From: Nannocystales bacterium
GTDB lineage: Bacteria; Myxococcota_A; Polyangia; Nannocystales; Nannocystaceae
Assembly (NCBI GenBank): GCA_050633305.1
Contig: JBOEGF010000007.1
Location: forward strand, 286,428 to 350,427
Reading direction: 5' to 3'
Length of the DNA: 64,000 nucleotides
Part shown: in pieces, positions 1-64,000 of the stretch
Position numbering within the stretch: position 1 is the stretch's first letter
Layout of the letters: every line of letters begins with the position of its first letter
Made by a program: the position numbers and the translations under genes
The notes under the pieces: generated by a model
Seen by the model: the letters and a program-made list of their open reading frames with translations, nothing else
Told to the model about the DNA's origin: nothing
Database searches by the model: none

Positions 1-336
1 GGCGCTCGGATGGCGGAGATCGCTCGCCATCGTGCGAATGCTCAACGCTCCGGAAAACCGTCCCACGTCTCGCCCGATGGGGTGCTCGGGGCGTAAGCCG
101 CCTCAGGCAACACCGTTGAACCCTCCCAAGGTGGACTCCCTACCAAAACGCACTGCGGCGCGAAGCCATCCCGGACCCGGTGCGAGTAGCGGCATCCTTG
201 TGATATACGAGCGCAGCCCGAAAATTTGGGCCCCTGGGATGGTGTATCGAAGTTTTCGACACCGAAGGTCCTCATGCTCACTGCACCCCACGCACCTGAT
301 TTCAAGAGTGACCCCAGGCCCGAGAAGGAGCCCATC

Positions 337-3300
337 GTGAACCGCGCTCGTTCGCTCAAGACACTTTTCCTGACTCTGCCGTTGTCGGTCTGCGCCCCTG
401 TCGCTGGTCTCGCCGCGACCGGTGCCATCTTGCTCGCTCCCCAGTCCGCCCAAGCCGCTGAAAACGGCTCGATCAGCGGAGTGGTGACCAACGACAAGAC
501 CGGCGAGCGGATGGCCAACGCCATCGTGGTCCTTCAGTGCAACTGCCTCCAGGGCACGCGCGAGGCTACGACCAACTCCAACGGGCTGTACGCGTTCAAG
601 TCGCTGCCTCCAGGTACCTACACGATCCAGGTGCTCGCAGGCCAAGCCGACGTCTCGAAGGTCACGACCCTTCCGCGTGGCGCGAAGTTTCGCGCGAACT
701 TCAAGATCGACCCGAACAACGAGTTCAAGCGAACCATTCGGGTCAAGCCCGTCGCGGTCAAGCAGGACACGTCGGTCGGGCAGTCCATCTCGATGGACGA
801 GTTCCGCAACATCCCGGTTGGTGAGAGCGCGGGGCGAGACTTCACGCAGGTCGTCGAGGCTTCGGCGACTGCATCTCGGGACTCCGCTGGAATCTCGCTC
901 GCGGGTACGACTTCGGCCGAGTCCAAGTACACGGTCGAAGGCGCGAACGTGAACAACCCGAGCTTCGGTACGGTCGGTGCTTCGATCGTTCAGGAGTTCA
1001 TCGAAGAGGTCGACGTTCAGGAGTCGGGCTACGCGGCCGAGTTCGGTGGTGCAGCCGGTGGGCAGGTCTCCGCCCGTCGAATCTCGGGCACCAACAAAGT
1101 TCGTGGTGTTGCGCGCTTCACCTACACGCCTCGTCTGGCGCAGCCGCGGTTCATCCTCGCCACGGACAACGCCGTCCGGGCGGTTGAGGTTCCCGATTAC
1201 CTCCTGCAGGGTGTCGTCGCTGCCAGTGGTCCGATCATCAAGGACAAGTTGTTCTGGTCGGCAGCCATCTCGGCCACGGGCGGTCGCGCTTCGCTGATTC
1301 AGTCCTTCTATTCGCGCGTGGACAAGGACGGTTCCGGCGGCTACGAGGATTGCCCCTACACCAACGGCGACTTCGACTGCGTCGACGGTGGCGACTACAT
1401 CCAGACCGAGAAGTTCGCTGAGCAGCGGTTCCGGACTGGAAGCGTCGGCATCGGATACCAGATCGGTATCGACTGGGCGATCAACCCCAAGCACCGTATC
1501 CGGGCCACGGTCCGTGGCGGTCCGGGCTTCCAGCGTCGCTCCTATCGCCGGCCTGCGCTCAACCTCGACCCGTCCTCCTTCGGTACCGCGCAGAACGCTG
1601 ACCCGCTGGGCGGAGGCGCGAACACAGCCAACGGTGTCGTCAACGACCACTTCGGTTGGGACCGCGGCAACACCACCACCGTCAGCCTCGGCTACCTCGG
1701 CCGGGTCGCGGACGACAAGCTTGAGATCGATGCCGGTTTGGCGTTCTCGCAGTTCGTCGGCGAGGAAGCGTGGCGGCTCGACAACCCTGACTTCTACGAC
1801 CTGCCCGCGACGCAGCAGCAGGACAACCAGGGCGCCAACCTCTTCACCTTCCTCGACCAGGACAACGCACGCTCCTTGGTCGCCGGAGTCGAGGAAGCCT
1901 GTAACCGCACCGACCTCCCCGGGCTCGCCTGTCCGACGCGTCGCTGGCTTTCGGGCGGTATCGGCAACTACTCGTCCGACAAGTCTCGGCGGGTCGAGGG
2001 TCGCTTCGCGCTCACCCACTTCATCAGCACCAGGCGGGCTGGGTCTCACCAGATCAAGTACGGCGCCCAGGCTGAGTTCCTTCAGCGCGAGACGCTGAGC
2101 CGATACTCGGGTCGCAACGACTCCGACTTCTTCGACAACTGCGCGGCGGGCCAAACCGGAGGGGGCGAGTACTGCTACGACCCCGAGGACGGCTACATCA
2201 TCAACAACAGCTCGCGGGTCGACAACCACCGCTTCATCATCGTCGGCACGGACAACCCCGACAGCCGCCGTTCGGTGGGTTTCGGACGTGTCCGCAAGGA
2301 AGAGGGCGAGCTCCGAGCCATCGCGACCCCGCTTGGCGCGGGTATCCGCTCGGCGGCCTACAACGAGGTCACCACAACCACGAACTACGGGATGTTCCTG
2401 CAGGACAAGTGGGCGGTGCTCTCGAACCTGTTCATCAGCGCTGGTGTGCGTTGGGAGCTGCAGGACATGCGCGACATCAACGGTGACCGCGCGCTGTTCA
2501 TCAACGACAACGTTGGTCCTCGTGTCGGCGTGGTCTACGACTGGACGGACGAGGGCAAGAGCCGTCTGTTCGCCAGTTACGGATGGTTCTACCAGCCGCT
2601 TCCGCTGCAGCTGAACAGCCGCGTCTTCGGTGGTCTCGTCAACGTCACGCGGAGCTACCGCAACGCAGACTGCCTCGAGGGCTCCAGCGTCAACATCGAC
2701 GGCGAATCCCGGCTGAAGCTCCAAAGTGGCCAGCCCACGGAATACTGCGTCGACTTCAACGCGGGAACCACGCAGCTCACCGAAGGTGCTGTCGTTCCGA
2801 AGCTGCGTGGTCAGTACAACCAGCAGTTCCAGATGGGCTACGAGCAGGAGATCATCGAGGACCTCACGCTCGGTGTTCGCTGGCAGCACACCGACTTGGG
2901 CCGCGCCGTCGAGGACGTCTCCACCAACGGCGGTCTCAACTTCATCATCGCCAACCCCGGCGAGTCGGTCTCCACCTCCGACATCAACGCCGAGCAGGCT
3001 CGCTGCGACAACCTTTCCGGCCAGCTCGATAGCCTCGAGATGGACGCGCCGGAGCGCTCGCAGATCGCTCGGGAGCATCAGCGTTGCGAGTTCTTGGTCG
3101 ACGCCTACGGCAAGGTCGGCAGCACGTTCGACAAGCCGGTCCGAAACTTCGACGCGTTCACGTTCGAGTTGAAGAAGCGCTTCGCTCGCAACTGGTTGGT
3201 CATCGGCAGCTACACGTTCAGCCGCTTGGTCGGTAACTACGACGGCTTCGTCGACCCGATCTCGGGTGCGATCAACCTCGGTGCTTCGACGCAGTTCGAC

Positions 3301-3849
3301 ATCCCCGAGCTGGTCCGAAACAGCTTCGGCCCGCTGTCGTTCAACACGCCACACCGTTTCAAGGTCAACGGGTTCTACTCCTTCGACCTCCAGGAAGCTG
3401 GCCGCCTCACCCTGGGCACCTCCGCCAACTTCCGGTCGGGTTACCCGATCTCGCTTCGCGCAGACAACAACCGGTACCCGCAGCAGTTCGCCGTCTACGT
3501 ACTCCCTCGCGGCGCCGGTGGCCGCGTCGAGCCGACGTACAGCGTGAACCTGAGCGTCAACTACGCCTACCCGCTGCCCGGCGACCTCGAGATCGAGGTT
3601 GGCGCCCGGCTGTTCAACGTGACCAACGCAAAAGCGGTGCTTCGCGTTGACGAGGTCTACTCGTACTCGACCACACGACCGGTGGCGGGTGGCGAACTCT
3701 CGGACCTGAAGCACACCAAGATTCAGAACGCGAGCAACCCCACCGAGTTCTTCCAGCGGACGATCCTTCCTCCGCAGGGCAACTTCGGCACGGAGTCGAG
3801 CTTCCAGACTCCTCTGGCCGCTCAGTTCGACTTGCAGCTTCGCTTCTAG
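337..3849 (+). CDS. TonB-dependent outer membrane receptor (Oar-like) with N-terminal carboxypeptidase-regulatory-like domain, copy 1
   Basis: GTG at 337 follows AAGGAG (325-330). Signal peptide ends AQA-AENGSISGVV; TNSNGLYAFKSLPPGTYTI domain; plug motif GYAAEFGGAAGGQV; barrel motifs FLQDKW and GPRVGVVYD; C-terminal Phe (LQLRF). Confidence 0.9.
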   Translation: MNRARSLKTLFLTLPLSVCAPVAGLAATGAILLAPQSAQAAENGSISGVVTNDKTGERMANAIVVLQCNCLQGTREATTNSNGLYAFKSLPPGTYTIQVLAGQADVSKVTTLPRGAKFRANFKIDPNNEFKRTIRVKPVAVKQDTSVGQSISMDEFRNIPVGESAGRDFTQVVEASATASRDSAGISLAGTTSAESKYTVEGANVNNPSFGTVGASIVQEFIEEVDVQESGYAAEFGGAAGGQVSARRISGTNKVRGVARFTYTPRLAQPRFILATDNAVRAVEVPDYLLQGVVAASGPIIKDKLFWSAAISATGGRASLIQSFYSRVDKDGSGGYEDCPYTNGDFDCVDGGDYIQTEKFAEQRFRTGSVGIGYQIGIDWAINPKHRIRATVRGGPGFQRRSYRRPALNLDPSSFGTAQNADPLGGGANTANGVVNDHFGWDRGNTTTVSLGYLGRVADDKLEIDAGLAFSQFVGEEAWRLDNPDFYDLPATQQQDNQGANLFTFLDQDNARSLVAGVEEACNRTDLPGLACPTRRWLSGGIGNYSSDKSRRVEGRFALTHFISTRRAGSHQIKYGAQAEFLQRETLSRYSGRNDSDFFDNCAAGQTGGGEYCYDPEDGYIINNSSRVDNHRFIIVGTDNPDSRRSVGFGRVRKEEGELRAIATPLGAGIRSAAYNEVTTTTNYGMFLQDKWAVLSNLFISAGVRWELQDMRDINGDRALFINDNVGPRVGVVYDWTDEGKSRLFASYGWFYQPLPLQLNSRVFGGLVNVTRSYRNADCLEGSSVNIDGESRLKLQSGQPTEYCVDFNAGTTQLTEGAVVPKLRGQYNQQFQMGYEQEIIEDLTLGVRWQHTDLGRAVEDVSTNGGLNFIIANPGESVSTSDINAEQARCDNLSGQLDSLEMDAPERSQIAREHQRCEFLVDAYGKVGSTFDKPVRNFDAFTFELKKRFARNWLVIGSYTFSRLVGNYDGFVDPISGAINLGASTQFDIPELVRNSFGPLSFNTPHRFKVNGFYSFDLQEAGRLTLGTSANFRSGYPISLRADNNRYPQQFAVYVLPRGAGGRVEPTYSVNLSVNYAYPLPGDLEIEVGARLFNVTNAKAVLRVDEVYSYSTTRPVAGGELSDLKHTKIQNASNPTEFFQRTILPPQGNFGTESSFQTPLAAQFDLQLRF

Positions 3850-3855
3850 TCGACC

Positions 3856-3906
3856 GGGATCCTCGCGGATCCCATCACAAAGCGCCCGCCTCGAGCGGGC
3901 GTTTTG
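3856..3906 (+). terminator. Two hairpins after receptor copy 1; the second is a likely Rho-independent terminator
   Basis: GGGATCC-tcgc-GGATCCC (3856-3873), then CAAAGCGCCCGC-ctcga-GCGGGCGTTTTG (3878-3906). Confidence 0.7.
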
Positions 3907-4082
3907 CTTGGTTCTCCACGAGCCTGAGGGCGCGCGACGGGTGTCCTTTACGGTCATCTGCCTCCCCGCGGGCTGTCGGTCGAGGCCGGCTCGGGGGCGG
4001 GGGCCAGGGACGGACTCGCGTAAGGGGCGATTTGCGCCGGCGTTGGGCTCTCAAGGTGCCCTCATTCTTTCGCCGTCGGTCC

Positions 4083-7000
4083 GTGTGTTTGCCCTCTGTC
4101 GGGCGCAGCCGTAGTGTCTCTCGTCGTCGCTCGCTGGAGGCAGTGATGCTGACGGTCCCGCTGTCGGTTGTTGCAACCCTCGCCACCGGAGCGCTCCTGC
4201 TTGCGCCGCGTTCGGTAGAGGCCGCGGACACGGGGTCGGTGACCGGGGTGGTCTCGCAGGAGAGTGACGGCACGGCGATCCCGAACGCGCTCGTCATCTT
4301 GCAGTGCAACTGTCTGCAGGGGCCCAGGGAGACGACGACCAACACGAACGGCCTGTACGCGTTCAAGTCGTTGCCTCCCGGCACGTACACGATTCAAGTG
4401 TTGGCGGGGCAAGCCAACGTGTCCAAGGTGACCGCGCTTCCGCGAGGCGCGAAGTTTCGCGCGAACTTCAAGATCGACCCCAACGACGACCTCATTCGGA
4501 CCGTCACCATCAAGCCGGTGATCAAACCTGCGTCGAGCACGGTGACCACGAGCCTGTCGGTGGAAGACTTCAGGAACATCCCGGTCGGGGATGGTGCAGG
4601 TGGTCGCGACTTCACCGAGGTTGTGGGTGCGTCGGCAAACGTGACGAAGGAAGCGGGCGGACTGTCGATCGCGGGCGCCACCCCGGCGGAGTCCAAGTAC
4701 ATGGTCGAAGGGGCGAACGTCACCGACCCGAGCTTCGGTACCGTGGGCGCCTCGATCGTCCAAGAGTTCATCGAGTCGGTGGAGGTCCAGGAATCGGGGT
4801 ACGAGGCCGAGTACGGCGGCGCAGCCGGTGGTCAGGTCGAGGCTCGCCGGGTTTCGGGCACCAACAAGGTCCGGGGCGTTGCGCGGTTTACCTACACGCC
4901 ACGGTTGGCGCAGCCTCGTTTCATCCTTGCGACCGACAACGCCGTGCGGGCGGTGGAGGTCCCCGACTATCTGTTGCAGGGCGTCGTCGTCGCCAGTGGT
5001 CCCATCATCGAGGACCAGCTGTTCTGGTCGGCGGCCGTATCAGGGACCGGGGGACGAGCCTCGCTGATTCAGTCGTTCTACTCGCGTGTCGACAAGGACA
5101 ACTCGGGCGGATTCGAAGACTGCCCCTACAAGAACGGGGACTTCGACTGTGTCGAGGGTGGGGACTACATTGCGACGAAGAAGTTCGCCGAGCAGAGGTT
5201 CAAGACCGGGAATGTGAGCGTGGGCTACCAGCTTGGCATCGACTGGGCCGTGAACCCCAAGCACCGCCTGCGACTGACGGTCCTGGGTGGCCCGAGCTTC
5301 CAGCGCCGGTCGTATCGGCGTCCTGCACTCAACCTCGACCCTTCGTCTTTTGGGACCGCGCAGAGCTCCGACCCACTGGGCGGAGGGGCGAACACCGCGA
5401 ACGGTGTCGTCAACAAGCACTTCGGCTGGGACCGAGGGAACTTCACGACTGTCAGCCTGGGCTATCTCGGACGTGTTGCAGACGACAAGCTCGAGATCGA
5501 TGCGGGGTTCAGTTTTTCGCAGTTCGCCAACGAGGACGCTTGGCGACTGGACTATCCCGAGTACTACGACCAGCCCGCGACCCAGGAGCAAGACAACCAG
5601 GGGGCGAGCCTGTTTCAGTTCGTCCAGAACGACCGCTCGCTCGTTCCCGGAGTGGAGGACGTTTGCAACAAGCGCGAGCTTCCAGGCATGGCGTGTCCGA
5701 CCCGCCGCTGGCTCTCAGGCGGAATCGGGAACTACTCGTCCGACAAGGCTCGGCGGGTCGAGGCTCGCCTGGGCCTGACGCACTTCATCAGCACGCGTCG
5801 GGCGGGCTCGCACCAGGTGAAGTACGGAGCGCAGATCGAGTACCTCGAGCGCGAGACGCTGAGCCGGTACTCAGGAAGCAACGACAGCGATTTTTTCGAC
5901 AACTGTGCGCCCGGGCAGCGCGGTGGAGGAGAGTACTGCTACGACTCCGAGCAGGGATACGTCATCAACAACCTCAGCCGCGTCGACAACCACCGCTTCA
6001 TCCAGGTGAACACCGACAACCCCGACAACCGGATCTCCTTCGGCTTCGGCCGGGTCCGAAAAGAGGAGGGGCAGCTTCGAGCCATTGCGACGCCACTGGG
6101 GGCGGGTATTCGTGCGGCGGCGTATGGCGCGACCACATCCACCACGAACTCTGGGGTCTTCCTCCAAGACAAGTGGGCGGTACTTTCGAACCTCTTCATC
6201 ACCGCGGGCGTTCGCTGGGAGACCCAGGACATGCGGGACATCAACGGAGATCGCGCCGTGTTCATCAACGACAACGTCGCGCCGCGGGTGGGGGTGGTCT
6301 ACGACTGGACGGACGAGGGCAAGAGCCGGCTGTACGCCAGCTACGGGTGGTTTTATCAGCCCCTTCCGCTACAGCTGAACAGCCGGGTCTTCGGTGGGCT
6401 CGTCAACGTGACTCGCTCCTATCGCAATGCGGACTGTCTCGAAGGGGCGCCCGCCACGACGACAAGAGCGAATGGCGAGCCCGCACTCAAGCTGCGGAAC
6501 GGGCAGCCGACGGAGTTCTGTGCCGATTTCAACGTCGGAACCACCCAGCTCACCGAAGGTGCCGTCGTACCGAAGCTGCGTGGTCAGTACAACCAGCAGT
6601 TTCAGATGGGATACGAGCAAGAGGTCATCGAAGATCTCACGCTCGGTGTTCGCTGGCAGCACACCGACCTGGGACGAGCGGTGGAGGACATTTCAACCAA
6701 CGGTGGCCTCAACTTCATCATCGCCAACCCGGGCGAAGCGGTCGCGCAATCCGACATCAACGCCGAACAGGCGCGATGCGACAACCTCGACGCTCAGGTG
6801 CAGGCCCTGGAGGTGGATGACCCCGAGCGCGCACAGGTCTCCCGAGAACTGCAGCGATGCGGGTTCCTGGTCGACGCCTACGGCAAGGTCGGAAGTGACT
6901 TCGACAAGCCGGTTCGGAACTACGACGCCTTCACATTCGAGGTGAAGAAACGGTTCTCTCGCAACTGGATGGTCATCGGGAGCTACAGCTTCAGCCGTTT

Positions 7001-7622
7001 GGTGGGGAACTACGACGGCTTCGTCGATCCGATCTCCGGAGCGATCAACATCGGGGCCTCGACACAGTTCGACATCCCTGAGCTCGTGCGAAACAGCTTT
7101 GGGCCGTTGTCGAACAACTCGCCGCACCGCTTCAAGGTCAACGGGTACTACTCCTTCGACCTTCAGGACGCAGGGAGGCTCACTCTGGGGACGTCCACCA
7201 ACTTCCGTTCGGGCTACCCGATCTCGTTGCGGGCGGACAACAACCGCTACCCTGGCCAGTACGCGGTCTACGTGCTCCCTCGCGGTGCGGGCGGCCGTGT
7301 TCAGCCGACGTACAGCGTGAACACGAGCATCAACTACGCGTACCCGATCTCGAAGAGCCTCGAGATCGAGGTGGGGGCGCGGCTGTTCAACGTGACCAAC
7401 GCGAAGTCAGTCTTGCGGGTCGACGAGGTCTACTCGTTCTCGAACACCCGCCCGGTGGCGGGTGGTGAGCTCTCCGACCTCAAACACACCAAGGTCCAGA
7501 ACGCGAGCAACCCCACGGAGTTCTTCCAACGTACAGTCCTCCCACCGCAGGGGAACTTCGGGGTGGAGGCGAGCTTCCAGACGCCCTTGGCCGCGCAGTT
7601 CGATCTCCAGCTTCGCTTCTAG
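4083..7622 (+). CDS. TonB-dependent outer membrane receptor (Oar-like), copy 2 (tandem paralogue)
   Basis: Colinear and highly similar to 337..3849 over its full length, with the same C-terminus SFQTPLAAQFDLQLRF. Start is uncertain (TTG 4032, GTG 4083 or ATG 4146). Confidence 0.88.
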   Translation: MCLPSVGRSRSVSRRRSLEAVMLTVPLSVVATLATGALLLAPRSVEAADTGSVTGVVSQESDGTAIPNALVILQCNCLQGPRETTTNTNGLYAFKSLPPGTYTIQVLAGQANVSKVTALPRGAKFRANFKIDPNDDLIRTVTIKPVIKPASSTVTTSLSVEDFRNIPVGDGAGGRDFTEVVGASANVTKEAGGLSIAGATPAESKYMVEGANVTDPSFGTVGASIVQEFIESVEVQESGYEAEYGGAAGGQVEARRVSGTNKVRGVARFTYTPRLAQPRFILATDNAVRAVEVPDYLLQGVVVASGPIIEDQLFWSAAVSGTGGRASLIQSFYSRVDKDNSGGFEDCPYKNGDFDCVEGGDYIATKKFAEQRFKTGNVSVGYQLGIDWAVNPKHRLRLTVLGGPSFQRRSYRRPALNLDPSSFGTAQSSDPLGGGANTANGVVNKHFGWDRGNFTTVSLGYLGRVADDKLEIDAGFSFSQFANEDAWRLDYPEYYDQPATQEQDNQGASLFQFVQNDRSLVPGVEDVCNKRELPGMACPTRRWLSGGIGNYSSDKARRVEARLGLTHFISTRRAGSHQVKYGAQIEYLERETLSRYSGSNDSDFFDNCAPGQRGGGEYCYDSEQGYVINNLSRVDNHRFIQVNTDNPDNRISFGFGRVRKEEGQLRAIATPLGAGIRAAAYGATTSTTNSGVFLQDKWAVLSNLFITAGVRWETQDMRDINGDRAVFINDNVAPRVGVVYDWTDEGKSRLYASYGWFYQPLPLQLNSRVFGGLVNVTRSYRNADCLEGAPATTTRANGEPALKLRNGQPTEFCADFNVGTTQLTEGAVVPKLRGQYNQQFQMGYEQEVIEDLTLGVRWQHTDLGRAVEDISTNGGLNFIIANPGEAVAQSDINAEQARCDNLDAQVQALEVDDPERAQVSRELQRCGFLVDAYGKVGSDFDKPVRNYDAFTFEVKKRFSRNWMVIGSYSFSRLVGNYDGFVDPISGAINIGASTQFDIPELVRNSFGPLSNNSPHRFKVNGYYSFDLQDAGRLTLGTSTNFRSGYPISLRADNNRYPGQYAVYVLPRGAGGRVQPTYSVNTSINYAYPISKSLEIEVGARLFNVTNAKSVLRVDEVYSFSNTRPVAGGELSDLKHTKVQNASNPTEFFQRTVLPPQGNFGVEASFQTPLAAQFDLQLRF

Positions 7623-7688
7623 GCCAGGGGGCGGCTCATGACGATCAGGCCCAGGCCCGCGAGGCGCCGTTTCGGGGTTGTCCGATGC

Positions 7689-9146
7689 CTAGTCCTCTCC
7701 GAGGAACTTCTTGGCCTTCGCGTTCTCGGGGTCGAGGGTCAAGACCTTGCGGTAGTGGGTCTCGGCCGTGCTCTTGTTGCCCTGCGCGGACTCGAGGCGC
7801 GCAGCGAGCAGCAGCGCGGTCTTGTTGTTGGGGGACTTGCGGAGGACCCGGTCGACCAGAGCCAGCGCCGAGGCGGCGCGTCCCAGCTTGTCTTGGGCCT
7901 GAGCCATGCACAGCGTTACGCGAGCGCCCCCAGGCTTGATGTCGTGGGCCTTTTTGAGGACGTTGAAGCCCGCGCCGGGGTCACCCGATCGGACGAGCTT
8001 GCAGCCCTCTGCGAGGAGCGCGTCAAAGCCGGCTTTGGGCTTGGCCTTGCCGGGCTTGGGCTTGGCCTTGCTGGGCTTGGTCTTGTTGGGCTTGGGCTTG
8101 TTGGGCTTGGGCTCGGCCGCGGTGTCGGGCTTCGGGGGCGCCTTCTTCGGGCTGGCTGGGGGAGCGGGCTTCGTGGCGGGCTCGAGGGTTGGCTCCCGCG
8201 TTGGCTCGGGGGTCGGCTCTGGCTTGGCCGGGCTCTCGCCGGCGCCCGCTGTTGACTCGGCGGATGGGTTCGCGGGGCCGTCCGCTGGAGGCGGGCTCGC
8301 CACGTCGGGCCCACCGACCGCCGCGCCCCGCAGGCTAGGAGGTGCGGCCTGGATGACCAAGGCCAGGGGCTGACCCGGCGTTTGCGAGAGAACGGCTTGC
8401 GCCTGGGACTCGGCACCCGGGGGGTCTCCACCTTGCTCGAGGGCCATCGCGAGCAACAGCCGGCTGAGTGCGGTCGGTGGAGTCTCACGCTCGAGTTCTG
8501 CGGTGAGACCGGTCAGTTCTCCCTCGGCGAGTTCGGCATCGCTGAACAACGGCCGACTCAGCGCCGCGAGCCGGAGCTCACGATCCGGGTAGTCGGGCAA
8601 GAGGACGACCGGGTGGATCAGGGTGATATCGCGACCTTCAGCCAGGTCGAGCCGGGCTTCGATGCGCCCGACGGATGCGGGCGAGACTCCTTCGCTCGTC
8701 AGCGTGTCGGTCAGTGTGCGTCCATTGATCAGCGCCGCCGCGAGCTCGGCTTTGGCGGCTGCGGGTTCGTTGGAGCGGTATGCTCGAATGGAGGCTTCCA
8801 GCGCCCGGACGGACAGCGCGGTGGCTCGGGCCAGGCGAAGGTCGTTTCCAAGGTCGGCCTGTGTCGTGCGGGCAGCGGCGGTCTGGAGTTCACGGTCCAG
8901 GGACGCCAGCTTCGCGACGTCCAGGGCGTCGGCCGCGGAGCCTACCTGCGCGACGAGCTGTTCAGGAGCCGTGGGCGCCTGGGTCTGCTCCGCCGCCGCG
9001 GCCGGTGCCCGGTCGCGTGCCACCATGCGTTGCTGGGCTTGGTACGAGCCGTACGCAACGATCGCAGCGATGCCGAGACCGCCGGCGATCCAAACCGCAA
9101 ATCGACCCGTTTGAGGATCGGGAGCTCCTTCGGTATTCGTCGTCAT
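7689..9146 (-). CDS. Membrane-anchored tetratricopeptide repeat protein with Pro/Lys-rich linker
   Basis: N-terminal TM helix FAVWIAGGLGIAAIVAYG; PEPT and KP low-complexity linker; C-terminal TPRs (AETHYRKVLTLDPENAKAK). Start taken at ATG 9146. Confidence 0.75.
   Translation of the reverse strand: MTTNTEGAPDPQTGRFAVWIAGGLGIAAIVAYGSYQAQQRMVARDRAPAAAAEQTQAPTAPEQLVAQVGSAADALDVAKLASLDRELQTAAARTTQADLGNDLRLARATALSVRALEASIRAYRSNEPAAAKAELAAALINGRTLTDTLTSEGVSPASVGRIEARLDLAEGRDITLIHPVVLLPDYPDRELRLAALSRPLFSDAELAEGELTGLTAELERETPPTALSRLLLAMALEQGGDPPGAESQAQAVLSQTPGQPLALVIQAAPPSLRGAAVGGPDVASPPPADGPANPSAESTAGAGESPAKPEPTPEPTREPTLEPATKPAPPASPKKAPPKPDTAAEPKPNKPKPNKTKPSKAKPKPGKAKPKAGFDALLAEGCKLVRSGDPGAGFNVLKKAHDIKPGGARVTLCMAQAQDKLGRAASALALVDRVLRKSPNNKTALLLAARLESAQGNKSTAETHYRKVLTLDPENAKAKKFLGED
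8031..8230 (-). repeat. Coding low-complexity repeats (KPNKPKPNKTKPSKAKPKPGKAKPK and PEPTPEPTREPTLEP)
   Basis: Tandem GGGCTT/GGCTTG-type units are visible in the + strand sequence. Confidence 0.7.
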
Positions 9147-9239
9147 TAGGCCGAGCGCGCGTCCCGCAGGAGTTTTGCAGGTCGCGGTAGCGCGCGCAAC
9201 TACAGTACGCACGCCGAGCTCTCAGGGATCTGCGTCCGC

Positions 9240-12200
9240 TCAGTACATTTGCAGCGCGCGCAGGAGCCAATAGGCATCCTCGTACCGCAGCGTGGCCACG
9301 GGGTCGGGACGGCCCTCACCCACAAAGCCGCGGTCGTGGGCCAACGTCAACAGCGCACCGTCGAGCTGACCGCACAGACGTGTAGCGAACAACAGCACGG
9401 CGCGCCGCAGCTCCACTTCGAGCCGTTCCACCCCTCCGGTGGCGGTGAGCCAGTGGGCGAGCTCTCGGGCCAACTGGGCACCTTCGCGCGGGGAGAGGGA
9501 TGCGCCTGCGGCGGTGAGCGCCTCCGCGACTTCCCTCGCAGGGCGACCCGTGGGGACGTGCGATGGGCTGGCCATACGTCCCAGCCCATCGAGCAGCTCC
9601 TCGAGACGGATGCCATGACCCTCTTCGAGGATGGCCAGGCCCGAGACGATCGAGGTGGCGGCGCGAGCCAACCGGAAGCGCAACTCGGCGACGGAACACA
9701 CTGTGACTCCGGCCCCCAGCAGAATGGTCGGAACGTCGCGGTTGGCGAGCCCAACGCCTCCCGGGAGACGAGCGCGGGTCCACGCGAGCGGGAACTCGCA
9801 ATCCAACGAGCGCCGCCACGGCTCGACGATCGACTCGGCGAGGGCCACTCGCGCTTTGGCTCCGGCGCTGGACGGCGATGCGGGAGTGTCTGGTGCGCGG
9901 GTAAAGCCGGAGAGCGCACGCCTGGCCGAAGAGAGCCCGCGTCGAAGGGTTCCCCCGGCTTCGAAGGGGCCGCTGGTCAAGGCGGTCAGGTCTTGCGGAG
10001 GCGCGGCCAGGGGCAGGCGCGCGACCAGGCTCGGCACCGGTCCGTCGGGGACCATGAACGCGGTGACCTGGTACAGGTTCCGGGCACGCTCGGCCTGTCC
10101 TGCGGCCTCGGCGAGCCGTGCGAGTCCAAGTGCGAGACCGGCTTGGAGCGGTTGCCCCGAGGACCAATGCGCGAGGTCCCGCGAGAGCGCGAGGCGTCCG
10201 CCGAGCAAGGAGCCGGCCGCCGCGAGCACAGCATCGAGGCGGGGAAGCGGACCGCGGGCGGCGACGTGGGTGAGGAGCTGGCGCAGCCCGGGGAACAGGT
10301 ACCGCTCTTGGGCCGCGGGGCCATGGCGGAAGCCGAGGTCGCGGGCCAGGGAGCGCTGGCCATGACGGTAGGCTTCGGTGAGCGCAGCCAGCAGGAGGAC
10401 CTCTTCGTCGGGGCCTGCCCGCTCGCGAATCTCGACCGCGAGGTCGAGGACTTCGTCCCACCGGGACTCCGCGAAGGCCAGGGGCAGCAGTCGGATGCTG
10501 GGACCGGGGAGTTGCGGGGCCGCCTCGGTTGCTCGCTGCAGCGCCTGCCGAGCTTGGCCGAGGGCCCGGGCTCGGTTGGACCGCTGGGCCGTCCCTTGTT
10601 CGATGAACGCTTGGGCGGCGTGCATGTATTGCTCCGCCTGCTCCAGTGGATCGGAGCTGAGAGAGGCGAGCTGCAGACGCGTGTCTCCCAGCGTGCCCCA
10701 GTCCTCGGTGTCCTCCACCAGCTCGGCGTAGAGTTCCAACATCTCGCGGTGGGCAGGGTCGAGCTTGAGCGCCTGGCTCAACACCGCGATACCTCGCTCG
10801 GGGCCGCCGAGGCTCTGCTCACACCGGGCCAGGTCCAGTGCAACGGTGACCATCTGTGGCGTGCGGCGCTCGAGCGAGGCCTCGAACAGCCGCCGAGTGA
10901 TCGCGACGCGGTCCGCAGGGGAGGCACCGTGGGCGAGGACGGCGTCGAGCTTCGTCAACGCGGTGAAGCGAACCTCATGGTCGTCGGTCCGAAGACAAAG
11001 GGGGCGCAGGATCGCGGTCGCGTCTTGGGTCCGGCCGAGGTCGGAGGCGACCTGCGACAAACCCAGATCGAACGCGGCCGTGCGCTGATCGGCGGGCACC
11101 GCCCGAAGAACCTCGTAGATGTCCTGGACCCGGGGGTCGTCGCCTGCGTGGGCGGTCAACTCTGCGAGCAGGCTCAGCCCGTCGAGGTTCGACGCCGCGA
11201 TGGCGACGCTGCGGCGCAGGGCGTCAATCGCTCGCCCTGGGTCGCGAAGTGCGGTCCACGAGAATCGAGCGGACTCCAGCAGCGCGCTGGCTTGGGCGTC
11301 CCCGGAGGTCTGCTCCGCCACGCGCTCGTACAGGTCGACGACCTCGGCATAGGCTCCGCGCTCGGCGTACGCGTCGCGCAGCGCGGCGGCTGCGGTGTGC
11401 AGGTCATCTTCGGAGCCGTCGAGGGCGTCGGCGAGTTCGCGCTGTTTTTCTCCCGCCCAGGTCTCCAGCTCTGGGTCACCCAGCGCGCGCCCCAGCTCTC
11501 GAAGCCGCGCCAAGATGTGGACGCGTTCGGTGGGTTGTTTCTCGACGTCGAGCAGCCGGAGCAGTCCAGACTTTTGCTTTCGTAGCGCGTGTTCCTCGTC
11601 ACCGTCGAGCGCATCCAGGTTGCGCTGTGCGGCTGCGGTGAGATCGTCGCTCGCCGCGGGGAGGTCGAGGACCCGTTGCGTCGCGGCCTCGGCCGCAACG
11701 ATGTCGTCGTCGGACATGCGCAGGTCCGCGGCGAGCAGCCACAGACGTGCCCGTGCGGCGTCGTCGAGCTCGCCCGGCTGACCGGCGATGCGCTCGAGGC
11801 GATCGGCGATCCGCCGCGGGTCCGGCAAGCGAGAGGTCAGCGCCGCCGCACGGGTCGAGACGACCAAGTCGTCGGGAGCTTGTGTGATCGCAGACTCGAT
11901 GTTGCGGACCGCTGAGTCCACATCGCCGAGGTGCTCGATGTACGTCTCCGCAAGGTCGAGGTGGTGTGCGGCGCGGGCTGGGCCGTCGGGCAACTCCCGA
12001 ATTGCCAGGTAGTGCATGTGCGCGACGACCGACCACTCCAGCCGCTGTCGTGCCAGCGCCATCAAGGCCTGGCGTGCGGCGACGTGTTTGGCGTCCGCGC
12101 CCACAGCCTCCAGCAGGTAGGCGCGAGCACGCTCGGCTTCCGCGCTGTATGGGTCGAGCTCGGTGGCGGGCATGAGCAGTGCCGCACGGCGATAGGCGAC

Positions 12201-15200
12201 TTCGGCCCCGAGCATGCTGGACAACGGGAGCTGGGAGAGATTCTCCAGCACGATGGCTTGCTCGGTGGTGCGCCCCGAGCGTTCATAGAGGCGGGCGAGT
12301 TCGAGCAGCGCGCGTTGGGATTCGGGGGCTCGCTGAAGGGCGTCCTTGAGGACCTCCTCCGCCTCGTCGCCGCGGTCGAGTTCGAGCAGGACGCGTGCGG
12401 CCACGGCGGCGGTTTCGGCTGCACGAGGACCGTCGAAGTCTTGGTGGGAGGCCGCCGTGACCAGTGCGGGCACGGCTTCTTCCAGCCGACCTTGGCGAGC
12501 CATCAACCGGCCGAGGGCTTCGGAGGCGGTGGCGCTGTTCGGGGCCAGCTCGAGCGCATCTCGGTAGTGCGACTCCGCTTCGCTCTCGTACTCCTCGTGA
12601 ACCGAGAGGAGGTCTCCGAGCAGGGTGAGCAGGGAAGGGCGGTGCTCGTCCGGGATCGTGGCCAGACGGTCCAAGAGCTCGGTCCGAACTCGGGTGAGCG
12701 CGTCGGTTCCCGAGAGCAGGACCTTCGCTTTGACACCCGATTCCTGGTGCACCGATGGAGAGGCCAGGTAGGCGTCGAGGTAGTAGCGGGCAGCCTGGTG
12801 GGGCCGTCCGAGGGTCTCGAGCAGTTGGGCGATGTGGATGGCGACTGCGGCCTGCCGCATCGGGTCGTTCGACAGCGCGCCGAACCGAACTTTGAGAATC
12901 CGGACCAGGTCCTCGTGCTGACCGGCGCGTTGATACGCGCGGGCGAGCGTAGCGAGCCCTTCATCGGGAAGACGCCCGTAGTCCTCGAGCCGCTCGTAGA
13001 TTCGAGATGCTTTGGTCTCGTCGTCGAGGGGTCCTCGGTAGATGCGCGCGAGCTCCACGAGGAGGTCGACACGGCTGGAGACCAGCGCCTCGGGAGAGAC
13101 GCCCTCGATCTCGGCGGCGAGCGAGCGTTCGAGGTAGATCGCGAGATCGACGTAGCGACCTTGGCCCTCCAGGTCCCGTACGAGCTCGGCTCGCATCTGC
13201 TCGCGTACGTCCCCTGCCTCTGGCGATTCATCGTCGCCGAGGTGCTCCAGGGCGATGCGGAGGGCTTGCTCGGAGCGCTGGAGGTCCCGTAGCTCGTGCC
13301 GACAGATCCTTGCGATCGAACGCAATAGGGCACAGCGTTCAACCCCGTACACGTGCGCGACCTGCCGCTCGTGCAGTTCAACAAGCTCCCGCCAATCGCC
13401 CTGCGACGCGAGCAGCTCGGCCATCGCCTCTTGGGCCGTCGGGCGACGCGGGTCTTCGCGCAACACCGCGCCGAGTTCGCGGATCGCCTCTCGTGGTCGC
13501 TCGAGCGGCCCGGCGAGCAATCGGGCCCGCTCTTCGATGGCATCGAGTCTGGCCTCTCCGCGCTGTCGTTGGGCCACCTGCTCCAACAGCGCCGCACGGT
13601 GAGCAGGGTCTTCGGCGAGTGTCCGCAGCTCGTCCAGTCGGTTGCGTGTATTGGCGTGCTCGGGGTCTCGCTCGTGGGCCCGCTCGACCAACGGCAGCGC
13701 CGACTCGTGATCTCCGCGGGCGAGTGCAGCGTCGGCGGCTCGGTGGGCGAGCGTCACGAAACCGGCGTTGCCCATTCCGACGTGGTCCAGGACGCGGTGG
13801 GTGTACTCGAGGATCGGGCCCAACGCCCGCTGCTCGAAGACGTGCTCGAGCAGCGGAAGAAGCAGATCCGGATCGTTGGGCGCGTACTCGATGGCGCGTT
13901 CGAGGTATCGGAGCGCACGAAGCTGGTCGCCAACCTCGTCCGCCGCAACATGGGCGAGCTGTTTGAGCGCGGACACGCGGGCCCCGTCGTCATCGGCATG
14001 CGCGACAGCGAGCTCGAGAACCTCGAGTTGCTCCGCGACGTGGCCGCGGTCCGCCAACGCCTCGGCGAGCGCAGCGAGGATGTCTGAGTCGTCCTTGTTG
14101 GCGCGCGCGTGACTCTGCAAGAGCGCGGCAGCGTCGGCACGGCCAAGCTGGGAGGCGAACCCAATGTAGAGGTCAACCGGCGCGTGTCCGTGCTCCTCGA
14201 TCCGAGGGACGAGCGACTCCATTCGCGTACGCGCGGCGTCCGTATCTCCTGCGTGGCGTTCACAGAGCAGACCGTGGAGCCGCGTTGTGCGGGGGAAGGC
14301 GATCAACCCGCGCTCGAGCTCTTCGTCGATCGCATCGAGGTCCTCGCCGCCGCCGTGGGTGAGGCGAATGTCCAGAAGGTCAGAGAGCCCCTGGGAGTCG
14401 TCGTCGACGAACGCCTGCTCCACCGCGGTGTGCCACGCGTCGCGAACACGGAGGTCCTGGGCCGCGATGTCGTGCGCACGGCGGACGGCTCGCCGAAGGA
14501 CAGCGCCGTCGCCGGTTTGCACGGCCAGCGCCAACGCTCGAAGCGTGAGTGCCGTGGCTGGCTCGCGCGGGACTCCCTGCGCAAGACCCAGCAGGTGTTC
14601 GCTCATGGCCGCTTCGTCGGCCCCGAGCAACCGACGGAGCCTCTCGAGCAATCCGGCGTCGCTGGGAGCCTCGCGAAGCCCGTCGCCGACTCGGCGGAGC
14701 TCGTCGTCTTCACGGCCAAGCTCATGGACCGCCCAGTCGCGGAGGTCGAGCAGGTCGGGGCGGTCGGCGATCTCGTCCCGAAGAAGGTCGAGCGCTTCGA
14801 GGGCGGCGGTGGCGTTACCGGCGTTGAGAGCGAGTGAGGCCCGCTCGGTCAACAGAGAGTCTTGCCGCTCTCCTGGCGTCAGGTTTGCGATAGCCCGATC
14901 CAAGGCGGCTGCGTATCGCCCCGGCGCACCTGCTTGATTGGTGACCTCGCGCAGGGAGGACAAGAGAAGCTCGTCGGTGGGCTCCCGAAGCAGCGCATCT
15001 TCGAGACACCGCATTGCGTCGTCCGGACGGCCGGCTTCGGCCAGCAGATGTGCCTCGGCGCGATACTCCGAAGCGGGCTGCGACCCTCCGAGCAGGGTGC
15101 GTACGCGGGCTCGCGCCAACAACTGTTGGTCCTGCGAAGCCTGGGGTTCCCGGGCGATTTCCATCCACGCCTCGGCGAGCTCCGCGTGGCGAGCACTGTC

Positions 15201-17996
15201 CCGAGCGACATGGCCGCTGGCACGTTCCAGCCAACGGACGCTCACGTCGAGTTCGCTGCGTCCGCGATGCAGTCTGGAGAGCTCGAGCATGAGGTCCCCG
15301 CGCGCTGCGTTGTTGGGCGTGTGCGCGAGCTGGCTCTCGCGTGCACGGAGCTCCAGTTCGGTGTTCTTGCTGGCACCAGCGGCCTCGGCGAGCCTCGCCC
15401 ACCCTTGCGAGTTCTCCGGATCCGCCGCGGTCGCGCGCTGCAGAGTTTCGGCGGCCGTAGCCTCATGGCCGTGCGCGAGTTGATGGGACCCTAGCGCTCG
15501 CGCCGCGGCACCTGCACGGGGGTCGTTCGGAGCGAACAACGCCAGGGCCTGCTCCCAGTGGTGTGCCGCGCTGGCATCGTTCCCCGCGGCCTTGGCCGTG
15601 TCCGCCGCAACGAGCTGCGCGGTTGCATCGGCCGGGTCGAGTTGAAGCCGGAGCGCGAACAGCCGCGCGCACTCGGGGTCTTCGGTGGCGACGGTTCGGG
15701 CATCACGTTGGTCGGACAAGATACGAGCGAGGAGTCGGTCGACGGCCTCGAGTCGGATCGCACCCGAGAGCGAGTTGTCATCCGCGCGTCCCCGCCACAG
15801 CTCGCTGAGGTCCGCGTCTTGTCCGGCCCGGTCCAGCAGGCTGACCAAGCGCTCCGCCAAGGCTGTGTCGTTCGGCGCCGCACGCAATGCCGCATCGAGA
15901 AGGATTGCCGCCGCAACGCCGTCGGTCCGGGCGGCCGCGCGGGTGAGCCAGTCCGCCTGTGGGCGGCCCGTGGTCTGTGCGGCCGCCTCCTTGGCGAGGG
16001 CGAGCGCCTCCTCGCTGGCACCAGCGTGGCTGAGTGCGTCGTACAAGGCGACGGTCGCCGCGTCCGGGGACTTGTTTCGGAGCCAGCGACGGTGGAGCGC
16101 ACGAATCGACGACTCGAGATCCACCCGAGTCCGCAGCCGACGGACCCAACCCTCCACCTCGGCCCCCGGTGCGACTTCGACGGCGAGCGCGAAGCCCCGA
16201 CGTTGGTCATCTCGCGGGAGCTTTCCCAGGGCCGGCCACAACACCTCCCAGATCTCGGTGGATTCCTCGTCGAGGTCGTCGAGCAGGACGGCCTCTTCGA
16301 GTCGAGCCTGGGCACGTTCAGCGGATGGAGGCAGGGCCGCCCGCAGGGCACGATAGGCCACGAGTGCGGCGTCGACGTTCCCACGGCTGCGATAGAGCAT
16401 CGCAGCGTCGCGGAGCAGTTCGGGGTCGTTGGGGGAGTCCTCGAGCGCGGCCGAGACGTAGATGACCGCATCCGCGTGCCGAAGCTGAACCGAGAGCTTC
16501 GCGAGGAGGCGGCGGAACTCTGGGGTGTCGACGCTGCCAGGTGCCTCTTCGAGAAGCTTGCGCGCGTGTTCGAACGAGGCGGGCGCATCCTTGGCGGCGT
16601 ACGCTGCTCGTTGCGCAACCTGCAGCAGATCGACGTCGGTGGGGGCGTGGACCAGGGCCTCCGTCGCGGCATCGAGCGCGACACGGGGATAGCCGGCGCG
16701 GAGCAGGGCATCGGCAACTTCGGCGACCCGTCCAGCGTCGCTGTTGTCGCCTCGTCGGGCGTCCTGCAGAAACGCTCTCGCGACGTTGGGTTCGTCGACA
16801 TGGGCGAGCGCCCGGAACCACGCGATGTCGTGGCGGTGCGTGGTGAGCTCTGGATGTGTCCCGACCCCTGCGTGAAGCGACTCGAGCTCGACCCGTGCGG
16901 CTTCTCGGTCTCCGCTGCGCCGAAGCATGATCGCCGCGTGGGCCAAGCGAGCCCGCGGGGTGTCGCGCTGCTGGAGGTCGTCGAGGACAGGGAGGAGGTC
17001 GCCGGTCCGGGAGCGGAGTTCGAACCTCAACCGTTCGGCCAACTTCGAGGACGGGTCGGCGAGCAGCCACTGCCCGAGTGCGGCATCGACGGCGCCGGCC
17101 AACGCGTCGTCGCGGAGCGCCGGGCGGAGCCCAAGCCGCGCGACCCACTGCCACGCCGCGGCTGCGGCCTCTTCACTGAAGCCAACCCGTCGTGCCACGG
17201 CCGCGGCACGCTCAACGGCGGCCGCGTTTCGGCGATCTGCGAGGTCTGCGTAGACAGCCGCGATCTCCTCGGAAATCCCTCGGGCCTCCTCGAGGTTGCC
17301 GCGGACCAACGCCGGCGCTGCAGCGGAGCGCTCGCTGAACCCCAGCCGGATCTGCTGAGCGCCAAACTCCGCGCTGTGCAGTGCCAGGCGTTCGAGGCGG
17401 GGTGCTTTCCACCCACTGGCGACCAAGGCCCGCGCGAGCGTCTCTCGTACGGGGTCGAGCGACCCGGTGTCTTGCCGGAAGAGTCTGCGAAGAATTGCGG
17501 CCCAGATCGCTCCGGTGTCGGTCGCCGTGGCTGCGAACCACCACGACGCGGCCGGTTGCAGTTGGATGTAACGCTGTTCGACAGCAGGTTGCACCGCGAT
17601 TCGGAGCCAGGCCGATGGCGAGCTTGGGGTCCGGCCGACGAGCGTCAACGCGGGTCCGCGAACCCCCGGACCCACCGAGGCGTCGAGTCGCAGTGTTGCG
17701 CGGCTGACCGTGAAGTCCCCGAGCGTGAGTCCTTGCAGTGTCGTGGCGACCCACCGCTCGATCGGTCCGGTGTCGGCCTCGAGTTCCAGCGCAATCGCGT
17801 CGCTTCTTCGATTCCGAAGCGCCGCCGGAGAGGCCGGCGCACGCATCGGGAACTCGATGCCGTGCACCTCGGCCTCGTATCCGCGAACGCGGAGTCCTTC
17901 ACGGAGCGTGCGCTGCTCGAGGCAGAGCAGCGCTTTTCGATCGCGGCAAAGCAGGGCGACGCCCAACACATTGCCGACCGCTGGGCCTTGCGCCAT
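9240..17996 (-). CDS. Giant (2918 aa) tetratricopeptide repeat protein
   Basis: Uninterrupted 8.7 kb Ala/Leu/Glu/Arg-rich ORF with many TPR-type motifs (ALRYLERAIEYAPNDPD, YRDALELAPNSATASEALG, LKDALQRAPESQRALLELARLYE). Confidence 0.85.
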   Translation of the reverse strand: MAQGPAVGNVLGVALLCRDRKALLCLEQRTLREGLRVRGYEAEVHGIEFPMRAPASPAALRNRRSDAIALELEADTGPIERWVATTLQGLTLGDFTVSRATLRLDASVGPGVRGPALTLVGRTPSSPSAWLRIAVQPAVEQRYIQLQPAASWWFAATATDTGAIWAAILRRLFRQDTGSLDPVRETLARALVASGWKAPRLERLALHSAEFGAQQIRLGFSERSAAAPALVRGNLEEARGISEEIAAVYADLADRRNAAAVERAAAVARRVGFSEEAAAAAWQWVARLGLRPALRDDALAGAVDAALGQWLLADPSSKLAERLRFELRSRTGDLLPVLDDLQQRDTPRARLAHAAIMLRRSGDREAARVELESLHAGVGTHPELTTHRHDIAWFRALAHVDEPNVARAFLQDARRGDNSDAGRVAEVADALLRAGYPRVALDAATEALVHAPTDVDLLQVAQRAAYAAKDAPASFEHARKLLEEAPGSVDTPEFRRLLAKLSVQLRHADAVIYVSAALEDSPNDPELLRDAAMLYRSRGNVDAALVAYRALRAALPPSAERAQARLEEAVLLDDLDEESTEIWEVLWPALGKLPRDDQRRGFALAVEVAPGAEVEGWVRRLRTRVDLESSIRALHRRWLRNKSPDAATVALYDALSHAGASEEALALAKEAAAQTTGRPQADWLTRAAARTDGVAAAILLDAALRAAPNDTALAERLVSLLDRAGQDADLSELWRGRADDNSLSGAIRLEAVDRLLARILSDQRDARTVATEDPECARLFALRLQLDPADATAQLVAADTAKAAGNDASAAHHWEQALALFAPNDPRAGAAARALGSHQLAHGHEATAAETLQRATAADPENSQGWARLAEAAGASKNTELELRARESQLAHTPNNAARGDLMLELSRLHRGRSELDVSVRWLERASGHVARDSARHAELAEAWMEIAREPQASQDQQLLARARVRTLLGGSQPASEYRAEAHLLAEAGRPDDAMRCLEDALLREPTDELLLSSLREVTNQAGAPGRYAAALDRAIANLTPGERQDSLLTERASLALNAGNATAALEALDLLRDEIADRPDLLDLRDWAVHELGREDDELRRVGDGLREAPSDAGLLERLRRLLGADEAAMSEHLLGLAQGVPREPATALTLRALALAVQTGDGAVLRRAVRRAHDIAAQDLRVRDAWHTAVEQAFVDDDSQGLSDLLDIRLTHGGGEDLDAIDEELERGLIAFPRTTRLHGLLCERHAGDTDAARTRMESLVPRIEEHGHAPVDLYIGFASQLGRADAAALLQSHARANKDDSDILAALAEALADRGHVAEQLEVLELAVAHADDDGARVSALKQLAHVAADEVGDQLRALRYLERAIEYAPNDPDLLLPLLEHVFEQRALGPILEYTHRVLDHVGMGNAGFVTLAHRAADAALARGDHESALPLVERAHERDPEHANTRNRLDELRTLAEDPAHRAALLEQVAQRQRGEARLDAIEERARLLAGPLERPREAIRELGAVLREDPRRPTAQEAMAELLASQGDWRELVELHERQVAHVYGVERCALLRSIARICRHELRDLQRSEQALRIALEHLGDDESPEAGDVREQMRAELVRDLEGQGRYVDLAIYLERSLAAEIEGVSPEALVSSRVDLLVELARIYRGPLDDETKASRIYERLEDYGRLPDEGLATLARAYQRAGQHEDLVRILKVRFGALSNDPMRQAAVAIHIAQLLETLGRPHQAARYYLDAYLASPSVHQESGVKAKVLLSGTDALTRVRTELLDRLATIPDEHRPSLLTLLGDLLSVHEEYESEAESHYRDALELAPNSATASEALGRLMARQGRLEEAVPALVTAASHQDFDGPRAAETAAVAARVLLELDRGDEAEEVLKDALQRAPESQRALLELARLYERSGRTTEQAIVLENLSQLPLSSMLGAEVAYRRAALLMPATELDPYSAEAERARAYLLEAVGADAKHVAARQALMALARQRLEWSVVAHMHYLAIRELPDGPARAAHHLDLAETYIEHLGDVDSAVRNIESAITQAPDDLVVSTRAAALTSRLPDPRRIADRLERIAGQPGELDDAARARLWLLAADLRMSDDDIVAAEAATQRVLDLPAASDDLTAAAQRNLDALDGDEEHALRKQKSGLLRLLDVEKQPTERVHILARLRELGRALGDPELETWAGEKQRELADALDGSEDDLHTAAAALRDAYAERGAYAEVVDLYERVAEQTSGDAQASALLESARFSWTALRDPGRAIDALRRSVAIAASNLDGLSLLAELTAHAGDDPRVQDIYEVLRAVPADQRTAAFDLGLSQVASDLGRTQDATAILRPLCLRTDDHEVRFTALTKLDAVLAHGASPADRVAITRRLFEASLERRTPQMVTVALDLARCEQSLGGPERGIAVLSQALKLDPAHREMLELYAELVEDTEDWGTLGDTRLQLASLSSDPLEQAEQYMHAAQAFIEQGTAQRSNRARALGQARQALQRATEAAPQLPGPSIRLLPLAFAESRWDEVLDLAVEIRERAGPDEEVLLLAALTEAYRHGQRSLARDLGFRHGPAAQERYLFPGLRQLLTHVAARGPLPRLDAVLAAAGSLLGGRLALSRDLAHWSSGQPLQAGLALGLARLAEAAGQAERARNLYQVTAFMVPDGPVPSLVARLPLAAPPQDLTALTSGPFEAGGTLRRGLSSARRALSGFTRAPDTPASPSSAGAKARVALAESIVEPWRRSLDCEFPLAWTRARLPGGVGLANRDVPTILLGAGVTVCSVAELRFRLARAATSIVSGLAILEEGHGIRLEELLDGLGRMASPSHVPTGRPAREVAEALTAAGASLSPREGAQLARELAHWLTATGGVERLEVELRRAVLLFATRLCGQLDGALLTLAHDRGFVGEGRPDPVATLRYEDAYWLLRALQMY

Positions 17997-18058
17997 CAGG
18001 TGTGATTACAGCGCACCGCGGCCGCGGCGTGAAGGGTTCTGTAGCCCCCGGCTGTCGC

Positions 18059-19807
18059 CTACCGGCCGCCGAACATTCCCGCGCGGAGCAGACCGCCCTG
18101 GTTGCCCACCCGATCGCACACCGAGTACGGCTTGAAGCCTTCTGGCTCTTCACCCTCTTTGGTCTCGATATCGTACGTCACGAGGCGCTGGACCTTGTCT
18201 TCGCTGACGGTGACCCCGCCCTTACCCTTGGCCTCCAGACACAGTCGCTCCGCCCAGTTGGCGGTGATCTGCATGCCCTTGCGCATCCAGGCGGTCGTGT
18301 AGAGCTGCTCACGGGCTTCGGCAAACCCTTCGTCCGTGGCGCCTTCTTTGGCTTTGAGCCCCGCGATGATCAGCGCGCCTTGCGTCTCGTAGACCGCATC
18401 GAGGATGGCGGTCTCGGTGTCGGATGCCCAGGCGGCATCGACGAGGTCGGGCATCAGGCCCAGGTTTGGAATCGGTGCGCTCTTGCTAAAGAGACCGGTC
18501 TCGCGCAGCTCCGCCTTGGGGCGGGCGGGTTTGGCTTCGGCCGGGGTCGAGTCGCCTTCTTCACCGTCGATCGCGGCGTCTTCGAGCCCCGGAACTGCGC
18601 CGGGCGCTGCGAACACATCGTCGATGGACGCGCCGCCGAGCACGGCATCGCGGTCTTCCTCGGCGGCCGCCTTGGCGAGGGCCTTGCCCTTGCTTTGCGC
18701 GATCGCTTCCGCGGCGAGCTCGCGCAACGCGTCTTCCTCGGGGACGTCGCCTTCGCGCTTGCCCTCGACCCGGACGATGAAGAAGTCGTTGTCTCCTTCG
18801 ATGATCTCCGAGAGTGCATCGACTTCGAGGGTGCGAAGCGCCTTATCAAGTGCGGGGTCGAGCCCGGTACCGACCTTGACGCCCGTCCAGCCGAAGTCGC
18901 CGCCTTTTCGACCGGTTCCCTCGTCGTCGGAGACGTCGCGAGCGACCTCGCGGAAGGTGGCACCTGCCTCAATGCGGGTCCGTGCATCGTCGGCCTTCGT
19001 GCGTGCCGCGGTCGTCAGGGCTTCGCTGGCTTCGGCCGCGGGCTTGTCGATGGCGATGACGCTGACGCGGATCTGCTCGGGAAGCTTGGTGAACCGGGAG
19101 CCCTGGGTTCCGAGGGTTTTCTTCAGCTCGTCGCTGTGCTCCTCCATCCAAGCCTCGACATCCTCCTCGCTCGGGTCGACGAGGTCCGCGTAGGGACCGA
19201 TCTCGTACCTGGCGTACTGCAGGGAGAGCTTGTTCGCGCTGGCTTCGTACTGCTCGCGAAGTACGGGCTCGGGGATGACCACGGAGCTGCGAACGAGGTC
19301 GCGGACCGAGCGCGCGAGAACCTCGCGTGACTGCAGTTCGAGGAACCGGTTCTCGGGGAGCTGGTAGTTGGCCAGCAGGTTCTTGAACATCTTGTAGTTG
19401 AACTGGTCGAGGTCGCCCAGCCAGCTGACGCTCATCCCGAGGATGATCATGTGTCCGTGTGCGACGAGGTCCTCGGCGTCGTGGGCCGTGGCCGCCAACC
19501 CCATTTCTTCACCAGCGTGTGCCAGGAGCTCACGCTCGATGAGAGATTCGAGCACCTCTTCCTTGACCCCGAACATCTGCTGCATGCGCGCATCTTTGGG
19601 GATGCGGACGACGCCACCCATCAGGCTGTACTGGGCCCGGTAGTCGTCGTCGTTGATCGTGGCGCCGTGCACCTCGACGATCGGCTTGTTGCCGAACGAC
19701 AAGCTGTCGGAGGGCAGACCAAACGAAAGGCCGAAGGCTGCCGCGAGAGCGAGGAGGATGAGCCACGCCCAAAAGCTCGTCGAAGACTGACGCAGGAAGT
19801 CGAGCAT
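18059..19807 (-). CDS. ppiD: PpiD-like periplasmic chaperone (SurA N-terminal domain plus parvulin-type PPIase)
   Basis: MLDFLRQ start followed by an N-terminal TM; SurA_N motif VLESLIERELL; rotamase motif FREVARDVSDDEGTGRKGGDFGW. Divergent from mreB. Confidence 0.8.
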   Translation of the reverse strand: MLDFLRQSSTSFWAWLILLALAAAFGLSFGLPSDSLSFGNKPIVEVHGATINDDDYRAQYSLMGGVVRIPKDARMQQMFGVKEEVLESLIERELLAHAGEEMGLAATAHDAEDLVAHGHMIILGMSVSWLGDLDQFNYKMFKNLLANYQLPENRFLELQSREVLARSVRDLVRSSVVIPEPVLREQYEASANKLSLQYARYEIGPYADLVDPSEEDVEAWMEEHSDELKKTLGTQGSRFTKLPEQIRVSVIAIDKPAAEASEALTTAARTKADDARTRIEAGATFREVARDVSDDEGTGRKGGDFGWTGVKVGTGLDPALDKALRTLEVDALSEIIEGDNDFFIVRVEGKREGDVPEEDALRELAAEAIAQSKGKALAKAAAEEDRDAVLGGASIDDVFAAPGAVPGLEDAAIDGEEGDSTPAEAKPARPKAELRETGLFSKSAPIPNLGLMPDLVDAAWASDTETAILDAVYETQGALIIAGLKAKEGATDEGFAEAREQLYTTAWMRKGMQITANWAERLCLEAKGKGGVTVSEDKVQRLVTYDIETKEGEEPEGFKPYSVCDRVGNQGGLLRAGMFGGR

Positions 19808-20097
19808 CGGTGCGGCGGAACTAGCAGGTCGGGCCGTCCACGGGCAACCGCGGAAGTGTGGTCTGCGCGTGAACCCCGCTGGAAATAGCTTCCGCCGTTC
19901 GGGCGTTCCCCATCGCCTCGGCGTTTCGCTGCCCACGATGTGGGGTCTCCTCCGATGATGTGCGACATGGATTCGCTTGCCCCTCCGCCCTGGCGCGTGT
20001 AATTGAGGGCTCCTCACGGGATTCCGGCTGTGTTTCTCACAGCTCCCGCCTCCACCTTCGTCCCCACCATCACCGGCTAGCGCACTGCGCGCGGTGA

Positions 20098-21174
<1,077 letters not shown>

Positions 21175-21469
21175 GGGGCCCGGCCCCAAGTCGATCAAAC
21201 GGTCATGGCGGCGCCTCGAGAGCCCATGCCGTCGTTCCTCATCGGTTGCTTGTGCCCGACGAACGCTCTCTCCTTATCTGCGGGCCTCTCGGTCCTGCGA
21301 CGGGCGCCGCCGATGTCTGGGCCTCCGTTCGAGCTTCTCTGCGTTGGTCTCCCCCGGGCCATCATCGAAGCATTTGCGCCGGATTCGGGGTGCGCGGTGG
21401 CGCCGTGAGAGCGCTCATGTTGTACCCCGGAATCCAGGGATACACGGTAGCGTTCCGTGAGCCCGGTCC

Positions 21470-22348
21470 ATGGCCGTTTCCCTGCGCAGCATTCAAAACG
21501 CGACGATCGTGGTCGTTCTTCTCGCGATCCCGGTGGTGTTGTTGCGCAACACGGCCGAGAACCCGCATGAGCTGAGCGCGTTCGATCGGTCCGTCCGTCG
21601 CATCGGAGCGCCGCTCGAGGCCGCCGTCTCGTACTCGACCTCGACGATGGGGTCGTTCTTCGAGCGGTGGCTCATGCAGGCGCGGCTGCAGGACTCCAAC
21701 GAACAGCTCGCCGCGGAGAACCGCGAACTCGCGCAGCGGCTTCGGGAACTTGCCGAGTTGGCCGAGGAGAACACCCAGCTTCGACGAGCGCTTCAGATGC
21801 GGGACCGGACGCCGGCCGACATGATCCCCGCCGAACGTGTCGGGGTCGACCAGTCTCCGTTCTTCCGGGTTCTCAACATTCGCATCGATCGCGGGAGCCG
21901 GTTCGCAAAGCCGGGCATGGCCGTGCTTTCTCCGGACGGAGTCGTCGGGCGAGTGGACAAGGTGTTCGACGACTACAGCGACGTCATGTTGGTGACGGAC
22001 GCTCGTTCGAAGATCGCGGTCGAGGTCGCCCGCAGCCGAGCCCAGGGCATCCTCCACGGCGACAGCGAGTACGGCTGCATCGTCGACGTCCCCAAGGACT
22101 ACGAGGTCGAGCCCGGCGAACTCATCCAGACCAGCGGGGTGGATGAACTCTTCCCCAAGGGACACCCGATCGGTCGGGTGGTCGACGTCGAGCAGCTCGT
22201 CGGGGACCAGCAGCGTCTCCACGTCAAACCCGAGATCCGCTTCGATCGGGTCGACGTGATGTGGGTTGTCCTCGCCGGGGCTCCCAGGCCGGACACCAGC
22301 GAGCCCCCACAGGGCCCCCAAGCGATGGGACTACAACCGGTGCGATGA
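21470..22348 (+). CDS. mreC: Rod shape-determining protein MreC
   Basis: N-terminal TM, coiled coil (LAAENREL, EENTQLRRAL), IDRGS, GVVGRV, TSGVDELFPKGHPIGRV; follows mreB. Confidence 0.92.
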   Translation: MAVSLRSIQNATIVVVLLAIPVVLLRNTAENPHELSAFDRSVRRIGAPLEAAVSYSTSTMGSFFERWLMQARLQDSNEQLAAENRELAQRLRELAELAEENTQLRRALQMRDRTPADMIPAERVGVDQSPFFRVLNIRIDRGSRFAKPGMAVLSPDGVVGRVDKVFDDYSDVMLVTDARSKIAVEVARSRAQGILHGDSEYGCIVDVPKDYEVEPGELIQTSGVDELFPKGHPIGRVVDVEQLVGDQQRLHVKPEIRFDRVDVMWVVLAGAPRPDTSEPPQGPQAMGLQPVR

Positions 22349-22899
22349 TCCGGGCCCTCACATACTTGGTCGTGGGGTGGGCTCTCATCGCCGTCGGTGG
22401 AGGCCTTGCCGACGTCTTCATGATCACGGTCATGCTTCCCGCGACGTCGGTCGTATTGCTGACCCACATCGCATTCTCCCGGGCGATGCCACTGCCCATG
22501 GGGCTCGCGCTGGCCGTCTCGTTCGGCTACCTCGAAGACCTGCACCAAGGGGCGCCCGTGGGAACGCTGACCTTGGCCTTCGCGCTCGCGTTTCTCGCCC
22601 TGTCTTGGGCGGCGGAGCGCATTGCAGTCTCCGGGTGGCCGACGCGCATGCTCACCGCGTTCTTCTCGGTGGTGCTCGTGGATCTGCTCACCGCGGGGGT
22701 GCTCGCTGCGCTTGCCGATCCCCTCGGACTTCGCCGAGAAGCGCTGTGGGTCGCGCTGTGGGACGCTCGGTGGCACTGCATCGCGACGGCCTTGGTGGCG
22801 CCGCCGATCTGGACTCTGTTTGAGCGCTTGTTTTCCTTGCTGAAGATCGAAGAGCCTCGGGCGCCTGATGGGCCTTCCCCGTTGGGAGCGCGTCGGTGA
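22345..22899 (+). CDS. mreD: Rod shape-determining protein MreD
   Basis: Polytopic membrane protein with GYLEDL motif; ATGA overlap with the mreC stop; lies between mreC and mrdA. Confidence 0.8.
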   Translation: MIRALTYLVVGWALIAVGGGLADVFMITVMLPATSVVLLTHIAFSRAMPLPMGLALAVSFGYLEDLHQGAPVGTLTLAFALAFLALSWAAERIAVSGWPTRMLTAFFSVVLVDLLTAGVLAALADPLGLRREALWVALWDARWHCIATALVAPPIWTLFERLFSLLKIEEPRAPDGPSPLGARR

Positions 22900-24932
22900 T
22901 CAGCCTTCATCAGAAGGACGACCTCCGCGAACTTCGTCCTCGCTTTCAGGCGACGGTCATCTTCGTTGCGCTCGCGTTCCTCGCGTTGGCCGGGCGGCTA
23001 TGTCAGCTGCAAGTCCTCGAGGCCGATCACTACGACCGCCGCGCCGAGCGAAACTTCATCGACAAGGTCGACGTCGAGGCGCCGCGGGGTCGGATCTACG
23101 ACATCAAGGGACACCCCCTCGCGACCAACCGTTCGTCGTACACGCTGTACATCACGGGGTGGGCGCGGTTCCGCTTGGAACCTGAGGGGGGCGTGGTCCC
23201 GACGCCGGAAGGAAAGCGGGAGGCGATGGACGACACGACGCGCGACCGCATCTTGTCGTTGATCGACTTCATCGACGAGGCCGACCGCGACAAGTTCCTC
23301 GGCGTGGTCGAGGAGTTGCGTGCGGACGAAGCCAAAGGCAGATACGCACAGATCGCGCGCCGGAACCTCAGCTGGGAGGAGTACGCCCGCATCGAATCCC
23401 GGTTGGAAGTGCTCGACCCGTGGGTGGAGATCCGCGAGAGTTCTCGTCGATTCTATCCCGAGGGCGTGCTCACTGCGTTCGTGACCGGGCAGATGGGGAA
23501 CGTCAGCTCCCGGACGCTCGAAGGGTCTCCGCACCTGGGCTACCGGTTGGGTGACCGGGTTGGCCAGACGGGGATCGAGCGGCAGTGGGAGAACTACCTT
23601 CGCGGTCGACTCGGCGCTCGCTGGCGGGTCGTCGATGCCCGGCGTCGGGAGGTCGACGATGCGCCCGGGTGGGCGGTCGACTCGCTTCCGCCCGTCCAGG
23701 ACCCGATCCCCGGCCAGGACATCTACCTCACCCTCGACCTCGACCTGCAGACCGTCGCGTACGAAGCAGTGTCGGAAAAACTCGCCGGTGCGGTCGTGGC
23801 GATGGACGTCAACACGGGTCGGGTGCTTGCGACCGCGTCGGTTCCAACGGTGGATCCCAACCGCTACGAGCAGCCGATTCCCCTTGCCGAGTGGAAGGCT
23901 TGGTCCGACAGCCCGCTCAAGCCGTTCATCGACAAGGCGGTCCAGGAGCACTTCTTCCCCGGCTCGACCTACAAGGTTGTCTCGGCACTGGTCGCTTTGG
24001 GCGACCCCGAGTTCGATCCGGACGAGGAAATCGAGTGCGAGGGCTATGTGAAGTTCGGTAAGCGGAAGTTCCGCGATACGCACGTGCACGGCCCGATGAA
24101 CCTCGAGCAGGCGTTGGTGCACTCGTGCAACTCCTACTTCTACGAACTCGCCATTCGCAACACGCTGAGCCTCGAGCGCGTTGAACCGGTTGCACGCGCG
24201 CTGGGCTTGGGGGAGCGGACCGGCTTGGGGATCAACGGTGAGGTCAAGGGCACGGTCCCCACCGAGGAGTTCGAGGCTCGCGAGGGCACGTACCAGGGCG
24301 GCGTTCGTCTCAACAGCGCGATCGGGCAGGGCAACGTGAAGGCCACCGTGATGCAGATCGCCGTGGTCTACGCGGCGATTGCCAACGGTGGATACGTGCT
24401 CACGCCCTACCTTGTCGACCGCATCGAGACCAATGACGAGAAGCTCGTCTTCTCGAGTCAGCCGCAGCGACGAAGCGAAGCGCCTGTCTTGGATGCCAGC
24501 GACCGAGCACGAATTCATGCCGGACTCGTGGGGGTGGTGAACAACGAGGAGGGCACCGCATACAGCGAGCGACCGGACAACATCGTCGTGGCTGGAAAAA
24601 CCGGAACCGCTCAGGTCGGCCGTGAGTATCGGACCGAAGGCGAGACGGAGATCGAGGGCTGGGACACCACCGCCGACCATGCTTGGTTTGCAGCGTATGC
24701 GCCTGCGGACGACCCGCAGATCGTCGTTGTCGCGCTGGTCGTTCACGGCGGGACGGGTGCTGATGCTGCCGCTCCCATCGTGATGCGGGTGATCGACCAC
24801 TACCTCGGAGACACCTCCTCGGAGACTGAGCTCCGCCCACGGGCCTACGGCGTTCCGCCCCCGCTTCCTGGGCAACAAGCCGACGACACCCCGGTTCGCG
24901 GTGGTGGGCTCGGCAAGGAGGCCGCGCCGTGA
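22896..24932 (+). CDS. mrdA: Penicillin-binding protein 2 (peptidoglycan D,D-transpeptidase)
   Basis: APRGRIYD, SxxK (PGSTYK), SxN (SCN), KTG (GKTGTAQ), DHAWF. Confidence 0.95.
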   Translation: MISLHQKDDLRELRPRFQATVIFVALAFLALAGRLCQLQVLEADHYDRRAERNFIDKVDVEAPRGRIYDIKGHPLATNRSSYTLYITGWARFRLEPEGGVVPTPEGKREAMDDTTRDRILSLIDFIDEADRDKFLGVVEELRADEAKGRYAQIARRNLSWEEYARIESRLEVLDPWVEIRESSRRFYPEGVLTAFVTGQMGNVSSRTLEGSPHLGYRLGDRVGQTGIERQWENYLRGRLGARWRVVDARRREVDDAPGWAVDSLPPVQDPIPGQDIYLTLDLDLQTVAYEAVSEKLAGAVVAMDVNTGRVLATASVPTVDPNRYEQPIPLAEWKAWSDSPLKPFIDKAVQEHFFPGSTYKVVSALVALGDPEFDPDEEIECEGYVKFGKRKFRDTHVHGPMNLEQALVHSCNSYFYELAIRNTLSLERVEPVARALGLGERTGLGINGEVKGTVPTEEFEAREGTYQGGVRLNSAIGQGNVKATVMQIAVVYAAIANGGYVLTPYLVDRIETNDEKLVFSSQPQRRSEAPVLDASDRARIHAGLVGVVNNEEGTAYSERPDNIVVAGKTGTAQVGREYRTEGETEIEGWDTTADHAWFAAYAPADDPQIVVVALVVHGGTGADAAAPIVMRVIDHYLGDTSSETELRPRAYGVPPPLPGQQADDTPVRGGGLGKEAAP

Positions 24933-26044
24933 ACCCATTGCTCGATGATCCGCGCAGCTGGAGCGCGCGCCTCCGTCACTCGATCGACTGGGTGGTCATC
25001 ACGTTGACCGCTGCCATCGTCACGCTTGCGGTCATCAACCTCAACAGCGCGGGTGATGGCGACTGGAGCGGTCGGGTCGCGACGCAGCTGCGTTGGATCG
25101 GTCTTGGGTCGATCGCCATGCTCATCGTCACGGCGATCGATCTGCGCGCCGTGTATCGGCTGGCGTATGCGGCCTACGGGTTTGGCGTGGGGCTGCTGTT
25201 GCTCGTCCCGTTCTTCGGGATCAAGGTCAACAACGCCCAGCGCTGGCTCGGCGTCGGCGACTATCGGATCCAGCCCTCCGAGCTGATGAAGGTGCTCATC
25301 GTGCTCGCGCTCGCTCGCTTTCTGCACGATGCGGCGGCCAAGGAACTCTCCAACCTGCGCCGTCTGGTGGTGCCTTTCGTCATGGTGCTGCTGCCCGCGG
25401 CGCTGATCATCCGGCAGCCCGACCTCGGCACGGGGATCATGCTGCTGCTGGTCTCGTTCTCGCTCGTCGTGGCCGCCGGTCTTCGGGTGCGCATCATCGT
25501 GGCGGTGCTGTCCGCAGCGGTGGTGTCCGTGGCGATCGGCTGGAGCTATATGGAGAACTACCAGCGCCGGCGCATCGACGTGTGGCTCGACCCTGAACTC
25601 TACGCGGACACGGACGGGTACCAGACCATTCAGGCCATGATCAGCGTCGGCAACGGCGGCTTCTTCGGCCGCGGACTGTCGCAAGGATCGCAGAATGCAC
25701 TGGGCTTCTTGCCCGAGCCCTACACGGACTTTCCGTTCGCGGTGTACGCCGAGGAGTGGGGCTTTGTCGGAACCGCAATGGTGCTGGTGCTGTTCATGAG
25801 TCTGACGCTGTGGGCCGTCAACTTGGCCTCGCAGGCCAGCGACCGGTTCGGATCTCTGCTCTGTATGGGCGTTGCCGCGCTGTTTTTCTGGCACGCCGTC
25901 GTCAACATCGCGATGGTTCTGCAGCTCGTCCCTGTCTCCGGGATCACGCTTCCGTTCTTCTCGGCGGGGGGTAGCAACGTCCTGACGATGATGCTGGGGC
26001 TCGGGGTCCTGATGAGCGTGTCGAGATCTCGGCACGCGCGCTGA
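24929..26044 (+). CDS. rodA: Rod shape-determining protein RodA (SEDS family)
   Basis: AQRWL, IQPSELMK, QPDLGT, GYQTIQAMISVGNGG, FLPEPYTDF, EEWGFVG, GITLPFFSAGGS. Confidence 0.95.
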   Translation: MNPLLDDPRSWSARLRHSIDWVVITLTAAIVTLAVINLNSAGDGDWSGRVATQLRWIGLGSIAMLIVTAIDLRAVYRLAYAAYGFGVGLLLLVPFFGIKVNNAQRWLGVGDYRIQPSELMKVLIVLALARFLHDAAAKELSNLRRLVVPFVMVLLPAALIIRQPDLGTGIMLLLVSFSLVVAAGLRVRIIVAVLSAAVVSVAIGWSYMENYQRRRIDVWLDPELYADTDGYQTIQAMISVGNGGFFGRGLSQGSQNALGFLPEPYTDFPFAVYAEEWGFVGTAMVLVLFMSLTLWAVNLASQASDRFGSLLCMGVAALFFWHAVVNIAMVLQLVPVSGITLPFFSAGGSNVLTMMLGLGVLMSVSRSRHAR

Positions 26045-26159
26045 CCCATCGAAGCCCGCTCGACCTCGGCGTGGGCGTGAGGTTGGCATGCGAACACGGT
26101 TGCGCAGGGCGCTGTGAGCGTCCCCGGCGAGGGCCGGCGTGATATGAACGGGCGCTACG

Positions 26160-27182
26160 ATGGCGATTGCGATCGGTGTTCTGACCAACCCCAACTCGGG
26201 GAAGAACCGCAAGAATCCAGACCGGCTCGCCGATCTCGAACGCGCGGTGGCTGGGCATGGGATCGTGCGTCAGACGCAGAGCTTGGATGAGCTTGCCGCG
26301 GTCATTGCCGAGTTCGGCGACGCGGGGTGCAAGTACTGGGTCGTCGATGGAGGCGACGGAACGCTGCACTGGCTGCTCTCGACTGCGCAGCAGCAGGCGG
26401 AAGAGGGGAATAGCCCATGGCCGATGGTGATCCCAGGGAACGGGGGGAGCATCGATTTCGTCGCCCACAAGGCGGGGATCCGGGGCCAGGCGCCGGACAT
26501 CGTTCGGGCGCTGGTCGAGGGGCTCGAGCGGGGGGAGTCGCTGCCGACCGTCGACCTCGACACCCTGCACATCACGGGGGCGACCGACGACGAGTCCTTT
26601 GAGCGGATCGGCTTCGCGACGGCCATCGGAGGTGTCGCCCAGCGGTTCTTCGACAAGCTCTACCAACGCGACCGTATCGACCCGCTCGGCATCGTCGACG
26701 TCCTGGCCCGCGCATCCGTGGGGGGCGTGGCCGGCAGCGCCCCCAGGCCCCTCCGCAATCGCCTGGTGCCGTCGCTGCAGCAGTACGCCGACGATATCTT
26801 CGAGCCCACGCGGGCGCGGGTGCAGGTCGACGGTGAGGCCTTGGACTTCGACACGTTCTCCAGCCTCCAGGTTGGGTCGATCGACATCAATCTCGGCGGG
26901 GTCGTTCGCACGTTCCGACACGCGGCGGAGTCTGGGGTCATGCACGCGCAGGCGGTCTCATCCTCCCGCTTGGGTGTGGTCGCGAACCTTCCGAACATCG
27001 TGTTCGGAACCCCGATCTGGGGCCGTGACGTGTTCGATGGCCCCGCACGCGAGCTGTCTGCCGAAGCCGTGGGCGGGAGCACGTTGGACCCTGTCATCGA
27101 TGGGGAGCTTTGCTTTGGACTCCGTTCGCTTCGCGTCCGCCAAGGTCCCCGCCTGCGGGTGCCTGCGGTTGTTTGCAGCTAG
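26160..27182 (+). CDS. Diacylglycerol kinase (YegS/DAGK) family protein
   Basis: NPNSGK, GGDGTL, IPGNGGS, VIDGE motifs. Confidence 0.8.
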   Translation: MAIAIGVLTNPNSGKNRKNPDRLADLERAVAGHGIVRQTQSLDELAAVIAEFGDAGCKYWVVDGGDGTLHWLLSTAQQQAEEGNSPWPMVIPGNGGSIDFVAHKAGIRGQAPDIVRALVEGLERGESLPTVDLDTLHITGATDDESFERIGFATAIGGVAQRFFDKLYQRDRIDPLGIVDVLARASVGGVAGSAPRPLRNRLVPSLQQYADDIFEPTRARVQVDGEALDFDTFSSLQVGSIDINLGGVVRTFRHAAESGVMHAQAVSSSRLGVVANLPNIVFGTPIWGRDVFDGPARELSAEAVGGSTLDPVIDGELCFGLRSLRVRQGPRLRVPAVVCS

Positions 27183-27402
27183 GAGAGGTTCGGGACCTCC
27201 ACGGCCAGACGGCCAGGCGGCCGCGGTCCCCCGGGGGCACCTCGAAGCCGGAGCAAAGCCGGTGCGGCGCTTGAGAATCTGCACGAGTACATAGGACCAG
27301 GGCGCGTAAGCCCGACTCGGTCGGCTCGTTGGGCGGGCGGGGTGGGCTTGACAGCATTGGTCTGTGTTCCTTTACTGCCCCCCTCCCTAGGAGACCGATT
27401 CG

Positions 27403-28770
27403 ATGAAACGCACTTGCTTGCTTTCCACCGCCGCCATTCTCGCCACGCTCACGACCTCATCGGTTGCATACGCGGACACCAAGCCCGCCATCGTTTGGGT
27501 CCCAACCGCGGACATCGAGCTGATCCCTTCGGGCACGGTCGATTCGATCTGTCAGAAAATGCAAATGAGTGGCAGCGCGGTCGCAGCCGGTTGCGTCGCG
27601 GGTCTCGAGGAGCCGATCACGCGCGAAGTCAGCGCCGACGCAATGATGATCGCTGGCGAGCTTCGCACCGCCTTCGCGGACTATGACCTCAACGTCGTCG
27701 TCGATCCCCCGCCGGCCTACGTCCCCGTGTTCGCGCTGCTGACCTCCGACAACGAGTCGGAAGAGTCCGGGTCCTACACGTGCGGCAGCCAGTTCGCGAA
27801 CTGCTCGGGCCTCTCCCGCGACGCCACGTTCTCCACCAACGCTGGCACGATCACCTGCACCGATCCCGATGCGGTCCAGGCCGCGGTCTACGCCGTCGGT
27901 CGTCTCGCTGGCCTCGAGGGCAAAGACGACCCCATGGACGCGATGCACTACCCGCCCGACTACACGATGCCGGTCATCACGTTCAACGACGAGTGTGGGC
28001 CCATTTCGCAGCAGCTTCGCGGTGAAGACAAGATGACCGAGGTCCCCCTCGAGTGCACCAGTCTCGACCACGTGGAGTGCGAGGGCGGCGAGCAGAACAG
28101 CCACGCCGACTTGCTGGAGAACCTGGGTGCCAACGCGGCCGATTCGGACGCGCCGGTCATCGCAATCTCGTCCCCGGCCGATGGTGATGTCATCGCCGAA
28201 GGCGGCGCCATCAGCGTCGCTGCGACGGTCGAGGAGGCCTCGAACTTCGCCGCAGTCCGCATCACCATCGCTTCGCCCGCGCTCGAGGGGGTCGAGGGGA
28301 TCACTGGCGGCGAGATTTCGTTCTGCACCACCGACATCTGCGACGTTAACTTCCTCGAGAATGAGCCGTTCAAGACCGCCGACTCGGGGTGGGAAACCCC
28401 CGACATTGGCGGCCTTCCCGGCGGTGAGTACACGATTACGCTCGAGGGCTCGGACTACTACGGCAACGAGGCTGAGGCGGTGACGGTCACGGTCACGCTC
28501 GAAGGTGGCCCCATCGACCCCTCCGGTGGTGACACCGACGGCGGAAGTGACAGCGACACGACCGACCCGACTGGTGCCAGCGACACCAACGACACGTTCG
28601 TCTCTGGTGGCGACGAGAGCAGCGGTGGCAGCGACACCGACGGTGGTGGCGACGGCGGCGCATCCGACGACGGCGGCGGTGGATGCTCGGTCGGCTCCCG
28701 CGGCGTGGGCGGAAGCTTCGCCATGATGCTCGGCCTCCTCGGCCTGGGACTGCTTCGTCGTCGGGACTAA
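27403..28770 (+). CDS. Surface protein: degenerate metzincin-like domain, Ig-like domain and MYXO-CTERM anchor
   Basis: Signal peptide (VAYA-D); Ig-like segment APVIAISSPADGD...GEYTITLEGSDYYGN; Asp/Gly/Thr linker; C-terminal GGGCSVG, TM helix, RRRD. Confidence 0.8.
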   Translation: MKRTCLLSTAAILATLTTSSVAYADTKPAIVWVPTADIELIPSGTVDSICQKMQMSGSAVAAGCVAGLEEPITREVSADAMMIAGELRTAFADYDLNVVVDPPPAYVPVFALLTSDNESEESGSYTCGSQFANCSGLSRDATFSTNAGTITCTDPDAVQAAVYAVGRLAGLEGKDDPMDAMHYPPDYTMPVITFNDECGPISQQLRGEDKMTEVPLECTSLDHVECEGGEQNSHADLLENLGANAADSDAPVIAISSPADGDVIAEGGAISVAATVEEASNFAAVRITIASPALEGVEGITGGEISFCTTDICDVNFLENEPFKTADSGWETPDIGGLPGGEYTITLEGSDYYGNEAEAVTVTVTLEGGPIDPSGGDTDGGSDSDTTDPTGASDTNDTFVSGGDESSGGSDTDGGGDGGASDDGGGGCSVGSRGVGGSFAMMLGLLGLGLLRRRD

Positions 28771-28922
28771 CACACGCGGCGATTCCCCGTTCACCTCGCG
28801 ACCCCCTGGGGCGCACGGCATGCGAACGGAAGATGAGGCGGGACTCCACGTGGGGCTCCCGCCTTCGTCATTGTGGGGGTAGGCTGCGCGCCGTGGGCCG
28901 CCCCCGAGCCGAAGATGTATTG

Positions 28923-29486
28923 GTGTCGACGCCGCAGCGGGTGCTCGAGGCGGCGGAATCGGTGTTCGCGGAACAGGGCTACGGTCCGGCGAAGCTCGCC
29001 GACATCGCAGCGAGAGCGGGCATTCGACGACCGTCGCTCCTGTACCACTTCAAGAGCAAGCAAGAGCTGTATCAGGCGACGGTCCAGCGCGCCTTCTCAG
29101 ACTTGGGTGAGGCGTTGCAGGCCGCGATGCTGGCCTCGGGATCCTTCGAGGAGCGGCTGCTCGAAACAGCGGAACGCTATGCGGAATTCTTGTCGGAGCA
29201 CGAACACGTGGCGCGTATCGTCCTGAGAGAGCTGCTCGATTCCAATGGACCTGGTCCCGGGACCGATATCCTCATGACCCAAGTCTCGCCACTCGTCGAC
29301 GCCGTGGAAGCGTTCATCGGCAGCGTCGGGAACGATGTCATCGCCGATGGGGCACCGATTCGGTCTCGCGTGATGTGCATTGCGTCCACACTAATCATGC
29401 GTGCGGCAGCCCAAGTCCGTGACGTCTTGTGGGGGCCTGAGCACCACGCCCGCACGCTCGCTCGCGCCCTGTTCCTTCGATCATGA
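28923..29486 (+). CDS. TetR/AcrR family transcriptional regulator
   Basis: HTH RVLEAAESVFAEQGY...DIAARAGIRRPSLLYHFKSKQELY. Start estimated at GTG 28923. Confidence 0.9.
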   Translation: MSTPQRVLEAAESVFAEQGYGPAKLADIAARAGIRRPSLLYHFKSKQELYQATVQRAFSDLGEALQAAMLASGSFEERLLETAERYAEFLSEHEHVARIVLRELLDSNGPGPGTDILMTQVSPLVDAVEAFIGSVGNDVIADGAPIRSRVMCIASTLIMRAAAQVRDVLWGPEHHARTLARALFLRS

Positions 29487-30085
29487 CGACGCCAGACATC
29501 ATCCTTTGGGACGTGATGGGAACGTTGGTCCACGACCCGTTCTACGAGGAGGTCCCCGCATCCTTCGGCATGAGCTTGGAACAACTCCTCGCGGTCAAAC
29601 ACCCCTCGGTGTGGTCGGCGTGTGAGCGCGGGGAAGTGTCTGTCGAGGACATGGAAGCGAACTTCTTCGCGGACGCTCGCGTCTACGACATCGCTGGCCT
29701 TCGGCAGACGATGACGCAGAGCTATCGTTGGCTACCGGGGGTCGAGGGCTTGGTGCAGTCGCTCCGGACCCGTGGGGTCCCGATGCATGTCGTGTCGAAC
29801 TACACGCCTTGGTACTCGATGATCGAGGACGCGCTGTCCCTGTCAGCGTGGATGCCGTGGAGCTTCGTCTCCTGTGATGTCGGCTTCCGAAAGCCGGACC
29901 CGAGGTACTACGCCGCGGTGCTCGAGCGTCTGTCGGTCGCCGCGGAGCGTTGCGTGTTCATCGACGATCGGGACGTAAACTGCGCCGGGGCAGCGGACGC
30001 GGGTATGCACACGATTCGGTTTGAAGACGGTGTGACCACGGCTACGACACTGTCGGCGCTTGGCCTCGGCGACGGGGTGGGCTGA
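29483..30085 (+). CDS. HAD family hydrolase/phosphatase
   Basis: WDVMGTLV motif I, VVSN, GFRKPDP, FIDD. Confidence 0.88.
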   Translation: MTTPDIILWDVMGTLVHDPFYEEVPASFGMSLEQLLAVKHPSVWSACERGEVSVEDMEANFFADARVYDIAGLRQTMTQSYRWLPGVEGLVQSLRTRGVPMHVVSNYTPWYSMIEDALSLSAWMPWSFVSCDVGFRKPDPRYYAAVLERLSVAAERCVFIDDRDVNCAGAADAGMHTIRFEDGVTTATTLSALGLGDGVG

Positions 30086-30326
30086 CGGGCCGAGCCCGGG
30101 CGGCTCTGGCGACGGAGGCGCGAAGCGCGTTTCGCACCCGGTGGATGCCAACCCGTTTCCATCTTGGATCCCGTGCCAGTAGCGGAGCCGGGAGACGACG
30201 TACGGGCAGGTAGGGGCGCGTCGCCTTTTCGACTTCGATCGCGTCTGGTGGAGTGGTGGGGAGGTTGTCGGCGGCGAATGGTCGTGCGCCCGGCCTCACC
30301 CTCAAACGTCCGCGAAGGGAAGGCAG

Positions 30327-30695
30327 ATGAAGCTACCACTCGAGATTGTGTTCCGAAACGTCAACCGAACCGCCGAAGTCGAAGACCGTATCCGAGCCAA
30401 AGCCGCAAAACTCGACAGGATGTTCGATCGGATCACAGGTTGCCGGGTGGTGGTGGAGTCCCCCCACAACCACCACGTCAAGGGCAACACGTACCACGTC
30501 TCGGTTGAAGTCAAGGTTCCAGCGGAGACCATCGTGGTCAATCGCGACCCGCAGAACCACGATCACGACGAACTCTCGATTGCTCTCCGCGATGCGTTCT
30601 CAGCCGCACAGCGGCGCCTTCGTGCCTACTCGCGACAGCGCAACGCGTCGACGTCACGCTCGGGGATGCGAATCGCCGAAGTCCTCGGCCCCTGA
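30327..30695 (+). CDS. HPF/RaiA family ribosome-associated protein
   Basis: LEIVFRNV, ITGCRVVVESPH, ALRDAFSAAQRRL. Confidence 0.85.
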   Translation: MKLPLEIVFRNVNRTAEVEDRIRAKAAKLDRMFDRITGCRVVVESPHNHHVKGNTYHVSVEVKVPAETIVVNRDPQNHDHDELSIALRDAFSAAQRRLRAYSRQRNASTSRSGMRIAEVLGP

Positions 30696-30713
30696 GCGCG
30701 AGCTCGGTGCGAT

Positions 30714-30744
30714 GAAAAGGCGGCCTGTACGGGCCGCCTTTTTC
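30714..30744. terminator. Bidirectional Rho-independent terminator between the convergent HPF gene and proA
   Basis: GAAAAGGCGGCC-tgtacg-GGCCGCCTTTTTC, with A and T tracts on either side. Confidence 0.85.
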
Positions 30745-30750
30745 GTTGGT

Positions 30751-32055
30751 TCACTCGTGTTTGAACCGTCGTCGGCCCGGGCCATACGCCGAGGCGACCT
30801 GACCACGACCGCGCAGCAGCCATCGGTAGGTCAGCAACCCTTCGACGCCGACCGGGCCGCGAGCGTGGAGCTTACCCGTGCTGATTCCGACCTCGGCCCC
30901 GAGCCCAAAACGATAGCCGTCGGCGAAGCGGGTGCTGGCGTTGTGGAACACGCAGGCCGCGTCGACGCGACCCAAGAATTCGTCGGCAGCCGCCGCGTCT
31001 TCGGTGATGACGCATTCGGTGTGGCGAGACCCGTGGCGTTCGATGTGCGAGAGCGCTGCATCCAGGCCGTCGACGCGCCGGACCGAAAGCACGAGGTCTC
31101 CGTACTCGGTATCCCAGTCACTCTCGTCCGCGGGGTCCAGCTCGGTGTGCAAGGCGAGGGTTGCGGGACAGCCTCGGAGGGTGACGCCTGCAGACCGAAG
31201 CGCAGCGACCGACGCGGCGAGAGCAGCTTCGGCACCGGGCTCCCACAGGAGGGTTTCCAGCGCATTGCAGGCTGCGGGGTAGTCGGTCTTGGCGTCGAGC
31301 ACGATGGCCGCAGCCATGTCGGGGTCGGCCGTCTTCTCGACGAAGGCGTGGCACAGCCCCTCGGCATGCCCTACCACCGGGACCTTGGATGTGGCCTGAA
31401 CGTGTTCGACGAAGGCGGCGCTTCCTCGGGCGATGACCAGGTCGACGAGCCCCTCCTGCTGCAGGAGCTCCGAGACCTCTGAGCGGCCCGAGAGCAGCGT
31501 GACGGCGGCCGGGTCCACCCCCACGGGCTGCAGCGCGCGGTGCAATGCGGCGACCATCGCAGCGTTGCTTCGCGTCGCCTCCCGTCCTCCCTTGAGGGCG
31601 ACCGCGTTGCCCGTGCGCAGGGCGAGACCGACGATCTGCGGGACCGCGTCAGGCCGGGCTTCGAAGACGATGCCCATCACGCCCAGGGGGCACGACTCAC
31701 GCGACAGGGTGAGTCCGTCGTCGAGCTCGCGGCTCTCGAGCACAGTGCCGACGAGGTCGGGCTGGGTGGCGAGTTGCCGGAGCCCGGTGGCGAGGACCTC
31801 GAGCTTCGCGTCGGTGAGTTTGAGTCGGCGAACGAGCGCGTCGCTGAGTTCACCGCGAGCGTGGGCCGCATGGGCGTCGATGAGGTCGGCATCGTTGGCC
31901 TGGCGGAGCTCGGTGCGGACACCGGGGTCCTCCAGCGCATTCGCCATCGCGAGAAGCGCGTCTTGCCGCCGCTTCGCCGGAGCGCGACTGAGTGCCGCGC
32001 CGGCGGCTTTGGCCGCACGAATGCGGTCGGGAATCGAGACGGTGTCCGTGGTCAT
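30751..32055 (-). CDS. proA: Gamma-glutamyl phosphate reductase
   Basis: PLGVMGIVFEARP, LKGGREA, ACNALETLL, NASTRFADGYRFGLGAEVGISTGKLHARGPVG. Start at ATG 32055. Confidence 0.95.
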   Translation of the reverse strand: MTTDTVSIPDRIRAAKAAGAALSRAPAKRRQDALLAMANALEDPGVRTELRQANDADLIDAHAAHARGELSDALVRRLKLTDAKLEVLATGLRQLATQPDLVGTVLESRELDDGLTLSRESCPLGVMGIVFEARPDAVPQIVGLALRTGNAVALKGGREATRSNAAMVAALHRALQPVGVDPAAVTLLSGRSEVSELLQQEGLVDLVIARGSAAFVEHVQATSKVPVVGHAEGLCHAFVEKTADPDMAAAIVLDAKTDYPAACNALETLLWEPGAEAALAASVAALRSAGVTLRGCPATLALHTELDPADESDWDTEYGDLVLSVRRVDGLDAALSHIERHGSRHTECVITEDAAAADEFLGRVDAACVFHNASTRFADGYRFGLGAEVGISTGKLHARGPVGVEGLLTYRWLLRGRGQVASAYGPGRRRFKHE

Positions 32056-32056
32056 G

Positions 32057-33211
32057 TCAAACGTCGGTGAGAGCGAGGTTGTCCCGCGTGATGACGGCGT
32101 CGTAGCCCCGGTAGCCCAGGATGTTGGCAAGCTCGGTGCTGTGTCGGCCCGCCACCGCGCGGCAGGCTTGTGCGTCGTAGTTGGCGAGCCCACGGCCGTG
32201 AACCCGGCCCGAGGCATCGCGCACCTCGACAACATCCCCGCGGGCGAACTCTCCGTGGACTTCGACGACCCCCACGGGGAGCAACGAGGCTTTTTGCACC
32301 CGCAGGGCCTCGAGCGCACCCGCGTTGGCGATGAGGGCTCCGCAGTGCGGTGCGCCTGCTGCGATGTGTCGCCTCCGTGCGGACTTACGGTCTCGGGGCC
32401 AGATGACGGTGCCCACGGCGTCGCCAGCGAGGCCGCGAGAGGTGACCTCGGGCGTCTTGCCGTCGACGATCAGCGTGACGATGCCGGAATCACACGCGAC
32501 GGCGGCAGCATCGAGCTTGCTGGCCATGCCCCCGGTTCCCGTGCTCGAGGCCCCGCGAGCCCGCTGCCGGGTCGCTTCGTCGATGTGCTCCAGGGCGTCG
32601 ATGCGCTCCGCGCTCGGATCGGTGGCCGGGTTCGCCGTGTGCAAGCCGTCGACGTCCGTCATCAGCACGAGGGCGTCGGCGTCGACTGCGACGGCGAGCA
32701 GTGCGGAAAGCCCGTCGTTGTCACCGAAGCCTTCGAAGGCCTCCTTGCGGTGCTCGACCAGCTCTCGAACGGACACGCTGTCGTTCTCGTTGAGGACCGG
32801 GACCGTGCCGAGCTCGAGCAGCCGGAGCAACGTGGTCCGAAGGCACAGGGCGCGGTCTCGGTCGCCGAGGTCGTCTTGGGTCAGCAGGACCTGAGCGACG
32901 GTGACCCCCAACTGGCCGAAGGCCTGGCTGTACAGCGAGAGAAGCTGTCCCTGGCCCACGGCGGCACAAGCCTGGCGGACGCCGAGCGAGCGAGGACGCT
33001 CGTCCAGCTGCAGCGCCTGCGCGCCCATCGAGACGGAGCCACTGCTGACGAGGAGGACCTCGACCCCCCGGGTCCGCAGTCCAGCCAGGTCCTCGACGAT
33101 CGCGTGGAGCCGTCCGAGGGCGACCCCGTCACCACCGTGGGTGACGACGCCGGTGCCAAGCTTGACGACGACCCGTCGGGCCGACGACAGAAGCGTGCGA
33201 GAGGGGCTCAC
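32057..33211 (-). CDS. proB: Glutamate 5-kinase with PUA domain
   Basis: VVVKLGT, VSSG, AAVGQ, NENDSV, FGDND, GTGGMASK, SLLPVGV. Confidence 0.95.
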   Translation of the reverse strand: MSPSRTLLSSARRVVVKLGTGVVTHGGDGVALGRLHAIVEDLAGLRTRGVEVLLVSSGSVSMGAQALQLDERPRSLGVRQACAAVGQGQLLSLYSQAFGQLGVTVAQVLLTQDDLGDRDRALCLRTTLLRLLELGTVPVLNENDSVSVRELVEHRKEAFEGFGDNDGLSALLAVAVDADALVLMTDVDGLHTANPATDPSAERIDALEHIDEATRQRARGASSTGTGGMASKLDAAAVACDSGIVTLIVDGKTPEVTSRGLAGDAVGTVIWPRDRKSARRRHIAAGAPHCGALIANAGALEALRVQKASLLPVGVVEVHGEFARGDVVEVRDASGRVHGRGLANYDAQACRAVAGRHSTELANILGYRGYDAVITRDNLALTDV

Positions 33212-33798
33212 GAGAGCCAGCGTAGCGGATCGGTCACGTCCTGCGGAGTCCGGACACGTCCCTTGAGACGCGAGCGCACGGCCTTGCCCGACTCTTCCAT
33301 CAAGGACGTCGGCACGTGCAGCGCCGTGTTCGGCCCATCGACCCTCAAGCCTCCGCGAACCCAGTCCCGCTGAACTCCGGCGATCGCCTGAAACGCGAGC
33401 CTTTTAGGGGCGCCGCCGCGGGGGATCTCGATGACTGCAGTGTTGGTGACGAGCAGAGAGGTTCGAGACGCGGTCTCTCGGGCCAACACGAGCAGCGTCG
33501 GCGACAGCAAGACAACCACGGGCGGCCAGAGATCGGAGAACGGTTGGGCCCAGAAGGTCGGTGCGAACCCGGTGACCAGGAGCAGCGCGACGACGGCGGC
33601 TCCGAGGGTGATCGCCGCGAGTCCGAACTGCACATTGAGCTTCTCGCCCCACCACGCGAGGACCTCGCCGTGCTCCAGATGCTGGGCGAGGTCGTTCGGG
33701 CAGGGGCCAGGGGAGCGCGGCGCACCTGGGGCGAGGACCCGGGCTTCGTCGCCCGGTCGCCCCGACCGACCACCGTTGATCGCTTTGAGGGCCTTCAT
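33208..33798 (-). CDS. Hypothetical membrane protein (2 TM segments, possible PH-like C-terminal domain)
   Basis: Two hydrophobic segments; 4-nt overlaps with both aroC and proB suggest translational coupling. Confidence 0.6.
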   Translation of the reverse strand: MKALKAINGGRSGRPGDEARVLAPGAPRSPGPCPNDLAQHLEHGEVLAWWGEKLNVQFGLAAITLGAAVVALLLVTGFAPTFWAQPFSDLWPPVVVLLSPTLLVLARETASRTSLLVTNTAVIEIPRGGAPKRLAFQAIAGVQRDWVRGGLRVDGPNTALHVPTSLMEESGKAVRSRLKGRVRTPQDVTDPLRWLS

Positions 33799-34916
33799 CG
33801 CTGGAGGTCCTCAACCTGTGACGTGCGGTGGCGCAGCCAATGGTCGCACAACGTGAGCGCGGCCATGGCTTCGACCATCGGGACCGCACGAGGCAGCACA
33901 CAAGGGTCGTGGCGGCCCCGCGCCTTGTAGACGGCGGCCGTGCCCGCTTGGTCGACGGTGTCTTGGGGCACGAACACGGTGGCGACTGGTTTGAACGCCA
34001 CGGCGAAGCGGATCGTTTCCCCGTTGGAGATGCCGCCCTGAATACCGCCGGAGTTGTTGGTCCTCGTTCGAATGCCGTCCCCGCCGTGGGTTCGGCCGGG
34101 GTCGGGCTCAAACGGGTCGTTGTGGGCGGTGCCGCGCATGCGCGTCGAGGCGAAGCCCTCACCGATCTCGAAGCCGCGACTGGCTGGAAGACTCATCATG
34201 GCGTGGGCGAGATCCGCCGTGAGTTTGTCGAACACAGGCTCTCCGAGGCCCAACGGGACCCCTCGCGCAACGCAGCGGATCACGCCGCCGACGGTGTCCC
34301 CATCGCTACGGGCCGCGTCGATACGAGCCTCCATCTGCGCCGCGGCGTCCGGCGTGGGGCAACGCGAGGGGTGGGCATCGACGGCGGCACGTTCGATCGA
34401 CTCGGCGTCGACGGCCCCCGCGTTGACGTCGGCGATCGAGTCGACCCAGGCGACGATGGACACCCCAACCGTGGCGAGCAGGTCCTCTGCGAGCGCGCCG
34501 GCTGCGACCCGTCCGACGGTTTCGCGGGCTGATGCTCGACCGCCGCCGGCCACGAAGCGCACGCCGTACTTCGCATCGTAGGTGTAGTCGGCGTGCGAAG
34601 GGCGGTAGAGCTTGGCCAACTCTTCGTAGTGGTGGCTCTTGGTGTCCTTGTTTCGGACGGCGAGCGCGAGGGGGGTGCCGAGCGTCTTGCCGGTGCTGGG
34701 GTCCACGCCCGAGAGCACCTCGAACGCATCCGCTTCCGCGCGGCTGGAGGTCAACCGGCTTTGCCCGGGACGACGCCGTTGTAGCTGTGCGTTGATCGCA
34801 ACGCTGGGAAACGGGTGACCTGCGGGGCATCCGTCGACAACCACGCCGACCGCACCCCCGTGGGACTCGCCGAACGTGGTGACCACGAAGCGCTTGCCGA
34901 AGCTGCTGCCCGCCAC
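33795..34916 (-). CDS. aroC: Chorismate synthase
   Basis: TFGESHG, RRRPGQS, RPSHAD, GGRASARET, GGIQGGISNG, GRHDPCVLPRAVP. Confidence 0.97.
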   Translation of the reverse strand: MAGSSFGKRFVVTTFGESHGGAVGVVVDGCPAGHPFPSVAINAQLQRRRPGQSRLTSSRAEADAFEVLSGVDPSTGKTLGTPLALAVRNKDTKSHHYEELAKLYRPSHADYTYDAKYGVRFVAGGGRASARETVGRVAAGALAEDLLATVGVSIVAWVDSIADVNAGAVDAESIERAAVDAHPSRCPTPDAAAQMEARIDAARSDGDTVGGVIRCVARGVPLGLGEPVFDKLTADLAHAMMSLPASRGFEIGEGFASTRMRGTAHNDPFEPDPGRTHGGDGIRTRTNNSGGIQGGISNGETIRFAVAFKPVATVFVPQDTVDQAGTAAVYKARGRHDPCVLPRAVPMVEAMAALTLCDHWLRHRTSQVEDLQR

Positions 34917-34964
34917 CAGGGGAGCCTACCCGACCCTGCAGGCCCGGGCGACTCGCGACACACG

Positions 34965-35798
34965 CTATCGGTCGAGGAAGGTCTCGACCGCGTCACGCCA
35001 GGTCTGAGGTGCCTCGATTGCCACGGTGTGGCCCGCATCGGGAACCTCCAGGAAGTCACCGCCGCACAGCTGTGCGAGCGCGCGGACTTCGGAAGGCGGG
35101 GCGAGTCGGTCCAAGCTGCCTCCGATCGTCAGTACAGGCGCTTGTACCCTGGGCACCAGCGCGCGCGGGTGCCACGGACTGTCGGCGGGCAGGTTCATTG
35201 TCTGTTCGAACAGGGCCTTGACTCCATCGTATCGGTTCCGCGTCTTGGCGGCCTTCACCATGCCCTCCACGAGGTGTGCGTGTTTCTCGAGGTAGGCCGG
35301 CCCGAGGATGTCCGGAAGGCTGACCCGGGCGAGCGCCTCGAGGTCGCCGGTCCTCAGGGTGGCGATCCATCCCTGCACGATGAGTTTGCCCAGCACACCG
35401 CGGTCCAAGGCGACGCCGCTGACGACCAGTCGCCGGATCCGGTGGGGTAGGGTGGCGGCGACGGCCAGGCTGACCCGTCCTCCGAACGAAAACCCGGCGA
35501 GGTCCACCTGCTGCAGACCCTTCACGTCGAGCAGCGCCTCGAAGTCTCGGACGTGTTGGTCGAAGCTACAGTCGTCGACCGACAGCTCGGTTCCGCCTTG
35601 CCCTCGCGCCTCATACGCCATGACCGGACGCTTGGTGCTCATCGGGCGGAGTTGCCCCGACCAGCTTGCGAGGGTCTGCGTCATCCCGCCGAGCAGCACG
35701 AGCGGGGTCGCGTCGGGGCCCTCGCGGTGATCGACGCGGAGCGTTCCGGTGCTCTCGGGGCCGGCGACGAGGTCGTGGATCGCAACGGACTCGGGCAT
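34965..35798 (-). CDS. Alpha/beta fold hydrolase
   Basis: RGQG, nucleophile motif GFSFGG, GSLD, AGH. Confidence 0.85.
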   Translation of the reverse strand: MPESVAIHDLVAGPESTGTLRVDHREGPDATPLVLLGGMTQTLASWSGQLRPMSTKRPVMAYEARGQGGTELSVDDCSFDQHVRDFEALLDVKGLQQVDLAGFSFGGRVSLAVAATLPHRIRRLVVSGVALDRGVLGKLIVQGWIATLRTGDLEALARVSLPDILGPAYLEKHAHLVEGMVKAAKTRNRYDGVKALFEQTMNLPADSPWHPRALVPRVQAPVLTIGGSLDRLAPPSEVRALAQLCGGDFLEVPDAGHTVAIEAPQTWRDAVETFLDR

Positions 35799-35868
35799 GC
35801 GCCGGAGGGTACCCGGCCACAGGAGGCGAGGCGAGGCGATGCCGAGCGCGTCGCCGGAGCGGAAAGCC

Positions 35869-37035
35869 TCAGCGGCGCAGGACCGAGAAGATCGATTCGT
35901 TCGCGTAGCTCACGATGGCGTCTCGCTGGGCGTTGATGGCCTCGGCCCCGTACTGCTGAACCAGTGTGGCGAGGATGGCGGCGTCGTCTTCTCCATGGAC
36001 GAGACCATGGGCGATCGTCGCGCTGGCTTCTTCACCCGAGTCGAACAGACCGGCCTCGTCGATGAAGGCATGCAGCAGCGCGCTCGTCTCGGCGCTGGAC
36101 TCGCCCAGCACAGCCTCGACGTGGCTGCGGGCCTCCGCATACGCCAGCGCTGTCGCACACAGGCGGTGTTGGGGGTCTTGGAGACCGCAGCGGATGGCGG
36201 TCGCCTCTTCGAGCCGTCGCGCGCGGGAGAGGCCGGCCTCGATCGCCTCTTGGCGGTCCCCGTGCAGCTCGCCCGCCGCGTTCCAGAGCGCCTCCCGGGC
36301 TTCTTCATCGGCCCCGGGCCAGGTCGTCGACAGCAGGTGCACGGCCGTCTCGAAGTCGGCGGAGCGCAGCGCCGTGCACACGCGGTCCAAGGCCCCCCGG
36401 TGGCCGATGTGCACCAACGTCTCGAGCAACGCGACGCGCCGCGCCGCGGGCTCGGGCAGCGGCTCCATCGGCAGCGCGATCGAGGGCGGCAGGTAGCGCA
36501 GGTAGCCCTCGGTTCGGACGGTGCGCGCGACCATGGAGATCGTGGGCACCGGGATGTGGATCAGCGCGTGGATCAGCGGGTAGCGGCGCAGCGAGAACTT
36601 GCGAACGTCGCCGCTGCGAATCCGGTCAAGGGCCCGCAGGCGCACGTCGAGCAGCTGCCCGCGTGCGCCGGCCCGGCTGGGCTTCGAGGTCCCATAACGA
36701 GCCTGGATGCTGTGTCCATGCAGCACGGTGAAGGCACCGCAGAACGGATGGTTGTGGATCGCCGACAGCGAGTTCGACCAGACGTAGACCTCGAGGACGA
36801 ACCCTTCTCCATGGAATGCAGTGAAACCCGGCTGCGCAAATGCGCCCGTCGGGGCCAGGTGTTGGCGTCCCGGTTGCTGAGGGTCGAGGACCGCGTCGAA
36901 GAACCGCTCGGCATCAAACCGCTCGGCGAGGCCTTCGAACGCGTCCGCTGCGAGGTCCGGGAACCGCTCTTCATCTCGGTCCGCGCCAGCCCACGCGCGC
37001 TCGAGCGAGGCTCCGAGGGCGTCGAAGTCGATCAT
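35869..37035 (-). CDS. Hypothetical protein with cysteine-dioxygenase-like cupin motif
   Basis: SAIHNHPFCGAFTVLHG...LIHALIH metal-binding-like His pattern. Start at ATG 37035. Confidence 0.6.
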   Translation of the reverse strand: MIDFDALGASLERAWAGADRDEERFPDLAADAFEGLAERFDAERFFDAVLDPQQPGRQHLAPTGAFAQPGFTAFHGEGFVLEVYVWSNSLSAIHNHPFCGAFTVLHGHSIQARYGTSKPSRAGARGQLLDVRLRALDRIRSGDVRKFSLRRYPLIHALIHIPVPTISMVARTVRTEGYLRYLPPSIALPMEPLPEPAARRVALLETLVHIGHRGALDRVCTALRSADFETAVHLLSTTWPGADEEAREALWNAAGELHGDRQEAIEAGLSRARRLEEATAIRCGLQDPQHRLCATALAYAEARSHVEAVLGESSAETSALLHAFIDEAGLFDSGEEASATIAHGLVHGEDDAAILATLVQQYGAEAINAQRDAIVSYANESIFSVLRR

Positions 37036-37039
37036 GTGC

Positions 37040-37699
37040 TCAGCCCCACGGAGCGTTGGGGTCGTCGTTGATGTCGTTGTTGCAGACCGAACGAGGCAGG
37101 CCACACATGCCCCGGCCTTCGGCGATGGTCTCCTGAATGCACAGCCCGCACAGTTGCGGGTTGTCGATGCAGACCTGGTGACAGTCGTCGTTGGCGCAGA
37201 ACACCAGCGAGCCATACAGCCGCACGGTGGAGGCTGTGGTCCGGGCGAAACACTGGTCCTCGCAGGCTCCCGAGGAACATGTCGCGAGGCATGACTCGAG
37301 CTCCGTGCACGAGAGCTGCTTGTTGAGCCCGGGCTCTACGCAGTAACAGGCGTGCTGGGCCGTTCCCGTGGTGATGCAGCTGAGGTTCACGAACTCGCCG
37401 CACAGCACGTGACAGTCGAAGGTCTCGAACGTGAGCGTGTCGGGGTGGCACTGCTCGATGCCGTCTTGGGTGCTGCACCGGTCATCGGCCGGAAACTCGC
37501 AGTCCCCCGACGGCTGGCCGTCGGTATCGGTGTCGCCGTCGGTGTCGGTGTCGGTATCTCCGGCCTCGGTGTCCTCCTCGACCGAGTCTGCGGATTGCAG
37601 CTCCTCAAAGAAGTCGACCTTTCCACACCCTGAGGCGCACAGCGCCACGAACGCTGCCAGTGCACGGACCTTCACAGGGGGAGTAGAGCGGCCAAGCAT
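37040..37699 (-). CDS. Cysteine-rich lipoprotein
   Basis: Lipobox ASGC, DT-repeat linker, 20 further Cys. Start is ATG 37699 or GTG 37675. Confidence 0.75.
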   Translation of the reverse strand: MLGRSTPPVKVRALAAFVALCASGCGKVDFFEELQSADSVEEDTEAGDTDTDTDGDTDTDGQPSGDCEFPADDRCSTQDGIEQCHPDTLTFETFDCHVLCGEFVNLSCITTGTAQHACYCVEPGLNKQLSCTELESCLATCSSGACEDQCFARTTASTVRLYGSLVFCANDDCHQVCIDNPQLCGLCIQETIAEGRGMCGLPRSVCNNDINDDPNAPWG

Positions 37700-37741
37700 G
37701 CTCCACGCCAAATTTCCGGCGAGAGCGCTACCATCCGCACC

Positions 37742-39202
37742 ATGGCGCAGTCCCAGCTCACCTTCCGGCGGCCAGGCTCTGGCCCCCCCGGCCCGGGCGA
37801 GAAACCACCGGTGCTGACGGTCAGCCAGCTCGTGAAGGGGGCCAACCGCTTGCTCGAGCTTCGTTTTCCACGGCTGTGCGTGGAAGGAGAGGTCTCCAAC
37901 CTGCGCGTCGTGGCGTCGGGACACGCCTACTTCACCCTCAAAGACGATTTCGCGAACCTGCCGATCACGATGTGGCGCAGCAACGTCGAGCGGCTGAAGT
38001 TTCGGATGCACGACGGCCAAATGCTGCGCGTCTACGGCAGTTTGGGCATCTTCGTGAAGTCCGGCCGCTTTCAGATGTATGCCGAGCGAACCGAGCCTGC
38101 TGGGCTGGGCGCTCGCATGCAGGAGCTGGAGGCGCTCAAGAAGACCCTCCAAGCTGAGGGTCTGTTCGACGACACCCGCAAGCGCCCACTGCCCCGTTGG
38201 CCGCGACGGATCGGCGTGGTGACCTCGGCTCACGGCGCGGCGATTCACGACATCCTCAAGGTCGCCCGTCGTCGGTGCCCGTCTCGGATCCTGCTGGCTT
38301 CCGCGGTTGTGCAGGGCCCTGATGCCCCACGGACCATCGTCCGGGGCATGAAGCGGCTGTGCGGGTATGAGGACGTGGACGTGATCATCATTGGCCGCGG
38401 CGGTGGCTCGGTGGAGGACTTGTGGGCCTTCAACGACGAGCGGTTGGCGCGGGCGATCGCTGCGTGCCCCGTACCGGTCGTGAGCGCGGTCGGCCACGAG
38501 GTCGACATCTCGGTCAGTGACATGGTCGCCGATGTCCGGGCCGCAACGCCGTCACACGCTGCAGAGCTGGTGGTTCCGGATCGGGCGTCGTTCCAACATC
38601 GGCTCGAAACGATGCAGCGCCGGATGGCCCGGGCGGTGGAGCGTGCAGCCCTCGATGTCCGGGCCCGTTTGGATGGGGACCGTGGGCGGCTCGTCGCCCA
38701 CGGGCAGCGTTTGGTGCTGCCGGCGCGGGCTCGGTTGAGGGCGTTGGAGCGACGTCTGGCCAACGTGCACCCTCGGGCGAAAGTCGCGTCCGACCGGCAG
38801 CGGCTCGCGTCCTTGAGGAGCCGCCTGGAGCGGGCGGGGACCGGGCTCTCCAAAGGGGCGCGGGCCCGATTCGAGGCCGCACAGACGGCATTGCACGGCC
38901 GTGGTGCGGGTCTGGCGGAGGACGAGCGGGCGCGCCTGGACGCGGCGCGGGTGCGGCTGGAGCGAGGCGGCCGGGCGATCGGCGAACGGGGGCGGCTGCG
39001 GTTGGCGAAGTCGGCCGCATCGCTTCACGCTCTGTCTCCGCTGTCGGTGCTCGCGCGAGGGTACTCGGTGGTCGTGGCCCCGGGCGGAGCCGCGCTGACC
39101 TCCGCGGAGGGCACCTCGGTGGGTGACCCCGTGCAGATTCGACTGTCCCAGGGCTCGCTCAGCGCAACGGTGACCGCGGTGAAGCCTGGGGATGGGACGT
39201 GA
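37742..39202 (+). CDS. xseA: Exodeoxyribonuclease VII large subunit
   Basis: VEGEVSN, SGHAYFTLKD, IGVVTS, GRGGGSVEDLWAFN, SAVGHEVD, ADVRAATPS, LSPLSVLARGYS. Confidence 0.96.
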   Translation: MAQSQLTFRRPGSGPPGPGEKPPVLTVSQLVKGANRLLELRFPRLCVEGEVSNLRVVASGHAYFTLKDDFANLPITMWRSNVERLKFRMHDGQMLRVYGSLGIFVKSGRFQMYAERTEPAGLGARMQELEALKKTLQAEGLFDDTRKRPLPRWPRRIGVVTSAHGAAIHDILKVARRRCPSRILLASAVVQGPDAPRTIVRGMKRLCGYEDVDVIIIGRGGGSVEDLWAFNDERLARAIAACPVPVVSAVGHEVDISVSDMVADVRAATPSHAAELVVPDRASFQHRLETMQRRMARAVERAALDVRARLDGDRGRLVAHGQRLVLPARARLRALERRLANVHPRAKVASDRQRLASLRSRLERAGTGLSKGARARFEAAQTALHGRGAGLAEDERARLDAARVRLERGGRAIGERGRLRLAKSAASLHALSPLSVLARGYSVVVAPGGAALTSAEGTSVGDPVQIRLSQGSLSATVTAVKPGDGT

Positions 39203-40014
39203 GCACGGCGCGGTGTTTCGGGGTGCTGGGGCATCCGATCGGCCACTCGAAGTCCCCCGCCATGCACACCGCAGCCTTCGAGGCGCTGGGTCTTCCGCAC
39301 CGATACCTCGCGTTCGATGTGGCCCCCGATGGGCTGGCGGACGCGCTGGTGGGGGCCGCTGCGCTCGGTTTTGGGGGGCTGAATCTCACGGTCCCGCTCA
39401 AGACCCACGCGCTCGCGTTGATGGATGAACTCGCGCCTGAGGCCGAGGCCATCGGAGCGGTCAACACGGTGTGTTTCACGGAAGCGGGCACGCTCGGCCG
39501 AAACACGGATGGGGCCGGGTTCATGGAGGCGCTACGTCCTCTTCTGGACACGCTTCCCGCCCGAGCTGTGGTGCTCGGTGGCGGGGGTGCATCCCGGGCG
39601 GTGGCCCACGCGCTGGCCGAATCGGGCGTGCAGGTCCAGTGGGTGTCGCGTCGTCCGGGCGCTCTGCCGGGTTGGTCGGGTGTGACGGCCCTTGGGTACG
39701 ACGAGCTGTGGGCGGTGCTGGGTGAGGCGGAGCTGCTGGTCAACGGGACGACGGTCGGGATGCAGGGAGGGGCGCTGGGCTTTCCGGTGCCGGTCGAGGT
39801 GACGGCGCTGCCCGCCCGCGCAGTGGTGGCCGACCTCGTGTATCCCGAGCCCACGGGGGGCCTGGTCGCTCAGGCCCGGTCTCGGGGCCTCCGGGCGATG
39901 GACGGTCTCCCGATGCTCTGGGGGCAAGGTGTGCTCGCCCTGGAGCACTGGTTGGGCGTATCGCTGCACACACGGGCCCGGACAGCGATGCGGGTGTCCC
40001 TCGGCCTTGGGTGA
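39199..40014 (+). CDS. aroE: Shikimate dehydrogenase
   Basis: GHPIGHSKSPAMH, NLTVPLK, GAVNT, NTDGAGF, GGGGAS, DLVY. Confidence 0.95.
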   Translation: MSTARCFGVLGHPIGHSKSPAMHTAAFEALGLPHRYLAFDVAPDGLADALVGAAALGFGGLNLTVPLKTHALALMDELAPEAEAIGAVNTVCFTEAGTLGRNTDGAGFMEALRPLLDTLPARAVVLGGGGASRAVAHALAESGVQVQWVSRRPGALPGWSGVTALGYDELWAVLGEAELLVNGTTVGMQGGALGFPVPVEVTALPARAVVADLVYPEPTGGLVAQARSRGLRAMDGLPMLWGQGVLALEHWLGVSLHTRARTAMRVSLGLG

Positions 40015-40177
40015 CACTGTGCTGCTCAATTGAGCATGTGAGCTGTTTCGGTACAGCCAAGGGCTCGGAATCAGTCACTTTTTTGGGACGACGGATCGCC
40101 TCCCTGTATGGGTCGACAGTGCCCCGCGCCGTGACGCGCGCGGAGCCAGATCTCAACACCCGACCACGGACCACGAC

Positions 40178-41545
40178 ATGGCGCATTTCGAACTCGAGGA
40201 CGCATATCCGGACCAAGCCCGCATCAAAGTGATCGGCGTCGGCGGTGCCGGCGGTAACGCGGTCAACACGATGATCGGGCACAACGTTGAGGGCGTCGAG
40301 TTCTTGACCGCGAACACGGATGTTCAGGCGCTCGAAAAGAACCTGGCCCCTACACGCATTCAGCTTGGCAGCGCGATCACCCGGGGCCTCGGCGCCGGTG
40401 CCAACCCCGACCGAGGCCGCGAGGCCGCGCTCGAGAGCATTCAAGAGCTGACCGCAGCGCTTCAGGGCGCAGACATGGTCTTTGTGACCGCAGGCATGGG
40501 TGGGGGCACCGGAACCGGCGCCGCTCCGATCGTGGCCCAGGTGGCCCGCGAGTGTGGAGCGCTGTGCGTGGGCGTTGTCACCAAGCCGTTCCGCTTTGAG
40601 GGACGCCGCCGTGGACGTATCGCGGGCACCGGGATCGAGACCCTGGAGCAGGCGGTCGACACCCTCATCACGATCCCCAACGATCGTCTGCTCGATGTGA
40701 CCAGCACATCGACCAGCTTGCTCGACAGCTTCAAGCTCGCCGACGAGGTGCTTCAGCACGCGACGCAGGGCGTCTCGGACCTCATCACCATCCCGGGCAT
40801 CATCAACGTCGACTTTGCCGACGTGCGTACGATCATGTCCGACCAGGGCCGTGCCTTGATGGGAATGGGAATCGCCAGCGAGGAGGGGCGCGCTGTCGTG
40901 GCTGCCCAGCAGGCGATCAACAGCCCGCTGCTCGAGGACGTCACCATCGAAGGCGCGCAGGGCATCCTGATCAACATCACCTCGGGTCCGGACCTGAAGC
41001 TCCACGAAGTCGAAGAAGCGGCCTCACTGGTGCAGGAAGCGGCTCACGAGGACTGCAACATCATCTTTGGCGCCGTCATCGACGAGTCGATGGGCGAGAC
41101 GCTTCGCATCACGGTCATCGCGACTGGGTTCGATCAGCATCAGCCGGCCGAGGAAGTCCTCGAGCACGCGATTCAGAATCACGGGCACCGTCGCCAGAGC
41201 TCGATCGTGGCCGCCGGTTCCATGGGCCCGCGTGGTCGCCAGATGGTCACCCCCGGACCCGCGATGCGTCAGCCTCAGGGTGCCAACGCGTTCATGAACG
41301 CGGGGACGCAGCAAAAGCCCGCACCTTCGCTGACCCGTGGCGCTGTGCCGCGCGCCCAACAGCCGCAGTCGCGGGCACAGCAGCCTGCGCCTGCGGCTCA
41401 AGCCCAGCCGCAGCCCGAACCTCGCAACACGTCGTCCACCTCGAGTGGTGGCTGGCCTGCACCCGAGGTGACCTCCGGTGACCCGCAGGACATCCCCGCG
41501 TTCTTGCGACGCCGCCCCGACAACGGCGACGGCTTCATGCGATAG
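40178..41545 (+). CDS. ftsZ: Cell division protein FtsZ
   Basis: IKVIGVGGAGGNAVN, GMGGGTGTG, INVDFADV, C-terminal DIPAFLRR. Confidence 0.98.
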   Translation: MAHFELEDAYPDQARIKVIGVGGAGGNAVNTMIGHNVEGVEFLTANTDVQALEKNLAPTRIQLGSAITRGLGAGANPDRGREAALESIQELTAALQGADMVFVTAGMGGGTGTGAAPIVAQVARECGALCVGVVTKPFRFEGRRRGRIAGTGIETLEQAVDTLITIPNDRLLDVTSTSTSLLDSFKLADEVLQHATQGVSDLITIPGIINVDFADVRTIMSDQGRALMGMGIASEEGRAVVAAQQAINSPLLEDVTIEGAQGILINITSGPDLKLHEVEEAASLVQEAAHEDCNIIFGAVIDESMGETLRITVIATGFDQHQPAEEVLEHAIQNHGHRRQSSIVAAGSMGPRGRQMVTPGPAMRQPQGANAFMNAGTQQKPAPSLTRGAVPRAQQPQSRAQQPAPAAQAQPQPEPRNTSSTSSGGWPAPEVTSGDPQDIPAFLRRRPDNGDGFMR

Positions 41546-41608
41546 CCGTATGTCCCACGGACCAGCGGAGGCCACCGGGTCTCCGCCGCGGTCTTGTGGG
41601 AGACAACC

Positions 41609-41651
41609 AACGAAAGAAGGCGTCCCGGAATCCGGAACGCCTTCTGTCGTT
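41609..41651. terminator. Imperfect inverted repeat between convergent ftsZ and histone genes (probable terminator)
   Basis: AACGA(A)AGAAGGCGT(C)CCGGA-a-TCCGG(A)ACGCCTTCT(G)TCGTT. Confidence 0.55.
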
Positions 41652-41697
41652 CGTGTCTGCCGCGAGCGGCAAGCACGGGGTGTTGAACCGTAGAGGA

Positions 41698-41907
41698 CTA
41701 CAAGTCGTAGGGGCGGACGGTGCCGCGCTTGTTGTCTTGAGCGCGCTGGATGGCTGCCTCGAGGAGATCGTGGACCTTCTCGGACACGGCCTGGACCAGC
41801 TCACCGTCGCTACGCAGGCCGGCGTTGCGGACAACGTCCTTGACCTTGGAGCCGACGACAACCACTTCGCGGGGTTTCTTCTTGGATGCTTTCTTTGCCT
41901 TCGCCAT
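41698..41907 (-). CDS. Bacterial histone-fold protein with Lys-rich N-terminal tail (69 aa)
   Basis: MAKAKKASKKKPREVVVVGSKVKDVVRNAGLRSDGELVQAVSEKVHDLLEAAIQRAQDNKRGTVRPYDL. It shows alpha1 (VVGSKVK), a long alpha2 and the histone L2/alpha3 motif R-x-T-V-x-x-x-D. Purine-rich GAGAAG upstream of the ATG; codon usage is strongly biased. It is the C-terminal part of the 41698..42492 ORF call. Confidence 0.88.
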   Translation of the reverse strand: MAKAKKASKKKPREVVVVGSKVKDVVRNAGLRSDGELVQAVSEKVHDLLEAAIQRAQDNKRGTVRPYDL

Positions 41908-42209
41908 TGTCTTCTCGCCTGTCTGTTGTGGGCACGTGCTGCATGAACAGCTCGTTGCGATTGGATTGTAGGCAGGTCGGATCCGCTGACAACTGAAAAA
42001 TGCCCCCAATTGGCCGAATTCCGCAGGGGAGCGGATCTTGTGGTTTTGGGCGCACCTGCGCCGACCCCAGCCGGGTGGATTCTGAGGATGCGTAGAGGGG
42101 CTCTGCACCGGGCACCTGCGGCAGATGACGGTTTTTTGCCTTGAGGGCCGTGTCCCTGTATTGCCGAGATAAGGCCCTCTAACTGGCCGAATTGGCCCAA
42201 AAGACGACG

Positions 42210-43328
42210 ATGTCGAAGCGCACGCAGACCAAGAGTCGCCCACCACGGCGACGGGCCAAGAAGGCGACTTCGGCACGTGCGGGCAATCAGCGACGACAGC
42301 CCCGAGCGACCGCTGGTGGGGCTGGGGAGGCTCGTACCAACGCTTCTCCGCGCACTCGCGGCGGGGAGAAGATCCCCCCCGGAGCCTTCTCGCGGATGCC
42401 CAAATGGGCCCGAACGACCGCACGTTGGGGGTTGAGGCTCGGCATCGCCGGGGGCCTCTCCTACGGCGCGTTGCTGGGGGTTCAAGAGGCATACGACTAC
42501 GCGACCACGTCGCCGCGCTTCGAAGCCCGCGCGTTGCTGTTCGAGCCGACCTCGCATGTGAGCGACGCAGAGCTGCGGGCGCTGATGGGCATCACGCCCG
42601 GGACGAACATCCTGTCGCTCGAGGTCGAAGGCTTGGCCGCGGCCGTCTCCGAGCACCCTTGGGTCCGTCGTGCGAGCGTGACTCGAGAGCTGCCCGATAC
42701 GCTGATCGTCGAGGTCGAAGAGCACAGCCCACGCGCAGTCCTGCTCGCTGGGGACTTTTTCCTCGTTGGGGAAGACGGCATCCCGTTCAAGCCCTTGGAG
42801 TCCGGCGAGCGCGGGACGCTGCCGATCGTCACGGGGGTCGACGCTTCGCTGGTGTTCACCGAGCCCGAGCGGGCACAGAAGGTGGTGGCGCGAGCGCTGA
42901 CGATTCTCGAGGCCTACTCGACCAAGCAGCGGCCCCGCCTCAGTGAAGTCAACATCGACGAGACCGGCGCGGCGACGCTGTACACCGCTGACCTTGGAAG
43001 TCAGCTCCGCCTGGGCCGGACGAACATCGAAGCTGCGCTGACCCGATATGACGCCCTGCGTGCGGCGTTGGGTGAGGAGTCGGACAAGCTTGCCGTCGCG
43101 CATCTCGATGCGAACTCGGCCCTCGAGGGAAAAGACCGCATCGTCGCGAGTTTCTTCCCGACCAAAGATGCTCCGGAATTCGTCGAGGACGCCACGGAGC
43201 AAGCACACCAACGGGCGCTCGAGCACCGGCTTGCGCTGGACGCTGCGAAGGACGCAAAGAAACACAAGAAGAAGGGCTCCAAGAAGGGAGCCCGCGGCGG
43301 CAAGAGTCGTCTGCCGCGATACGAGTAA
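42210..43328 (+). CDS. ftsQ: Cell division protein FtsQ/DivIB
   Basis: Single TM, POTRA domain (GTNILSL, HPWVRRASVTRELPDTLIVEVEEH), LPIVTG; directly upstream of ftsA. Confidence 0.9.
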   Translation: MSKRTQTKSRPPRRRAKKATSARAGNQRRQPRATAGGAGEARTNASPRTRGGEKIPPGAFSRMPKWARTTARWGLRLGIAGGLSYGALLGVQEAYDYATTSPRFEARALLFEPTSHVSDAELRALMGITPGTNILSLEVEGLAAAVSEHPWVRRASVTRELPDTLIVEVEEHSPRAVLLAGDFFLVGEDGIPFKPLESGERGTLPIVTGVDASLVFTEPERAQKVVARALTILEAYSTKQRPRLSEVNIDETGAATLYTADLGSQLRLGRTNIEAALTRYDALRAALGEESDKLAVAHLDANSALEGKDRIVASFFPTKDAPEFVEDATEQAHQRALEHRLALDAAKDAKKHKKKGSKKGARGGKSRLPRYE

Positions 43329-43339
43329 ACGGAGCAGTC

Positions 43340-44623
43340 ATGGCCGAGGTTGGAGAAATCATCTGCGGATTGGACGTCGGAACCACCAAGGTGGCCGCGA
43401 TCATCGGTGAAGTCACCGAGAGCGGCATCGAGGTTCTCGGTGTTGGGACGAGCCCCTCCGAGGGCCTTCGACAGGGGGTCGTGGTTAACATCGAGGCGAC
43501 CACGGGCAGCATCGCTGCGGCCGTCGCAGAGGCCGAGCAGATGGCGGCTGCGGACGTGCAGTCGGTCTACGTGGGCATCGCAGGCGGCCACGTGCAGGGG
43601 TTCAATAGCTTTGGACAGGTCAGCATGCGCTCTCGCGAGGTCGAGGACATCGACGTCGCGCGGGTGATCGAGCAGGCCAAGGCGGTCAACATCCCGCTCG
43701 ACCGGAAGATCCTGCACACCATCCCGCTCGAGTACATCATCGACGGGCAGGGCCAGATCCGCGATCCCATCGGCATGAACGGCGTGCGCATGGAAGTGAA
43801 GGCTCATGTGCTGACCGCTTCGCTGACGTCGGTGCAGAACATCGTCAAGTGCTGCAACCGCGCGGGGCTCGAGGTGATCGAAGTCGTCCTCGAGCCGTTG
43901 GCGAGCTCGCGCGCGGTCCTGCATCAAGACGAGCGTGACCTTGGCGTTGCGATCATGGACATTGGTGGCGGCACGACCGACCTCTCGGTCTGCTCCGAGG
44001 GCAGCAACGTGTTCACCTCGGTGATCGTCATGGGCGGTCATCGCATCACCCAGGACGTCGCCCACGGGTTGCGGACCAGTGTGTCCGAGGCCGAGGCGAT
44101 CAAGCGCAAGCACGGCTGCGCACTGATCAGCATGGTGGAGGGGGACGATGTCATCGAGGTTCCCGGTGTCGGTCCCCGTCCTCCCCGCGAGTTCAAGCGC
44201 CGGTTCCTCGCGGAGATCATCGAGCCCAGGGTCGAGGAAATCCTCTTGATGGCGCAGCAAGAGCTGCTCGCCAGCGGGTGTGCGGAGCTGGCGGCCAGTG
44301 GCCTGGTGCTCACCGGGGGCGCCTCTGCGATGCCTGGAATGATCGAGATCGCCGAGGACATCTTCCAGATGCCGGTGCGTCAGGGCGTGCCGACGTCGAT
44401 CCCCGGCGGGGAACGACATGGCGTGGTGTCTCTCGCAGAGGGCGGTTTCGCCTCGATGGTGTCGGACCCCAAGTTCGCCACAGGGGTCGGTTTGGTCCTG
44501 TACGGCGCAACACACGAGCCGATGGCAGAGGCTGCGGAGCTCGTCCCTGGCAAACGGTCTGCTCGAGATGAAGGTCCTGGAGCGTTCCGTCGCATCACGG
44601 ACTGGGTTCGGGATATCTTCTAG
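43340..44623 (+). CDS. ftsA: Cell division protein FtsA
   Basis: GLDVGTTKV, GLRQGVVVNIE, DIGGGTTD, VLTGGAS, FATGVGL, C-terminal amphipathic FRRITDWVRDIF. Confidence 0.97.
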   Translation: MAEVGEIICGLDVGTTKVAAIIGEVTESGIEVLGVGTSPSEGLRQGVVVNIEATTGSIAAAVAEAEQMAAADVQSVYVGIAGGHVQGFNSFGQVSMRSREVEDIDVARVIEQAKAVNIPLDRKILHTIPLEYIIDGQGQIRDPIGMNGVRMEVKAHVLTASLTSVQNIVKCCNRAGLEVIEVVLEPLASSRAVLHQDERDLGVAIMDIGGGTTDLSVCSEGSNVFTSVIVMGGHRITQDVAHGLRTSVSEAEAIKRKHGCALISMVEGDDVIEVPGVGPRPPREFKRRFLAEIIEPRVEEILLMAQQELLASGCAELAASGLVLTGGASAMPGMIEIAEDIFQMPVRQGVPTSIPGGERHGVVSLAEGGFASMVSDPKFATGVGLVLYGATHEPMAEAAELVPGKRSARDEGPGAFRRITDWVRDIF

Positions 44624-44653
44624 TTCGTCGCCTCCGGGGCGGCGCACCGGCCC

Positions 44654-45523
44654 ATGAAGCACGAGCGACGCGAGATCGAGACTCCTGACGGCATCACGCT
44701 ACGCGCGGAGTCGTGGACACCTGCGGAGATCCGCTGCGTCGTCGTCATCAGTCATGGGGCAGGGGAGCACATCGGGCGGTATGCCGATGTCGCCTCGGAC
44801 CTCGAGGAGATCGGCGCATGGGTCATCGGGCCCGACCACAGAGGCCAAGGTGAGTCCGGCGGAGCACCGGGCCACATTGAGAGCTTTGACCAGTACGGCC
44901 ACGATCTCGTGGCGGTGATGGACGCGTATGCGAAGGAGCGGCCCGACGCGAAGCCGGGTGTGGTTCCGTGGTTTGTGTTCGGCCACAGCATGGGGGGCCT
45001 CATCGTTCTCAACGCGTTGGTGGCGGACATCTTGCCCAGCGACCTACGGGGCGTCTTGTTGTCGGCACCGTTGCTGCGGCTCGCCCTGCAGCCCCCGACG
45101 CTCAAGGTTTGGCTCGGCAAGTTTGCGGCGCTTGTGGCCCCGGGGATGACCCTCCCCTCCGGACTCGATCCTAAGGACATCAGCCGCGACGAGGATCAGG
45201 TCGCCCGGTATGCTGCCGACCCCAGGAGAGTCGAGGTCGTCTCTGCCCGGTGGTTCCAGCAGATGAACGCCGCGCGTGTTCGGGTCCTGGAAGGCGTGCG
45301 CGGCCTGAAGCTGCCGCTGTATTGGTACGCAGGCACCGGCGACAAAATCTGCGACCACGCCGCGAGCCTCGAGGCGTTCTCGACGCTTCCGACGCCCGAG
45401 GACAACGACCAGACACTTCAGTCGTTCGAGGGCTACTACCACGAGCTGCACAACGAACCGCCCGAGCTTCGTAAGCCGGTTATCGATGCGTTGCGCAACT
45501 GGATCGCAGCGCGGATCGATTGA
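44654..45523 (+). CDS. Lysophospholipase / monoacylglycerol lipase-like alpha/beta hydrolase
   Basis: HGAGEHIGRY, DHRGQGES, GHSMGG, YHELHNE. Confidence 0.9.
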   Translation: MKHERREIETPDGITLRAESWTPAEIRCVVVISHGAGEHIGRYADVASDLEEIGAWVIGPDHRGQGESGGAPGHIESFDQYGHDLVAVMDAYAKERPDAKPGVVPWFVFGHSMGGLIVLNALVADILPSDLRGVLLSAPLLRLALQPPTLKVWLGKFAALVAPGMTLPSGLDPKDISRDEDQVARYAADPRRVEVVSARWFQQMNAARVRVLEGVRGLKLPLYWYAGTGDKICDHAASLEAFSTLPTPEDNDQTLQSFEGYYHELHNEPPELRKPVIDALRNWIAARID

Positions 45524-45550
45524 TCCGACTGCGGTTCGCCGACGCAGGCC

Positions 45551-45787
45551 CTACGGAGTCCGCGTGGTGAGGGAATCGACCGCGTGCACGGGCGCGCCGT
45601 CGCCCTTCATCAGGTGGGCGATCGAGCTGAGCACCAGCCGCTGTGCCTGCACGCGGTTCTTGCCCTCGAAGGCCTCGGAGAGGACGTCGAGCGTGTAGTG
45701 CCCGCCTCCGCCGTTCACCTGGACGGTGGCGCCGGGAATCGCTTCCTCGATGGAGGTGCGGAGTTGGTCGAGGATCGAAGCGGTCAT
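45551..45787 (-). CDS. bolA: BolA/IbaG family protein
   Basis: GGGHY, SEAFEGKNRVQAQRLV, PVHA. Start at ATG 45787. Confidence 0.88.
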   Translation of the reverse strand: MTASILDQLRTSIEEAIPGATVQVNGGGGHYTLDVLSEAFEGKNRVQAQRLVLSSIAHLMKGDGAPVHAVDSLTTRTP

Positions 45788-45848
45788 GGGCCGCAGGCTA
45801 ACAGGCCGCGGCGAGACCCGGCACCCGCGAGTGCCCTGTTCCGCGACG

Positions 45849-47234
45849 CTAGGTCGCTTCGAGTTGCTTGATGAGCTTTGGCCCGATCCGTGTGACCGAG
45901 CCCGCACCCAGCGTCAGGACGAGGTCCCCTGAGCGGCACATGGACGCGAGCTGTTCGGGGAGGGCGTCGAAGTCGCTGACGTGTTGGGCGGGCCTGTCGG
46001 GGTGCCGCGCGCGGAGTGCGTTGGCCAGGGCCTCGCCGTCGATCCCCGGGATTGGCGACTCGCCCGCGGGGTGCACATCGGTGATGACCACGGTGTCTGC
46101 GTCGTCGAGGCAGGCGACGAATTCCTCGAAGTTGTCGCGCAGTCGGCTGTAGCGGTGCGGTTGGACGACCGCGACGAGCCGCCTGTCGCTGAAGCTGGTT
46201 CGTGCCCCGCCGATCGTGGCGCGAATCTCGGTGGGGTGGTGCGCATAGTCGTCCACCACCATCACGCCCTTGGCTTCGCCCTGGAGGGTGAAGCGGCGCT
46301 GTACGCCGTCAAAGTCGTTGAGCCCCTTTCGAATGGTTTCCGAGGGGATCTCGAACAGGTCTGCGATGGCGATGGCGGCCAGTGCATTGGCCACGTTGTG
46401 GACGCCGGGCATCGCGAGCGTGAAGGTGCCGCGGTCGTGACCTTTGCAGAGCACCCGGAACGAGGTCTTGGCGCCTTCGTGCCGCACTTCGGCAGCGACG
46501 TAGTCGGCGTCCGTGCGCGCGATCGCGTAGGTCGTGATCGACTTGTGCAGCTGGGGCAATACGCCCGCAACGTTGGGATCGTCGATGCACACGACCGCGC
46601 TGCCATAGAAGGGCACCCGGTTGGCGAACCCCACGAACGCCTCGAGGACTCGCTCGAGGGTGCCGTAGTGCTCGAGGTGCTCGTTGTCGATGTTGGTGAT
46701 GACGGCGAAGGTCGGGGTCAGATAGAGGAACGAGCCATCGCTTTCGTCGGCTTCGGCGAGCAGCAGGTCGCTTTGTCCGAGTCGCGCGTTGCTCCCGAAC
46801 TGGTTGACCTTGCCTCCGATGACGACGGTGGGGTCGAGGTCGGCGGCCGCGAGGATCGAGGCGATGAGGGAGGTGGTCGTGGTCTTGCCGTGTGACCCGG
46901 CGACCGCGATGCCTTCCTTGAGACGCATGAGTTCCGCGAGCATCTCCGCCCGGGGAATGACCGGAATCTTGCGCTGCCGCGCGGCGACCACCTCGGAGTT
47001 GTCACGCGTGACAGCGCTCGATGTGACCACGACATCTGCGTCGCCGAGGTACTCGGGGCTGTGACCGCGGTAGACCGTCGCCCCGAGCTCGGTGAGGCGA
47101 CGGGTCGTGTCGCTCTCGTTGATGTCCGTTCCGGTGACTCGGTAGCCGAGGTTGACCAACACTTCGGCGATGCCGCTCATGCCGATGCCGCCGATGCCGA
47201 CGAAGTGGATGTGGGTGTCGCGCTTGCGGAACAT
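45849..47234 (-). CDS. murC: UDP-N-acetylmuramate--L-alanine ligase
   Basis: IHFVGIGGIGMSGIA, GSHGKTTTT, EADESDGSFL, DDYAHHPTEI, QPHRYSR. Confidence 0.97.
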   Translation of the reverse strand: MFRKRDTHIHFVGIGGIGMSGIAEVLVNLGYRVTGTDINESDTTRRLTELGATVYRGHSPEYLGDADVVVTSSAVTRDNSEVVAARQRKIPVIPRAEMLAELMRLKEGIAVAGSHGKTTTTSLIASILAAADLDPTVVIGGKVNQFGSNARLGQSDLLLAEADESDGSFLYLTPTFAVITNIDNEHLEHYGTLERVLEAFVGFANRVPFYGSAVVCIDDPNVAGVLPQLHKSITTYAIARTDADYVAAEVRHEGAKTSFRVLCKGHDRGTFTLAMPGVHNVANALAAIAIADLFEIPSETIRKGLNDFDGVQRRFTLQGEAKGVMVVDDYAHHPTEIRATIGGARTSFSDRRLVAVVQPHRYSRLRDNFEEFVACLDDADTVVITDVHPAGESPIPGIDGEALANALRARHPDRPAQHVSDFDALPEQLASMCRSGDLVLTLGAGSVTRIGPKLIKQLEAT

Positions 47235-47311
47235 GCCGGTCCTGAGCCAGACGTCTTAGCCGACTCGCCCATCCCTCGCCAAGTCGGGATGGCCATGCCA
47301 GTCTCGGGACC

Positions 47312-48385
47312 GTGACGGATGCTCCAGATTCGGCCCTTGCGACCGCGCTTGCGGACGATTTAGCGCCCTGGTTCGAGGCCTCTCACCGCGACCTCACCTG
47401 GCGCCGCACTCGGGACCCCTACGCCATCTGGGTGTCGGAGATCATGCTGCAGCAGACCCGAGTCGAGACGGTCGAGCGTTACTACACCGACTTCTTGGAG
47501 CGGTTTCCGACCGTGTTTGCTCTCGCCGACGCCGAGGAATCCGATGTGCTGGAGGCCTGGAGTGGCTTGGGCTACTACCGGCGGGCCAGGCTCCTGCACA
47601 AAGGAGCGCGGCATGTTCGGGACGAGCACGCGGGGACCGTGCCCCACGAGGGGAAGGCCTTGCGCGCGATTCCAGGGGTCGGGCGCTATACGTGTGGTGC
47701 CATCGCGTCGATCGCCTTCGACCGCCCGGAACCCTTGGTCGACGGCAACGTCGCGCGGGTTCTGTCGCGGGTGTGCGGAATCGAAGAGCCCAAGTTGCAG
47801 GACGCAGGCGCGGCCGGCCACTGGACGTTGGCGGAGGCGATCCTGCAACGCGGCCGACCCAGAGTGTTGGCGCAAGCGTTGATGGAGTTGGGGGCGACCG
47901 TGTGTGTGCCCAAGAACCCGCGGTGCGAGAGCTGCCCGGTGCGTCCCCACTGCAATGCGCACGCGACGGAGCGGACACGTGTCATCCCGGCGCCGAAGAA
48001 ACGGACGCCGCAGCCCGTCGATAGGCTTTGCGGGCTGGCGGTCATCAGCCGCAATCGACTGCTCATGGTGAAGCGCCCCGCGACTGGGCTTCTTGCCGGC
48101 ATGTGGTGCCTTCCGTTGGTCATTGACGAGGATGGGCCCACCGAACTCGGCGCGGTGTTTTCCGCGCCGGACTCGCTGGAAACATGGCGTTCCCTCGGCG
48201 AGGTTCGGCATGTGTTCACCCACCGGATCTGGGAACTCAACGTCATGACCACGTCCGTACGCCGCCGTCCCGCACTCGTGGCAGACGTCGAGACCGCATG
48301 GGTCGCGCCGGGTCAGCTCCCCCCCGGCGGAATCCCGGGGGTCACCACCAAGCTGCTGGCCGTTGCGGGCTTCGGGGCGCTCTAG
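47312..48385 (+). CDS. mutY: A/G-specific adenine glycosylase
   Basis: VSEIMLQQT, GLGYYRRAR, PGVGRYT, VDGNVARV, 4Fe-4S motif CxxxxPxCxxCPxxxxC, HVFTH. Confidence 0.95.
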   Translation: MTDAPDSALATALADDLAPWFEASHRDLTWRRTRDPYAIWVSEIMLQQTRVETVERYYTDFLERFPTVFALADAEESDVLEAWSGLGYYRRARLLHKGARHVRDEHAGTVPHEGKALRAIPGVGRYTCGAIASIAFDRPEPLVDGNVARVLSRVCGIEEPKLQDAGAAGHWTLAEAILQRGRPRVLAQALMELGATVCVPKNPRCESCPVRPHCNAHATERTRVIPAPKKRTPQPVDRLCGLAVISRNRLLMVKRPATGLLAGMWCLPLVIDEDGPTELGAVFSAPDSLETWRSLGEVRHVFTHRIWELNVMTTSVRRRPALVADVETAWVAPGQLPPGGIPGVTTKLLAVAGFGAL

Positions 48386-48393
48386 GGGGTTCC

Positions 48394-48954
48394 CTAGAAG
48401 TAGTAACGAGCCTTGATCGAGATGTCCCCGTGCGCCGCGCTGAAGCAAGCGCTCCGGCCACCGCAGGGCCCGTAGATCATGTACGGGGACCAAGTCCCCT
48501 CGAGCACCGTGTCGATGGGCACCTCTTTCCAGTGGAACGCCAGCCCGACCGGAGGCTTCACGATGAGTCCCGCTTGGTTGTTGTCGAACCCGATTGCGAC
48601 GCCCAAGCCGAAGTACGGCATGAAGTCGAAGGTGCTGTTCGAGACGAAGACGCCGGGTGTCCAAAGGTAGTCGACCCCGACGCCGCCATCGCCGTAGTGC
48701 AGCGGGAGCCAAGCGACATGGAACTGCAGCGCATGGGCGGGATGGAAGAAGTGTTTGACCGACAACCCCATCGGGTCGCCCAGGCTCAGACCCACACCGG
48801 TGTTGCCACCGCGGCTCGCGATGCGGTTGCCCGGGGACGGGGCGGCCTGGGCTTCGGAGGCCTCGCCGGCAAAAGCGGCCAAGCCTGCTACGGCTGCAAC
48901 AAACAGGGAGGCGGTCGTGGTCTTGGCTCGGCGTCTCATCACGTTGTGGGGCAT
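48394..48954 (-). CDS. Small outer-membrane beta-barrel protein (DUF3996-like)
   Basis: Signal peptide, GVGLSLGDPMGLSVK, alternating strands, C-terminal ARYYF. Start uncertain. Confidence 0.65.
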   Translation of the reverse strand: MPHNVMRRRAKTTTASLFVAAVAGLAAFAGEASEAQAAPSPGNRIASRGGNTGVGLSLGDPMGLSVKHFFHPAHALQFHVAWLPLHYGDGGVGVDYLWTPGVFVSNSTFDFMPYFGLGVAIGFDNNQAGLIVKPPVGLAFHWKEVPIDTVLEGTWSPYMIYGPCGGRSACFSAAHGDISIKARYYF

Positions 48955-49018
48955 GCGTTGGACCGTCGTGGACCGCCGAACATTGGCGGCCAGCGTCTAC
49001 AATCGGCGTCCGATCGCA

Positions 49019-49621
49019 CTAGCTGCACGTAGTGTAATGCGTCCCACGTCCCATACCGTGGCGCTCGAGGTGCCCATGTCGGACAAGCTGCCCGATGTGG
49101 AAGCGGAGCTTTCGTCGACCGATCCCGGTGAACTCCTCGAGTTGCTGCATGGTCGCCGTCTGCATGTTGCCGACGATGGGGATCAGGGCCTCGGCCGCCT
49201 CTTCCAGGCTCATCGGCTCGTCTGCGTCGAGCTTGGACTTGAGGGCCTCGAGGGCTGCGTTCGAGCTTCGCTCGCTCGCCTTGGGGGCCACGCCGGTCGT
49301 GGCTGTTGGGCTCGCGACCACTCTCTTCTTTGCCTTCTTTTTCGCCTTGCCCGCCGGTTCGGGAGGCGTATCGGCGACGATCGGGGCTGCGTTCACCTCG
49401 TCGGGTTCTTCCTCGGAGGTCGCATCTCGAAGCAGCGCGTCGGCGAAGTCCTGCAAGGTCAGCGCGCCCATCGGATGGCTCCACCCCAGCGCACGCGCTG
49501 CGTCGACGAGATCGCCAACGGTCGCCTCTTGGGGGACACTGTCCGACAGCGCCTGCAAGACGGCACGGCGCTGCTCCTGAAGAAGGTGGCGCTCGAACGA
49601 AGACTGGAACTGAGGTTCCAC
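49019..49621 (-). CDS. Hypothetical DNA-binding protein with C-terminal winged helix-turn-helix
   Basis: C-terminal TMQQLEEFTGIGRRKLRFHIGQLVRHGHLERHGMGRGTHY; central KAKKKAKKR patch. Start estimated at GTG 49621. Confidence 0.65.
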   Translation of the reverse strand: MEPQFQSSFERHLLQEQRRAVLQALSDSVPQEATVGDLVDAARALGWSHPMGALTLQDFADALLRDATSEEEPDEVNAAPIVADTPPEPAGKAKKKAKKRVVASPTATTGVAPKASERSSNAALEALKSKLDADEPMSLEEAAEALIPIVGNMQTATMQQLEEFTGIGRRKLRFHIGQLVRHGHLERHGMGRGTHYTTCS

Positions 49622-49740
49622 GGGCGCGGAACCTAGCAGTCTGCGGGGGGCGGGGCCATGTTCACTCGCGCGGCGTTTCACACACGGCCTGAGGCTAGAT
49701 TCCTGCGGGCCTTTGTGCCGGATCCCGGTCAGCGTATCCC

Positions 49741-51945
49741 TTAGAAGAACGGGGTAAGTGCGTCTTCGACCGCTTCGCCGGCCGCTTCCATTGCGGCCTC
49801 CGCTTGCGCCGCCTTCTCTTCTTCGGTCAGCGGTCGCGCGTGATAGCCCTCGAGGACGGAGGAACGACTGCCTCGGATTCGGCCGCGCGTGACTTCGAGC
49901 GGGATGGGCTCGACGAGCTCGTACTTGTACCCGCGGGTGTTGATCTTCATGTGGTAGCTGCGCCCGTCCACATCGAGGTGCCGACCCACGCCCACCGGGA
50001 TCTGCCCCACGCGGGTGTATTCGCGGTGCTGCAACACGAACGCGAACAACCGCACCGCGTCCATGTTGTACAGCCGGTGACACCCGTGCGAGTAGCGCCG
50101 CAAGATGGACATGTAGTCGACGCTGCCATGGGTTCGAATCGAGTTGTCGAACTCCGATACGACGTTGCCCTCAGAGTCCTTGGACTGCTTGATGTGGTAG
50201 GCGGCGACCAGGCCGTACGCGGACCGGAAGCCGGGGCCGATCTCGTCGTAGTTCACGCCTCGGCGGAACTTGCCGTTCTTCCACTTGCCCTTGATCAGCG
50301 AGGAGGGAGGGGTGGTCGCAGGCGGGATCCAGACCGGGGCAGCGACGATGTCTTTCCATACCCGAGCTCCGACGTCGGAGTTCTTGTACTTGAGCATGAT
50401 CTCGCCCTCGTTGGACTCGCTGCGCCACGCCCCGATGGTCGTGCGCCAGTGCACCAGCGGAATCTTCTGGTCGGCGTAGTGCACGTAGACGGTGATGTGC
50501 GGGTACCGAGCGCGCGGTTGTGATTTTTTGCGGCCGTCCTCGGTGTATGGGAACTCGTACCAGACGTCCCCACGGTCGATGAGCGCGGAGAACGTCATGT
50601 TCTCGCTGTAGTAGGCCGGCTTGGGCGGCATCTTGATGGCGACGAGGAGGTTCTCGAAGTTGCCCTCACCCAGGTCGGACAGTTTGGCGAGAGAAGCCTG
50701 CGCGGACTCGGGAGTTTGCAAGCCGAGGGCTTCGACGGCCGCAGCGCTGTACTCGGTCACGACGTCTCGGAGTGGATGCTCGTTTCCGTCGGTGTCCTTG
50801 TATCGGTAGTCGTCACGCTTCCACTGGGCTGCGGAGCCATCCTCGATGAGTCCCGCGGACGTCACGACCCGTTCGGTGAGGACACGAAGCAGCCGCTCGT
50901 GGCTGGCCTCGTCGGGCATGAGCGCGAGCATGTCGAGGTTGTCCCGCTTGAAGTGACCCCAGCCCATCAGGTCGTGTTTGCGCTCGAACTCGGCCAGCGC
51001 ATGGGTCGTGGGCGAGTCGTAGATGCCGGCCTTGAACTTGCCTCGGCCTCCGGTTCCGTTGCTGAACAGTCGCTCGCAGCGGAACCGCCGTTGTGCGTTC
51101 TCGATGACCTCGACCTCATCCTGCATCTCTCGCCAGCTTGCGTACGCGCTCTTGGTGCGTGCGTCGCTCTTGGCTGCCTCGAGGTCTTCGGCGACGTCGA
51201 ACTTGAGTTTGGCCTTGCGCATGGCTTTTTGCAGCCGTGCCTTGCGGGCACGGGCGGTCCGGTTGCGCTTGTTCTGACCGGACTTTTTGTAGACGATCTT
51301 CCCGCCGAATCGCGTGAACGCTTGGGGATCGAATCCTGCCTCTTCAAGACAGGGCTCGACGTCACTGTCGTGCTCGTCCCATTCGGCCTTCACCACCGAC
51401 AACGCGGGTGGGATCCCGTAGAGCTCGAGATAGTTGTGCCCGTGCTTGGGCAGAGCATCGCCGTCGGAGTCGATGCGGTCGTTGGCGAGCCCGATGTACT
51501 TCGCCCGATACTTGTTCTTGGTCGAGTCCTCGGCGCCGGGTGTCTTCTCGCTGAAGATGTAGGGCGTCCAGCCGTTGGACAGGTCCACGATCGTGTAGCC
51601 GCGGGCTTCCGCTTGCCCGATGTCCATCTGCGTCGGCTCCTCGCCCGCCGCCATGACCCACGCGACCCCTGCGGGATGTTCGCGGAAGCTGACCTTCGTG
51701 ATCTCTCCCAACGGCAGGATCACGTCTTGATCGGCGTCCTCCGCGACCATCTCGGCGGCGGGATCTGACTCATCTGCGTTCCCGAAGGCGGTGGTGCGCC
51801 CCAGCTCGGAATCTGCGGGTTTGCCCTCCTTACTGGCCCCCGAGCAGCCCAATGCCAAACACAGTGTCCAAGCCGCCCCTCGAGCCAAGCGTGGTGTTCT
51901 GCCGAGAATCTGGTGTTTTTGGCGCGTGGTGCCCTCGTAGCGCAT
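49741..51945 (-). CDS. L,D-transpeptidase (YkuD) family lipoprotein
   Basis: Lipobox LALGC; PG-binding-like GIYDSPTTHALAEFERKH; APVWIPP; catalytic motif IRTHGS...SHGCHRL. Confidence 0.85.
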   Translation of the reverse strand: MRYEGTTRQKHQILGRTPRLARGAAWTLCLALGCSGASKEGKPADSELGRTTAFGNADESDPAAEMVAEDADQDVILPLGEITKVSFREHPAGVAWVMAAGEEPTQMDIGQAEARGYTIVDLSNGWTPYIFSEKTPGAEDSTKNKYRAKYIGLANDRIDSDGDALPKHGHNYLELYGIPPALSVVKAEWDEHDSDVEPCLEEAGFDPQAFTRFGGKIVYKKSGQNKRNRTARARKARLQKAMRKAKLKFDVAEDLEAAKSDARTKSAYASWREMQDEVEVIENAQRRFRCERLFSNGTGGRGKFKAGIYDSPTTHALAEFERKHDLMGWGHFKRDNLDMLALMPDEASHERLLRVLTERVVTSAGLIEDGSAAQWKRDDYRYKDTDGNEHPLRDVVTEYSAAAVEALGLQTPESAQASLAKLSDLGEGNFENLLVAIKMPPKPAYYSENMTFSALIDRGDVWYEFPYTEDGRKKSQPRARYPHITVYVHYADQKIPLVHWRTTIGAWRSESNEGEIMLKYKNSDVGARVWKDIVAAPVWIPPATTPPSSLIKGKWKNGKFRRGVNYDEIGPGFRSAYGLVAAYHIKQSKDSEGNVVSEFDNSIRTHGSVDYMSILRRYSHGCHRLYNMDAVRLFAFVLQHREYTRVGQIPVGVGRHLDVDGRSYHMKINTRGYKYELVEPIPLEVTRGRIRGSRSSVLEGYHARPLTEEEKAAQAEAAMEAAGEAVEDALTPFF

Positions 51946-52136
51946 CGATCCGATCGTAGCCTCCACCCCCTCGACGCGCCAAAGCACTGCGAGATTTCAA
52001 AGGTCGGCACAACACCCTGTTGCAAACGCACAGCGGCGGCCCTGCGGGCCGTTTTGAAGGGTTTTACCGGGTCGTCCGAGGGGTCCGCGCGGAACTTTAC
52101 ATCGCCGCCCGGCCGTGCAACCTTCTGCTCGGATCC

Positions 52137-52907
52137 ATGCGGTCATTGCGAGTCCTTCGTTTTCTTGTCCTCAATGGCCTGGCTGTGGGCCTCGGTGCCG
52201 TGGTTGCGACCTCGTGCATTGACGTCAACTACCCAACAGTTGCGTTCCGCTGTAATCCGCGTCAGTCGGATAACTGCCCTGACACGCACTTCTGTTGCTC
52301 GGACGACCCTGCAGCAGTGGGTGGCGGTCTGCCGTTCTACACGAACATCCCGGGTACGGCGGATGGCACGACGGCCTACTTCTCGGGCGCCAACAACGGC
52401 TTGGGCACCAAAGGCATGTGCGTCCGGACCGGCGATCTTCCGTCCGGCGCGGGTCTGTTCGAGGCGACTGCGGCGAACTGCCCGGTTCCGTGTAACCCCA
52501 CGTGGGAGGACAGCGACAAGCTGGCGGTCTGCGGCGAGGGACGCGTTTGCTGCCAGACCGTCGAGCTCGAAGCAGAGGACTGCGTCCAGGACGAAGACGG
52601 GACCTGGCGCCCGGCGGTGGGCACCGACATCCGCGGCGGGCGCACGGACTGGAAGCCCGCTCGGCACGAGACGCACCAAGACCCCAACGGTCAGGGCTGC
52701 GGGACGTTTGCCAACGGCGTGACCGACTTCGAGGACCCGGACTCCGACTTCTCGCAGTGCCTCGACCAGCTCACGGTTGCTGACCAGCGCGGCTTCTGCA
52801 TGGCGCTGCAGCCCACTGAGGTCTGTCCGACCGACGTCGAGGGCTACTTGAACGCGTGCGAGCTCATCAACTTGGGCCAGCTCGCGCCGCCCGTCGCCGG
52901 CGTTTAG
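52137..52907 (+). CDS. Cysteine-rich lipoprotein
   Basis: Signal MRSLRVLRFLVLNGLAVGLGAVVATS-C followed by 16 further Cys; clear coding-type codon bias. Confidence 0.75.
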   Translation: MRSLRVLRFLVLNGLAVGLGAVVATSCIDVNYPTVAFRCNPRQSDNCPDTHFCCSDDPAAVGGGLPFYTNIPGTADGTTAYFSGANNGLGTKGMCVRTGDLPSGAGLFEATAANCPVPCNPTWEDSDKLAVCGEGRVCCQTVELEAEDCVQDEDGTWRPAVGTDIRGGRTDWKPARHETHQDPNGQGCGTFANGVTDFEDPDSDFSQCLDQLTVADQRGFCMALQPTEVCPTDVEGYLNACELINLGQLAPPVAGV

Positions 52908-53194
52908 TCCGGCAGTTCGGCTGCGCCAAGGACGCTGCGGTAGGCGACAAACGCGCCTTCCCGCGGCGTTTCTCGTTCGGCAGCCCTCACCCGGCCCTTC
53001 GCTTCGGGTGAGGGAAAGTCGGCGGAAAACCTCCATATCTCGGACTGACCGGGCTCCGTTGCCCTCTGTCCTGTGTTTTGTCGTCGGAATAGCGCCAATT
53101 GCGCGTTGGCGTTGCCCGACAAACCGCATACATTCGCGTCCCACCGGCCCCCGAAAAGGCGGCCTTTGCGCTCCCCGCGCTCGAAGTACACCCG

Positions 53195-56095
53195 ATGGCC
53201 ACTGCCAAGAAGAGCCCCTCCGCGTCCAAATCCTCCAAGAAGGCGGGCGCGAAGAAGAAGGTGACCAAGAAGAAGGTCGCCAAGAAGAAGGTGACCAAGA
53301 AGAAGGTCACCAAGAAGAAGGCCGCGAAGAAGGCCAGCGCAAAGAAGGTGGCGAAGAAGAAGGTCGCGAAGAAGACCGCTGCGAAGAAGACCAGCGCGAA
53401 GAAGGTCACCAAGAAGAAGGCGACCAAGAAGAAGGCCAAAGTCGGCGGCAACGCTTCGGGCCGTCAGCTGGTGATCGTCGAGTCTCCTGCCAAGGCCAAG
53501 ACGATCAACAAGTACCTCGGTGACGACTTCGTCGTTCACGCCTCGGTCGGCCACATTCGCGACCTGCCTGCCAAAGCGCCCAAAGGCGTGAAGATGCCGG
53601 TGCCCGGCGTCGACCTCGACAACAACTTCTCGCCCACCTACGAGGTGCTGCCCGGCAAGGCCAAGACGGTCAACGAGCTCAAGCGCCTCGCCAAGGACGC
53701 CAGCGAAATCTGGTTTGCGACTGACCTTGACCGTGAGGGAGAGGCCATCGCATGGCACCTCGCTCAAGAACTTGGCGTCGAGCCTCTCGATGCCAAGCGT
53801 GTGGTGTTCAACGCGATCACCAAGACCGAGGTTCAGCGTGCGTTCGCCGAGCCGAACGCGATCGACGTGGCCAAGGTCAACGCGCAGCAAGCCCGTCGAA
53901 TCCTCGACCGCATCGTCGGCTATCAGGCATCGCCGCTGCTGTGGAAGAAGGTCGCACGGGGACTCTCCGCCGGTCGGGTGCAGTCGGTCGCGGTTCGCAT
54001 CATCGTGGAGCGGGAGCGCGAGATCGAGGCGTTCGTGCCCGACGAATACTGGAAGGTCACCGCTCACTTGGCGCTCGACCCCGGCAAGGCACCGAAGCTC
54101 GCCGAGAGCTGGACTGAACTGCTCGCGCAGCGCGACGAGAAAAACAAACCGCCCACGCTCAAGGCTCGCAACGCGTGGCTGGCCGAGCATCAGGGACTCA
54201 AGACCGAGCTGGTCTCGATCGACGGCAAGAAGTTCGACGTCAGCTGCAAGGCCGAGTCCCCGAAGGACCTCTCCAAGCAGATTGCGGCTGTCGCCGAGGC
54301 GGTGGGCCTCACCGACGTGACGGTCGAGAACACGCCCGACCCGGACGGTAAGGGACCTGCGCAGGTGAAACGCGCCGTGAACGGCACGCTGGACCCCAAG
54401 GCCCGCTACGCGATCAAGTCGATCGACACCCGGCGCACGACGTCGCGCCCACCAGGCCCGTTCATCACGTCGAGTCTGCAGATCGCTGCGGCCAACCAGC
54501 TCGGCTTCACCGCCCAGCGAACCATGCGGGCCGCGCAGCAGCTGTATGAAGGTATCGAGGTCCCCGGCGACGAAGGCCAGGTCGGTCTCATCACCTACAT
54601 GCGTACCGACTCCACCAACCTGTCGCCCGAGGCCGTCGCCGAGGCGCGTACGTTCGTGTCCGAGTTTGGCGCCGAGTACCTGCCCGAGAAGCCCAACACC
54701 TGGTCGTCCTCCAACAAGGACGCGCAAGAGGCTCACGAGGCGATTCGCCCGACCGCCGCTTCGAGGCGTCCCGCCGATCTCGAAGAGTCGCTGACCCCCG
54801 ACCAGTTCAGGCTCTACGATCTGATCTGGCGACGGTTTGTGGCTGGTCAGATGGTGCCCGCCAAGTGGGACGCCACCGCCGTGTTGTACGAGCGCTCCGA
54901 CACCAAGTCCGGTGCGACGCTCAAGGCGACCGGGCGCGTGCTTGCGTTCGATGGCTTCTACAAGGTCGCCGGTGTCCCGACAGCCAGCGACGAGCAGACG
55001 TTGCCCGAGCTTGCCGAGGGCGACGAGGCAGCCCCGTTCGCCATCAACCCGGACCAGAAGTTCACCTCGCCGCCGCCTCGCTACTCGGAGGCCTCGCTGG
55101 TCAAAACGCTCGAAGCCGAGGGCATCGGTCGTCCGTCGACCTACGCGTCGATCATCAGCGTCATCCAAGGCCGCCGCTACGTCGAGCAGCTCGACCGTCG
55201 GTTCTACGCAACCGACCTTGGCGAGGTCGTCACCGACAAGCTCGTCGAGGCGTTCCCGAGCCTGATGTCGATCGGCTACACGCGCTCGATGGAGGACGAA
55301 CTCGATCGCATCGAGGACGACGAAGGCGATTGGCAGGAGATGCTCACCCGCTTCCACGGCCCGTTCACCGAGGCCCTCGAAGTCGCGCACGAGAGCATGA
55401 CGCACGCCAAGGCTGAGACGCAGCCGGCGCTGTACAAGTGCCCCAAGTGCGGGTCCCAGACCCTGTACCGCTTCGGGCGAAACGGGCGCTTCTTGTCGTG
55501 TTCGACGTACCCCGACTGCGACTACTCGGCCCCGATCGACCGGGCAGGCCGGCCGCTGCTTCCCGAGCGTGTCGACGTGGCCGTGCCCGAGGACGGCTCA
55601 CAGATGGAGCTCCGCAACGGTCGTTTCGGCCCGTTCCTGGCGTCGATCAACTACCCGGAGACCAACTTCGTCCTCAACCTCGACAAGAAGGGCGGCGTCA
55701 AATACCCGTCCATTCCGCCGATCGAGACCGAGCTCGAGTGCACCAAGTGTGATGCCCCGATGAACCTGCGTCGGGGTAAGCGAGGTCCGTGGCTCGGCTG
55801 TTCACGGTTCCCCAAATGTCGGGGCCGAATGGGCTGGAACACGCTCGAGGACGAGATCAAGGACTCGCTGGAGAAGCAGCTGGAGAAGCACGAGAAGGCC
55901 AACCCGCTGCCGAAGATTAAGCGCTTCAGCAACGGTGAGGAGATCCCCGAGGGGCATCCTGTGGCCGAGCTCGTGGTGCCCGGTGGCGTTGCCGAACTCG
56001 AAGTGCATCCGGATGTGAAGGCCGACGCGGACGTCGGCATCAAAGCCGCGAAGAGGCCCCTGCCGCCTCGGCCCGAGCCCACCGCCACGGCCTAG
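53195..56095 (+). CDS. topA: DNA topoisomerase I (type IA) with N-terminal Lys/Ala-rich extension
   Basis: LVIVESPAKAKTI, ATDLDREGEAI, SAGRVQS, ITYMRTDS, QEAHEAIRP, GIGRPSTY, C-terminal Zn ribbons (CPKC, CTKC). Confidence 0.96.
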   Translation: MATAKKSPSASKSSKKAGAKKKVTKKKVAKKKVTKKKVTKKKAAKKASAKKVAKKKVAKKTAAKKTSAKKVTKKKATKKKAKVGGNASGRQLVIVESPAKAKTINKYLGDDFVVHASVGHIRDLPAKAPKGVKMPVPGVDLDNNFSPTYEVLPGKAKTVNELKRLAKDASEIWFATDLDREGEAIAWHLAQELGVEPLDAKRVVFNAITKTEVQRAFAEPNAIDVAKVNAQQARRILDRIVGYQASPLLWKKVARGLSAGRVQSVAVRIIVEREREIEAFVPDEYWKVTAHLALDPGKAPKLAESWTELLAQRDEKNKPPTLKARNAWLAEHQGLKTELVSIDGKKFDVSCKAESPKDLSKQIAAVAEAVGLTDVTVENTPDPDGKGPAQVKRAVNGTLDPKARYAIKSIDTRRTTSRPPGPFITSSLQIAAANQLGFTAQRTMRAAQQLYEGIEVPGDEGQVGLITYMRTDSTNLSPEAVAEARTFVSEFGAEYLPEKPNTWSSSNKDAQEAHEAIRPTAASRRPADLEESLTPDQFRLYDLIWRRFVAGQMVPAKWDATAVLYERSDTKSGATLKATGRVLAFDGFYKVAGVPTASDEQTLPELAEGDEAAPFAINPDQKFTSPPPRYSEASLVKTLEAEGIGRPSTYASIISVIQGRRYVEQLDRRFYATDLGEVVTDKLVEAFPSLMSIGYTRSMEDELDRIEDDEGDWQEMLTRFHGPFTEALEVAHESMTHAKAETQPALYKCPKCGSQTLYRFGRNGRFLSCSTYPDCDYSAPIDRAGRPLLPERVDVAVPEDGSQMELRNGRFGPFLASINYPETNFVLNLDKKGGVKYPSIPPIETELECTKCDAPMNLRRGKRGPWLGCSRFPKCRGRMGWNTLEDEIKDSLEKQLEKHEKANPLPKIKRFSNGEEIPEGHPVAELVVPGGVAELEVHPDVKADADVGIKAAKRPLPPRPEPTATA
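53230..53440 (+). repeat. 15-bp degenerate tandem repeat encoding KKKVT/KKKVA/KKTAA pentapeptides
   Basis: Repeated AAGAAGAAGGT(G/C)(A/G)CC-type units at the 5' end of topA. Confidence 0.9.
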
Positions 56096-56115
56096 CGGTC
56101 TCCATTGCACCACAA

Positions 56116-56157
56116 CAAGAAGGGCGGGCCGGCACATGCCGGGCTCGCCCTTTCTTG
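56116..56157. terminator. Probable bidirectional terminator between topA and the convergent cytochrome operon
   Basis: CAAGAAGGGCGGGCCGGCA-ca-TGCCGGGCTCGCCCTTTCTTG. Confidence 0.75.
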
Positions 56158-56173
56158 CGTCGGGGGCGGGAGT

Positions 56174-57070
56174 CTAGCCTGGAGGCGTGAACGAGGCGCC
56201 ATCGGGGACGCCTTGCTCAAACCATGCCTCGAACAGCGCAAAGTCGGCGGCACTCATGATGCCGCCCTCTTCCGTCTCGCACACCGCGGTCGGCATCGTG
56301 GCTTGAGTGATCACCCGATCCTGAACCGAGACCCACGCTGCCATTCCCGCGTAGGTCGAGTTGGCACCCGCGTAGTCGCTGGTGAAGTTCTCGAGTGTCT
56401 GGAGCTGAGTCCCGCCGCTGTAGGGGAAATACAGCGAGGTGTTGGATACCGAGTCGGTGTAGTGGCAGCCGCAGTTCTCTTCGAGCGCGGTCCCGATCGA
56501 GGACGGGATGACACCGGCGCCATCGCCAGATACGACGGGGCTTTCGGCATCCGGGTCGACGACAGAGAGGGCGCAGGAGATGATTCCGCCGCCGCCTTCG
56601 GTGGTCTCGCCCTCGGTCGTTTCACCGTCGGTCGTTTCACCATCCGTCGTGGTCGCGGGGCCCGTTTCCGACGGGAACTCGACGCCTGCAACCCAGCCGA
56701 CGATGACCGCGAGGTCTTCGGGGGCCAGAACGCCGGGCGGCAAAGGCATGATGCTGCCCGCAGAGGCGTCGGTGAGCCGGCTGACCAAGTAGCTGCCCGC
56801 CGGGTCACCAAAGGTGACGTAGGGGCCGCCGGGTCCGCTCTGTTCGACCCAAGCTCCAGCGGAAGCCTCCGAGAGGTCGACCAAAGAGGCGTTGTTCACG
56901 TGGCATGCGCCTCCGGGAATCGCACAGCTCGCCGTGAGTCGTTCTTGCACGGGCGTTGGCACACCGCCGCCCCCGGTCTCATTACCCTCGTCGATCTTCT
57001 TGACCTGGTCGCAGCCCGTGAGCGCGAACGCGCCTGCCGCCAACAACATCAGTGTGATGGTGCGTTTCAT
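56174..57070 (-). CDS. Lipoprotein with two atypical c-type cytochrome-like domains
   Basis: GGAGG upstream; lipobox LTGC; SCAIPGGACH...GDPAGSYL...IMP...IVGWV and NCGCH...TMP...FEAWFEQG. Overlaps the upstream gene by 4 nt. Confidence 0.7.
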   Translation of the reverse strand: MKRTITLMLLAAGAFALTGCDQVKKIDEGNETGGGGVPTPVQERLTASCAIPGGACHVNNASLVDLSEASAGAWVEQSGPGGPYVTFGDPAGSYLVSRLTDASAGSIMPLPPGVLAPEDLAVIVGWVAGVEFPSETGPATTTDGETTDGETTEGETTEGGGGIISCALSVVDPDAESPVVSGDGAGVIPSSIGTALEENCGCHYTDSVSNTSLYFPYSGGTQLQTLENFTSDYAGANSTYAGMAAWVSVQDRVITQATMPTAVCETEEGGIMSAADFALFEAWFEQGVPDGASFTPPG

Positions 57071-58794
57071 TTCGATGCCTCCTCGCTCGCTCCGCTCTTC
57101 TTGGCTTGGCGCTCCTTCTTCCACCGCGCCGCGTTCTTCCCGAGGGTGAACTGTCGGACGAGGTTGAAGCCCAAGTAGAAGTTGAACTCGTTGAAGGGGT
57201 TGCCCTCTTTGACCCCGTCGTCGGTCGTGAAGGGGTTGCCCGACTGCCCGCCCGGTGCGGCGAGGTTGGGGTGGATCTCCCGGTTGTTGGTGAAGAACAG
57301 CTGGAAGAAGTGTTTTCCGGTGTAGTAGCCGGCACCCAGGCCCCACGACCCGATCTTCGTGCCGTCGACATCGGCGTCGCCACCTCGGTAGTAGAAGAGG
57401 CTGGGATTGGCCACGTCAGGCACGGGCAGGAAATACTCCGCGTCGACGGACCATCTCTTGCGCTTGCCCAGCCACACTTGGGAGGCGAGGCCCGCAACGA
57501 GCGTGCCCCGGGTGTCCTCGACCGGTACGGCGCCCTCACCATCATCGAAGTCGATGAGGACGCGTGAGTTCTTGTTGGTTCCGGTGTGATAGCTGAGCAC
57601 GAACTGGGTAGACCAGCGCTCGAACCAGAGCCGGCTGAGCAGCAACATGAAGTTGCCGGAGATCGCGTTCTCGACGTCGAAGTCGCGAAGCAGGTCCATC
57701 GACACGTAGCCACCGAGCGAGACCGGCATGTCGTCTTCTTGCCGGAGACCGATGTACTTGGCGCTGAGCTCCCACGCCTTGCGCGAGTTGGTCCGGGACA
57801 AGCCGACGTCCAGGCCGTCGACGATGCCGTAGCCGATGCCCATGTTCATGACGACGCCCGCATCCATGCCGAACGCTCCACGCTCGGTGCCAATGCGGCC
57901 GAAGCGGTGGTCGATCCGGTACTGGAAGGTCTTCTTGCCCAACGACGTCGTGGTGGGGAGCACGATGTGCTTGTCCCCGTGGAAGGGCTTGTACTTCTTC
58001 TTGGGTGCAGCGATCGGAGCGTCGGTGCCTTCTGCTGGAGGCGTGCCCGCATCGGCGCTTGGCATGTCCGAGATCCAGTCGCTGAGGACCTTGAGCGCTT
58101 CAGGCGGGAGCGGATCGTCGCCCAGCGGCATGAGGTCGTCCTTCATCGCGTGTGTCCCGAGGACCTTGTCCATCAGGTAGCTGCCCTCCGGGTCACCCGG
58201 CGCGATGAGGAGCTTGTCGGACTCGTTGGCCTTGATGCCGATCAGGATCGACAGGTCACCCTCGAGGGGGAACTCGCTGGGGTCGCTGAGGTCTCCGCCT
58301 TCGGCGTGGCAACCCGTACAGTACTCGTCAAAGACGGCGGCGGCCTTGGCCTCGAGGGCAGGGTCGCTCTTTGCGGGAACGGCCGCAGGTGGAGGTGCCG
58401 CTCTCGACGCTTCCACATCCTCGGCCGGGATGCTTGCGATCCAGTCGCGCAGAACCTTGAGATTCGCGGCAGACAGAGGGTCGTCGCCCAGCGGCATCAG
58501 ATCCTCCTTCATCGCGGGCGTACTGAGGACCTTGTCCATCAAGTAGCTGCCCTCAGGGTCCCCAGGGGCGATGAGGAGCTTGTCGGATTCGTTGGCCTTG
58601 AGTCCGACGAGCATCCCGAGGTCACCCTCGAGGGGGAACTCGCTGGGGTCGCTGAGATCTCCGCCCTCCGCGTGACAGGCGGTGCAGTACTCGTCGAAGA
58701 TTTCGGCCGCCTTGGCCTGCAGAGCCGGGTCCCCGACGGGAGCGCTGGCCAGGGCGAGCGTGAACAAAACAGAAACCATGAGTAGCGCGAGCAT
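57067..58794 (-). CDS. Di-heme c-type cytochrome fused to DUF5777-like outer-membrane beta-barrel
   Basis: Signal peptide; two domains CTACH and CTGCH, each with PGDPEGSYL...LMP...DWI; barrel with IDHRFG, TGKHFFQLFFTN, YLGFNLVRQF. Confidence 0.8.
   Translation of the reverse strand: MLALLMVSVLFTLALASAPVGDPALQAKAAEIFDEYCTACHAEGGDLSDPSEFPLEGDLGMLVGLKANESDKLLIAPGDPEGSYLMDKVLSTPAMKEDLMPLGDDPLSAANLKVLRDWIASIPAEDVEASRAAPPPAAVPAKSDPALEAKAAAVFDEYCTGCHAEGGDLSDPSEFPLEGDLSILIGIKANESDKLLIAPGDPEGSYLMDKVLGTHAMKDDLMPLGDDPLPPEALKVLSDWISDMPSADAGTPPAEGTDAPIAAPKKKYKPFHGDKHIVLPTTTSLGKKTFQYRIDHRFGRIGTERGAFGMDAGVVMNMGIGYGIVDGLDVGLSRTNSRKAWELSAKYIGLRQEDDMPVSLGGYVSMDLLRDFDVENAISGNFMLLLSRLWFERWSTQFVLSYHTGTNKNSRVLIDFDDGEGAVPVEDTRGTLVAGLASQVWLGKRKRWSVDAEYFLPVPDVANPSLFYYRGGDADVDGTKIGSWGLGAGYYTGKHFFQLFFTNNREIHPNLAAPGGQSGNPFTTDDGVKEGNPFNEFNFYLGFNLVRQFTLGKNAARWKKERQAKKSGASEEASK
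58060..58731 (-). repeat. Internal tandem duplication of a 102-aa cytochrome domain (58426-58731 and 58060-58365)
   Basis: Manual alignment gives 83 of 102 residues identical. Confidence 0.9.
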
Positions 58795-58901
58795 ACGAAA
58801 CGCGACCCCAATCGGGGGAATTCGGAGCGTTTCACGCAGGGAACCGCCTCGCGGGCCTGGACATCGCGCGGGTGGGGCGATCACCTGCTAGCATCCCTGC
58901 C

Positions 58902-59735
58902 ATGCTCGAACGCAGTGCGCGCCGCGCCTCGTTGGTGGTCATGTCTCTCGCTTCGACGCTCGTGTTCACCGCGTGCGGGGGCGACGAGGCGAAGCCGAAA
59001 GCGACAGGGGCCTCCAAGGCCTCGGAGCCCAAGGCGCCGGATGCCGAGGCCAAGGAACCGACCAAAGCCGACCCGAAGACCGACGCCAAAGAGGAGCCTG
59101 CCGTGAAGCCCGCAGGCGAAGAAGGAAAGTCCGATGACGCGGGGGCCGAGGGGGCAGCGCCTCCGGCTGAGGTCGGGGACGAAGCCGGTGCTGAGGCGGC
59201 GGATGCCGAGAGCGGTCCCGATGACGCGGAGGCTGGCGGGGAGCCGGCGGCGGAGGGAGGCGCTGCACCAACCGCAGAAGGCGGAGATGCGCCCGCGGCC
59301 GAGGGCGGCGACGAGGTCGAGGCTGCGGACGCCGCGAAAGCGGGGGGCAAAGACTCGGCCGCTCTGATCAAAGAGGCTCGGACCACCAAGACCACCGACG
59401 AGCGAGCGGTCGAGGCGTTGGCCGAAGCCGAGACGGCAGGCGCGACGATCAAGGAACTCGCCCGAGCCGCAAAGGCACGCGGCGACTACCTCTACAAGTC
59501 CCCCGACCGAGCCAAGGTCTTCTACGAATGGTCCGCAGAGAAGGACGAAAACTACGCTGACCCGGTGTTCGCCCTGGCCAAGCAGAAGGCCGTGACCGGC
59601 GACGTGGATGACGTCGTCAAGCTGCTCAAGCAGGTCTCAGAGCGCAAGGGCGGCAAAAAACTGCTCGAGCAGATCGACTTCGATCCGACCTGGGACATCG
59701 TCAAAGACGATCCTGACGTCCGAGCACTGTTGTAA
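58902..59735 (+). CDS. Lipoprotein with acidic low-complexity linker and TPR-like C-terminal domain
   Basis: Lipobox FTAC; Ala/Glu/Gly/Pro-rich linker; helical C-terminus ending DPTWDIVKDDPDVRALL. Confidence 0.7.
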   Translation: MLERSARRASLVVMSLASTLVFTACGGDEAKPKATGASKASEPKAPDAEAKEPTKADPKTDAKEEPAVKPAGEEGKSDDAGAEGAAPPAEVGDEAGAEAADAESGPDDAEAGGEPAAEGGAAPTAEGGDAPAAEGGDEVEAADAAKAGGKDSAALIKEARTTKTTDERAVEALAEAETAGATIKELARAAKARGDYLYKSPDRAKVFYEWSAEKDENYADPVFALAKQKAVTGDVDDVVKLLKQVSERKGGKKLLEQIDFDPTWDIVKDDPDVRALL

Positions 59736-59737
59736 CC

Positions 59738-60247
59738 ATGGCTGCCCCACGCATCGGTGTGTTGTTCGTCTGTCACGCGAACATGTGTCGCTCCCCGCTG
59801 GCACACGGTCTGTTTGTGCAGCGTGCTCATGAGCGCGGCGTGCTGGATCAACTCGACATCGACAGCGCTGGCACATGGGCGGCCGAAGGCATCGCGCCGC
59901 ACGCGGGGAGTGTCCACATCGCTGCCCAACATGGGCTGTCGCTCGAGTCGGCCGGGGTGTCCCGGGGCCTGCGTCCCGACGACCTCCAACGCTTCGCGCA
60001 GATCATCGTGATGGACCGTGCGAACCTGGCGGATGTCGAACGGTTCCGGCGCCTCTCGGCCTTCGGTACCGCCTCCCAAGGGCAGGCGAGCGTTCGGCTG
60101 CTGCGGACCATCGACAACCCGAGTGCACGCGGCGGCGATCTCGATGTGCCCGATCCAGTCCGCGGTGGCGAGGCCGAGTTCCGCAACGTGTATGCCCTGG
60201 TCAACCGCGGCTGCGAGGTTTTGCTGGACCAGCTTCTGCCACGCTGA
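59738..60247 (+). CDS. Low molecular weight protein-tyrosine phosphatase family protein
   Basis: VLFVCHANMCRSPLA, IDSAGT, IIVMD, DVPDP. Confidence 0.9.
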   Translation: MAAPRIGVLFVCHANMCRSPLAHGLFVQRAHERGVLDQLDIDSAGTWAAEGIAPHAGSVHIAAQHGLSLESAGVSRGLRPDDLQRFAQIIVMDRANLADVERFRRLSAFGTASQGQASVRLLRTIDNPSARGGDLDVPDPVRGGEAEFRNVYALVNRGCEVLLDQLLPR

Positions 60248-60341
60248 TCGGCCGTAACTCCCCGAAATCGGGAGGTCTCTCGGCCCGGGAGGCCACCGCG
60301 CGTCCCGCGGACCCGTTGGCGCCTATACTCCGGCCGCGCCG

Positions 60342-61166
60342 ATGCAGCGGTTCCTACGCTACCTAGCACCGAACCTGGTCACCTCGACCGGGCTGATCTT
60401 CGGCCTCCTATCGCTGGTCGCAACGTCGGAGGCGCGTTTCGTGGACGCCAGCTGGCTGATCATCTGGGCGGTCATGCTCGATCGGATGGACGGTCTTGTC
60501 GCCAGAACGCTGCGCGCGACCAGCCCGTTCGGCGTCCAGATGGACTCATTCGCGGACGCGATCAACTTCGGGATCTGCCCGTCATTTCTGGTCTACACGA
60601 TGCTGTCGAGCGTACCCGCCCTTGGGTTCGGCGGAGGCACGGGCCGGGTTCTGCTGATGAGCGCCTGCGCGTTGTGGGTGCTCGCGACGGTGTTCCGGCT
60701 CGCGAAGTTCAACGTCGTCGCCGAGGGGGATGACGCTCCGGACGTGTTTCTGGGCGTTCCCACCACGCTGGCGGCGGGCCTGCTTGTCATCTGGATGCTG
60801 GTCCTGCTCAAGTACACGCCCGCAGACGCCGCGTTGGGAGCCCCGTCCGAGTTCACAGGCCCGCGGATGTTCGGAGGACTCGAGTTCTCGTTCCGCGCGT
60901 GGAGCTACCTGCCCGCTGCGATGTTGCTGGGCGCATTCTTGATGGCGTCCAACTTGCCGCAGCCCAAGCTTGGCCCGGTGAAGAACAAGGCGCTGGCCGT
61001 GTTCTTGGTGCTGGCTTCGGCCTCGGGCTTCTTGTTCGCGTTCCTCTGCTTCATGCCGGACTACATGGCGCTGCTGCCCTCCACATGGTTTGCGACCGCG
61101 ATGGTGTGGAGCGTGGTGTCGCCCCGGGCACGAGAGATCCCGCCGCCGTCCTTCCTGCCCGAGTAG
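60342..61166 (+). CDS. CDP-alcohol phosphatidyltransferase (PssA-like)
   Basis: PNLVT, DRMDGLVAR...SPFGVQMDSFADAINFG, RLAKFN, FLGVPT. Confidence 0.88.
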   Translation: MQRFLRYLAPNLVTSTGLIFGLLSLVATSEARFVDASWLIIWAVMLDRMDGLVARTLRATSPFGVQMDSFADAINFGICPSFLVYTMLSSVPALGFGGGTGRVLLMSACALWVLATVFRLAKFNVVAEGDDAPDVFLGVPTTLAAGLLVIWMLVLLKYTPADAALGAPSEFTGPRMFGGLEFSFRAWSYLPAAMLLGAFLMASNLPQPKLGPVKNKALAVFLVLASASGFLFAFLCFMPDYMALLPSTWFATAMVWSVVSPRAREIPPPSFLPE

Positions 61167-61171
61167 GCCGC

Positions 61172-62980
61172 TCAGTCGAGTGCGAGCCAGCCGCGTACGA
61201 CGGGGTTGGGCTCCTTAGGCAGCTCGAGGCTGACCGTGCGGTGTGGGTTGTCCTCGAGTTCGACGTCGAGGTCCAACAGCCGCGAGCCGCGAAACGCGGT
61301 GAGGGTGGCGCGTTGGCCCGCACCGACCCGACCTAGGGCCGTCCGCAGAGCAGCTTCGGTCTTCACCCGGCGGCCTTGCACCGCGATGATCTCATCGCCT
61401 CGCATGATGGTACCGGTATCTGCGGGGCTGCCCGGAATCACGTTGCGAACACTCGTGCCCTTGAGTTCGAGTCCGGCCCACGCCCGCTTGCTCGCGGCTT
61501 GCGGGACGTCACTCCCATCGGCGCGCGACCACACCGGCCGCGACGTCACCACGACGCCGGCCTGCTCGAGCAGCGCAGCAAGAGGGACGGGCTCGACACC
61601 GTCGACGTGCCGAGCGAAGAAATCCGCAAGGTCGACGCCGGCCTCGTCGGAGGCGGCCTGCTCGATGTCGGCGGCTGTGATGCCCTTGCCCTTCGATCCG
61701 AAGCGGGTCATCAGCCGTCGGAATACACCCGGTAGCGAGCCCTTGCCTTCGCTCGCCAGACGGATCTTCAGGTCGAGTGCGACACCCACCATGTCGCCCT
61801 TCTCGTAGTAGCTGATCGTTTCGTTGCGATGGTTGTTCTCCGGCTGGTACGCGTGCGTCCATGCCCGAAAGCTGACCTCGGACAGCGGCATCGCGTTGCG
61901 CCCTGGCTTGCGCTCGAATGCGGTGAGCGTTGTCGCGACGTGGTCGAGGTATTCCTTCGCGCTCCATAAGCCGCTGCGTCGCATCGCAAGGCTCTCCATC
62001 GTCTCGGTGAACCCCTCGTGAAACCACAACAGTCGAGAGTAGTTCTCGCGTTGGTAGTCGAAGGGGCCCAGCGTCGCATCGTGGATTCGCTTGACGTTCC
62101 ACAGGTGAAAGAACTCATGAGCCGTCAGTCGGGCAGCGCGATCGTAGCCGTCGTCCTTGTCGAAGGCGCTGCGGCTCATCATCATCATGGTGCTCTGCGC
62201 GTGTTCGAGACCGCCGCCACCCACGTCGCCCACGTTCATCAAGAACACGTAGCGCTGCATGGGGAAGCCACCCATCATCTCCGCAAACGCGCCGCTGATC
62301 GCCTTGGATTCTCTGACGAGACGGGCTTGGTCCAGCTTGAGGTCGTCGGGGCTGGTGAGGACATACTCGAACGCGGTGCCGTACAGTTGGAACCGGTCGA
62401 CCGCAGGTGTTCCCACCTCGATGGGACTGTCGACGAGGATGTCGTAGTCGTCGGCGATCAGGCCCCCATCGCGCGTCGGGAGGGCGGTGTGAACCGACCA
62501 ACCCTCGGGCGTGGAGAGCTCGACCCGGTGAGGACGGCGAAGCTTGCCCGGCTCGAACACGAAGACACTCGCCCCGTTGATCGATGCGTGGGTGTCGTCG
62601 AGCATGCTGGTCCGGACGCTCGGTGTCGCGGTGTACACGCGGTACCGAGCCACGAAGGGACGCCCTCCGTTGTGGACCTCCCAGGTTTGCTTGTCGAGGG
62701 GCTCGACCTCCAAGGCCTTGCCGTCCAGGGACTCGGCGGAGAAGCCGAACACATGCTTGCCAAAGTCGCGGATGCGGTAGGAGCCCGGCGTCCAAGCGGG
62801 CAAGGCCAGTTTCGTTCGCGCGGACCGGCTTGGGATGCGCGCCGTCACGTGCATGTACTGTGATGCCGGTTCGCTCAAGTCGACGCGGTAGTGCACCGGG
62901 GCGGCCGGCTTCGCGGACGCGGGGCGTGCCGTGGCACAGGCACAAAGCACCATCGGTGCGAGCCAGAGGGGCTGTCGCAT
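61172..62980 (-). CDS. M61 family (glycyl aminopeptidase-like) metallopeptidase with PDZ domain
   Basis: PAWTPGSY, LVDSPIE, GGGLEH, AHEFFHLWNVKR, LWFHEGFT, ISYYEKG; PDZ GSPAD...GDEIIAV. Start at ATG 62980. Confidence 0.92.
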   Translation of the reverse strand: MRQPLWLAPMVLCACATARPASAKPAAPVHYRVDLSEPASQYMHVTARIPSRSARTKLALPAWTPGSYRIRDFGKHVFGFSAESLDGKALEVEPLDKQTWEVHNGGRPFVARYRVYTATPSVRTSMLDDTHASINGASVFVFEPGKLRRPHRVELSTPEGWSVHTALPTRDGGLIADDYDILVDSPIEVGTPAVDRFQLYGTAFEYVLTSPDDLKLDQARLVRESKAISGAFAEMMGGFPMQRYVFLMNVGDVGGGGLEHAQSTMMMMSRSAFDKDDGYDRAARLTAHEFFHLWNVKRIHDATLGPFDYQRENYSRLLWFHEGFTETMESLAMRRSGLWSAKEYLDHVATTLTAFERKPGRNAMPLSEVSFRAWTHAYQPENNHRNETISYYEKGDMVGVALDLKIRLASEGKGSLPGVFRRLMTRFGSKGKGITAADIEQAASDEAGVDLADFFARHVDGVEPVPLAALLEQAGVVVTSRPVWSRADGSDVPQAASKRAWAGLELKGTSVRNVIPGSPADTGTIMRGDEIIAVQGRRVKTEAALRTALGRVGAGQRATLTAFRGSRLLDLDVELEDNPHRTVSLELPKEPNPVVRGWLALD

Positions 62981-63081
62981 GGCCGGCAGTCTACAGGCCC
63001 AACCACGCAAAAGCGGGTCCTCCAAACCTCGGGTTGAGATGGAGAGACCCGCTCGGGTCGCCGAGGCGAGAGTGGGGAAAC

Positions 63082-63810
63082 TCAGGCGCTGCGCATCGCT
63101 CGCATCGTCCGCAGCATGGGACGAGCGAAGAAGGCCGGGACGATGAGGAGTCCCGTTGCGAGCAGGTTGACCACGGTGCCGCTGACCATCGGATAGCCGA
63201 ACGGCGAGAGGATCAGGTACCCGGCGGAAGGATCGCCCAAGAAAAACTCGCAGGCCGCGACGGCACCGGCGGCTCCTAGCGCGAGGACACCCCAGGTGCG
63301 GCCGCGAAGGAGGCCAACGAGGCCTGCGCCACCGAGACCCAGCGCGACCCAGTGCATGAACTCGGGGCTGGGGCCCAGCGTGTAGAGGATCAGAATGGGG
63401 ATCGTGCTGCCCGCTGACTTGACCGCGCGGCGCATGAGGGTCAGCGACTCTTCCTGGAGGTTCCAGCGCTCGGCCGCTTCCTCCGAGTACTCGTAGCGAG
63501 CGGCCATGCCCTCGCCGGACAGGAACACCGAGACCGCCAGGTGCGTGAATCCGAAGAAGGCGATGATCGGCTCCATCCCGACCTGGAACAGGACCAGAAT
63601 GAGGAGCGAGCCGAAGTTTCCGACGCCGATCGCGAACCACCGGGCCCAGAACCACTCGGCTGCCACACCGACGAATGCCAGCGTGTAACAAAGGGCGAGG
63701 CCGAGATAGGCCGCGTAGAGTTCGTCGGGGCCCAGAAACGCCGTCATGGCGAACTGGGTCACGTAGAACCCGAGCAGAAGAAGTGCGAACGCGCGTCGAA
63801 TTCCAACCAT
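63082..63810 (-). CDS. Hypothetical polytopic membrane protein
   Basis: About 7-8 hydrophobic segments; codon bias consistent with coding. Confidence 0.7.
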   Translation of the reverse strand: MVGIRRAFALLLLGFYVTQFAMTAFLGPDELYAAYLGLALCYTLAFVGVAAEWFWARWFAIGVGNFGSLLILVLFQVGMEPIIAFFGFTHLAVSVFLSGEGMAARYEYSEEAAERWNLQEESLTLMRRAVKSAGSTIPILILYTLGPSPEFMHWVALGLGGAGLVGLLRGRTWGVLALGAAGAVAACEFFLGDPSAGYLILSPFGYPMVSGTVVNLLATGLLIVPAFFARPMLRTMRAMRSA

Positions 63811-64000
63811 GCCGATTCTCGGGGGCTAGCGTACGACGCGGTCTCCAGCCGCGCAACGCGGGGTGCGGGGGCGCTGGGGTGTTAGCGCGGAGCCGCCGGA
63901 GCGTTGGGGGGGTAGACTCGCGCTGGAGGCCTGAACCTTGGAAAGGTGCAGGGACTGCCGGCCCGTACGAGGACGCATGAATCGTTGGCGAACTGCACTA

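Follow-up and report, generated by a model that had tools for sequence, protein, structure and literature searches.

The canonical order of the dcw cluster is murC-murB-ddl-ftsQ-ftsA-ftsZ. Face-to-face (FtF) bacterial histones, a class defined by a predicted torus-shaped homotetramer, have already been reported in Myxococcota, according to excerpts of PMC11390915. The closest relative of known structure for the protein discussed here is HLp of Leptospira perolatii (PDB 9QT0-9QT2), whose gene adjoins smc and map in a genus described as devoid of HU (excerpts of PMC12701072). In Caulobacter, methylation by CcrM strongly activates ftsZ and mipZ, as stated in excerpts of PMC4551980 and PMC4647560. 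In the literature searched, including a term search of PMC10627809, no report was found of a link between a histone and the dcw genes, of the Nannocystaceae dcw order or of the methylase presented below. Subscription papers, figures and supplements were outside this search, so that the neighbourhood supplements of PMC12701072 or PMC11390915, or surveys of dcw order, could mention them.

The window considered here is a stretch of 64,000 nucleotides from a Nannocystales bacterium (GenBank assembly GCA_050633305.1, contig JBOEGF010000007.1, positions 286,428 to 350,427 of the forward strand). The order ftsZ > < histone | ftsQ > ftsA > proposed in a preliminary description of this DNA is borne out by the sequence and by profile matches. 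The ftsZ gene (40178..41545, plus strand; 455 aa with the conserved C-terminal core peptide; Pfam Tubulin and FtsZ_C, TIGR00065) converges with the gene of a 69-aa face-to-face (alpha3) histone, named histone A (41698..41907, minus strand). The latter diverges from ftsQ (42210..43328, plus strand; Pfam POTRA_1 and FtsQ_C; alternative TTG start at 42192) over the expected distance of about 300 bp, the gap being 302 bp when measured to the ftsQ ATG, and ftsA follows (43340..44623, plus strand; TIGR01174). The block is preceded on the plus strand by xseA (37742..39202, exonuclease VII large subunit) and aroE (39199..40014, shikimate dehydrogenase), both recognized by Pfam. On the other side, a bolA-like gene (45551-45787) and murC (45849-47234), on the minus strand and facing ftsQA, form a remnant of the upstream part of the dcw cluster (45551..47234); a murC-murB-bolA grouping is present in relatives. 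The dcw cluster as a whole is spread over contigs C7, C9, C10, C14 and C17. The genome holds one copy each of ftsZ, ftsQ and ftsA, and both the N-terminal (pI 12) and the C-terminal tails of FtsQ are very basic. Genes were called by script with a simple in-house codon model and no standard gene finder; minus-strand ORFs of 264, 576 and 553 aa lying over ftsQ and ftsA were taken as antisense shadows.

Histone A, with a pI of about 10 and a Lys-rich N-terminal tail, is 99-100% identical genus-wide. Its start at 41907 was set from the ribosome site and from the conserved starts of relatives. HLp (9QT0) is matched with an E-value of 8e-10 and about 36% identity over 58 residues, as counted from the search alignment. 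The RxTxxxxD motif is present (R61, T63, D68) and invariant in 22 aligned sequences, as are R55, N59 and R61, which align to the HLp dimer-dimer residues R49, N53 and R55. As read from the sequence only, helix alpha3 is truncated, the chain stopping at L69, one residue past the clamp Asp, and the clamp Arg is followed by G62 and not by Lys or Arg. Judged by these features, histone A is of the FtF, HLp-like type. It shares with HLp (excerpts of PMC12701072) the clamp, the tetramer residues, the short alpha3 and the basic tail. A dimer histone of the HBb/Bd0055 type, recognized by an RKTxxxD motif and the lack of the tetramer residues R48/N52, does not fit, both residues being present and HBb being matched with an E-value of just 0.04. 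An ESM Atlas search returned unnamed clusters only, with no structure. The genomic settings differ: the HLp gene adjoins smc and map where that of histone A adjoins ftsZ and ftsQA, and, unlike the HU-less Leptospira, the source genome carries three HU/IHF genes, a second FtF copy (B) located elsewhere and a third histone whose N-terminal part is a Cys/His domain. A near-consensus promoter and phased upstream A/T tracts point to strong expression, and histone A is very probably an abundantly made chromatin protein, transcribed as a single gene, that would wrap DNA as a tetramer in the manner of HLp.

The arrangement of this locus was then compared among 72 Nannocystaceae genomes. The ftsZ gene precedes ftsQA on the same strand in 45 of them; the two lie on opposite strands in 2 and on different contigs in 22, and a gene is missing in 3. 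In none does ftsA come before ftsZ, and the canonical unit, in which ftsZ immediately follows ftsA on one strand, is found in 0/72. Relative to the canonical cluster, the same genes are present, ftsQ and ftsA are still adjacent and murC (murB in some genera) is still close, but in all 45 co-oriented single-contig genomes ftsZ precedes ftsQA and has a hairpin and a predicted promoter to itself, and the rest of the cluster is dispersed. The histone is linked in 34/72 genomes, a 35th case (L090) having been seen separately. These 34 histones are convergent with ftsZ in 28 cases, divergent from ftsQA in 31 and both in 25, so that the linkage is conserved across relatives and the full arrangement occurs in 25/72 genomes. 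The idea that the locus was rearranged around the histone does not hold: in 20 genomes that lack the histone at this place ftsZ still precedes ftsQA, and the dcw cluster is broken up throughout. In a tree of FtsA and FtsZ (43 taxa), the family has a support of 100, the histone-less genus g10 is nested among histone-bearing genera (95, 96, 94) and g4, g17 and g2 form one clade (100). As read from this distribution, copy A has been lost from the locus at least twice. Nannocystis spp. have an unlinked histone copy only, and no ftsZ is found within 5-10 kb downstream of copy A in L085, L093 and L101. Adjacency of the histone and ftsZ is thus dispensable, given these losses and displacements.

Outside the family, 14 of 44 outgroup histone loci are linked, ftsZ being upstream and co-oriented in 10 of them, and 30 are unlinked. 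The linked loci are distributed as 9/9 in family f28, 2/2 in f20, 1/1 in f9, 1/1 in f12 and 1/17 in f15. The family f9 is represented by the single genome G031, in which the canonical dcw order is seen. These counts leave out a histone lying 29 kb from ftsA (G009) and an ftsA neighbour with a weak partial match (G189). Linked outgroup histones have a mean identity to copy A of 59%, versus 40% for the unlinked ones; the histone tree itself (FastTree, 76 columns) is weakly supported. A phylum-wide sample gave a histone match in 8/201 genomes, and the six new loci had no dcw gene within 1.5 kb, while a metagenome scan gave 8 linked loci out of 80, most contigs being too short to judge. Several Polyangia families display the order ftsQ-ftsA-ftsZ-two small genes-histone, followed by aroE and xseA facing the histone. 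A convergent aroE is present at 13/44 outgroup histone loci, and xseA is the ancestral outer flank of the ftsZ-histone block. On this comparative evidence, the older link of the histone is with ftsZ. As the sequences show, the FtF histone of these families stands just downstream of ftsZ, ending an intact dcw cluster. The tail of the cluster was permuted on the Nannocystaceae stem, a change requiring three signed reversals, and the histone kept its own predicted promoter; copy B arose and is placed elsewhere, and the losses of copy A from the locus came later.

The signals surrounding these genes are consistent with separate transcription. A strong hairpin (41595..41665, both strands) lies between the convergent stop codons, flanked by two smaller ones; its core at 41609-41651, which the preliminary description had noticed, is part of a longer stem. 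The stem folds strongly on both strands (z = -7.5 on the plus strand and -7.4 on the minus strand, 0/200 shuffles folding as well), it is absent from the output of a consensus terminator scan, and hairpins are found downstream of ftsZ in most relatives, the histone-less g10 included. This hairpin is likely a bidirectional terminator. The uncoupling of ftsZ from ftsQA, also proposed at first sight, is supported because ftsZ has its own promoter-like motif, a hairpin after it and an antisense gene in between. The predicted ftsZ promoter (40083..40112, plus strand) combines a T-tract, a TTG-type -35, an 18-nt spacer containing GATC and a TA-type -10, and its motif recurs upstream of ftsZ in 46/46 family loci. 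The predicted sigma70-type histone promoter, TTGTCA-16-TACAAT (41965..41992, minus strand), also has a GATC within its spacer and is preceded by three A/T tracts that recur with a phase of about 10.25 bp (41993..42025, minus strand), a pattern drawn from 28 family loci and resembling an UP element or bendable DNA. The predicted ftsQA promoter (42136..42164, plus strand) consists of a T-tract, a TTGC-type -35, a 17-nt spacer and a TATT-type -10, with no GATC. There is thus good reason to expect that the ftsZ and histone transcripts would both stop at one two-way hairpin and that ftsQA would be driven from its own promoter.

The GATC word distinguishes these promoters. It is found in the spacer of 40-41/46 ftsZ promoters (the majority in 12/16 genera) and of 26/29 histone A promoters (8/11 genera), the latter count omitting 6/35 copy-A loci without a promoter match. 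It is found in only 4/43 ftsQ promoters (1/16 genera), 0/46 copy-B histone promoters, and 1/30 smc spacers, against a genome background of 27/359. In both promoters it lies about 3-5 nt past the -35 hexamer. Exceptions are three matched histone A promoters (g3, g7, g9) and the ftsZ promoters of g5, g8, g9 and g16, which lack GATC though the methylase described below is carried. Among outgroups, it is present in 3/10 anchored ftsZ promoters (12 examined), 2/7 in f28. This pattern was noticed after the fact, in related and hence non-independent genomes; the GATC common to ftsZ and the histone is nevertheless probably a real shared regulatory site. The word is under-represented in intergenic DNA as a whole (O/E 0.86), and the richest of 3607 intergenic regions is the one upstream of smc, with 12 sites in 271 bp (p 2e-9). 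In 30 relatives this region holds a mean of 7.5 GATC per 300 bp, versus 0.1-1.8 for six control words, the cluster thinning to 1-4 sites in g4, g17 and part of g10. The regions upstream of dnaA, dnaX and nrdJ, GATC-rich at first impression, were dropped once region length was modelled, the signal at dnaA being modest only. A pattern scan of the genome found no DnaA-box cluster, and oriC was consequently not located.

A candidate writer of this mark is a solitary DpnA-like adenine methylase (P0002, encoded outside the window), found as a single copy in 65/72 family genomes, 42/42 of the good ones and 17/17 genera. This enzyme and the middle methylase of plasmid pSRQ700 are 55% identical over 250 residues, versus 42-44% for CcrM-like matches. 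The pSRQ700 cassette, which we take to encode LlaDCHI, is composed of a Dam-like methylase, a beta-methylase and a DpnII-family nuclease. The second, DpnA-type methylase of the DpnII and LlaDCHI cassettes is akin to the Nannocystaceae enzyme, but the latter is chromosomal, single copy, placed mostly beside frr-pyrH and vertically kept family-wide. No family match to the DpnII nuclease was found in genome G000 (92% complete), and frr, pyrH and genes of no known function recur around the methylase in 30 loci, which were scanned for part of the nuclease families. The site of LlaDCHIA is GmATC, according to excerpts of PMC4132740, and the Nannocystaceae enzyme is expected by homology to target GATC. 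A Dam (D12) methylase was set aside as the writer, the single D12 match fitting no NCBIfam model. Against the NCBIfam CcrM model, P0002 scores 247.8 bits for a cut-off of 830 and covers profile positions 5-262 of 350, which places it outside this family. Upstream of the methylase gene itself, GATC does not occur consistently (0-5 in 230 bp). The outgroup f28 has the methylase in 11/11 genomes; f9 (0/1) and f15 (0/31) yielded no match, and their linked members, G031 and G061, retain the link between the histone and ftsZ.

Reading of the spacer GATC through adenine methylation by this enzyme has slightly less than an even chance of being correct. A more tentative step is that passage of the replication fork would leave these sites hemimethylated and would time the transcription of ftsZ and the histone, perhaps also of smc, as CcrM does for Caulobacter ftsZ. 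Such a CcrM-like input is plausible. As in the CcrM/GcrA system (excerpts of PMC4551980 and PMC4647560), a solitary, clade-wide beta-class adenine methylase is present and the ftsZ promoter carries a conserved site, but the site is GATC in place of GANTC, the enzyme lacks the CcrM C-terminal part and a histone gene is a would-be target. The best overall explanation, methylation included, is that an older arrangement has left a locus made up of three separate transcription units, an account that we regard as evenly balanced between right and wrong.

The most serious alternative, although rather unlikely, is passive synteny, in which a highly expressed histone gene that had long stood beside ftsZ simply travelled along in local inversions, each GATC being an independent feature of promoter strength and the methylase having an unrelated housekeeping or defence role. 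The permuted order indeed persists where copy A was lost, insertions occur on either side of the histone, and the dcw cluster is scattered anyway. Moreover, aroE and xseA, which play no part in division, have stayed alongside just as persistently, and GATC correlates poorly with the methylase in outgroups. Passive carriage accounts less well for a GATC kept at 100% amid variable flanking bases (40-67% top base) while sliding 2-5 nt within the ftsZ spacer, for the control promoters devoid of it, and for the smc cluster as top genome-wide outlier. Alternatively, a single transcription factor or polymerase cofactor could control ftsZ and the histone by binding a site with the GATC at its core, with no part for methylation. 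The similar position of the GATC in the two promoters would fit, as would two genomes in which the methylase was not found, since the word occurs there in the promoter of the histone (G031) or of ftsZ (G061). However, poorly conserved flanks and a sliding position are more in keeping with a short modification site than with a protein operator, and a single-copy DpnA-like methylase is present in every good genome; this reading is improbable.

The preliminary description had proposed that one divergent control region drives both the histone and ftsQA, coupling chromatin compaction to divisome assembly. The histone is directly divergent from ftsQA in 23/72 genomes, the two back-to-back motifs are just 95-170 bp apart from -35 to -35 (11 loci with both), and the intervening phased A/T tracts could bend DNA or bind the histone, affecting both genes. 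These motifs are nevertheless separate, individually conserved and variably spaced, and they have no common GATC. A sufS-like gene or other DNA, 2.5-24 kb long in 8/31 divergent cases, intervenes in g3, g5, g11 and part of g14, and the ftsQ motif is retained unchanged in genera that have lost the histone at the locus. The histone promoter type also predates the divergent layout, since outgroups already have it with the histone placed downstream of ftsZ in the same direction. A matrix of this promoter beats all 15 shuffles at 11/13 linked outgroup loci versus 2/28 unlinked and 1/46 copy-B loci, counts that are free of the partial circularity of its own 27/35 score, the matrix having been seeded from copy-A hexamers. 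A shared promoter region is consequently quite improbable, and the tie of the histone to division would be to ftsZ, through the common promoter mark, and not to ftsQA. Finally, that the arrangement is an artefact of the 90-contig source assembly can be dismissed with near certainty, because independent assemblies of 25/72 family genomes, including those of the cultured Enhygromyxa salina (L086, L087) and Paraliomyxa miuraensis (L094), share this gene order, histone included.

These results document a family-wide break of the ftsQ-ftsA-ftsZ order and show that the genomic link of an FtF histone with ftsZ is conserved in six Polyangia families. They bear on the role of bacterial histones in the cell, for which most carriers are uncultured; the cultured carriers named above, along with Nannocystis spp. 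as natural comparators with no histone at the locus, are available. The presence of GATC in both promoters is a testable lead for a joint timing of chromatin and division. If the GATC reading is true, control of ftsZ by methylation would have evolved independently once more, with a histone named as target. It is possible, though doubtful at present, that an undescribed epigenetic cell-cycle circuit operates here, in which a domesticated, restriction-derived GATC methylase, analogous to CcrM or Dam, would tie the making of the division ring, the histone and condensin to replication, through its sites in the ftsZ and histone promoters and the dense array before smc. The split between ftsZ and ftsQA would then have freed ftsZ and the histone from the timing of the other parts of the divisome. 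Such a circuit would amount to replication-coupled histone expression in a bacterium, loosely like the S-phase synthesis of histones.

The four genes of the rearranged division locus were all recovered where the preliminary description had placed them: ftsZ (40178-41545, + strand), ftsQ (42210-43328, +) and ftsA (43340-44623, +) by gene calls and profile matches, and the histone gene, hereafter copy A, as an ORF of 69 residues on the opposite strand (41698-41907, -). Each of ftsZ, ftsQ and ftsA is single copy in this 11-Mb genome. The genes xseA and aroE are located 5' of ftsZ, and ftsQA is followed by a hydrolase gene, bolA and an inverted murC. Three hairpins can form in the 152 bp separating the stop codons of ftsZ and the histone; the central one (41609-41651, inside 41595-41665) has a z of about -7.4 on both strands with no equally stable shuffle (0/200); U-rich tails flank it on both sides, and it is not among the matches of a consensus terminator scan. 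The remainder of the dcw cluster is scattered, with rsmH-ftsL-ftsI and mraY-murD-ftsW with murF on contig C10, ddl on C9, murB on C14 and a murG-like match on C17. The bolA-like gene lies immediately 3' of murC (45551-47234) where other genera have murC-murB-bolA; murB is gone from the locus in the source genus, and its C14 copy was missed by the outgroup murB query. An mreB-mreC-(mreD-like)-pbp2-rodA elongation cluster occupies about 20000-26044, some 14 kb upstream of ftsZ. The cytoplasmic N-tail of FtsQ is unusually long and basic (21 Lys/Arg among 72 residues, pI 12) and its C-tail is rich in Lys; the longest reading of the topoisomerase I ORF (53099-56095) begins with a histone-H1-like Lys-rich stretch (weak HC2 match).

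This arrangement is real and family-wide. The nearest named loci belong to Nannocystaceae, and linkage was scored by coordinates in 72 genomes of this family. The order ftsA-then-ftsZ was found in none of them (0/72); ftsZ lies upstream of ftsQA on the same strand in 45, on the opposite strand in 2 and on a separate contig in 22, a gene match being missing in the last 3. The histone is linked in 34/72 genomes, to which locus L090 adds one more; it is convergent with ftsZ in 28, divergent from ftsQA in 31 (directly adjoining it in 23 of these) and both in 25. Cultured species with a linked histone include E. salina (L086, L087) and P. miuraensis (L094). A sufS-like gene encoding a rhodanese-SufS-metallo-beta-lactamase-fold fusion separates the histone from ftsQ in genera g3, g5 and g11 and in part of g14 (L068:189-2657; also L038, L041, L047, L050, L085, L098 and L140). 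The histone is absent from the locus in four genera (34 genomes, Nannocystis among them), 20 of which nonetheless have ftsZ before ftsQA. In one genus, g10, ftsZ, the hairpin, a promoter motif and ftsQ are found within 170-310 bp in five loci, whereas in G015, the sixth, an insert of 3 kb separates ftsZ from ftsQ. Because the histone-less genera nest inside histone-bearing lineages in two places of an FtsA+FtsZ tree of 43 taxa (supports 95/96/94 and 100), copy A must have been lost from the locus at least twice. The stem branch to Nannocystaceae is very long in this tree of FtsA and FtsZ alone (0.93 substitutions per site), in which both proteins are fast-changing around the time of the dcw-tail rearrangement. 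Near ftsQA, one family member (G009) carries a homologue of the Major vault protein (L040:3323-5920, Pfam MVP_shoulder).

The nearest solved structure to histone A is HLp of Leptospira perolatii, a histone of face-to-face (FtF) type (E 8e-10), HBb and HTkC reaching only E 0.04-0.05. Residues R55, N59, R61, T63 and D68, invariant among 22 aligned homologues, are the counterparts of the tetramer and clamp residues given for FtF histones in PMC12701072 and PMC11390915. Histone A is 99-100% identical among the five same-genus relatives that carry it. The source genome encodes a second FtF histone, copy B, 75% identical to A and with a different promoter type (contig C22:107821-108015; L002, L228), which is the sole short FtF copy found in Nannocystis. 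Three HU/IHF genes are present as well, together with a third histone, probably of ZZ type, that carries a Cys/His domain at its N-terminus (C43:246500-247714; L003). A tandem pair of FtF histone genes was observed in an outgroup family (L191, G058).

Outside Nannocystaceae, 14 of 44 histone loci are linked; ftsZ is a co-oriented upstream neighbour no more than 3 kb away in 10/44, and aroE is convergent in 13/44. By family, linkage was found in f28 (9/9), f20 (2/2), f9 (1/1), f12 (1/1) and f15 (1/17), and in no locus of f4, f29 or five single-locus families. In outgroup genome G031, one strand reads murG-murC-murB-ddl-ftsQ-ftsA-ftsZ, two small genes and the histone, followed by aroE and xseA in opposing orientation. 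Mean identity to copy A is 59% for linked outgroup histones and 40% for those at unlinked loci; in a weakly supported histone tree, copy B falls inside A. Three signed reversals turn the ancestral order into the present one, or two if the histone is disregarded. This outgroup linkage and the reversal count argue that the histone is an old resident of the dcw cluster at its ftsZ end, its divergence from ftsQ being a by-product of inversion. In f9, f20 and f28, two small hydrophobic genes separate ftsZ from the histone, and in f15 one of them does; these genes (L058:7812-8626 and other outgroup loci) matched no Pfam or NCBIfam family and, used as queries, gave no match in the source genome.

The sole sigma70-like match in the region is the predicted histone promoter, TTGTCA-16-TACAAT (41992-41965, -). 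This motif is present in most copy-A loci and outscores all shuffles in 11/13 linked outgroup loci; it occurs in only 1/46 copy-B and 2/28 unlinked loci. Three A/T tracts repeating every 10.25 bp lie upstream of it, where an UP element is expected. The predicted ftsQ motif (42136-42164) is also conserved but differs from that of the histone, and it is kept in loci without the histone; the -35 elements of the two are 95-170 bp apart (11 loci). A predicted ftsZ motif (40083-40112) is found in 46/46 family loci, and outgroup ftsZ genes have their own, canonical order included. These separate motifs favour three transcription units over a single shared divergent promoter. The earlier proposal that ftsZ is uncoupled from ftsQA is thus upheld by its own predicted promoter and by the family-wide order; the promoter region proposed to be common to the histone and ftsQA gives way to distinct motifs, that of ftsQ outliving histone loss.

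The word GATC lies in the ftsZ motif spacer in 40/46 loci (41 by a looser rule; the majority in 12/16 genera) and in the histone spacer in 26/29 matched loci, a count leaving out the 6/35 copy-A loci that lack a promoter match; this is a post hoc pattern among related genomes. It is found in 4/43 ftsQ spacers and, among controls, in 0/46 copy-B promoters, 1/30 smc spacers and 27/359 of the genome background. Around the promoter GATC the flanks are variable and its position slides by a few bases. The richest of 3607 intergenic regions directly precedes smc (C11:275594-275865, L264), with 12 GATC in 271 bp (p 2e-9, control words never falling below p 2e-5); many relatives share the cluster, the mean over 30 of them being 7.5 sites per 300 bp (range 1-15). 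A control region that responds to methylation is one possible role for it, an element resembling an origin another.

A candidate enzyme for methylating this word is a solitary, DpnA-like beta-class adenine methylase of 280 residues, beside frr-pyrH (C7:67704-68546, -; L221:2205-3047), single copy in 65/72 family genomes and in 42/42 of those at least 90% complete. Second methylases from DpnII-family cassettes are among its closest plasmid relatives (55-58%), CcrM-like proteins being more distant (42-44%), and no DpnII match was found in the source genome; going by homology, it would be specific for GATC. PMC4551980 describes CcrM, a solitary methylase of Caulobacter, as strongly activating ftsZ by methylating a promoter site, and PMC4647560 describes GcrA as a reader of such sites; this system may be an analogue of the Nannocystaceae pattern. 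The methylase is also present in Polyangia families f4, f13, f20, f28 and f29 and was not found in f9, f10, f11 and f15; f9 and f15 include histone-linked genomes. Also counting against a role of GATC, ftsZ GATC is absent from g5, g8, g9 and g16, where the methylase is present; it occurs in only 3/10 anchored outgroup ftsZ promoters, and in 2/7 of f28 though 11/11 genomes there have the methylase; an intergenic scan gave no strong enrichment at dnaA, dnaX or nrdJ; and the word is rarer than expected in intergenic DNA. The main rival explanation, passive synteny of the histone and ftsZ, is considered unlikely.

No description of the histone-dcw arrangement was found in the article texts searched, and the neighbourhood figures of PMC12701072 and PMC11390915 could bear on novelty. 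Histone A adds a new member to a class already known; its conserved genomic context is new. The best-supported mechanism, held with roughly even confidence, is that ftsZ, the histone and ftsQA would form three separate units, with GATC as a regulatory input common to ftsZ and the histone, acting probably through methylation. More tentatively, this input may serve cell-cycle timing.

Follow-up and report, generated by a model that had tools for sequence, protein, structure and literature searches.

The window, the whole 64,000-nucleotide stretch of Nannocystales DNA analysed here, carries a short gene read from the minus strand between ftsZ and ftsQ. The minus-strand translation of window positions 41698-41907 is MAKAKKASKKKPREVVVVGSKVKDVV...VSEKVHDLLEAAIQRAQDNKRGTVRPYDL followed by a stop codon, giving a protein of 69 amino acids that begins with a lysine-rich tail and continues into a histone fold; the plus-strand reading of the same interval is meaningless. 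The features of the locus are as follows.

40178..41545, plus strand: ftsZ, convergent conserved neighbour (Pfam Tubulin and FtsZ_C; synteny)
41609..41652, no strand assigned: strong hairpin in the gap between ftsZ and the histone gene, which converge on it (folding z-scores)
41698..41907, minus strand: gene for a face-to-face (FtF) histone of 69 aa, the long-tailed paralogue termed type Z (translation, homology, predicted fold, four-copy model)
41701..41868, minus strand: alpha3-type histone fold, residues 14-69 (alignment to the Leptospira histone HLp, offset +6 to its native numbering)
41869..41907, minus strand: N-terminal tail, codons 1-13, with 6 Lys and 1 Arg, predicted to be disordered
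41965..41992, minus strand: sigma70-like promoter TTGTCA-16-TACAAT, 57 nt before the histone ATG
42192..43328, plus strand: ftsQ, divergent conserved neighbour (Pfam POTRA_1 and FtsQ_DivIB_C; synteny)
43340-44623: ftsA, following ftsQ (Pfam FtsA)

The histone gene forms the end part of a 264-codon mechanical ORF (42492..41698), and the 69-aa protein that the first-pass annotation had placed at the end of an over-extended ORF, giving no strand, is found on the minus strand. A start at the ATG further upstream (42492) was rejected, since relatives differ in the length of the open frame ahead of the gene, from 4 to 500 codons, and the promoter-like site falls inside it. This site (41992-41965) was found once against 0.1 expected. 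The region following the stop codon (41600-41697) folds strongly, with z-scores of -6.06 on the minus and -4.32 on the plus strand, and its hairpin is probably the terminator of both ftsZ and the histone gene; it is absent from the list returned by the terminator scan. Given the orientation of the neighbours, the promoter-like site of its own and the strong hairpin after its stop codon, the gene looks like a stand-alone transcription unit. In three of four RNA runs single contigs from relatives, for which strand and level are not given, span the gene including its tail and start (41699-41917, 41698-41919 and 41704-41924, with 7, 5 and 21 differences, respectively). Within the window (40178-44623) ftsZ precedes ftsQ-ftsA instead of taking its usual position behind ftsA, an arrangement shared by genomes G062, G035 and G058, and murC is located on the opposite strand at 45849-47234.

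Homology searches with the 69-aa protein returned 263 homologues at E ≤ 0.001 among 285 candidates, and a match was present in all 72 genomes of the order, so the ORF is not a chance one; in a sample of the phylum 64/301 genomes had any match. The named matches (Plesiocystis pacifica, Paraliomyxa miuraensis and Enhygromyxa) confirm the myxobacterial host that had been proposed, and by these names the family holding the long- and short-tailed paralogues described below is Nannocystaceae.

Comparison with Pfam, one of the checks suggested by the first-pass annotation, placed DUF1931 barely above the cut-off and CBFD_NFYB_HMF under it. The best solved match by sequence was HLp (9QT0, E 8.3e-10), with E-values of 0.039-0.053 for HBb, Bd0055 and HTkC, and a profile of 109 sequences gave 3.5e-24 for HLp against about 1e-12 to 1e-13 for the other solved histones. 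The AlphaFold2 model (pLDDT 74.7, with segments 1-8 and 11-16 under 50) contains helices at 18-28 and 35-58 and a final helix of three residues, that is, the shortened alpha2 and one-turn alpha3 of the alpha3 histones. A fold search with this model returned HLp first, followed by HBb and HTkC, the three together forming the top nine matches, in agreement with the histone fold assigned earlier from the letters.

HLp, the FtF histone of Leptospira perolatii (9QT0/9QT1/9QT2; PMC12701072), shares the alpha3 fold and 39 % identity over 54 columns with the protein studied here. In the text of Schwab 2024 (PMC11390915), what defines FtF histones is their ring tetramer together with a conserved Arg/Asn pair, which is missing in bacterial dimers. 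R55, N59 and R61 align to R49, N53 and R55, named as the tetramer residues of HLp in the sections on residue roles of PMC12701072, and R55 and N59 match R48/N52, the tetramer positions in the FtF profile. The R-x-T-V-x-x-x-D signature noted at first is present as R61-x-T63-V64-x-x-x-D68, in which R61, T63 and D68 fit the FtF RxTxxxxD motif and R61-D68 forms the clamp, corresponding to R55-D62 in HLp. R55, N59, R61, T63, D68 and K21 are invariant in 98/98 full-length genes of the family. The chain ends D68-L69-stop directly after the clamp, as HLp does with D62-F63, so that its C-terminal carboxylate would be able to pair with a conserved Arg, a pairing described for FtF histones (PMC11390915; bioRxiv 10.64898/2025.12.06.692711, relevant sections). 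Alignment to HLp nominates S20, K21, K23, R27, S33, G35, K60, T63 and R65 as candidate DNA-contact residues, and the HLp contacts S14, K15, K17, G29, K54, T57 and R59 are all kept. HLp differs in having a short N-terminal stretch that is not Lys-rich in its aligned part, and smc as its neighbour where ftsZ and ftsQ are found here. The archaeal FtF histone HTkC (PDB 9F2C; bioRxiv 10.64898/2025.12.06.692711) belongs to the same ring tetramer family (34 % identity) and, in the sections available, likewise depends on a conserved arginine for its tetramer (R45 in HTkC), but the clamp Asp is replaced by His in HTkC, and archaeal FtF histones are described in the text of PMC11390915 as generally without tails.

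We modelled four copies of the protein and obtained a score of 0.89 against 0.02 for the best control, on a scale whose mark is reached by 20/30 solved homo-pairs and 1/23 single chains and which is only roughly valid for four copies with a custom alignment. Across the runs contact agreement was at least 81 % and partner pLDDT at least 86. The multimer modelling proposed at the outset had concerned a handshake dimer; the model predicts this partner and, in addition, a second interface at residues 54-55, 58-59, 61, 65 and 67-68, the contacts displayed for one chain comprising the handshake partner plus one further interface. This modelled second interface coincides with the HLp tetramer surface and, as expected of FtF histones, joins dimer to dimer through the end of alpha2, L2 and alpha3. 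The high score may come through likeness to the solved HTkC and HLp complexes, and the N-terminal tail takes part in no confident interface of the model.

The first-pass annotation had likened the protein to Bd0055/HBb (PDB 8CMP, 8FVX), which the relevant parts of PMC11317129 and PMC10627809 describe as remaining dimeric and bending DNA, and which share with it the alpha3 fold, the RxTxxxxD clamp and about 30 % identity. That the protein is a dimer of this kind, bending or coating DNA, is very improbable. The common fold is compatible with it, as are the HBb structures at ranks 3-7 of the fold search with the same TM-score; however, the FtF R/N pair missing from such dimers is kept as R55 and N59, HLp scores far higher, and the model contains a confident dimer-dimer interface where bacterial dimers yield no confident multimer above the dimer. 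Judged on its residues and modelled structure, the 69-aa protein is a real bacterial histone of the ring-forming FtF type, with HLp as its closest relative by sequence, profile and fold.

The genome encodes three histone-fold genes, namely the 69-aa gene, a 64-aa paralogue following tsaE, which is 75 % identical to it and has an N-terminus of 8 residues, and a zinc-finger fusion. The last is a ZZ-type zinc-finger histone (L003:1174-1701, on contig C43 of the window's genome, G000), the finger domain of which was matched in 32/72 genomes of the order and the Cys/His spacing of which equals that of the ZZ-histone in the text of Schwab 2024 (PMC11390915) at 7/8 positions. We examined 114 loci and kept 98 full-length FtF genes of two classes, having dropped two contig-edge fragments, five divergent third-type genes and nine ZZ-histone loci; L083 was reassigned by hand from type T to type Z on synteny and tree. 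Type Z comprises 35 genes in 35 genomes, with an fts neighbour found for 29/35 (the ftsZ-ftsQ site) and a median tail of 13 residues and 6 Lys; type T comprises 63 genes in 63 genomes, with tsaE as neighbour for 62/63 and a median tail of 8 residues and 3 Lys. Counted over related genomes that are not independent of one another, both types occur in 28/72 genomes including that of the window, type Z alone in 7 and type T alone in 35, the remaining two having in one case only a fragment and in the other only the third type. None of the genomes of genera g10, g11, g14 and g17, a single-contig one among them, yielded type Z, and no remnant of it was detected near ftsZ/ftsQ in five stretches from four Z-less genomes (best E 1), of which those from G062 and G035 span the whole ftsZ-ftsQ interval. 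In genus g10 the histones L128-L132 represent a third, divergent type, whose tail is long and Lys-rich and which has a short extension at its C-terminus. As 35 genomes with type T yielded no type Z, the latter appears dispensable in much of the family: it is an accessory, patchily distributed copy and the short-tailed tsaE copy is nearly universal. A tree of the paralogues, built on 55 columns only, grouped type Z at 92/78, under the support mark, and its root is unsure. Plesiocystis pacifica has, by motif and tail, one of each (A6GJS9 long-tailed, A6GF99 short-tailed).

The two classes also differ in their residues and upstream regions. In 27/27 compared pairs the Z tail exceeds the T tail by 3-16 residues in length and by 3-6 in Lys count. 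Within the core, K60 is present in 34/35 type Z genes and 0/63 of type T, with G62 against S62 and A56 against C56 as further class-specific residues; the counterpart of K60 in HLp, K54, is reported among the simulation results of PMC12701072 as a persistent DNA contact. A promoter match of at least 10/12 was found upstream of 21/35 type Z and 0/63 type T genes in our own scan of 200 nt. These differences, the conserved site of each class and the two 75 % identical copies held by the genome of the window would suit a system of histone variants in which the paralogues are expressed under different conditions and mixed tetramers tune the chromatin, possibly with reversible Lys modification of the long tail. 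We regard this as possible but on balance doubtful, since the tails, at 11-23 residues without fixed sequence or length, are unlike a read-out code and four genera seem to do without type Z. The only candidate reader of such a tail, the ZZ-histone, is not supported by its occurrence, which does not track the long tail: type Z is present in 22/32 ZZ genomes, 13/35 Z genomes have no ZZ match, and the text of Schwab 2024 (PMC11390915) describes the ZZ binding pocket as not conserved. A fuller version, in which a long-tailed variant with a promoter of its own and an extra L2 lysine joins a short-tailed FtF histone present almost everywhere in the family, the two mixing in ring tetramers and changing chromatin with growth state while the tail lysines act as a switch, is quite doubtful. 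Neither an FtF paralogue pair nor a study of the Nannocystaceae was found in the literature searched, which gave only general papers, and no pair of long- and short-tailed paralogues in one bacterium is described in the portion of the PMC11390915 text covered, its supplementary tail figures being outside our scope; the long-tailed/short-tailed FtF pair within the family is new here in the sense that we did not find it described.

The six lysines counted initially in the first 13 residues of the protein are borne out by its translation, and a tail is present in the Myxococcota orthologues surveyed, as all 35 type Z genes have one. Such starts are rare but not unique in the genome, with at least 6 Lys in the first 13 codons of 3, and at least 5 in 21, of the 131,132 ATG-led open frames of 50 or more codons, many of whose ATGs are not true starts. 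Tails of type Z consist of 47 % Lys and 25 % Ala in variable order, which points to a tail that is conserved for charge and not for sequence. A start at a downstream GTG, leaving the tail untranslated, had been named as a possible objection. Each of the 35 type Z genes has, 11-23 codons upstream of the core, an in-frame ATG with an Ala codon after it, whereas a GTG at V15 occurs in only 7/35 and 22/35 have no GTG, TTG or ATG in the four codons from V15, so that the tail is most likely translated, an interpretation to which the RNA contigs of close relatives over start and tail lend weak support. A crude Shine-Dalgarno score of 5/6 was obtained at the ATG in 20 and at V15 in 11 of the 35 genes, and cannot choose between them since the tail DNA is purine-rich. 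In the genus of the window V15 is encoded by GTG, and 6/6 genomes have the same tail DNA, beside 27 synonymous columns in the core; nothing is left to count for dN/dS, and selection on the tail protein is not demonstrable within the genus. In favour of translation, 35/60 of the within-genus tail differences are at third positions.

The absence of synonymous change in the tail DNA within that genus would also be expected if the tail were mostly a by-product of translation-start design in a 66 % GC genome, with A-rich Lys/Ala codons keeping the 5′ mRNA unfolded and the peptide having little function. AAA accounts for 60/208 Lys codons in Z tails against 8/147 in cores, the fraction of A is 0.44 in tails and 0.19 in cores, the start region shows little folding (z 0.47) and unrelated proteins of the same genome also start Lys-rich. 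The short-tailed paralogue, however, shows this codon bias too, at a median of 3 Lys, from which it follows that initiation does not need six; 148/208 tail Lys codons are still AAG, and tails of 30 or more residues exist in other taxa, so we consider this explanation unlikely. Neither it nor the variant system excludes our favoured reading of a DNA-wrapping FtF tetramer with a tail that strengthens contact.

The tail-lessness of bacterial singlet histones put forward in the first-pass annotation fits the account in Hocher 2023 (PMC10627809, in part), according to which most lack long tails. Myxococcota are listed among the hosts of FtF histones in the text of Schwab 2024 (PMC11390915), in which positively charged tails are common in the bacterial members, mostly basic and without conserved sequence. 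Among the matches listed, 120/120 homologues were judged by eye to have a basic extension, and longer tails, some over 30 residues, are found in named records from Planctomycetota, Myxococcota and Deltaproteobacteria. The portion of Hu 2024 that includes Fig. 1A (PMC11317129) aligns the histones of Plesiocystis pacifica (A6GF99), Enhygromyxa salina and Nannocystis exedens. The short Lys-rich tail is therefore not new, and the gene confirms a published pattern of tailed FtF histones in Myxococcota. Its description as eukaryote-like stands for charge only: eukaryotic tails have conserved sequence and fixed modification sites, whereas these vary in length and order, and a search of the first 24 residues against the PDB, a weak test with so short a query, gave no match at E ≤ 10. 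Similar Lys/Ala-rich ends are found on unrelated proteins of the same genome. It also encodes a 240-aa HU/IHF-family protein with a long Lys/Thr/Ala-rich C-terminal extension (L148:1081-1803), one of its three HU/IHF proteins, and a 468-codon frame starting with histone-H1-like Lys/Ala repeats (G000:C8, plus strand from 359041). The genome's only match to ribosomal protein L3 (L149, contig C11 of G000) stands alone, outside an S10 operon.

The searches returned a number of other unusual histone-fold proteins. Several combine an N-terminus that by eye resembles a signal peptide with a near copy of the start of the Nannocystaceae short-tail histone, most of them as histone doublets (P0123, P0125, P0126, P0131, P0135, P0137, P0147, P0150, P0157, P0182, P0222 and L202:4932-5387); one of these genes sits by itself in a Gammaproteobacteria MAG. 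They are possibly exported, going by this N-terminus; nothing on such exported histones was found in the literature searched, and none is among the three histone-fold genes of the window's genome. In eight further chains a signal-peptide-like segment, an RNA recognition motif and an FtF-like histone occur together (P0124, P0127, P0140, P0152, P0160, P0167, P0232 and P0234), RRM_1 being confirmed in the 3/3 scanned; the 80 loci retained after scanning the genomes included no full-length fusion of this kind. P0151, P0219 and P0269, each a single-member cluster and possibly an assembly artefact, are mosaic ORFs in which a histone fragment lies beside fragments matching GroES, EF-Tu and a baseplate-hub protein, or within an RHS-like protein (1864 aa, histone-like piece at 1637-1672). 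A truncated Nannocystaceae-like histone piece, 76 % over its C-terminal part, is located in an Acidobacteriota MAG (L184:4833-5129).

Taken as a whole, the gene very probably encodes a stand-alone FtF histone, likely to be well expressed, whose ring tetramer wraps DNA and whose Lys/Ala tail strengthens the contact. Two chains would form the handshake dimer, and the ring tetramer would arise from two such dimers joined via R55/N59/R61 and the C-terminus. The available parts of the two reports on characterised FtF histones describe HLp as having a short N-terminus, being tetrameric and wrapping about 60 bp of DNA, with wrapping favoured over bridging in simulations (PMC12701072), and the archaeal HTkC as a ring tetramer that likewise wraps about 60 bp (bioRxiv 10.64898/2025.12.06.692711). 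By analogy with these homologues, the 69-aa histone most likely wraps some 60 bp round its tetramer with no sequence specificity. We infer both the expression level and the role of the tail: the flexible 13-residue Lys/Ala segment would add charge and most likely grip the backbone of wrapped or adjacent DNA, raising affinity or compaction. Leptospira is described in the text of PMC12701072 as having one histone and no HU, whereas three HU/IHF proteins and a ZZ-histone accompany the two FtF copies in the genome of the window, so that the 69-aa histone is not necessarily the chief chromatin protein, the role proposed for the histone in Leptospira.

A functional test of any bacterial histone tail was not found in the literature searched. 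The Nannocystaceae offer a natural pair of long- and short-tailed histones that coexist in one cell and whose cores are about 75 % identical. As a cultured species, Plesiocystis pacifica, has both A6GJS9 and A6GF99, the role of a bacterial histone tail is testable on this pair. The value of the gene lies in its use as a test case for bacterial histone tail function, and if bacteria do use tails and variants to regulate their chromatin, this would parallel the eukaryotic histone variants by convergence.

Follow-up and report, generated by a model that had tools for sequence, protein, structure and literature searches.

To our knowledge, electron transfer at the bacterial outer membrane runs through the pore of a beta-barrel, as in MtrAB and Cyc2, and the bilayer itself is usually thought to be without a redox enzyme. 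Among the 12-stranded barrels KdgM, NanC, COG4313 (Pput2725), FapF and LpxR we know of none that is fused to a cytochrome. In MtrAB, PioAB and MtoAB an outer-membrane barrel is co-encoded with c-type cytochromes, and in Cyc2 a signal peptide, an N-terminal c-type cytochrome and a C-terminal outer-membrane barrel form one polypeptide (PMC8406198). That source gives MtrB 26 strands and an inserted decahaem cytochrome, gives Cyc2 an OprO/OprP-like barrel of 16 strands with a cytochrome predicted to be periplasmic, and states that the motif AXPXFAR[Q/K][T/Y] upstream of CXXCH is unique to Cyc2. FoxE of Rhodobacter ferrooxidans SW2 (PDB 5MAB) is a soluble periplasmic di-haem protein encoded in foxEYZ, with canonical CxxCH motifs and no barrel; its haems have His/Met ligation (PMC10654088). 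Pairs of a YceI lipocalin and a cytochrome b561 (BcnA-LcoA and YceI-YceJ) are described in PMC9113575 as protecting from membrane lipid peroxidation; there, LcoA is a helical protein of the inner membrane and b561 carries bis-His haems inside the membrane.

The DUF5777 barrels considered here are an unstudied, widespread family that both fusion and gene order link to cytochromes, and whose best-conserved residues face the lipid. The literature searched contained no paper naming DUF5777 or PF19089, in agreement with an earlier note on this DNA that knew of no established function; subscription papers, and supplementary tables outside that literature, could mention DUF5777. One such barrel lies in a window of 64,000 nt (the whole stretch analyzed, from contig JBOEGF010000007.1 of a Nannocystales bacterium). 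Positions in the window are as follows.

57067..58794, minus strand: gene A (P0001), 575 aa, with a signal peptide, two cytochrome c domains, a DUF5777 barrel and a basic C-terminal helix
58426..58734, minus strand: cytochrome domain 1 of A (residues 21-123), PSCyt1/FoxE-type, with CTACH (residue 37) at 58686-58672 and predicted distal Met100
58060..58368, minus strand: cytochrome domain 2 of A (residues 143-245), with CTGCH (residue 159) at 58320-58306 and predicted distal Met222
57145..57987, minus strand: DUF5777 barrel of A (residues 270-550), a predicted luminal segment (270-288) followed by 12 strands (289-550)
56174..57070, minus strand: gene B (P0002), a 298 aa lipoprotein (lipobox Cys20) with two cytochrome c-like domains
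56675..56962, minus strand: domain 1 of B (residues 37-132), with C49-X6-C56-H57 and M108-P109; best structural match FoxE
56177..56581, minus strand: domain 2 of B (residues 164-298), with a contracted C200-X-C202-H203 at 56473-56462 and M259-P260
56115..56160, both strands: G+C-rich hairpin with U-containing tails, a probable bidirectional terminator

A and B form a two-gene operon in which the ATG of B overlaps the TGA of A by 4 nt (57067-57070). Between B and the convergent topA, the stretch 56096-56176 yields a long hairpin (about 56115-56160; z of -4.6 and -4.1 on the two strands) whose stability was equalled by 0 of 200 shuffles, and which is probably a bidirectional terminator common to both genes. 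The promoter/terminator consensus scan gave no promoter-like site and did not list the hairpin at 56115-56160. Both the overlap and a terminator closing the unit had been described in the earlier note, and both hold. Note that Met6 (58779), a start used in several relatives, may be the true start of A.

The same note read A as a secreted polypeptide with two CxxCH domains, each with a distal MP and probable His/Met ligation, followed by a membrane barrel, and suggested DUF5777 and planctomycete-type cytochrome models; all of this is borne out. The N-terminus is a hydrophobic signal peptide. PSCyt1 (PF07635) matches two stretches of A (E 1.9e-7, 32 bits against a cut-off of 22), and DUF5777 (PF19089) matches residues 271-549 (E 3.8e-40, 138 bits against a cut-off of 23.1) over model positions 1-247 of 247; no NCBIfam model exceeded its cut-off on either protein. 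The AlphaFold2 model of A (mean pLDDT 82) consists of two helical domains followed by a barrel of 12 strands, and in the alignment the strands alternate between inward and outward residues, as in an amphipathic barrel. The linker between cytochrome and barrel has low model confidence and varies in length and sequence among relatives. Fold searches with the whole model returned barrel matches, the cytochrome domains being outside their scope: KdgM (Z 17.8), COG4313 (16.8), NanC (16.0), LpxR (15.6) and OMPLA (11.6). KdgM, COG4313, NanC, LpxR and also FapF share strand number and overall fold with A, and the matches are generic, being nearly tied among unrelated 12-stranded barrels (Z 15.6-17.8) at 6-14% identity. 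A PDB sequence search with the A profile found no barrel; its sole match at E<=0.001 was FoxE (E 1.9e-5), which supports His/Met ligation of the haem sites of A as probable. The MP of A lies at residue 100 in domain 1 and 222 in domain 2, and a distal MP stands 45-75 residues past CxxCH in 133 of 135 CxxCH domains.

The two cytochrome domains of A are 81% identical (83/103 aa, 248/309 nt), which marks domain 2 as a tandem copy of domain 1. One CxxCH is present in 97 of 120 matches and two are present in 19. Because the barrel bears a single haem motif in most relatives, the di-haem form is best read as a tandem duplication and its second haem domain as dispensable. A di-haem architecture as an essential feature was rejected.

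A resembles Cyc2 in domain order and in the predicted periplasmic placement of its cytochrome, and can be mistaken for it. It has 12 strands rather than 16, the Cyc2 motif is found in 0 of 120 relatives (a loose P-x-FAR also in 0), and membership was rejected on these grounds. It differs further in its PSCyt1/FoxE-type domain with distal MP, its one or two haems, its dedicated lipoprotein partner and its conserved lipid-facing histidine pair. The fusion should not be taken as a marker of iron oxidation. Membership in MtrAB was likewise rejected: A has 12 strands, there is no match to MtrB/PioB (PF11854) in A or in the 92% complete genome, and in place of a decahaem partner B has two haem-type motifs (partners, 1-3). 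Where MtrB holds its inserted decahaem, the barrel of A is apparently plugged and its mono-haem domains are separate. FoxE, a His/Met di-haem protein, resembles A in its cytochrome domains, and differs from B in motif (canonical CxxCH against CX6CH and CXCH).

The lumen of A is predicted to be filled by the protein's own N-terminal segment (residues 270-288) together with long loops. This occupancy is suggested by covariation, in which residues 270 and 282 are coupled to S387 near the periplasmic end, and by the alignment ranges to FapF and COG4313, both of which hold an N-terminal segment in the lumen. Covariation registers are compatible with a shear of 12-16. These features bear on whether A and B could form an MtrAB-like conduit, in which up to four haems would cross the outer membrane and serve extracellular electron transfer. 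Under this proposal, B or the fused domains would have to pass through the barrel or be exposed at the cell surface. It can appeal to a single operon holding a barrel and up to four haem-type motifs, to the lack of MtrB/PioB in the genome, and to an alignment of residues about 274-288 to the through-barrel linker of autotransporters, which leaves some room for surface display of the fused domains. Nevertheless, 12 strands against 26 in MtrB, haem domains that are separate globules of about 100 residues on flexible linkers with no stacked chain, a variable haem number (1-2 on A, 1-3 on B) and a 270/282-S387 covariation of the kind expected for a plug inserted from the periplasmic side make it highly improbable. 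Of the compact outer-membrane redox module put forward in the earlier note, the fused barrel with its co-encoded lipoprotein thus stands, and the four-haem transmembrane conduit, given the strand number, the apparently filled lumen, the dispensable second domain of A and the conserved chemistry on the lipid-facing wall, is unsupported.

The most conserved outward residues of the barrel were located by alignment to 125 distant barrels. Three of them are polar.

57907..57909, minus strand: His296 (strand 1), lipid-facing register, 125/125 distant barrels
57310..57312, minus strand: His495 (periplasmic start of strand 11), lipid-facing register, 122/125, with 3 gaps
57154..57156, minus strand: Arg547 (strand 12), lipid-facing register, 121/125

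Of the 59 barrel positions that face the lipid, conservation is highest at six: H296 (125), F543 (122), H495 (122), R547 (121), F497 (121) and F298 (117), each out of 125. What is new here is that these positions, two histidines included, cluster on strands 11-12-1 of the aligned family. Side-chain directions of H296, H495 and R547 were taken from the in/out alternation, not from model coordinates. When these three, R334 and R388 are set aside, the remaining lipid-facing positions (n=54) are 89% lipophilic on average. The patch is not alone in having polar residues that point outward, since R334 (112/125) and R388 (94/125) are conserved as well. The luminal or loop residues R297, G309, D311, K346, E453 and N503 are also conserved among the distant barrels. 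Judged from sequence conservation, the conserved chemistry lies on the lipid-facing wall and not in the pore.

The covariation most favors H296 and H495 both facing L545, at a CA-CA distance of about 9.5 A in an ideal barrel. Scores for the strand 11-12 register are ambiguous (11.2, 10.2 and 10.0 for sums 1040, 1044 and 1042), and the spacing of the histidines is roughly 9.5-16 A in better-scoring registers and up to 21 A in others, with 11.5-21 A as the span for the alternatives to the favored register. Both histidines are predicted to lie in the half of the bilayer nearer the periplasm. A bulky Leu/Ile stands between them, which would make an edge-on haem within one barrel awkward. A search of the literature for a beta-barrel with lipid-facing histidine, heme and outer membrane returned protein-design reviews.

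We favor, at a probability of roughly 0.42, a reading in which A and B together make up a small redox unit at the inner side of the outer membrane and react through a cofactor held by H296 and H495. Since these lipid-facing histidines are among the most conserved residues, electrons are likely passed to something inside the outer membrane and not through a wire to the outside; the pattern suggests that haem b or a metal is bound within the membrane and is served by periplasmic cytochromes. The Ccm system would attach haem c to the two CxxCH motifs, and probably also to CX6CH and CXCH, with Met as the sixth ligand. The cytochrome domains would be periplasmic, one set tethered at strand 1 and the other anchored by lipid. 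H296 and H495 would bind a metal ion, or else a haem b that lies within a single barrel or is shared by a pair; R547 could hold a propionate or a head group, and F298, F497 and F543 would pack around the cofactor. One-electron steps would link the c haems to this site, which would react with a lipid-soluble species of the outer membrane, such as a quinone, a lipid peroxyl species or a lipid under modification. If the conserved residues do bind haem or metal, this would be a bacterial redox enzyme working within the outer-membrane bilayer. The fused form is a one-gene construct, and with two named histidines the idea is directly testable.

The lipid-facing placement of the most conserved residues is left unexplained by a second reading, in which A has converged on the mode of action of Cyc2: a reducing or oxidizing solute in the lumen (a metal ion or a small organic) would exchange one electron with the cytochrome that caps the periplasmic mouth, and B would relay it. 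This is a quite unlikely account, even though the order of signal, mono-haem cytochrome and barrel recurs in 97 of 120 relatives, the nearest folds (KdgM, COG4313 and NanC) are small-solute channels, the conserved luminal and loop residues fit such a channel, and FoxE, to which the cytochrome domain is similar, is a putative Fe(II) oxidase. The lumen appears to be filled by residues 270-288, and the linker, being variable and of low confidence, is unlike that of a fitted plug. Nannocystaceae are aerobic heterotrophs, and the gene is core in this family (DUF5777 in 34 of 35 genomes), not patchy as a gene for lithotrophy would be.

Alternatively, H296, H495 and R547 could form a haem-free catalytic or docking site, with cytochromes that feed it electrons or sense the redox state. 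Outer-membrane enzymes of 12 strands with the active site on the outer barrel wall exist, and His-His-Arg sets are typical of lipid phosphatases. Variants of this idea are a lipid active site like that of OMPLA, PagL or LpxR, or an intramembrane interface, for oligomerization or for a larger outer-membrane machine. LpxR (Z 15.6) and OMPLA (Z 11.6) are indeed among the fold matches, though such matches are generic and nearly tied, and a comparison of features weakly matched domain 2 of B with PF06934, the fatty-acid cis/trans isomerase family (score 0.90, with 124 features in common), which is a lead only. At i+2 of the two histidines stand F298 and F497, with no conserved Ser and so no OMPLA/PagL-type triad, and a His-x-Ser hydrolase of that type was rejected. 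A hydrolase would also have no need of the cytochrome partners found in several phyla, and we regard the haem-free site as unlikely.

For B, the earlier note had counted two further cytochrome-like domains and up to four haems for the pair of proteins. The domains stand, but neither carries a canonical CxxCH: A provides two CxxCH motifs, and the other two sites are the non-canonical CX6CH and CXCH of B. The domains are joined by an acidic, Thr/Gly-rich linker. Across 47 aligned relatives, down to 24% identity, C49, C56, H57, P109, C200, C202, H203 and P260 show no variation, and conservation is at least 90% for M108 and M259. Together with the modeled fold, this C/C/H/MP pattern points to cytochrome c-like domains. 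FoxE is the top structural match of domain 1 (Z 6.4, rmsd 2.7, 81 aligned). PF07635 scores 17.4 bits on domain 1, below its cut-off of 22, and gives no match on domain 2. A PDB sequence search with the B alignment found nothing meaningful (best E 0.12), and Foldseek with the B model gave no match at E<=0.001 and weak matches to cytochrome c551. Cys166 and Cys264 of domain 2, invariant in close relatives, may form a disulfide.

In 21 of 29 partners of B type the first-domain motif is CX4CH, and the genome carries eight CXCH domains of the family of B domain 2, along with Ccm genes (CcmE and CcmF/CcmC-type). A CKCH haem site and spacers of more than two residues have precedent (PMC7096707). B is thus a natural test case for Ccm haem attachment to CXCH and CX6CH. 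Co-folding runs on A (residues 145-555), B (residues 20-298) and four haems gave a median of 0.30 against a mark of 0.32 (runs of 0.37, 0.24 and 0.30), with controls unfolded, and were weighed neither for nor against binding.

The rarity of CXCH as a haem motif, which could bind metal instead, also enters a reading of the barrel as a haem or metal importer or exporter, with the cytochrome-like domains, especially those with CXCH, as storage or chaperone modules. The two invariant histidines would suit it, as would the genes beside two Bacteroidota DUF5777 copies, hemA and a truncated haemoglobin adjoining one and ccsA another. It is very improbable given that both histidines are in a lipid-facing register, that no TonB-type plug domain is present, and that the distal Met-Pro and cytochrome c helix pattern is kept in 133 of 135 CxxCH domains and in both domains of B.

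Within the family the barrel-cytochrome fusion is present at 30 of 30 loci and B follows directly at 29 of 30, so that the co-occurrence of the two proteins, which the earlier note had left to a survey of architectures, is upheld. Haem motifs per protein number 1-2 on A and 1-3 on the B partners. Among shorter homologues of A there were 13 matches (72-315 aa, mostly partial), with no clear stand-alone barrel near A. No paper linking Nannocystaceae cytochromes, outer membrane and extracellular electron transfer was found in the literature searched. In other families of the phylum, a haem-motif ORF lies within 1.5 kb of the barrel at 7 of 14 loci, the filter giving none at the other 7. A fused haem motif is found in 34 of 125 distant full-length barrels, and at Bacteroidota plasmid copies a CXnCH protein and YceI adjoin in 5 of 5, so the barrel-cytochrome linkage, as read from these sequences, spans phyla.

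YceI is the partner, as we take to be usual, of a bis-His cytochrome b561, and its place beside the Bacteroidota barrel makes the barrel a candidate functional counterpart of b561 in the outer membrane. H296 and H495 could then hold their haem inside the membrane as b561 does, with the difference that LcoA is a helical inner-membrane protein, whereas A is a predicted beta-barrel of the outer membrane and has c-type partners. Carried further, the favored redox-unit reading would make DUF5777 barrels outer-membrane "cytochromes b", with a bis-His haem on the lipid-facing wall wired to periplasmic c-type domains; we hold this extension as doubtful. If true, it would mean an unrecognized in-bilayer redox route common to Bacteroidota, Myxococcota and Aminicenantes. 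The c-type domains so wired would include both expanded and contracted haem motifs. The two yceI genes of the host genome are unlinked, lying on contigs C10 and C14 with the barrel locus on C7, and reading the family loci by eye turned up no YceI next to the barrel.

In a FastTree tree of 126 barrels (midpoint root), 11 changes between fused and unfused forms were counted against a shuffled mean of 31. On this tree the fusion is clustered, yet it was gained or lost more than once. One cluster of distant haem-fused barrels includes a member named Candidatus Aminicenantes.

Gene A, which encodes cytochrome c domains and a DUF5777 barrel in one polypeptide, and gene B, which encodes a lipoprotein with two cytochrome-like domains, lie in the window with the following neighbors.

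48394-48954, minus: small secreted protein with an aromatic final residue and no Pfam match, probably a small beta-barrel
52110-52907, plus: cysteine-rich lipoprotein, conserved upstream of topA, no Pfam match
53099-56095, plus: DNA topoisomerase I (topA), extended at its N-terminus by a long histone H1-like repeat rich in Lys and Ala (HC2 match under cut-off); relatives have this extension too
56174-57070, minus: gene B, 298 aa, lipobox cysteine at 20
57067-58794, minus: gene A, 575 aa, hydrophobic signal peptide
58902-59735, plus: acidic lipoprotein whose C-terminal domain is TPR-like, transcribed divergently from gene A and with an LMW phosphotyrosine phosphatase gene after it; it holds the same position in many family loci and may have a common upstream region with gene A

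Gene A carries CTACH at residue 37 with a distal Met-Pro (MP) at 100, CTGCH at residue 159 with MP at 222, PSCyt1 matches in two stretches (E 1.9e-7) and DUF5777 at residues 271-549 (E 3.8e-40), which confirms the secreted fusion of a two-CxxCH cytochrome to a barrel described in the earlier note. The terminator and 4-nt A/B overlap claimed there were also recovered, the former as a hairpin (∼56115-56160) between gene B and the convergent topA that, on either strand, is far more stable than shuffled sequences (z −4.6 and −4.1) and is absent from the output of a consensus terminator scan. For gene B, the lipoprotein with two cytochrome-like domains stood, but its sites are not CxxCH; they are C49-X6-C56-H57 and C200-X-C202-H203, each followed by MP after ∼50-55 residues. 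Both sites keep every cysteine, histidine and proline across 47 relatives as distant as 24% identity, and each methionine is at least 90% conserved.

Within the family (Nannocystaceae), 34 of 35 other genomes have DUF5777, as do 2 of 24 further genomes from the class and 19 of 401 sampled across the phylum, but none of 14 controls; the host genome is 11.0 Mb with 66% G+C. From 39 non-self family matches, 30 distinct family loci were retained after excluding 8 duplicate and 2 non-family loci. The barrel is fused to a CxxCH domain in all 30, with one motif in 20 (one of these truncated by a contig end) and two in 10. Pairing of A with B recurs: a CXnCH lipoprotein directly follows the barrel gene in 29 of the 30, its first motif being CX4CH in 21, CX5CH in 5, CXCH in 2 and CxxCH in 1, and in the sole exception the gene ends 179 bases from the contig end. 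Because a topA and/or LMW phosphatase gene is kept nearby in 13 of the 18 larger family loci (judged by eye), the barrel locus is indicated to be a vertically inherited family core. Three genomes (G001, G004 and G032) have 2-3 barrel copies each. Note that one locus of G004 (L023:5389-9373, contig C34) is a second operon copy with the partner reduced to one domain (142 aa), and also holds a divergent 487-aa membrane protein with two CxxCH motifs.

Domains 1 and 2 of gene A are identical at 83 of 103 aa and 248 of 309 nt, as compared with 43-78% identity between domains in other di-haem relatives. Of 120 sequence-search matches, 97 contain a single CxxCH and 19 a pair; the other 4, which appear to be partial, lack the motif. 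The di-haem state is thus a tandem duplication, missing from many relatives.

Outside the family, a barrel query against 1.84 billion representatives gave 326 matches, and the best 150 of these included 125 full-length barrels, 34 with an N-terminal CXnCH domain. Candidatus Aminicenantes is the name given to a member of one fused cluster. In a tree built with FastTree, switches between the fused and unfused states number 11, versus a shuffled mean of 31. No fusion was seen in other families of the phylum (0 of 13 aligned barrels), where, with one filter, a haem-motif ORF was found within 1.5 kb at 7 of 14 loci and not found at 7. At three such loci (L057, L058 and L059) a three-motif lipoprotein flanks the unfused barrel, and at the latter two a divergent two-motif protein is also adjacent. 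Other DUF5777 fusions were to a choice-of-anchor V domain with CTECH (protein P0302) and to a SurA-like peptidyl-prolyl isomerase plus a cytochrome domain (P0200), which may be a gene-calling merge.

AlphaFold2 modeling of gene A, using an alignment of 113 sequences, gave a pair of helical domains held on linkers of low confidence, and a barrel of 12 strands spanning 289-550 (mean pLDDT 82, pTM 0.69), in line with the barrel expected from the earlier note. Structurally, the modeled barrel comes closest to generic 12-stranded barrels: KdgM (Z 17.8, rmsd 2.2, 167 aligned), FapF (Z 17.1), COG4313 (16.8), NanC (16.0), LpxR (15.6) and autotransporters (14-16), with Foldseek concordant. The FapF and COG4313 alignments reach into residues 270-288, and T282 and P270 covary with S387, H276 with A437 and I277 with G485; this segment therefore probably occupies the barrel lumen, entering from the periplasmic side. 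In the model of gene B (pLDDT 80) the two helical domains are independent, the first best matching FoxE (Z 6.4, rmsd 2.7, 81 aligned) and the second, weakly, a cytochrome c domain of peroxidase YhjA (Z 4.5). FoxE, whose haems have His/Met ligation according to excerpts of PMC10654088, is also the sole PDB sequence match of the gene A cytochrome domain at E≤0.001 (E 1.9e-5).

The architecture is a variant of the cytochrome-plus-barrel kind. Passage of a solute through the pore by a Cyc2-like mechanism is rather unlikely. Gene A shares the domain order of Cyc2 but lacks two of its defining features: the AXPXFAR motif occurs in 0 of 120 proteins and the barrel has 12 strands, as opposed to 16 in Cyc2 (excerpts of PMC8406198). 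The transmembrane electron conduit of the earlier note, as an MtrAB-like wire, was not upheld and is highly improbable. The pair is not an MtrAB system, which has 26 strands and a decahaem; here there are 12 strands and no decahaem, and MtrB-type PF11854 has no match in the 92% complete genome. The barrel is a DUF5777 member, and neither DUF5777 nor PF19089 was named in any paper found in a search covering open main texts. The A/B feature is real, conserved and undescribed in the literature searched.

Across 30 divergent barrels, 12 from the family and 18 from elsewhere, H296, R297, G309, H495, F497, G542, F543 and R547 are invariant. In/out alternation along the strands is clean and places H296, H495 and R547 on the lipid-facing register. 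In strand 1, positions 290, 292 and 294 are 100% lipophilic before His at 296; in strand 11, His at 495 precedes lipophilic 497, 499 and 501; in strand 12, Arg at 547 lies among lipophilic 539, 541, 543, 545 and 549. Ranked by conservation in 125 barrel representatives, the 59 lipid-facing positions are led by H296 (125), F543 (122), H495 (122), R547 (121), F497 (121) and F298 (117), six residues confined to the neighboring strands 11, 12 and 1; next are Y322 (113), R334 (112), Pro at 400 (104) and R388 (94). Judged by position along the strand, the H296/H495/R547 patch is in the periplasmic half of the bilayer, beside the fused cytochrome's entry to strand 1. A noisy mean-field covariation analysis (214 rows, effective number 170) gave clear registers for most strand pairs. 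For strands 12-1 it favored a sum of 841; for strands 11-12 the preference for 1040 was less clear, with 1044 and 1042 nearly equal. In an ideal barrel the H296-H495 CA-CA distance is 9.5 Å with the top register pair and 11.5, 16 or 21 Å with others; these spacings, and the histidine orientation, should be considered estimates derived from covariation and strand alternation. The window contributes the family-core form, in which the barrel is fused, and points precisely and testably to two lipid-facing histidines.

The most likely reading (probability ∼0.4) makes the patch a binding site for a redox cofactor: a metal ion, or haem b with H296 and H495 as ligands from a single barrel or from the two barrels of a dimer. 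Single electrons would be passed to or from this cofactor by the c-type domains of A and B, and its substrate would be a lipid-soluble species of the outer membrane. The five plasmid matches are all DUF5777 genes of Bacteroidota, each adjoined by YceI and a small CxxCH or CX4CH protein with MP. This linkage fits the cofactor reading, as YceI is usually paired with bis-His cytochrome b561, the two together limiting membrane lipid peroxidation (excerpts of PMC9113575). Against it, no cofactor is in evidence, a bulky Leu/Ile sits between H296 and H495, conservation extends to luminal and loop residues, and the genome's yceI genes are unlinked to the operon. An intramembrane bis-His haem in the barrel, the boldest reading, is possible but doubtful. 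Among the alternatives, a haem-free catalytic or docking patch is unlikely and haem or metal transport is improbable. Two of the five Bacteroidota loci have the DUF5777 gene beside hemA and a truncated haemoglobin, in a module duplicated in tandem (L043:867-8751), and beside ccsA and a secreted Rieske protein (L045:1-8013).

In the host genome, 26 ORFs carry a PSCyt1/FoxE-like domain, many of them C-terminal on larger secreted proteins. Spacers in these domains are 1 (8 domains), 2 (14), 3 (1), 4 (5) and 6 (1), with 4 stretches lacking a motif; short haem-motif spacing thus recurs in this genome. Examples, by contig, are as follows.

C29:17287-18438: three-motif lipoprotein with 58% identity to the first domain of B
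C63:59285-62163: three such domains in tandem
C72:13473-14858 and 21532-23034: ORFs with such domains
C8:209087-210460: ORF with such a domain

According to one review, the maturation machinery accepts longer spacers, and an anammox protein has a CKCH site that is functional (excerpts of PMC7096707); another lists CX3CH, CX4CH and longer variants (excerpts of PMC11492766). CcmE and three PF01578 matches are present and ResB has no match in the genome, so cytochrome c maturation is by System I, which would attach haem at the motifs of A and B. CcmE and two PF01578 matches lie directly upstream of the window (275519-282682 of the same contig), ∼60 kb from the operon.
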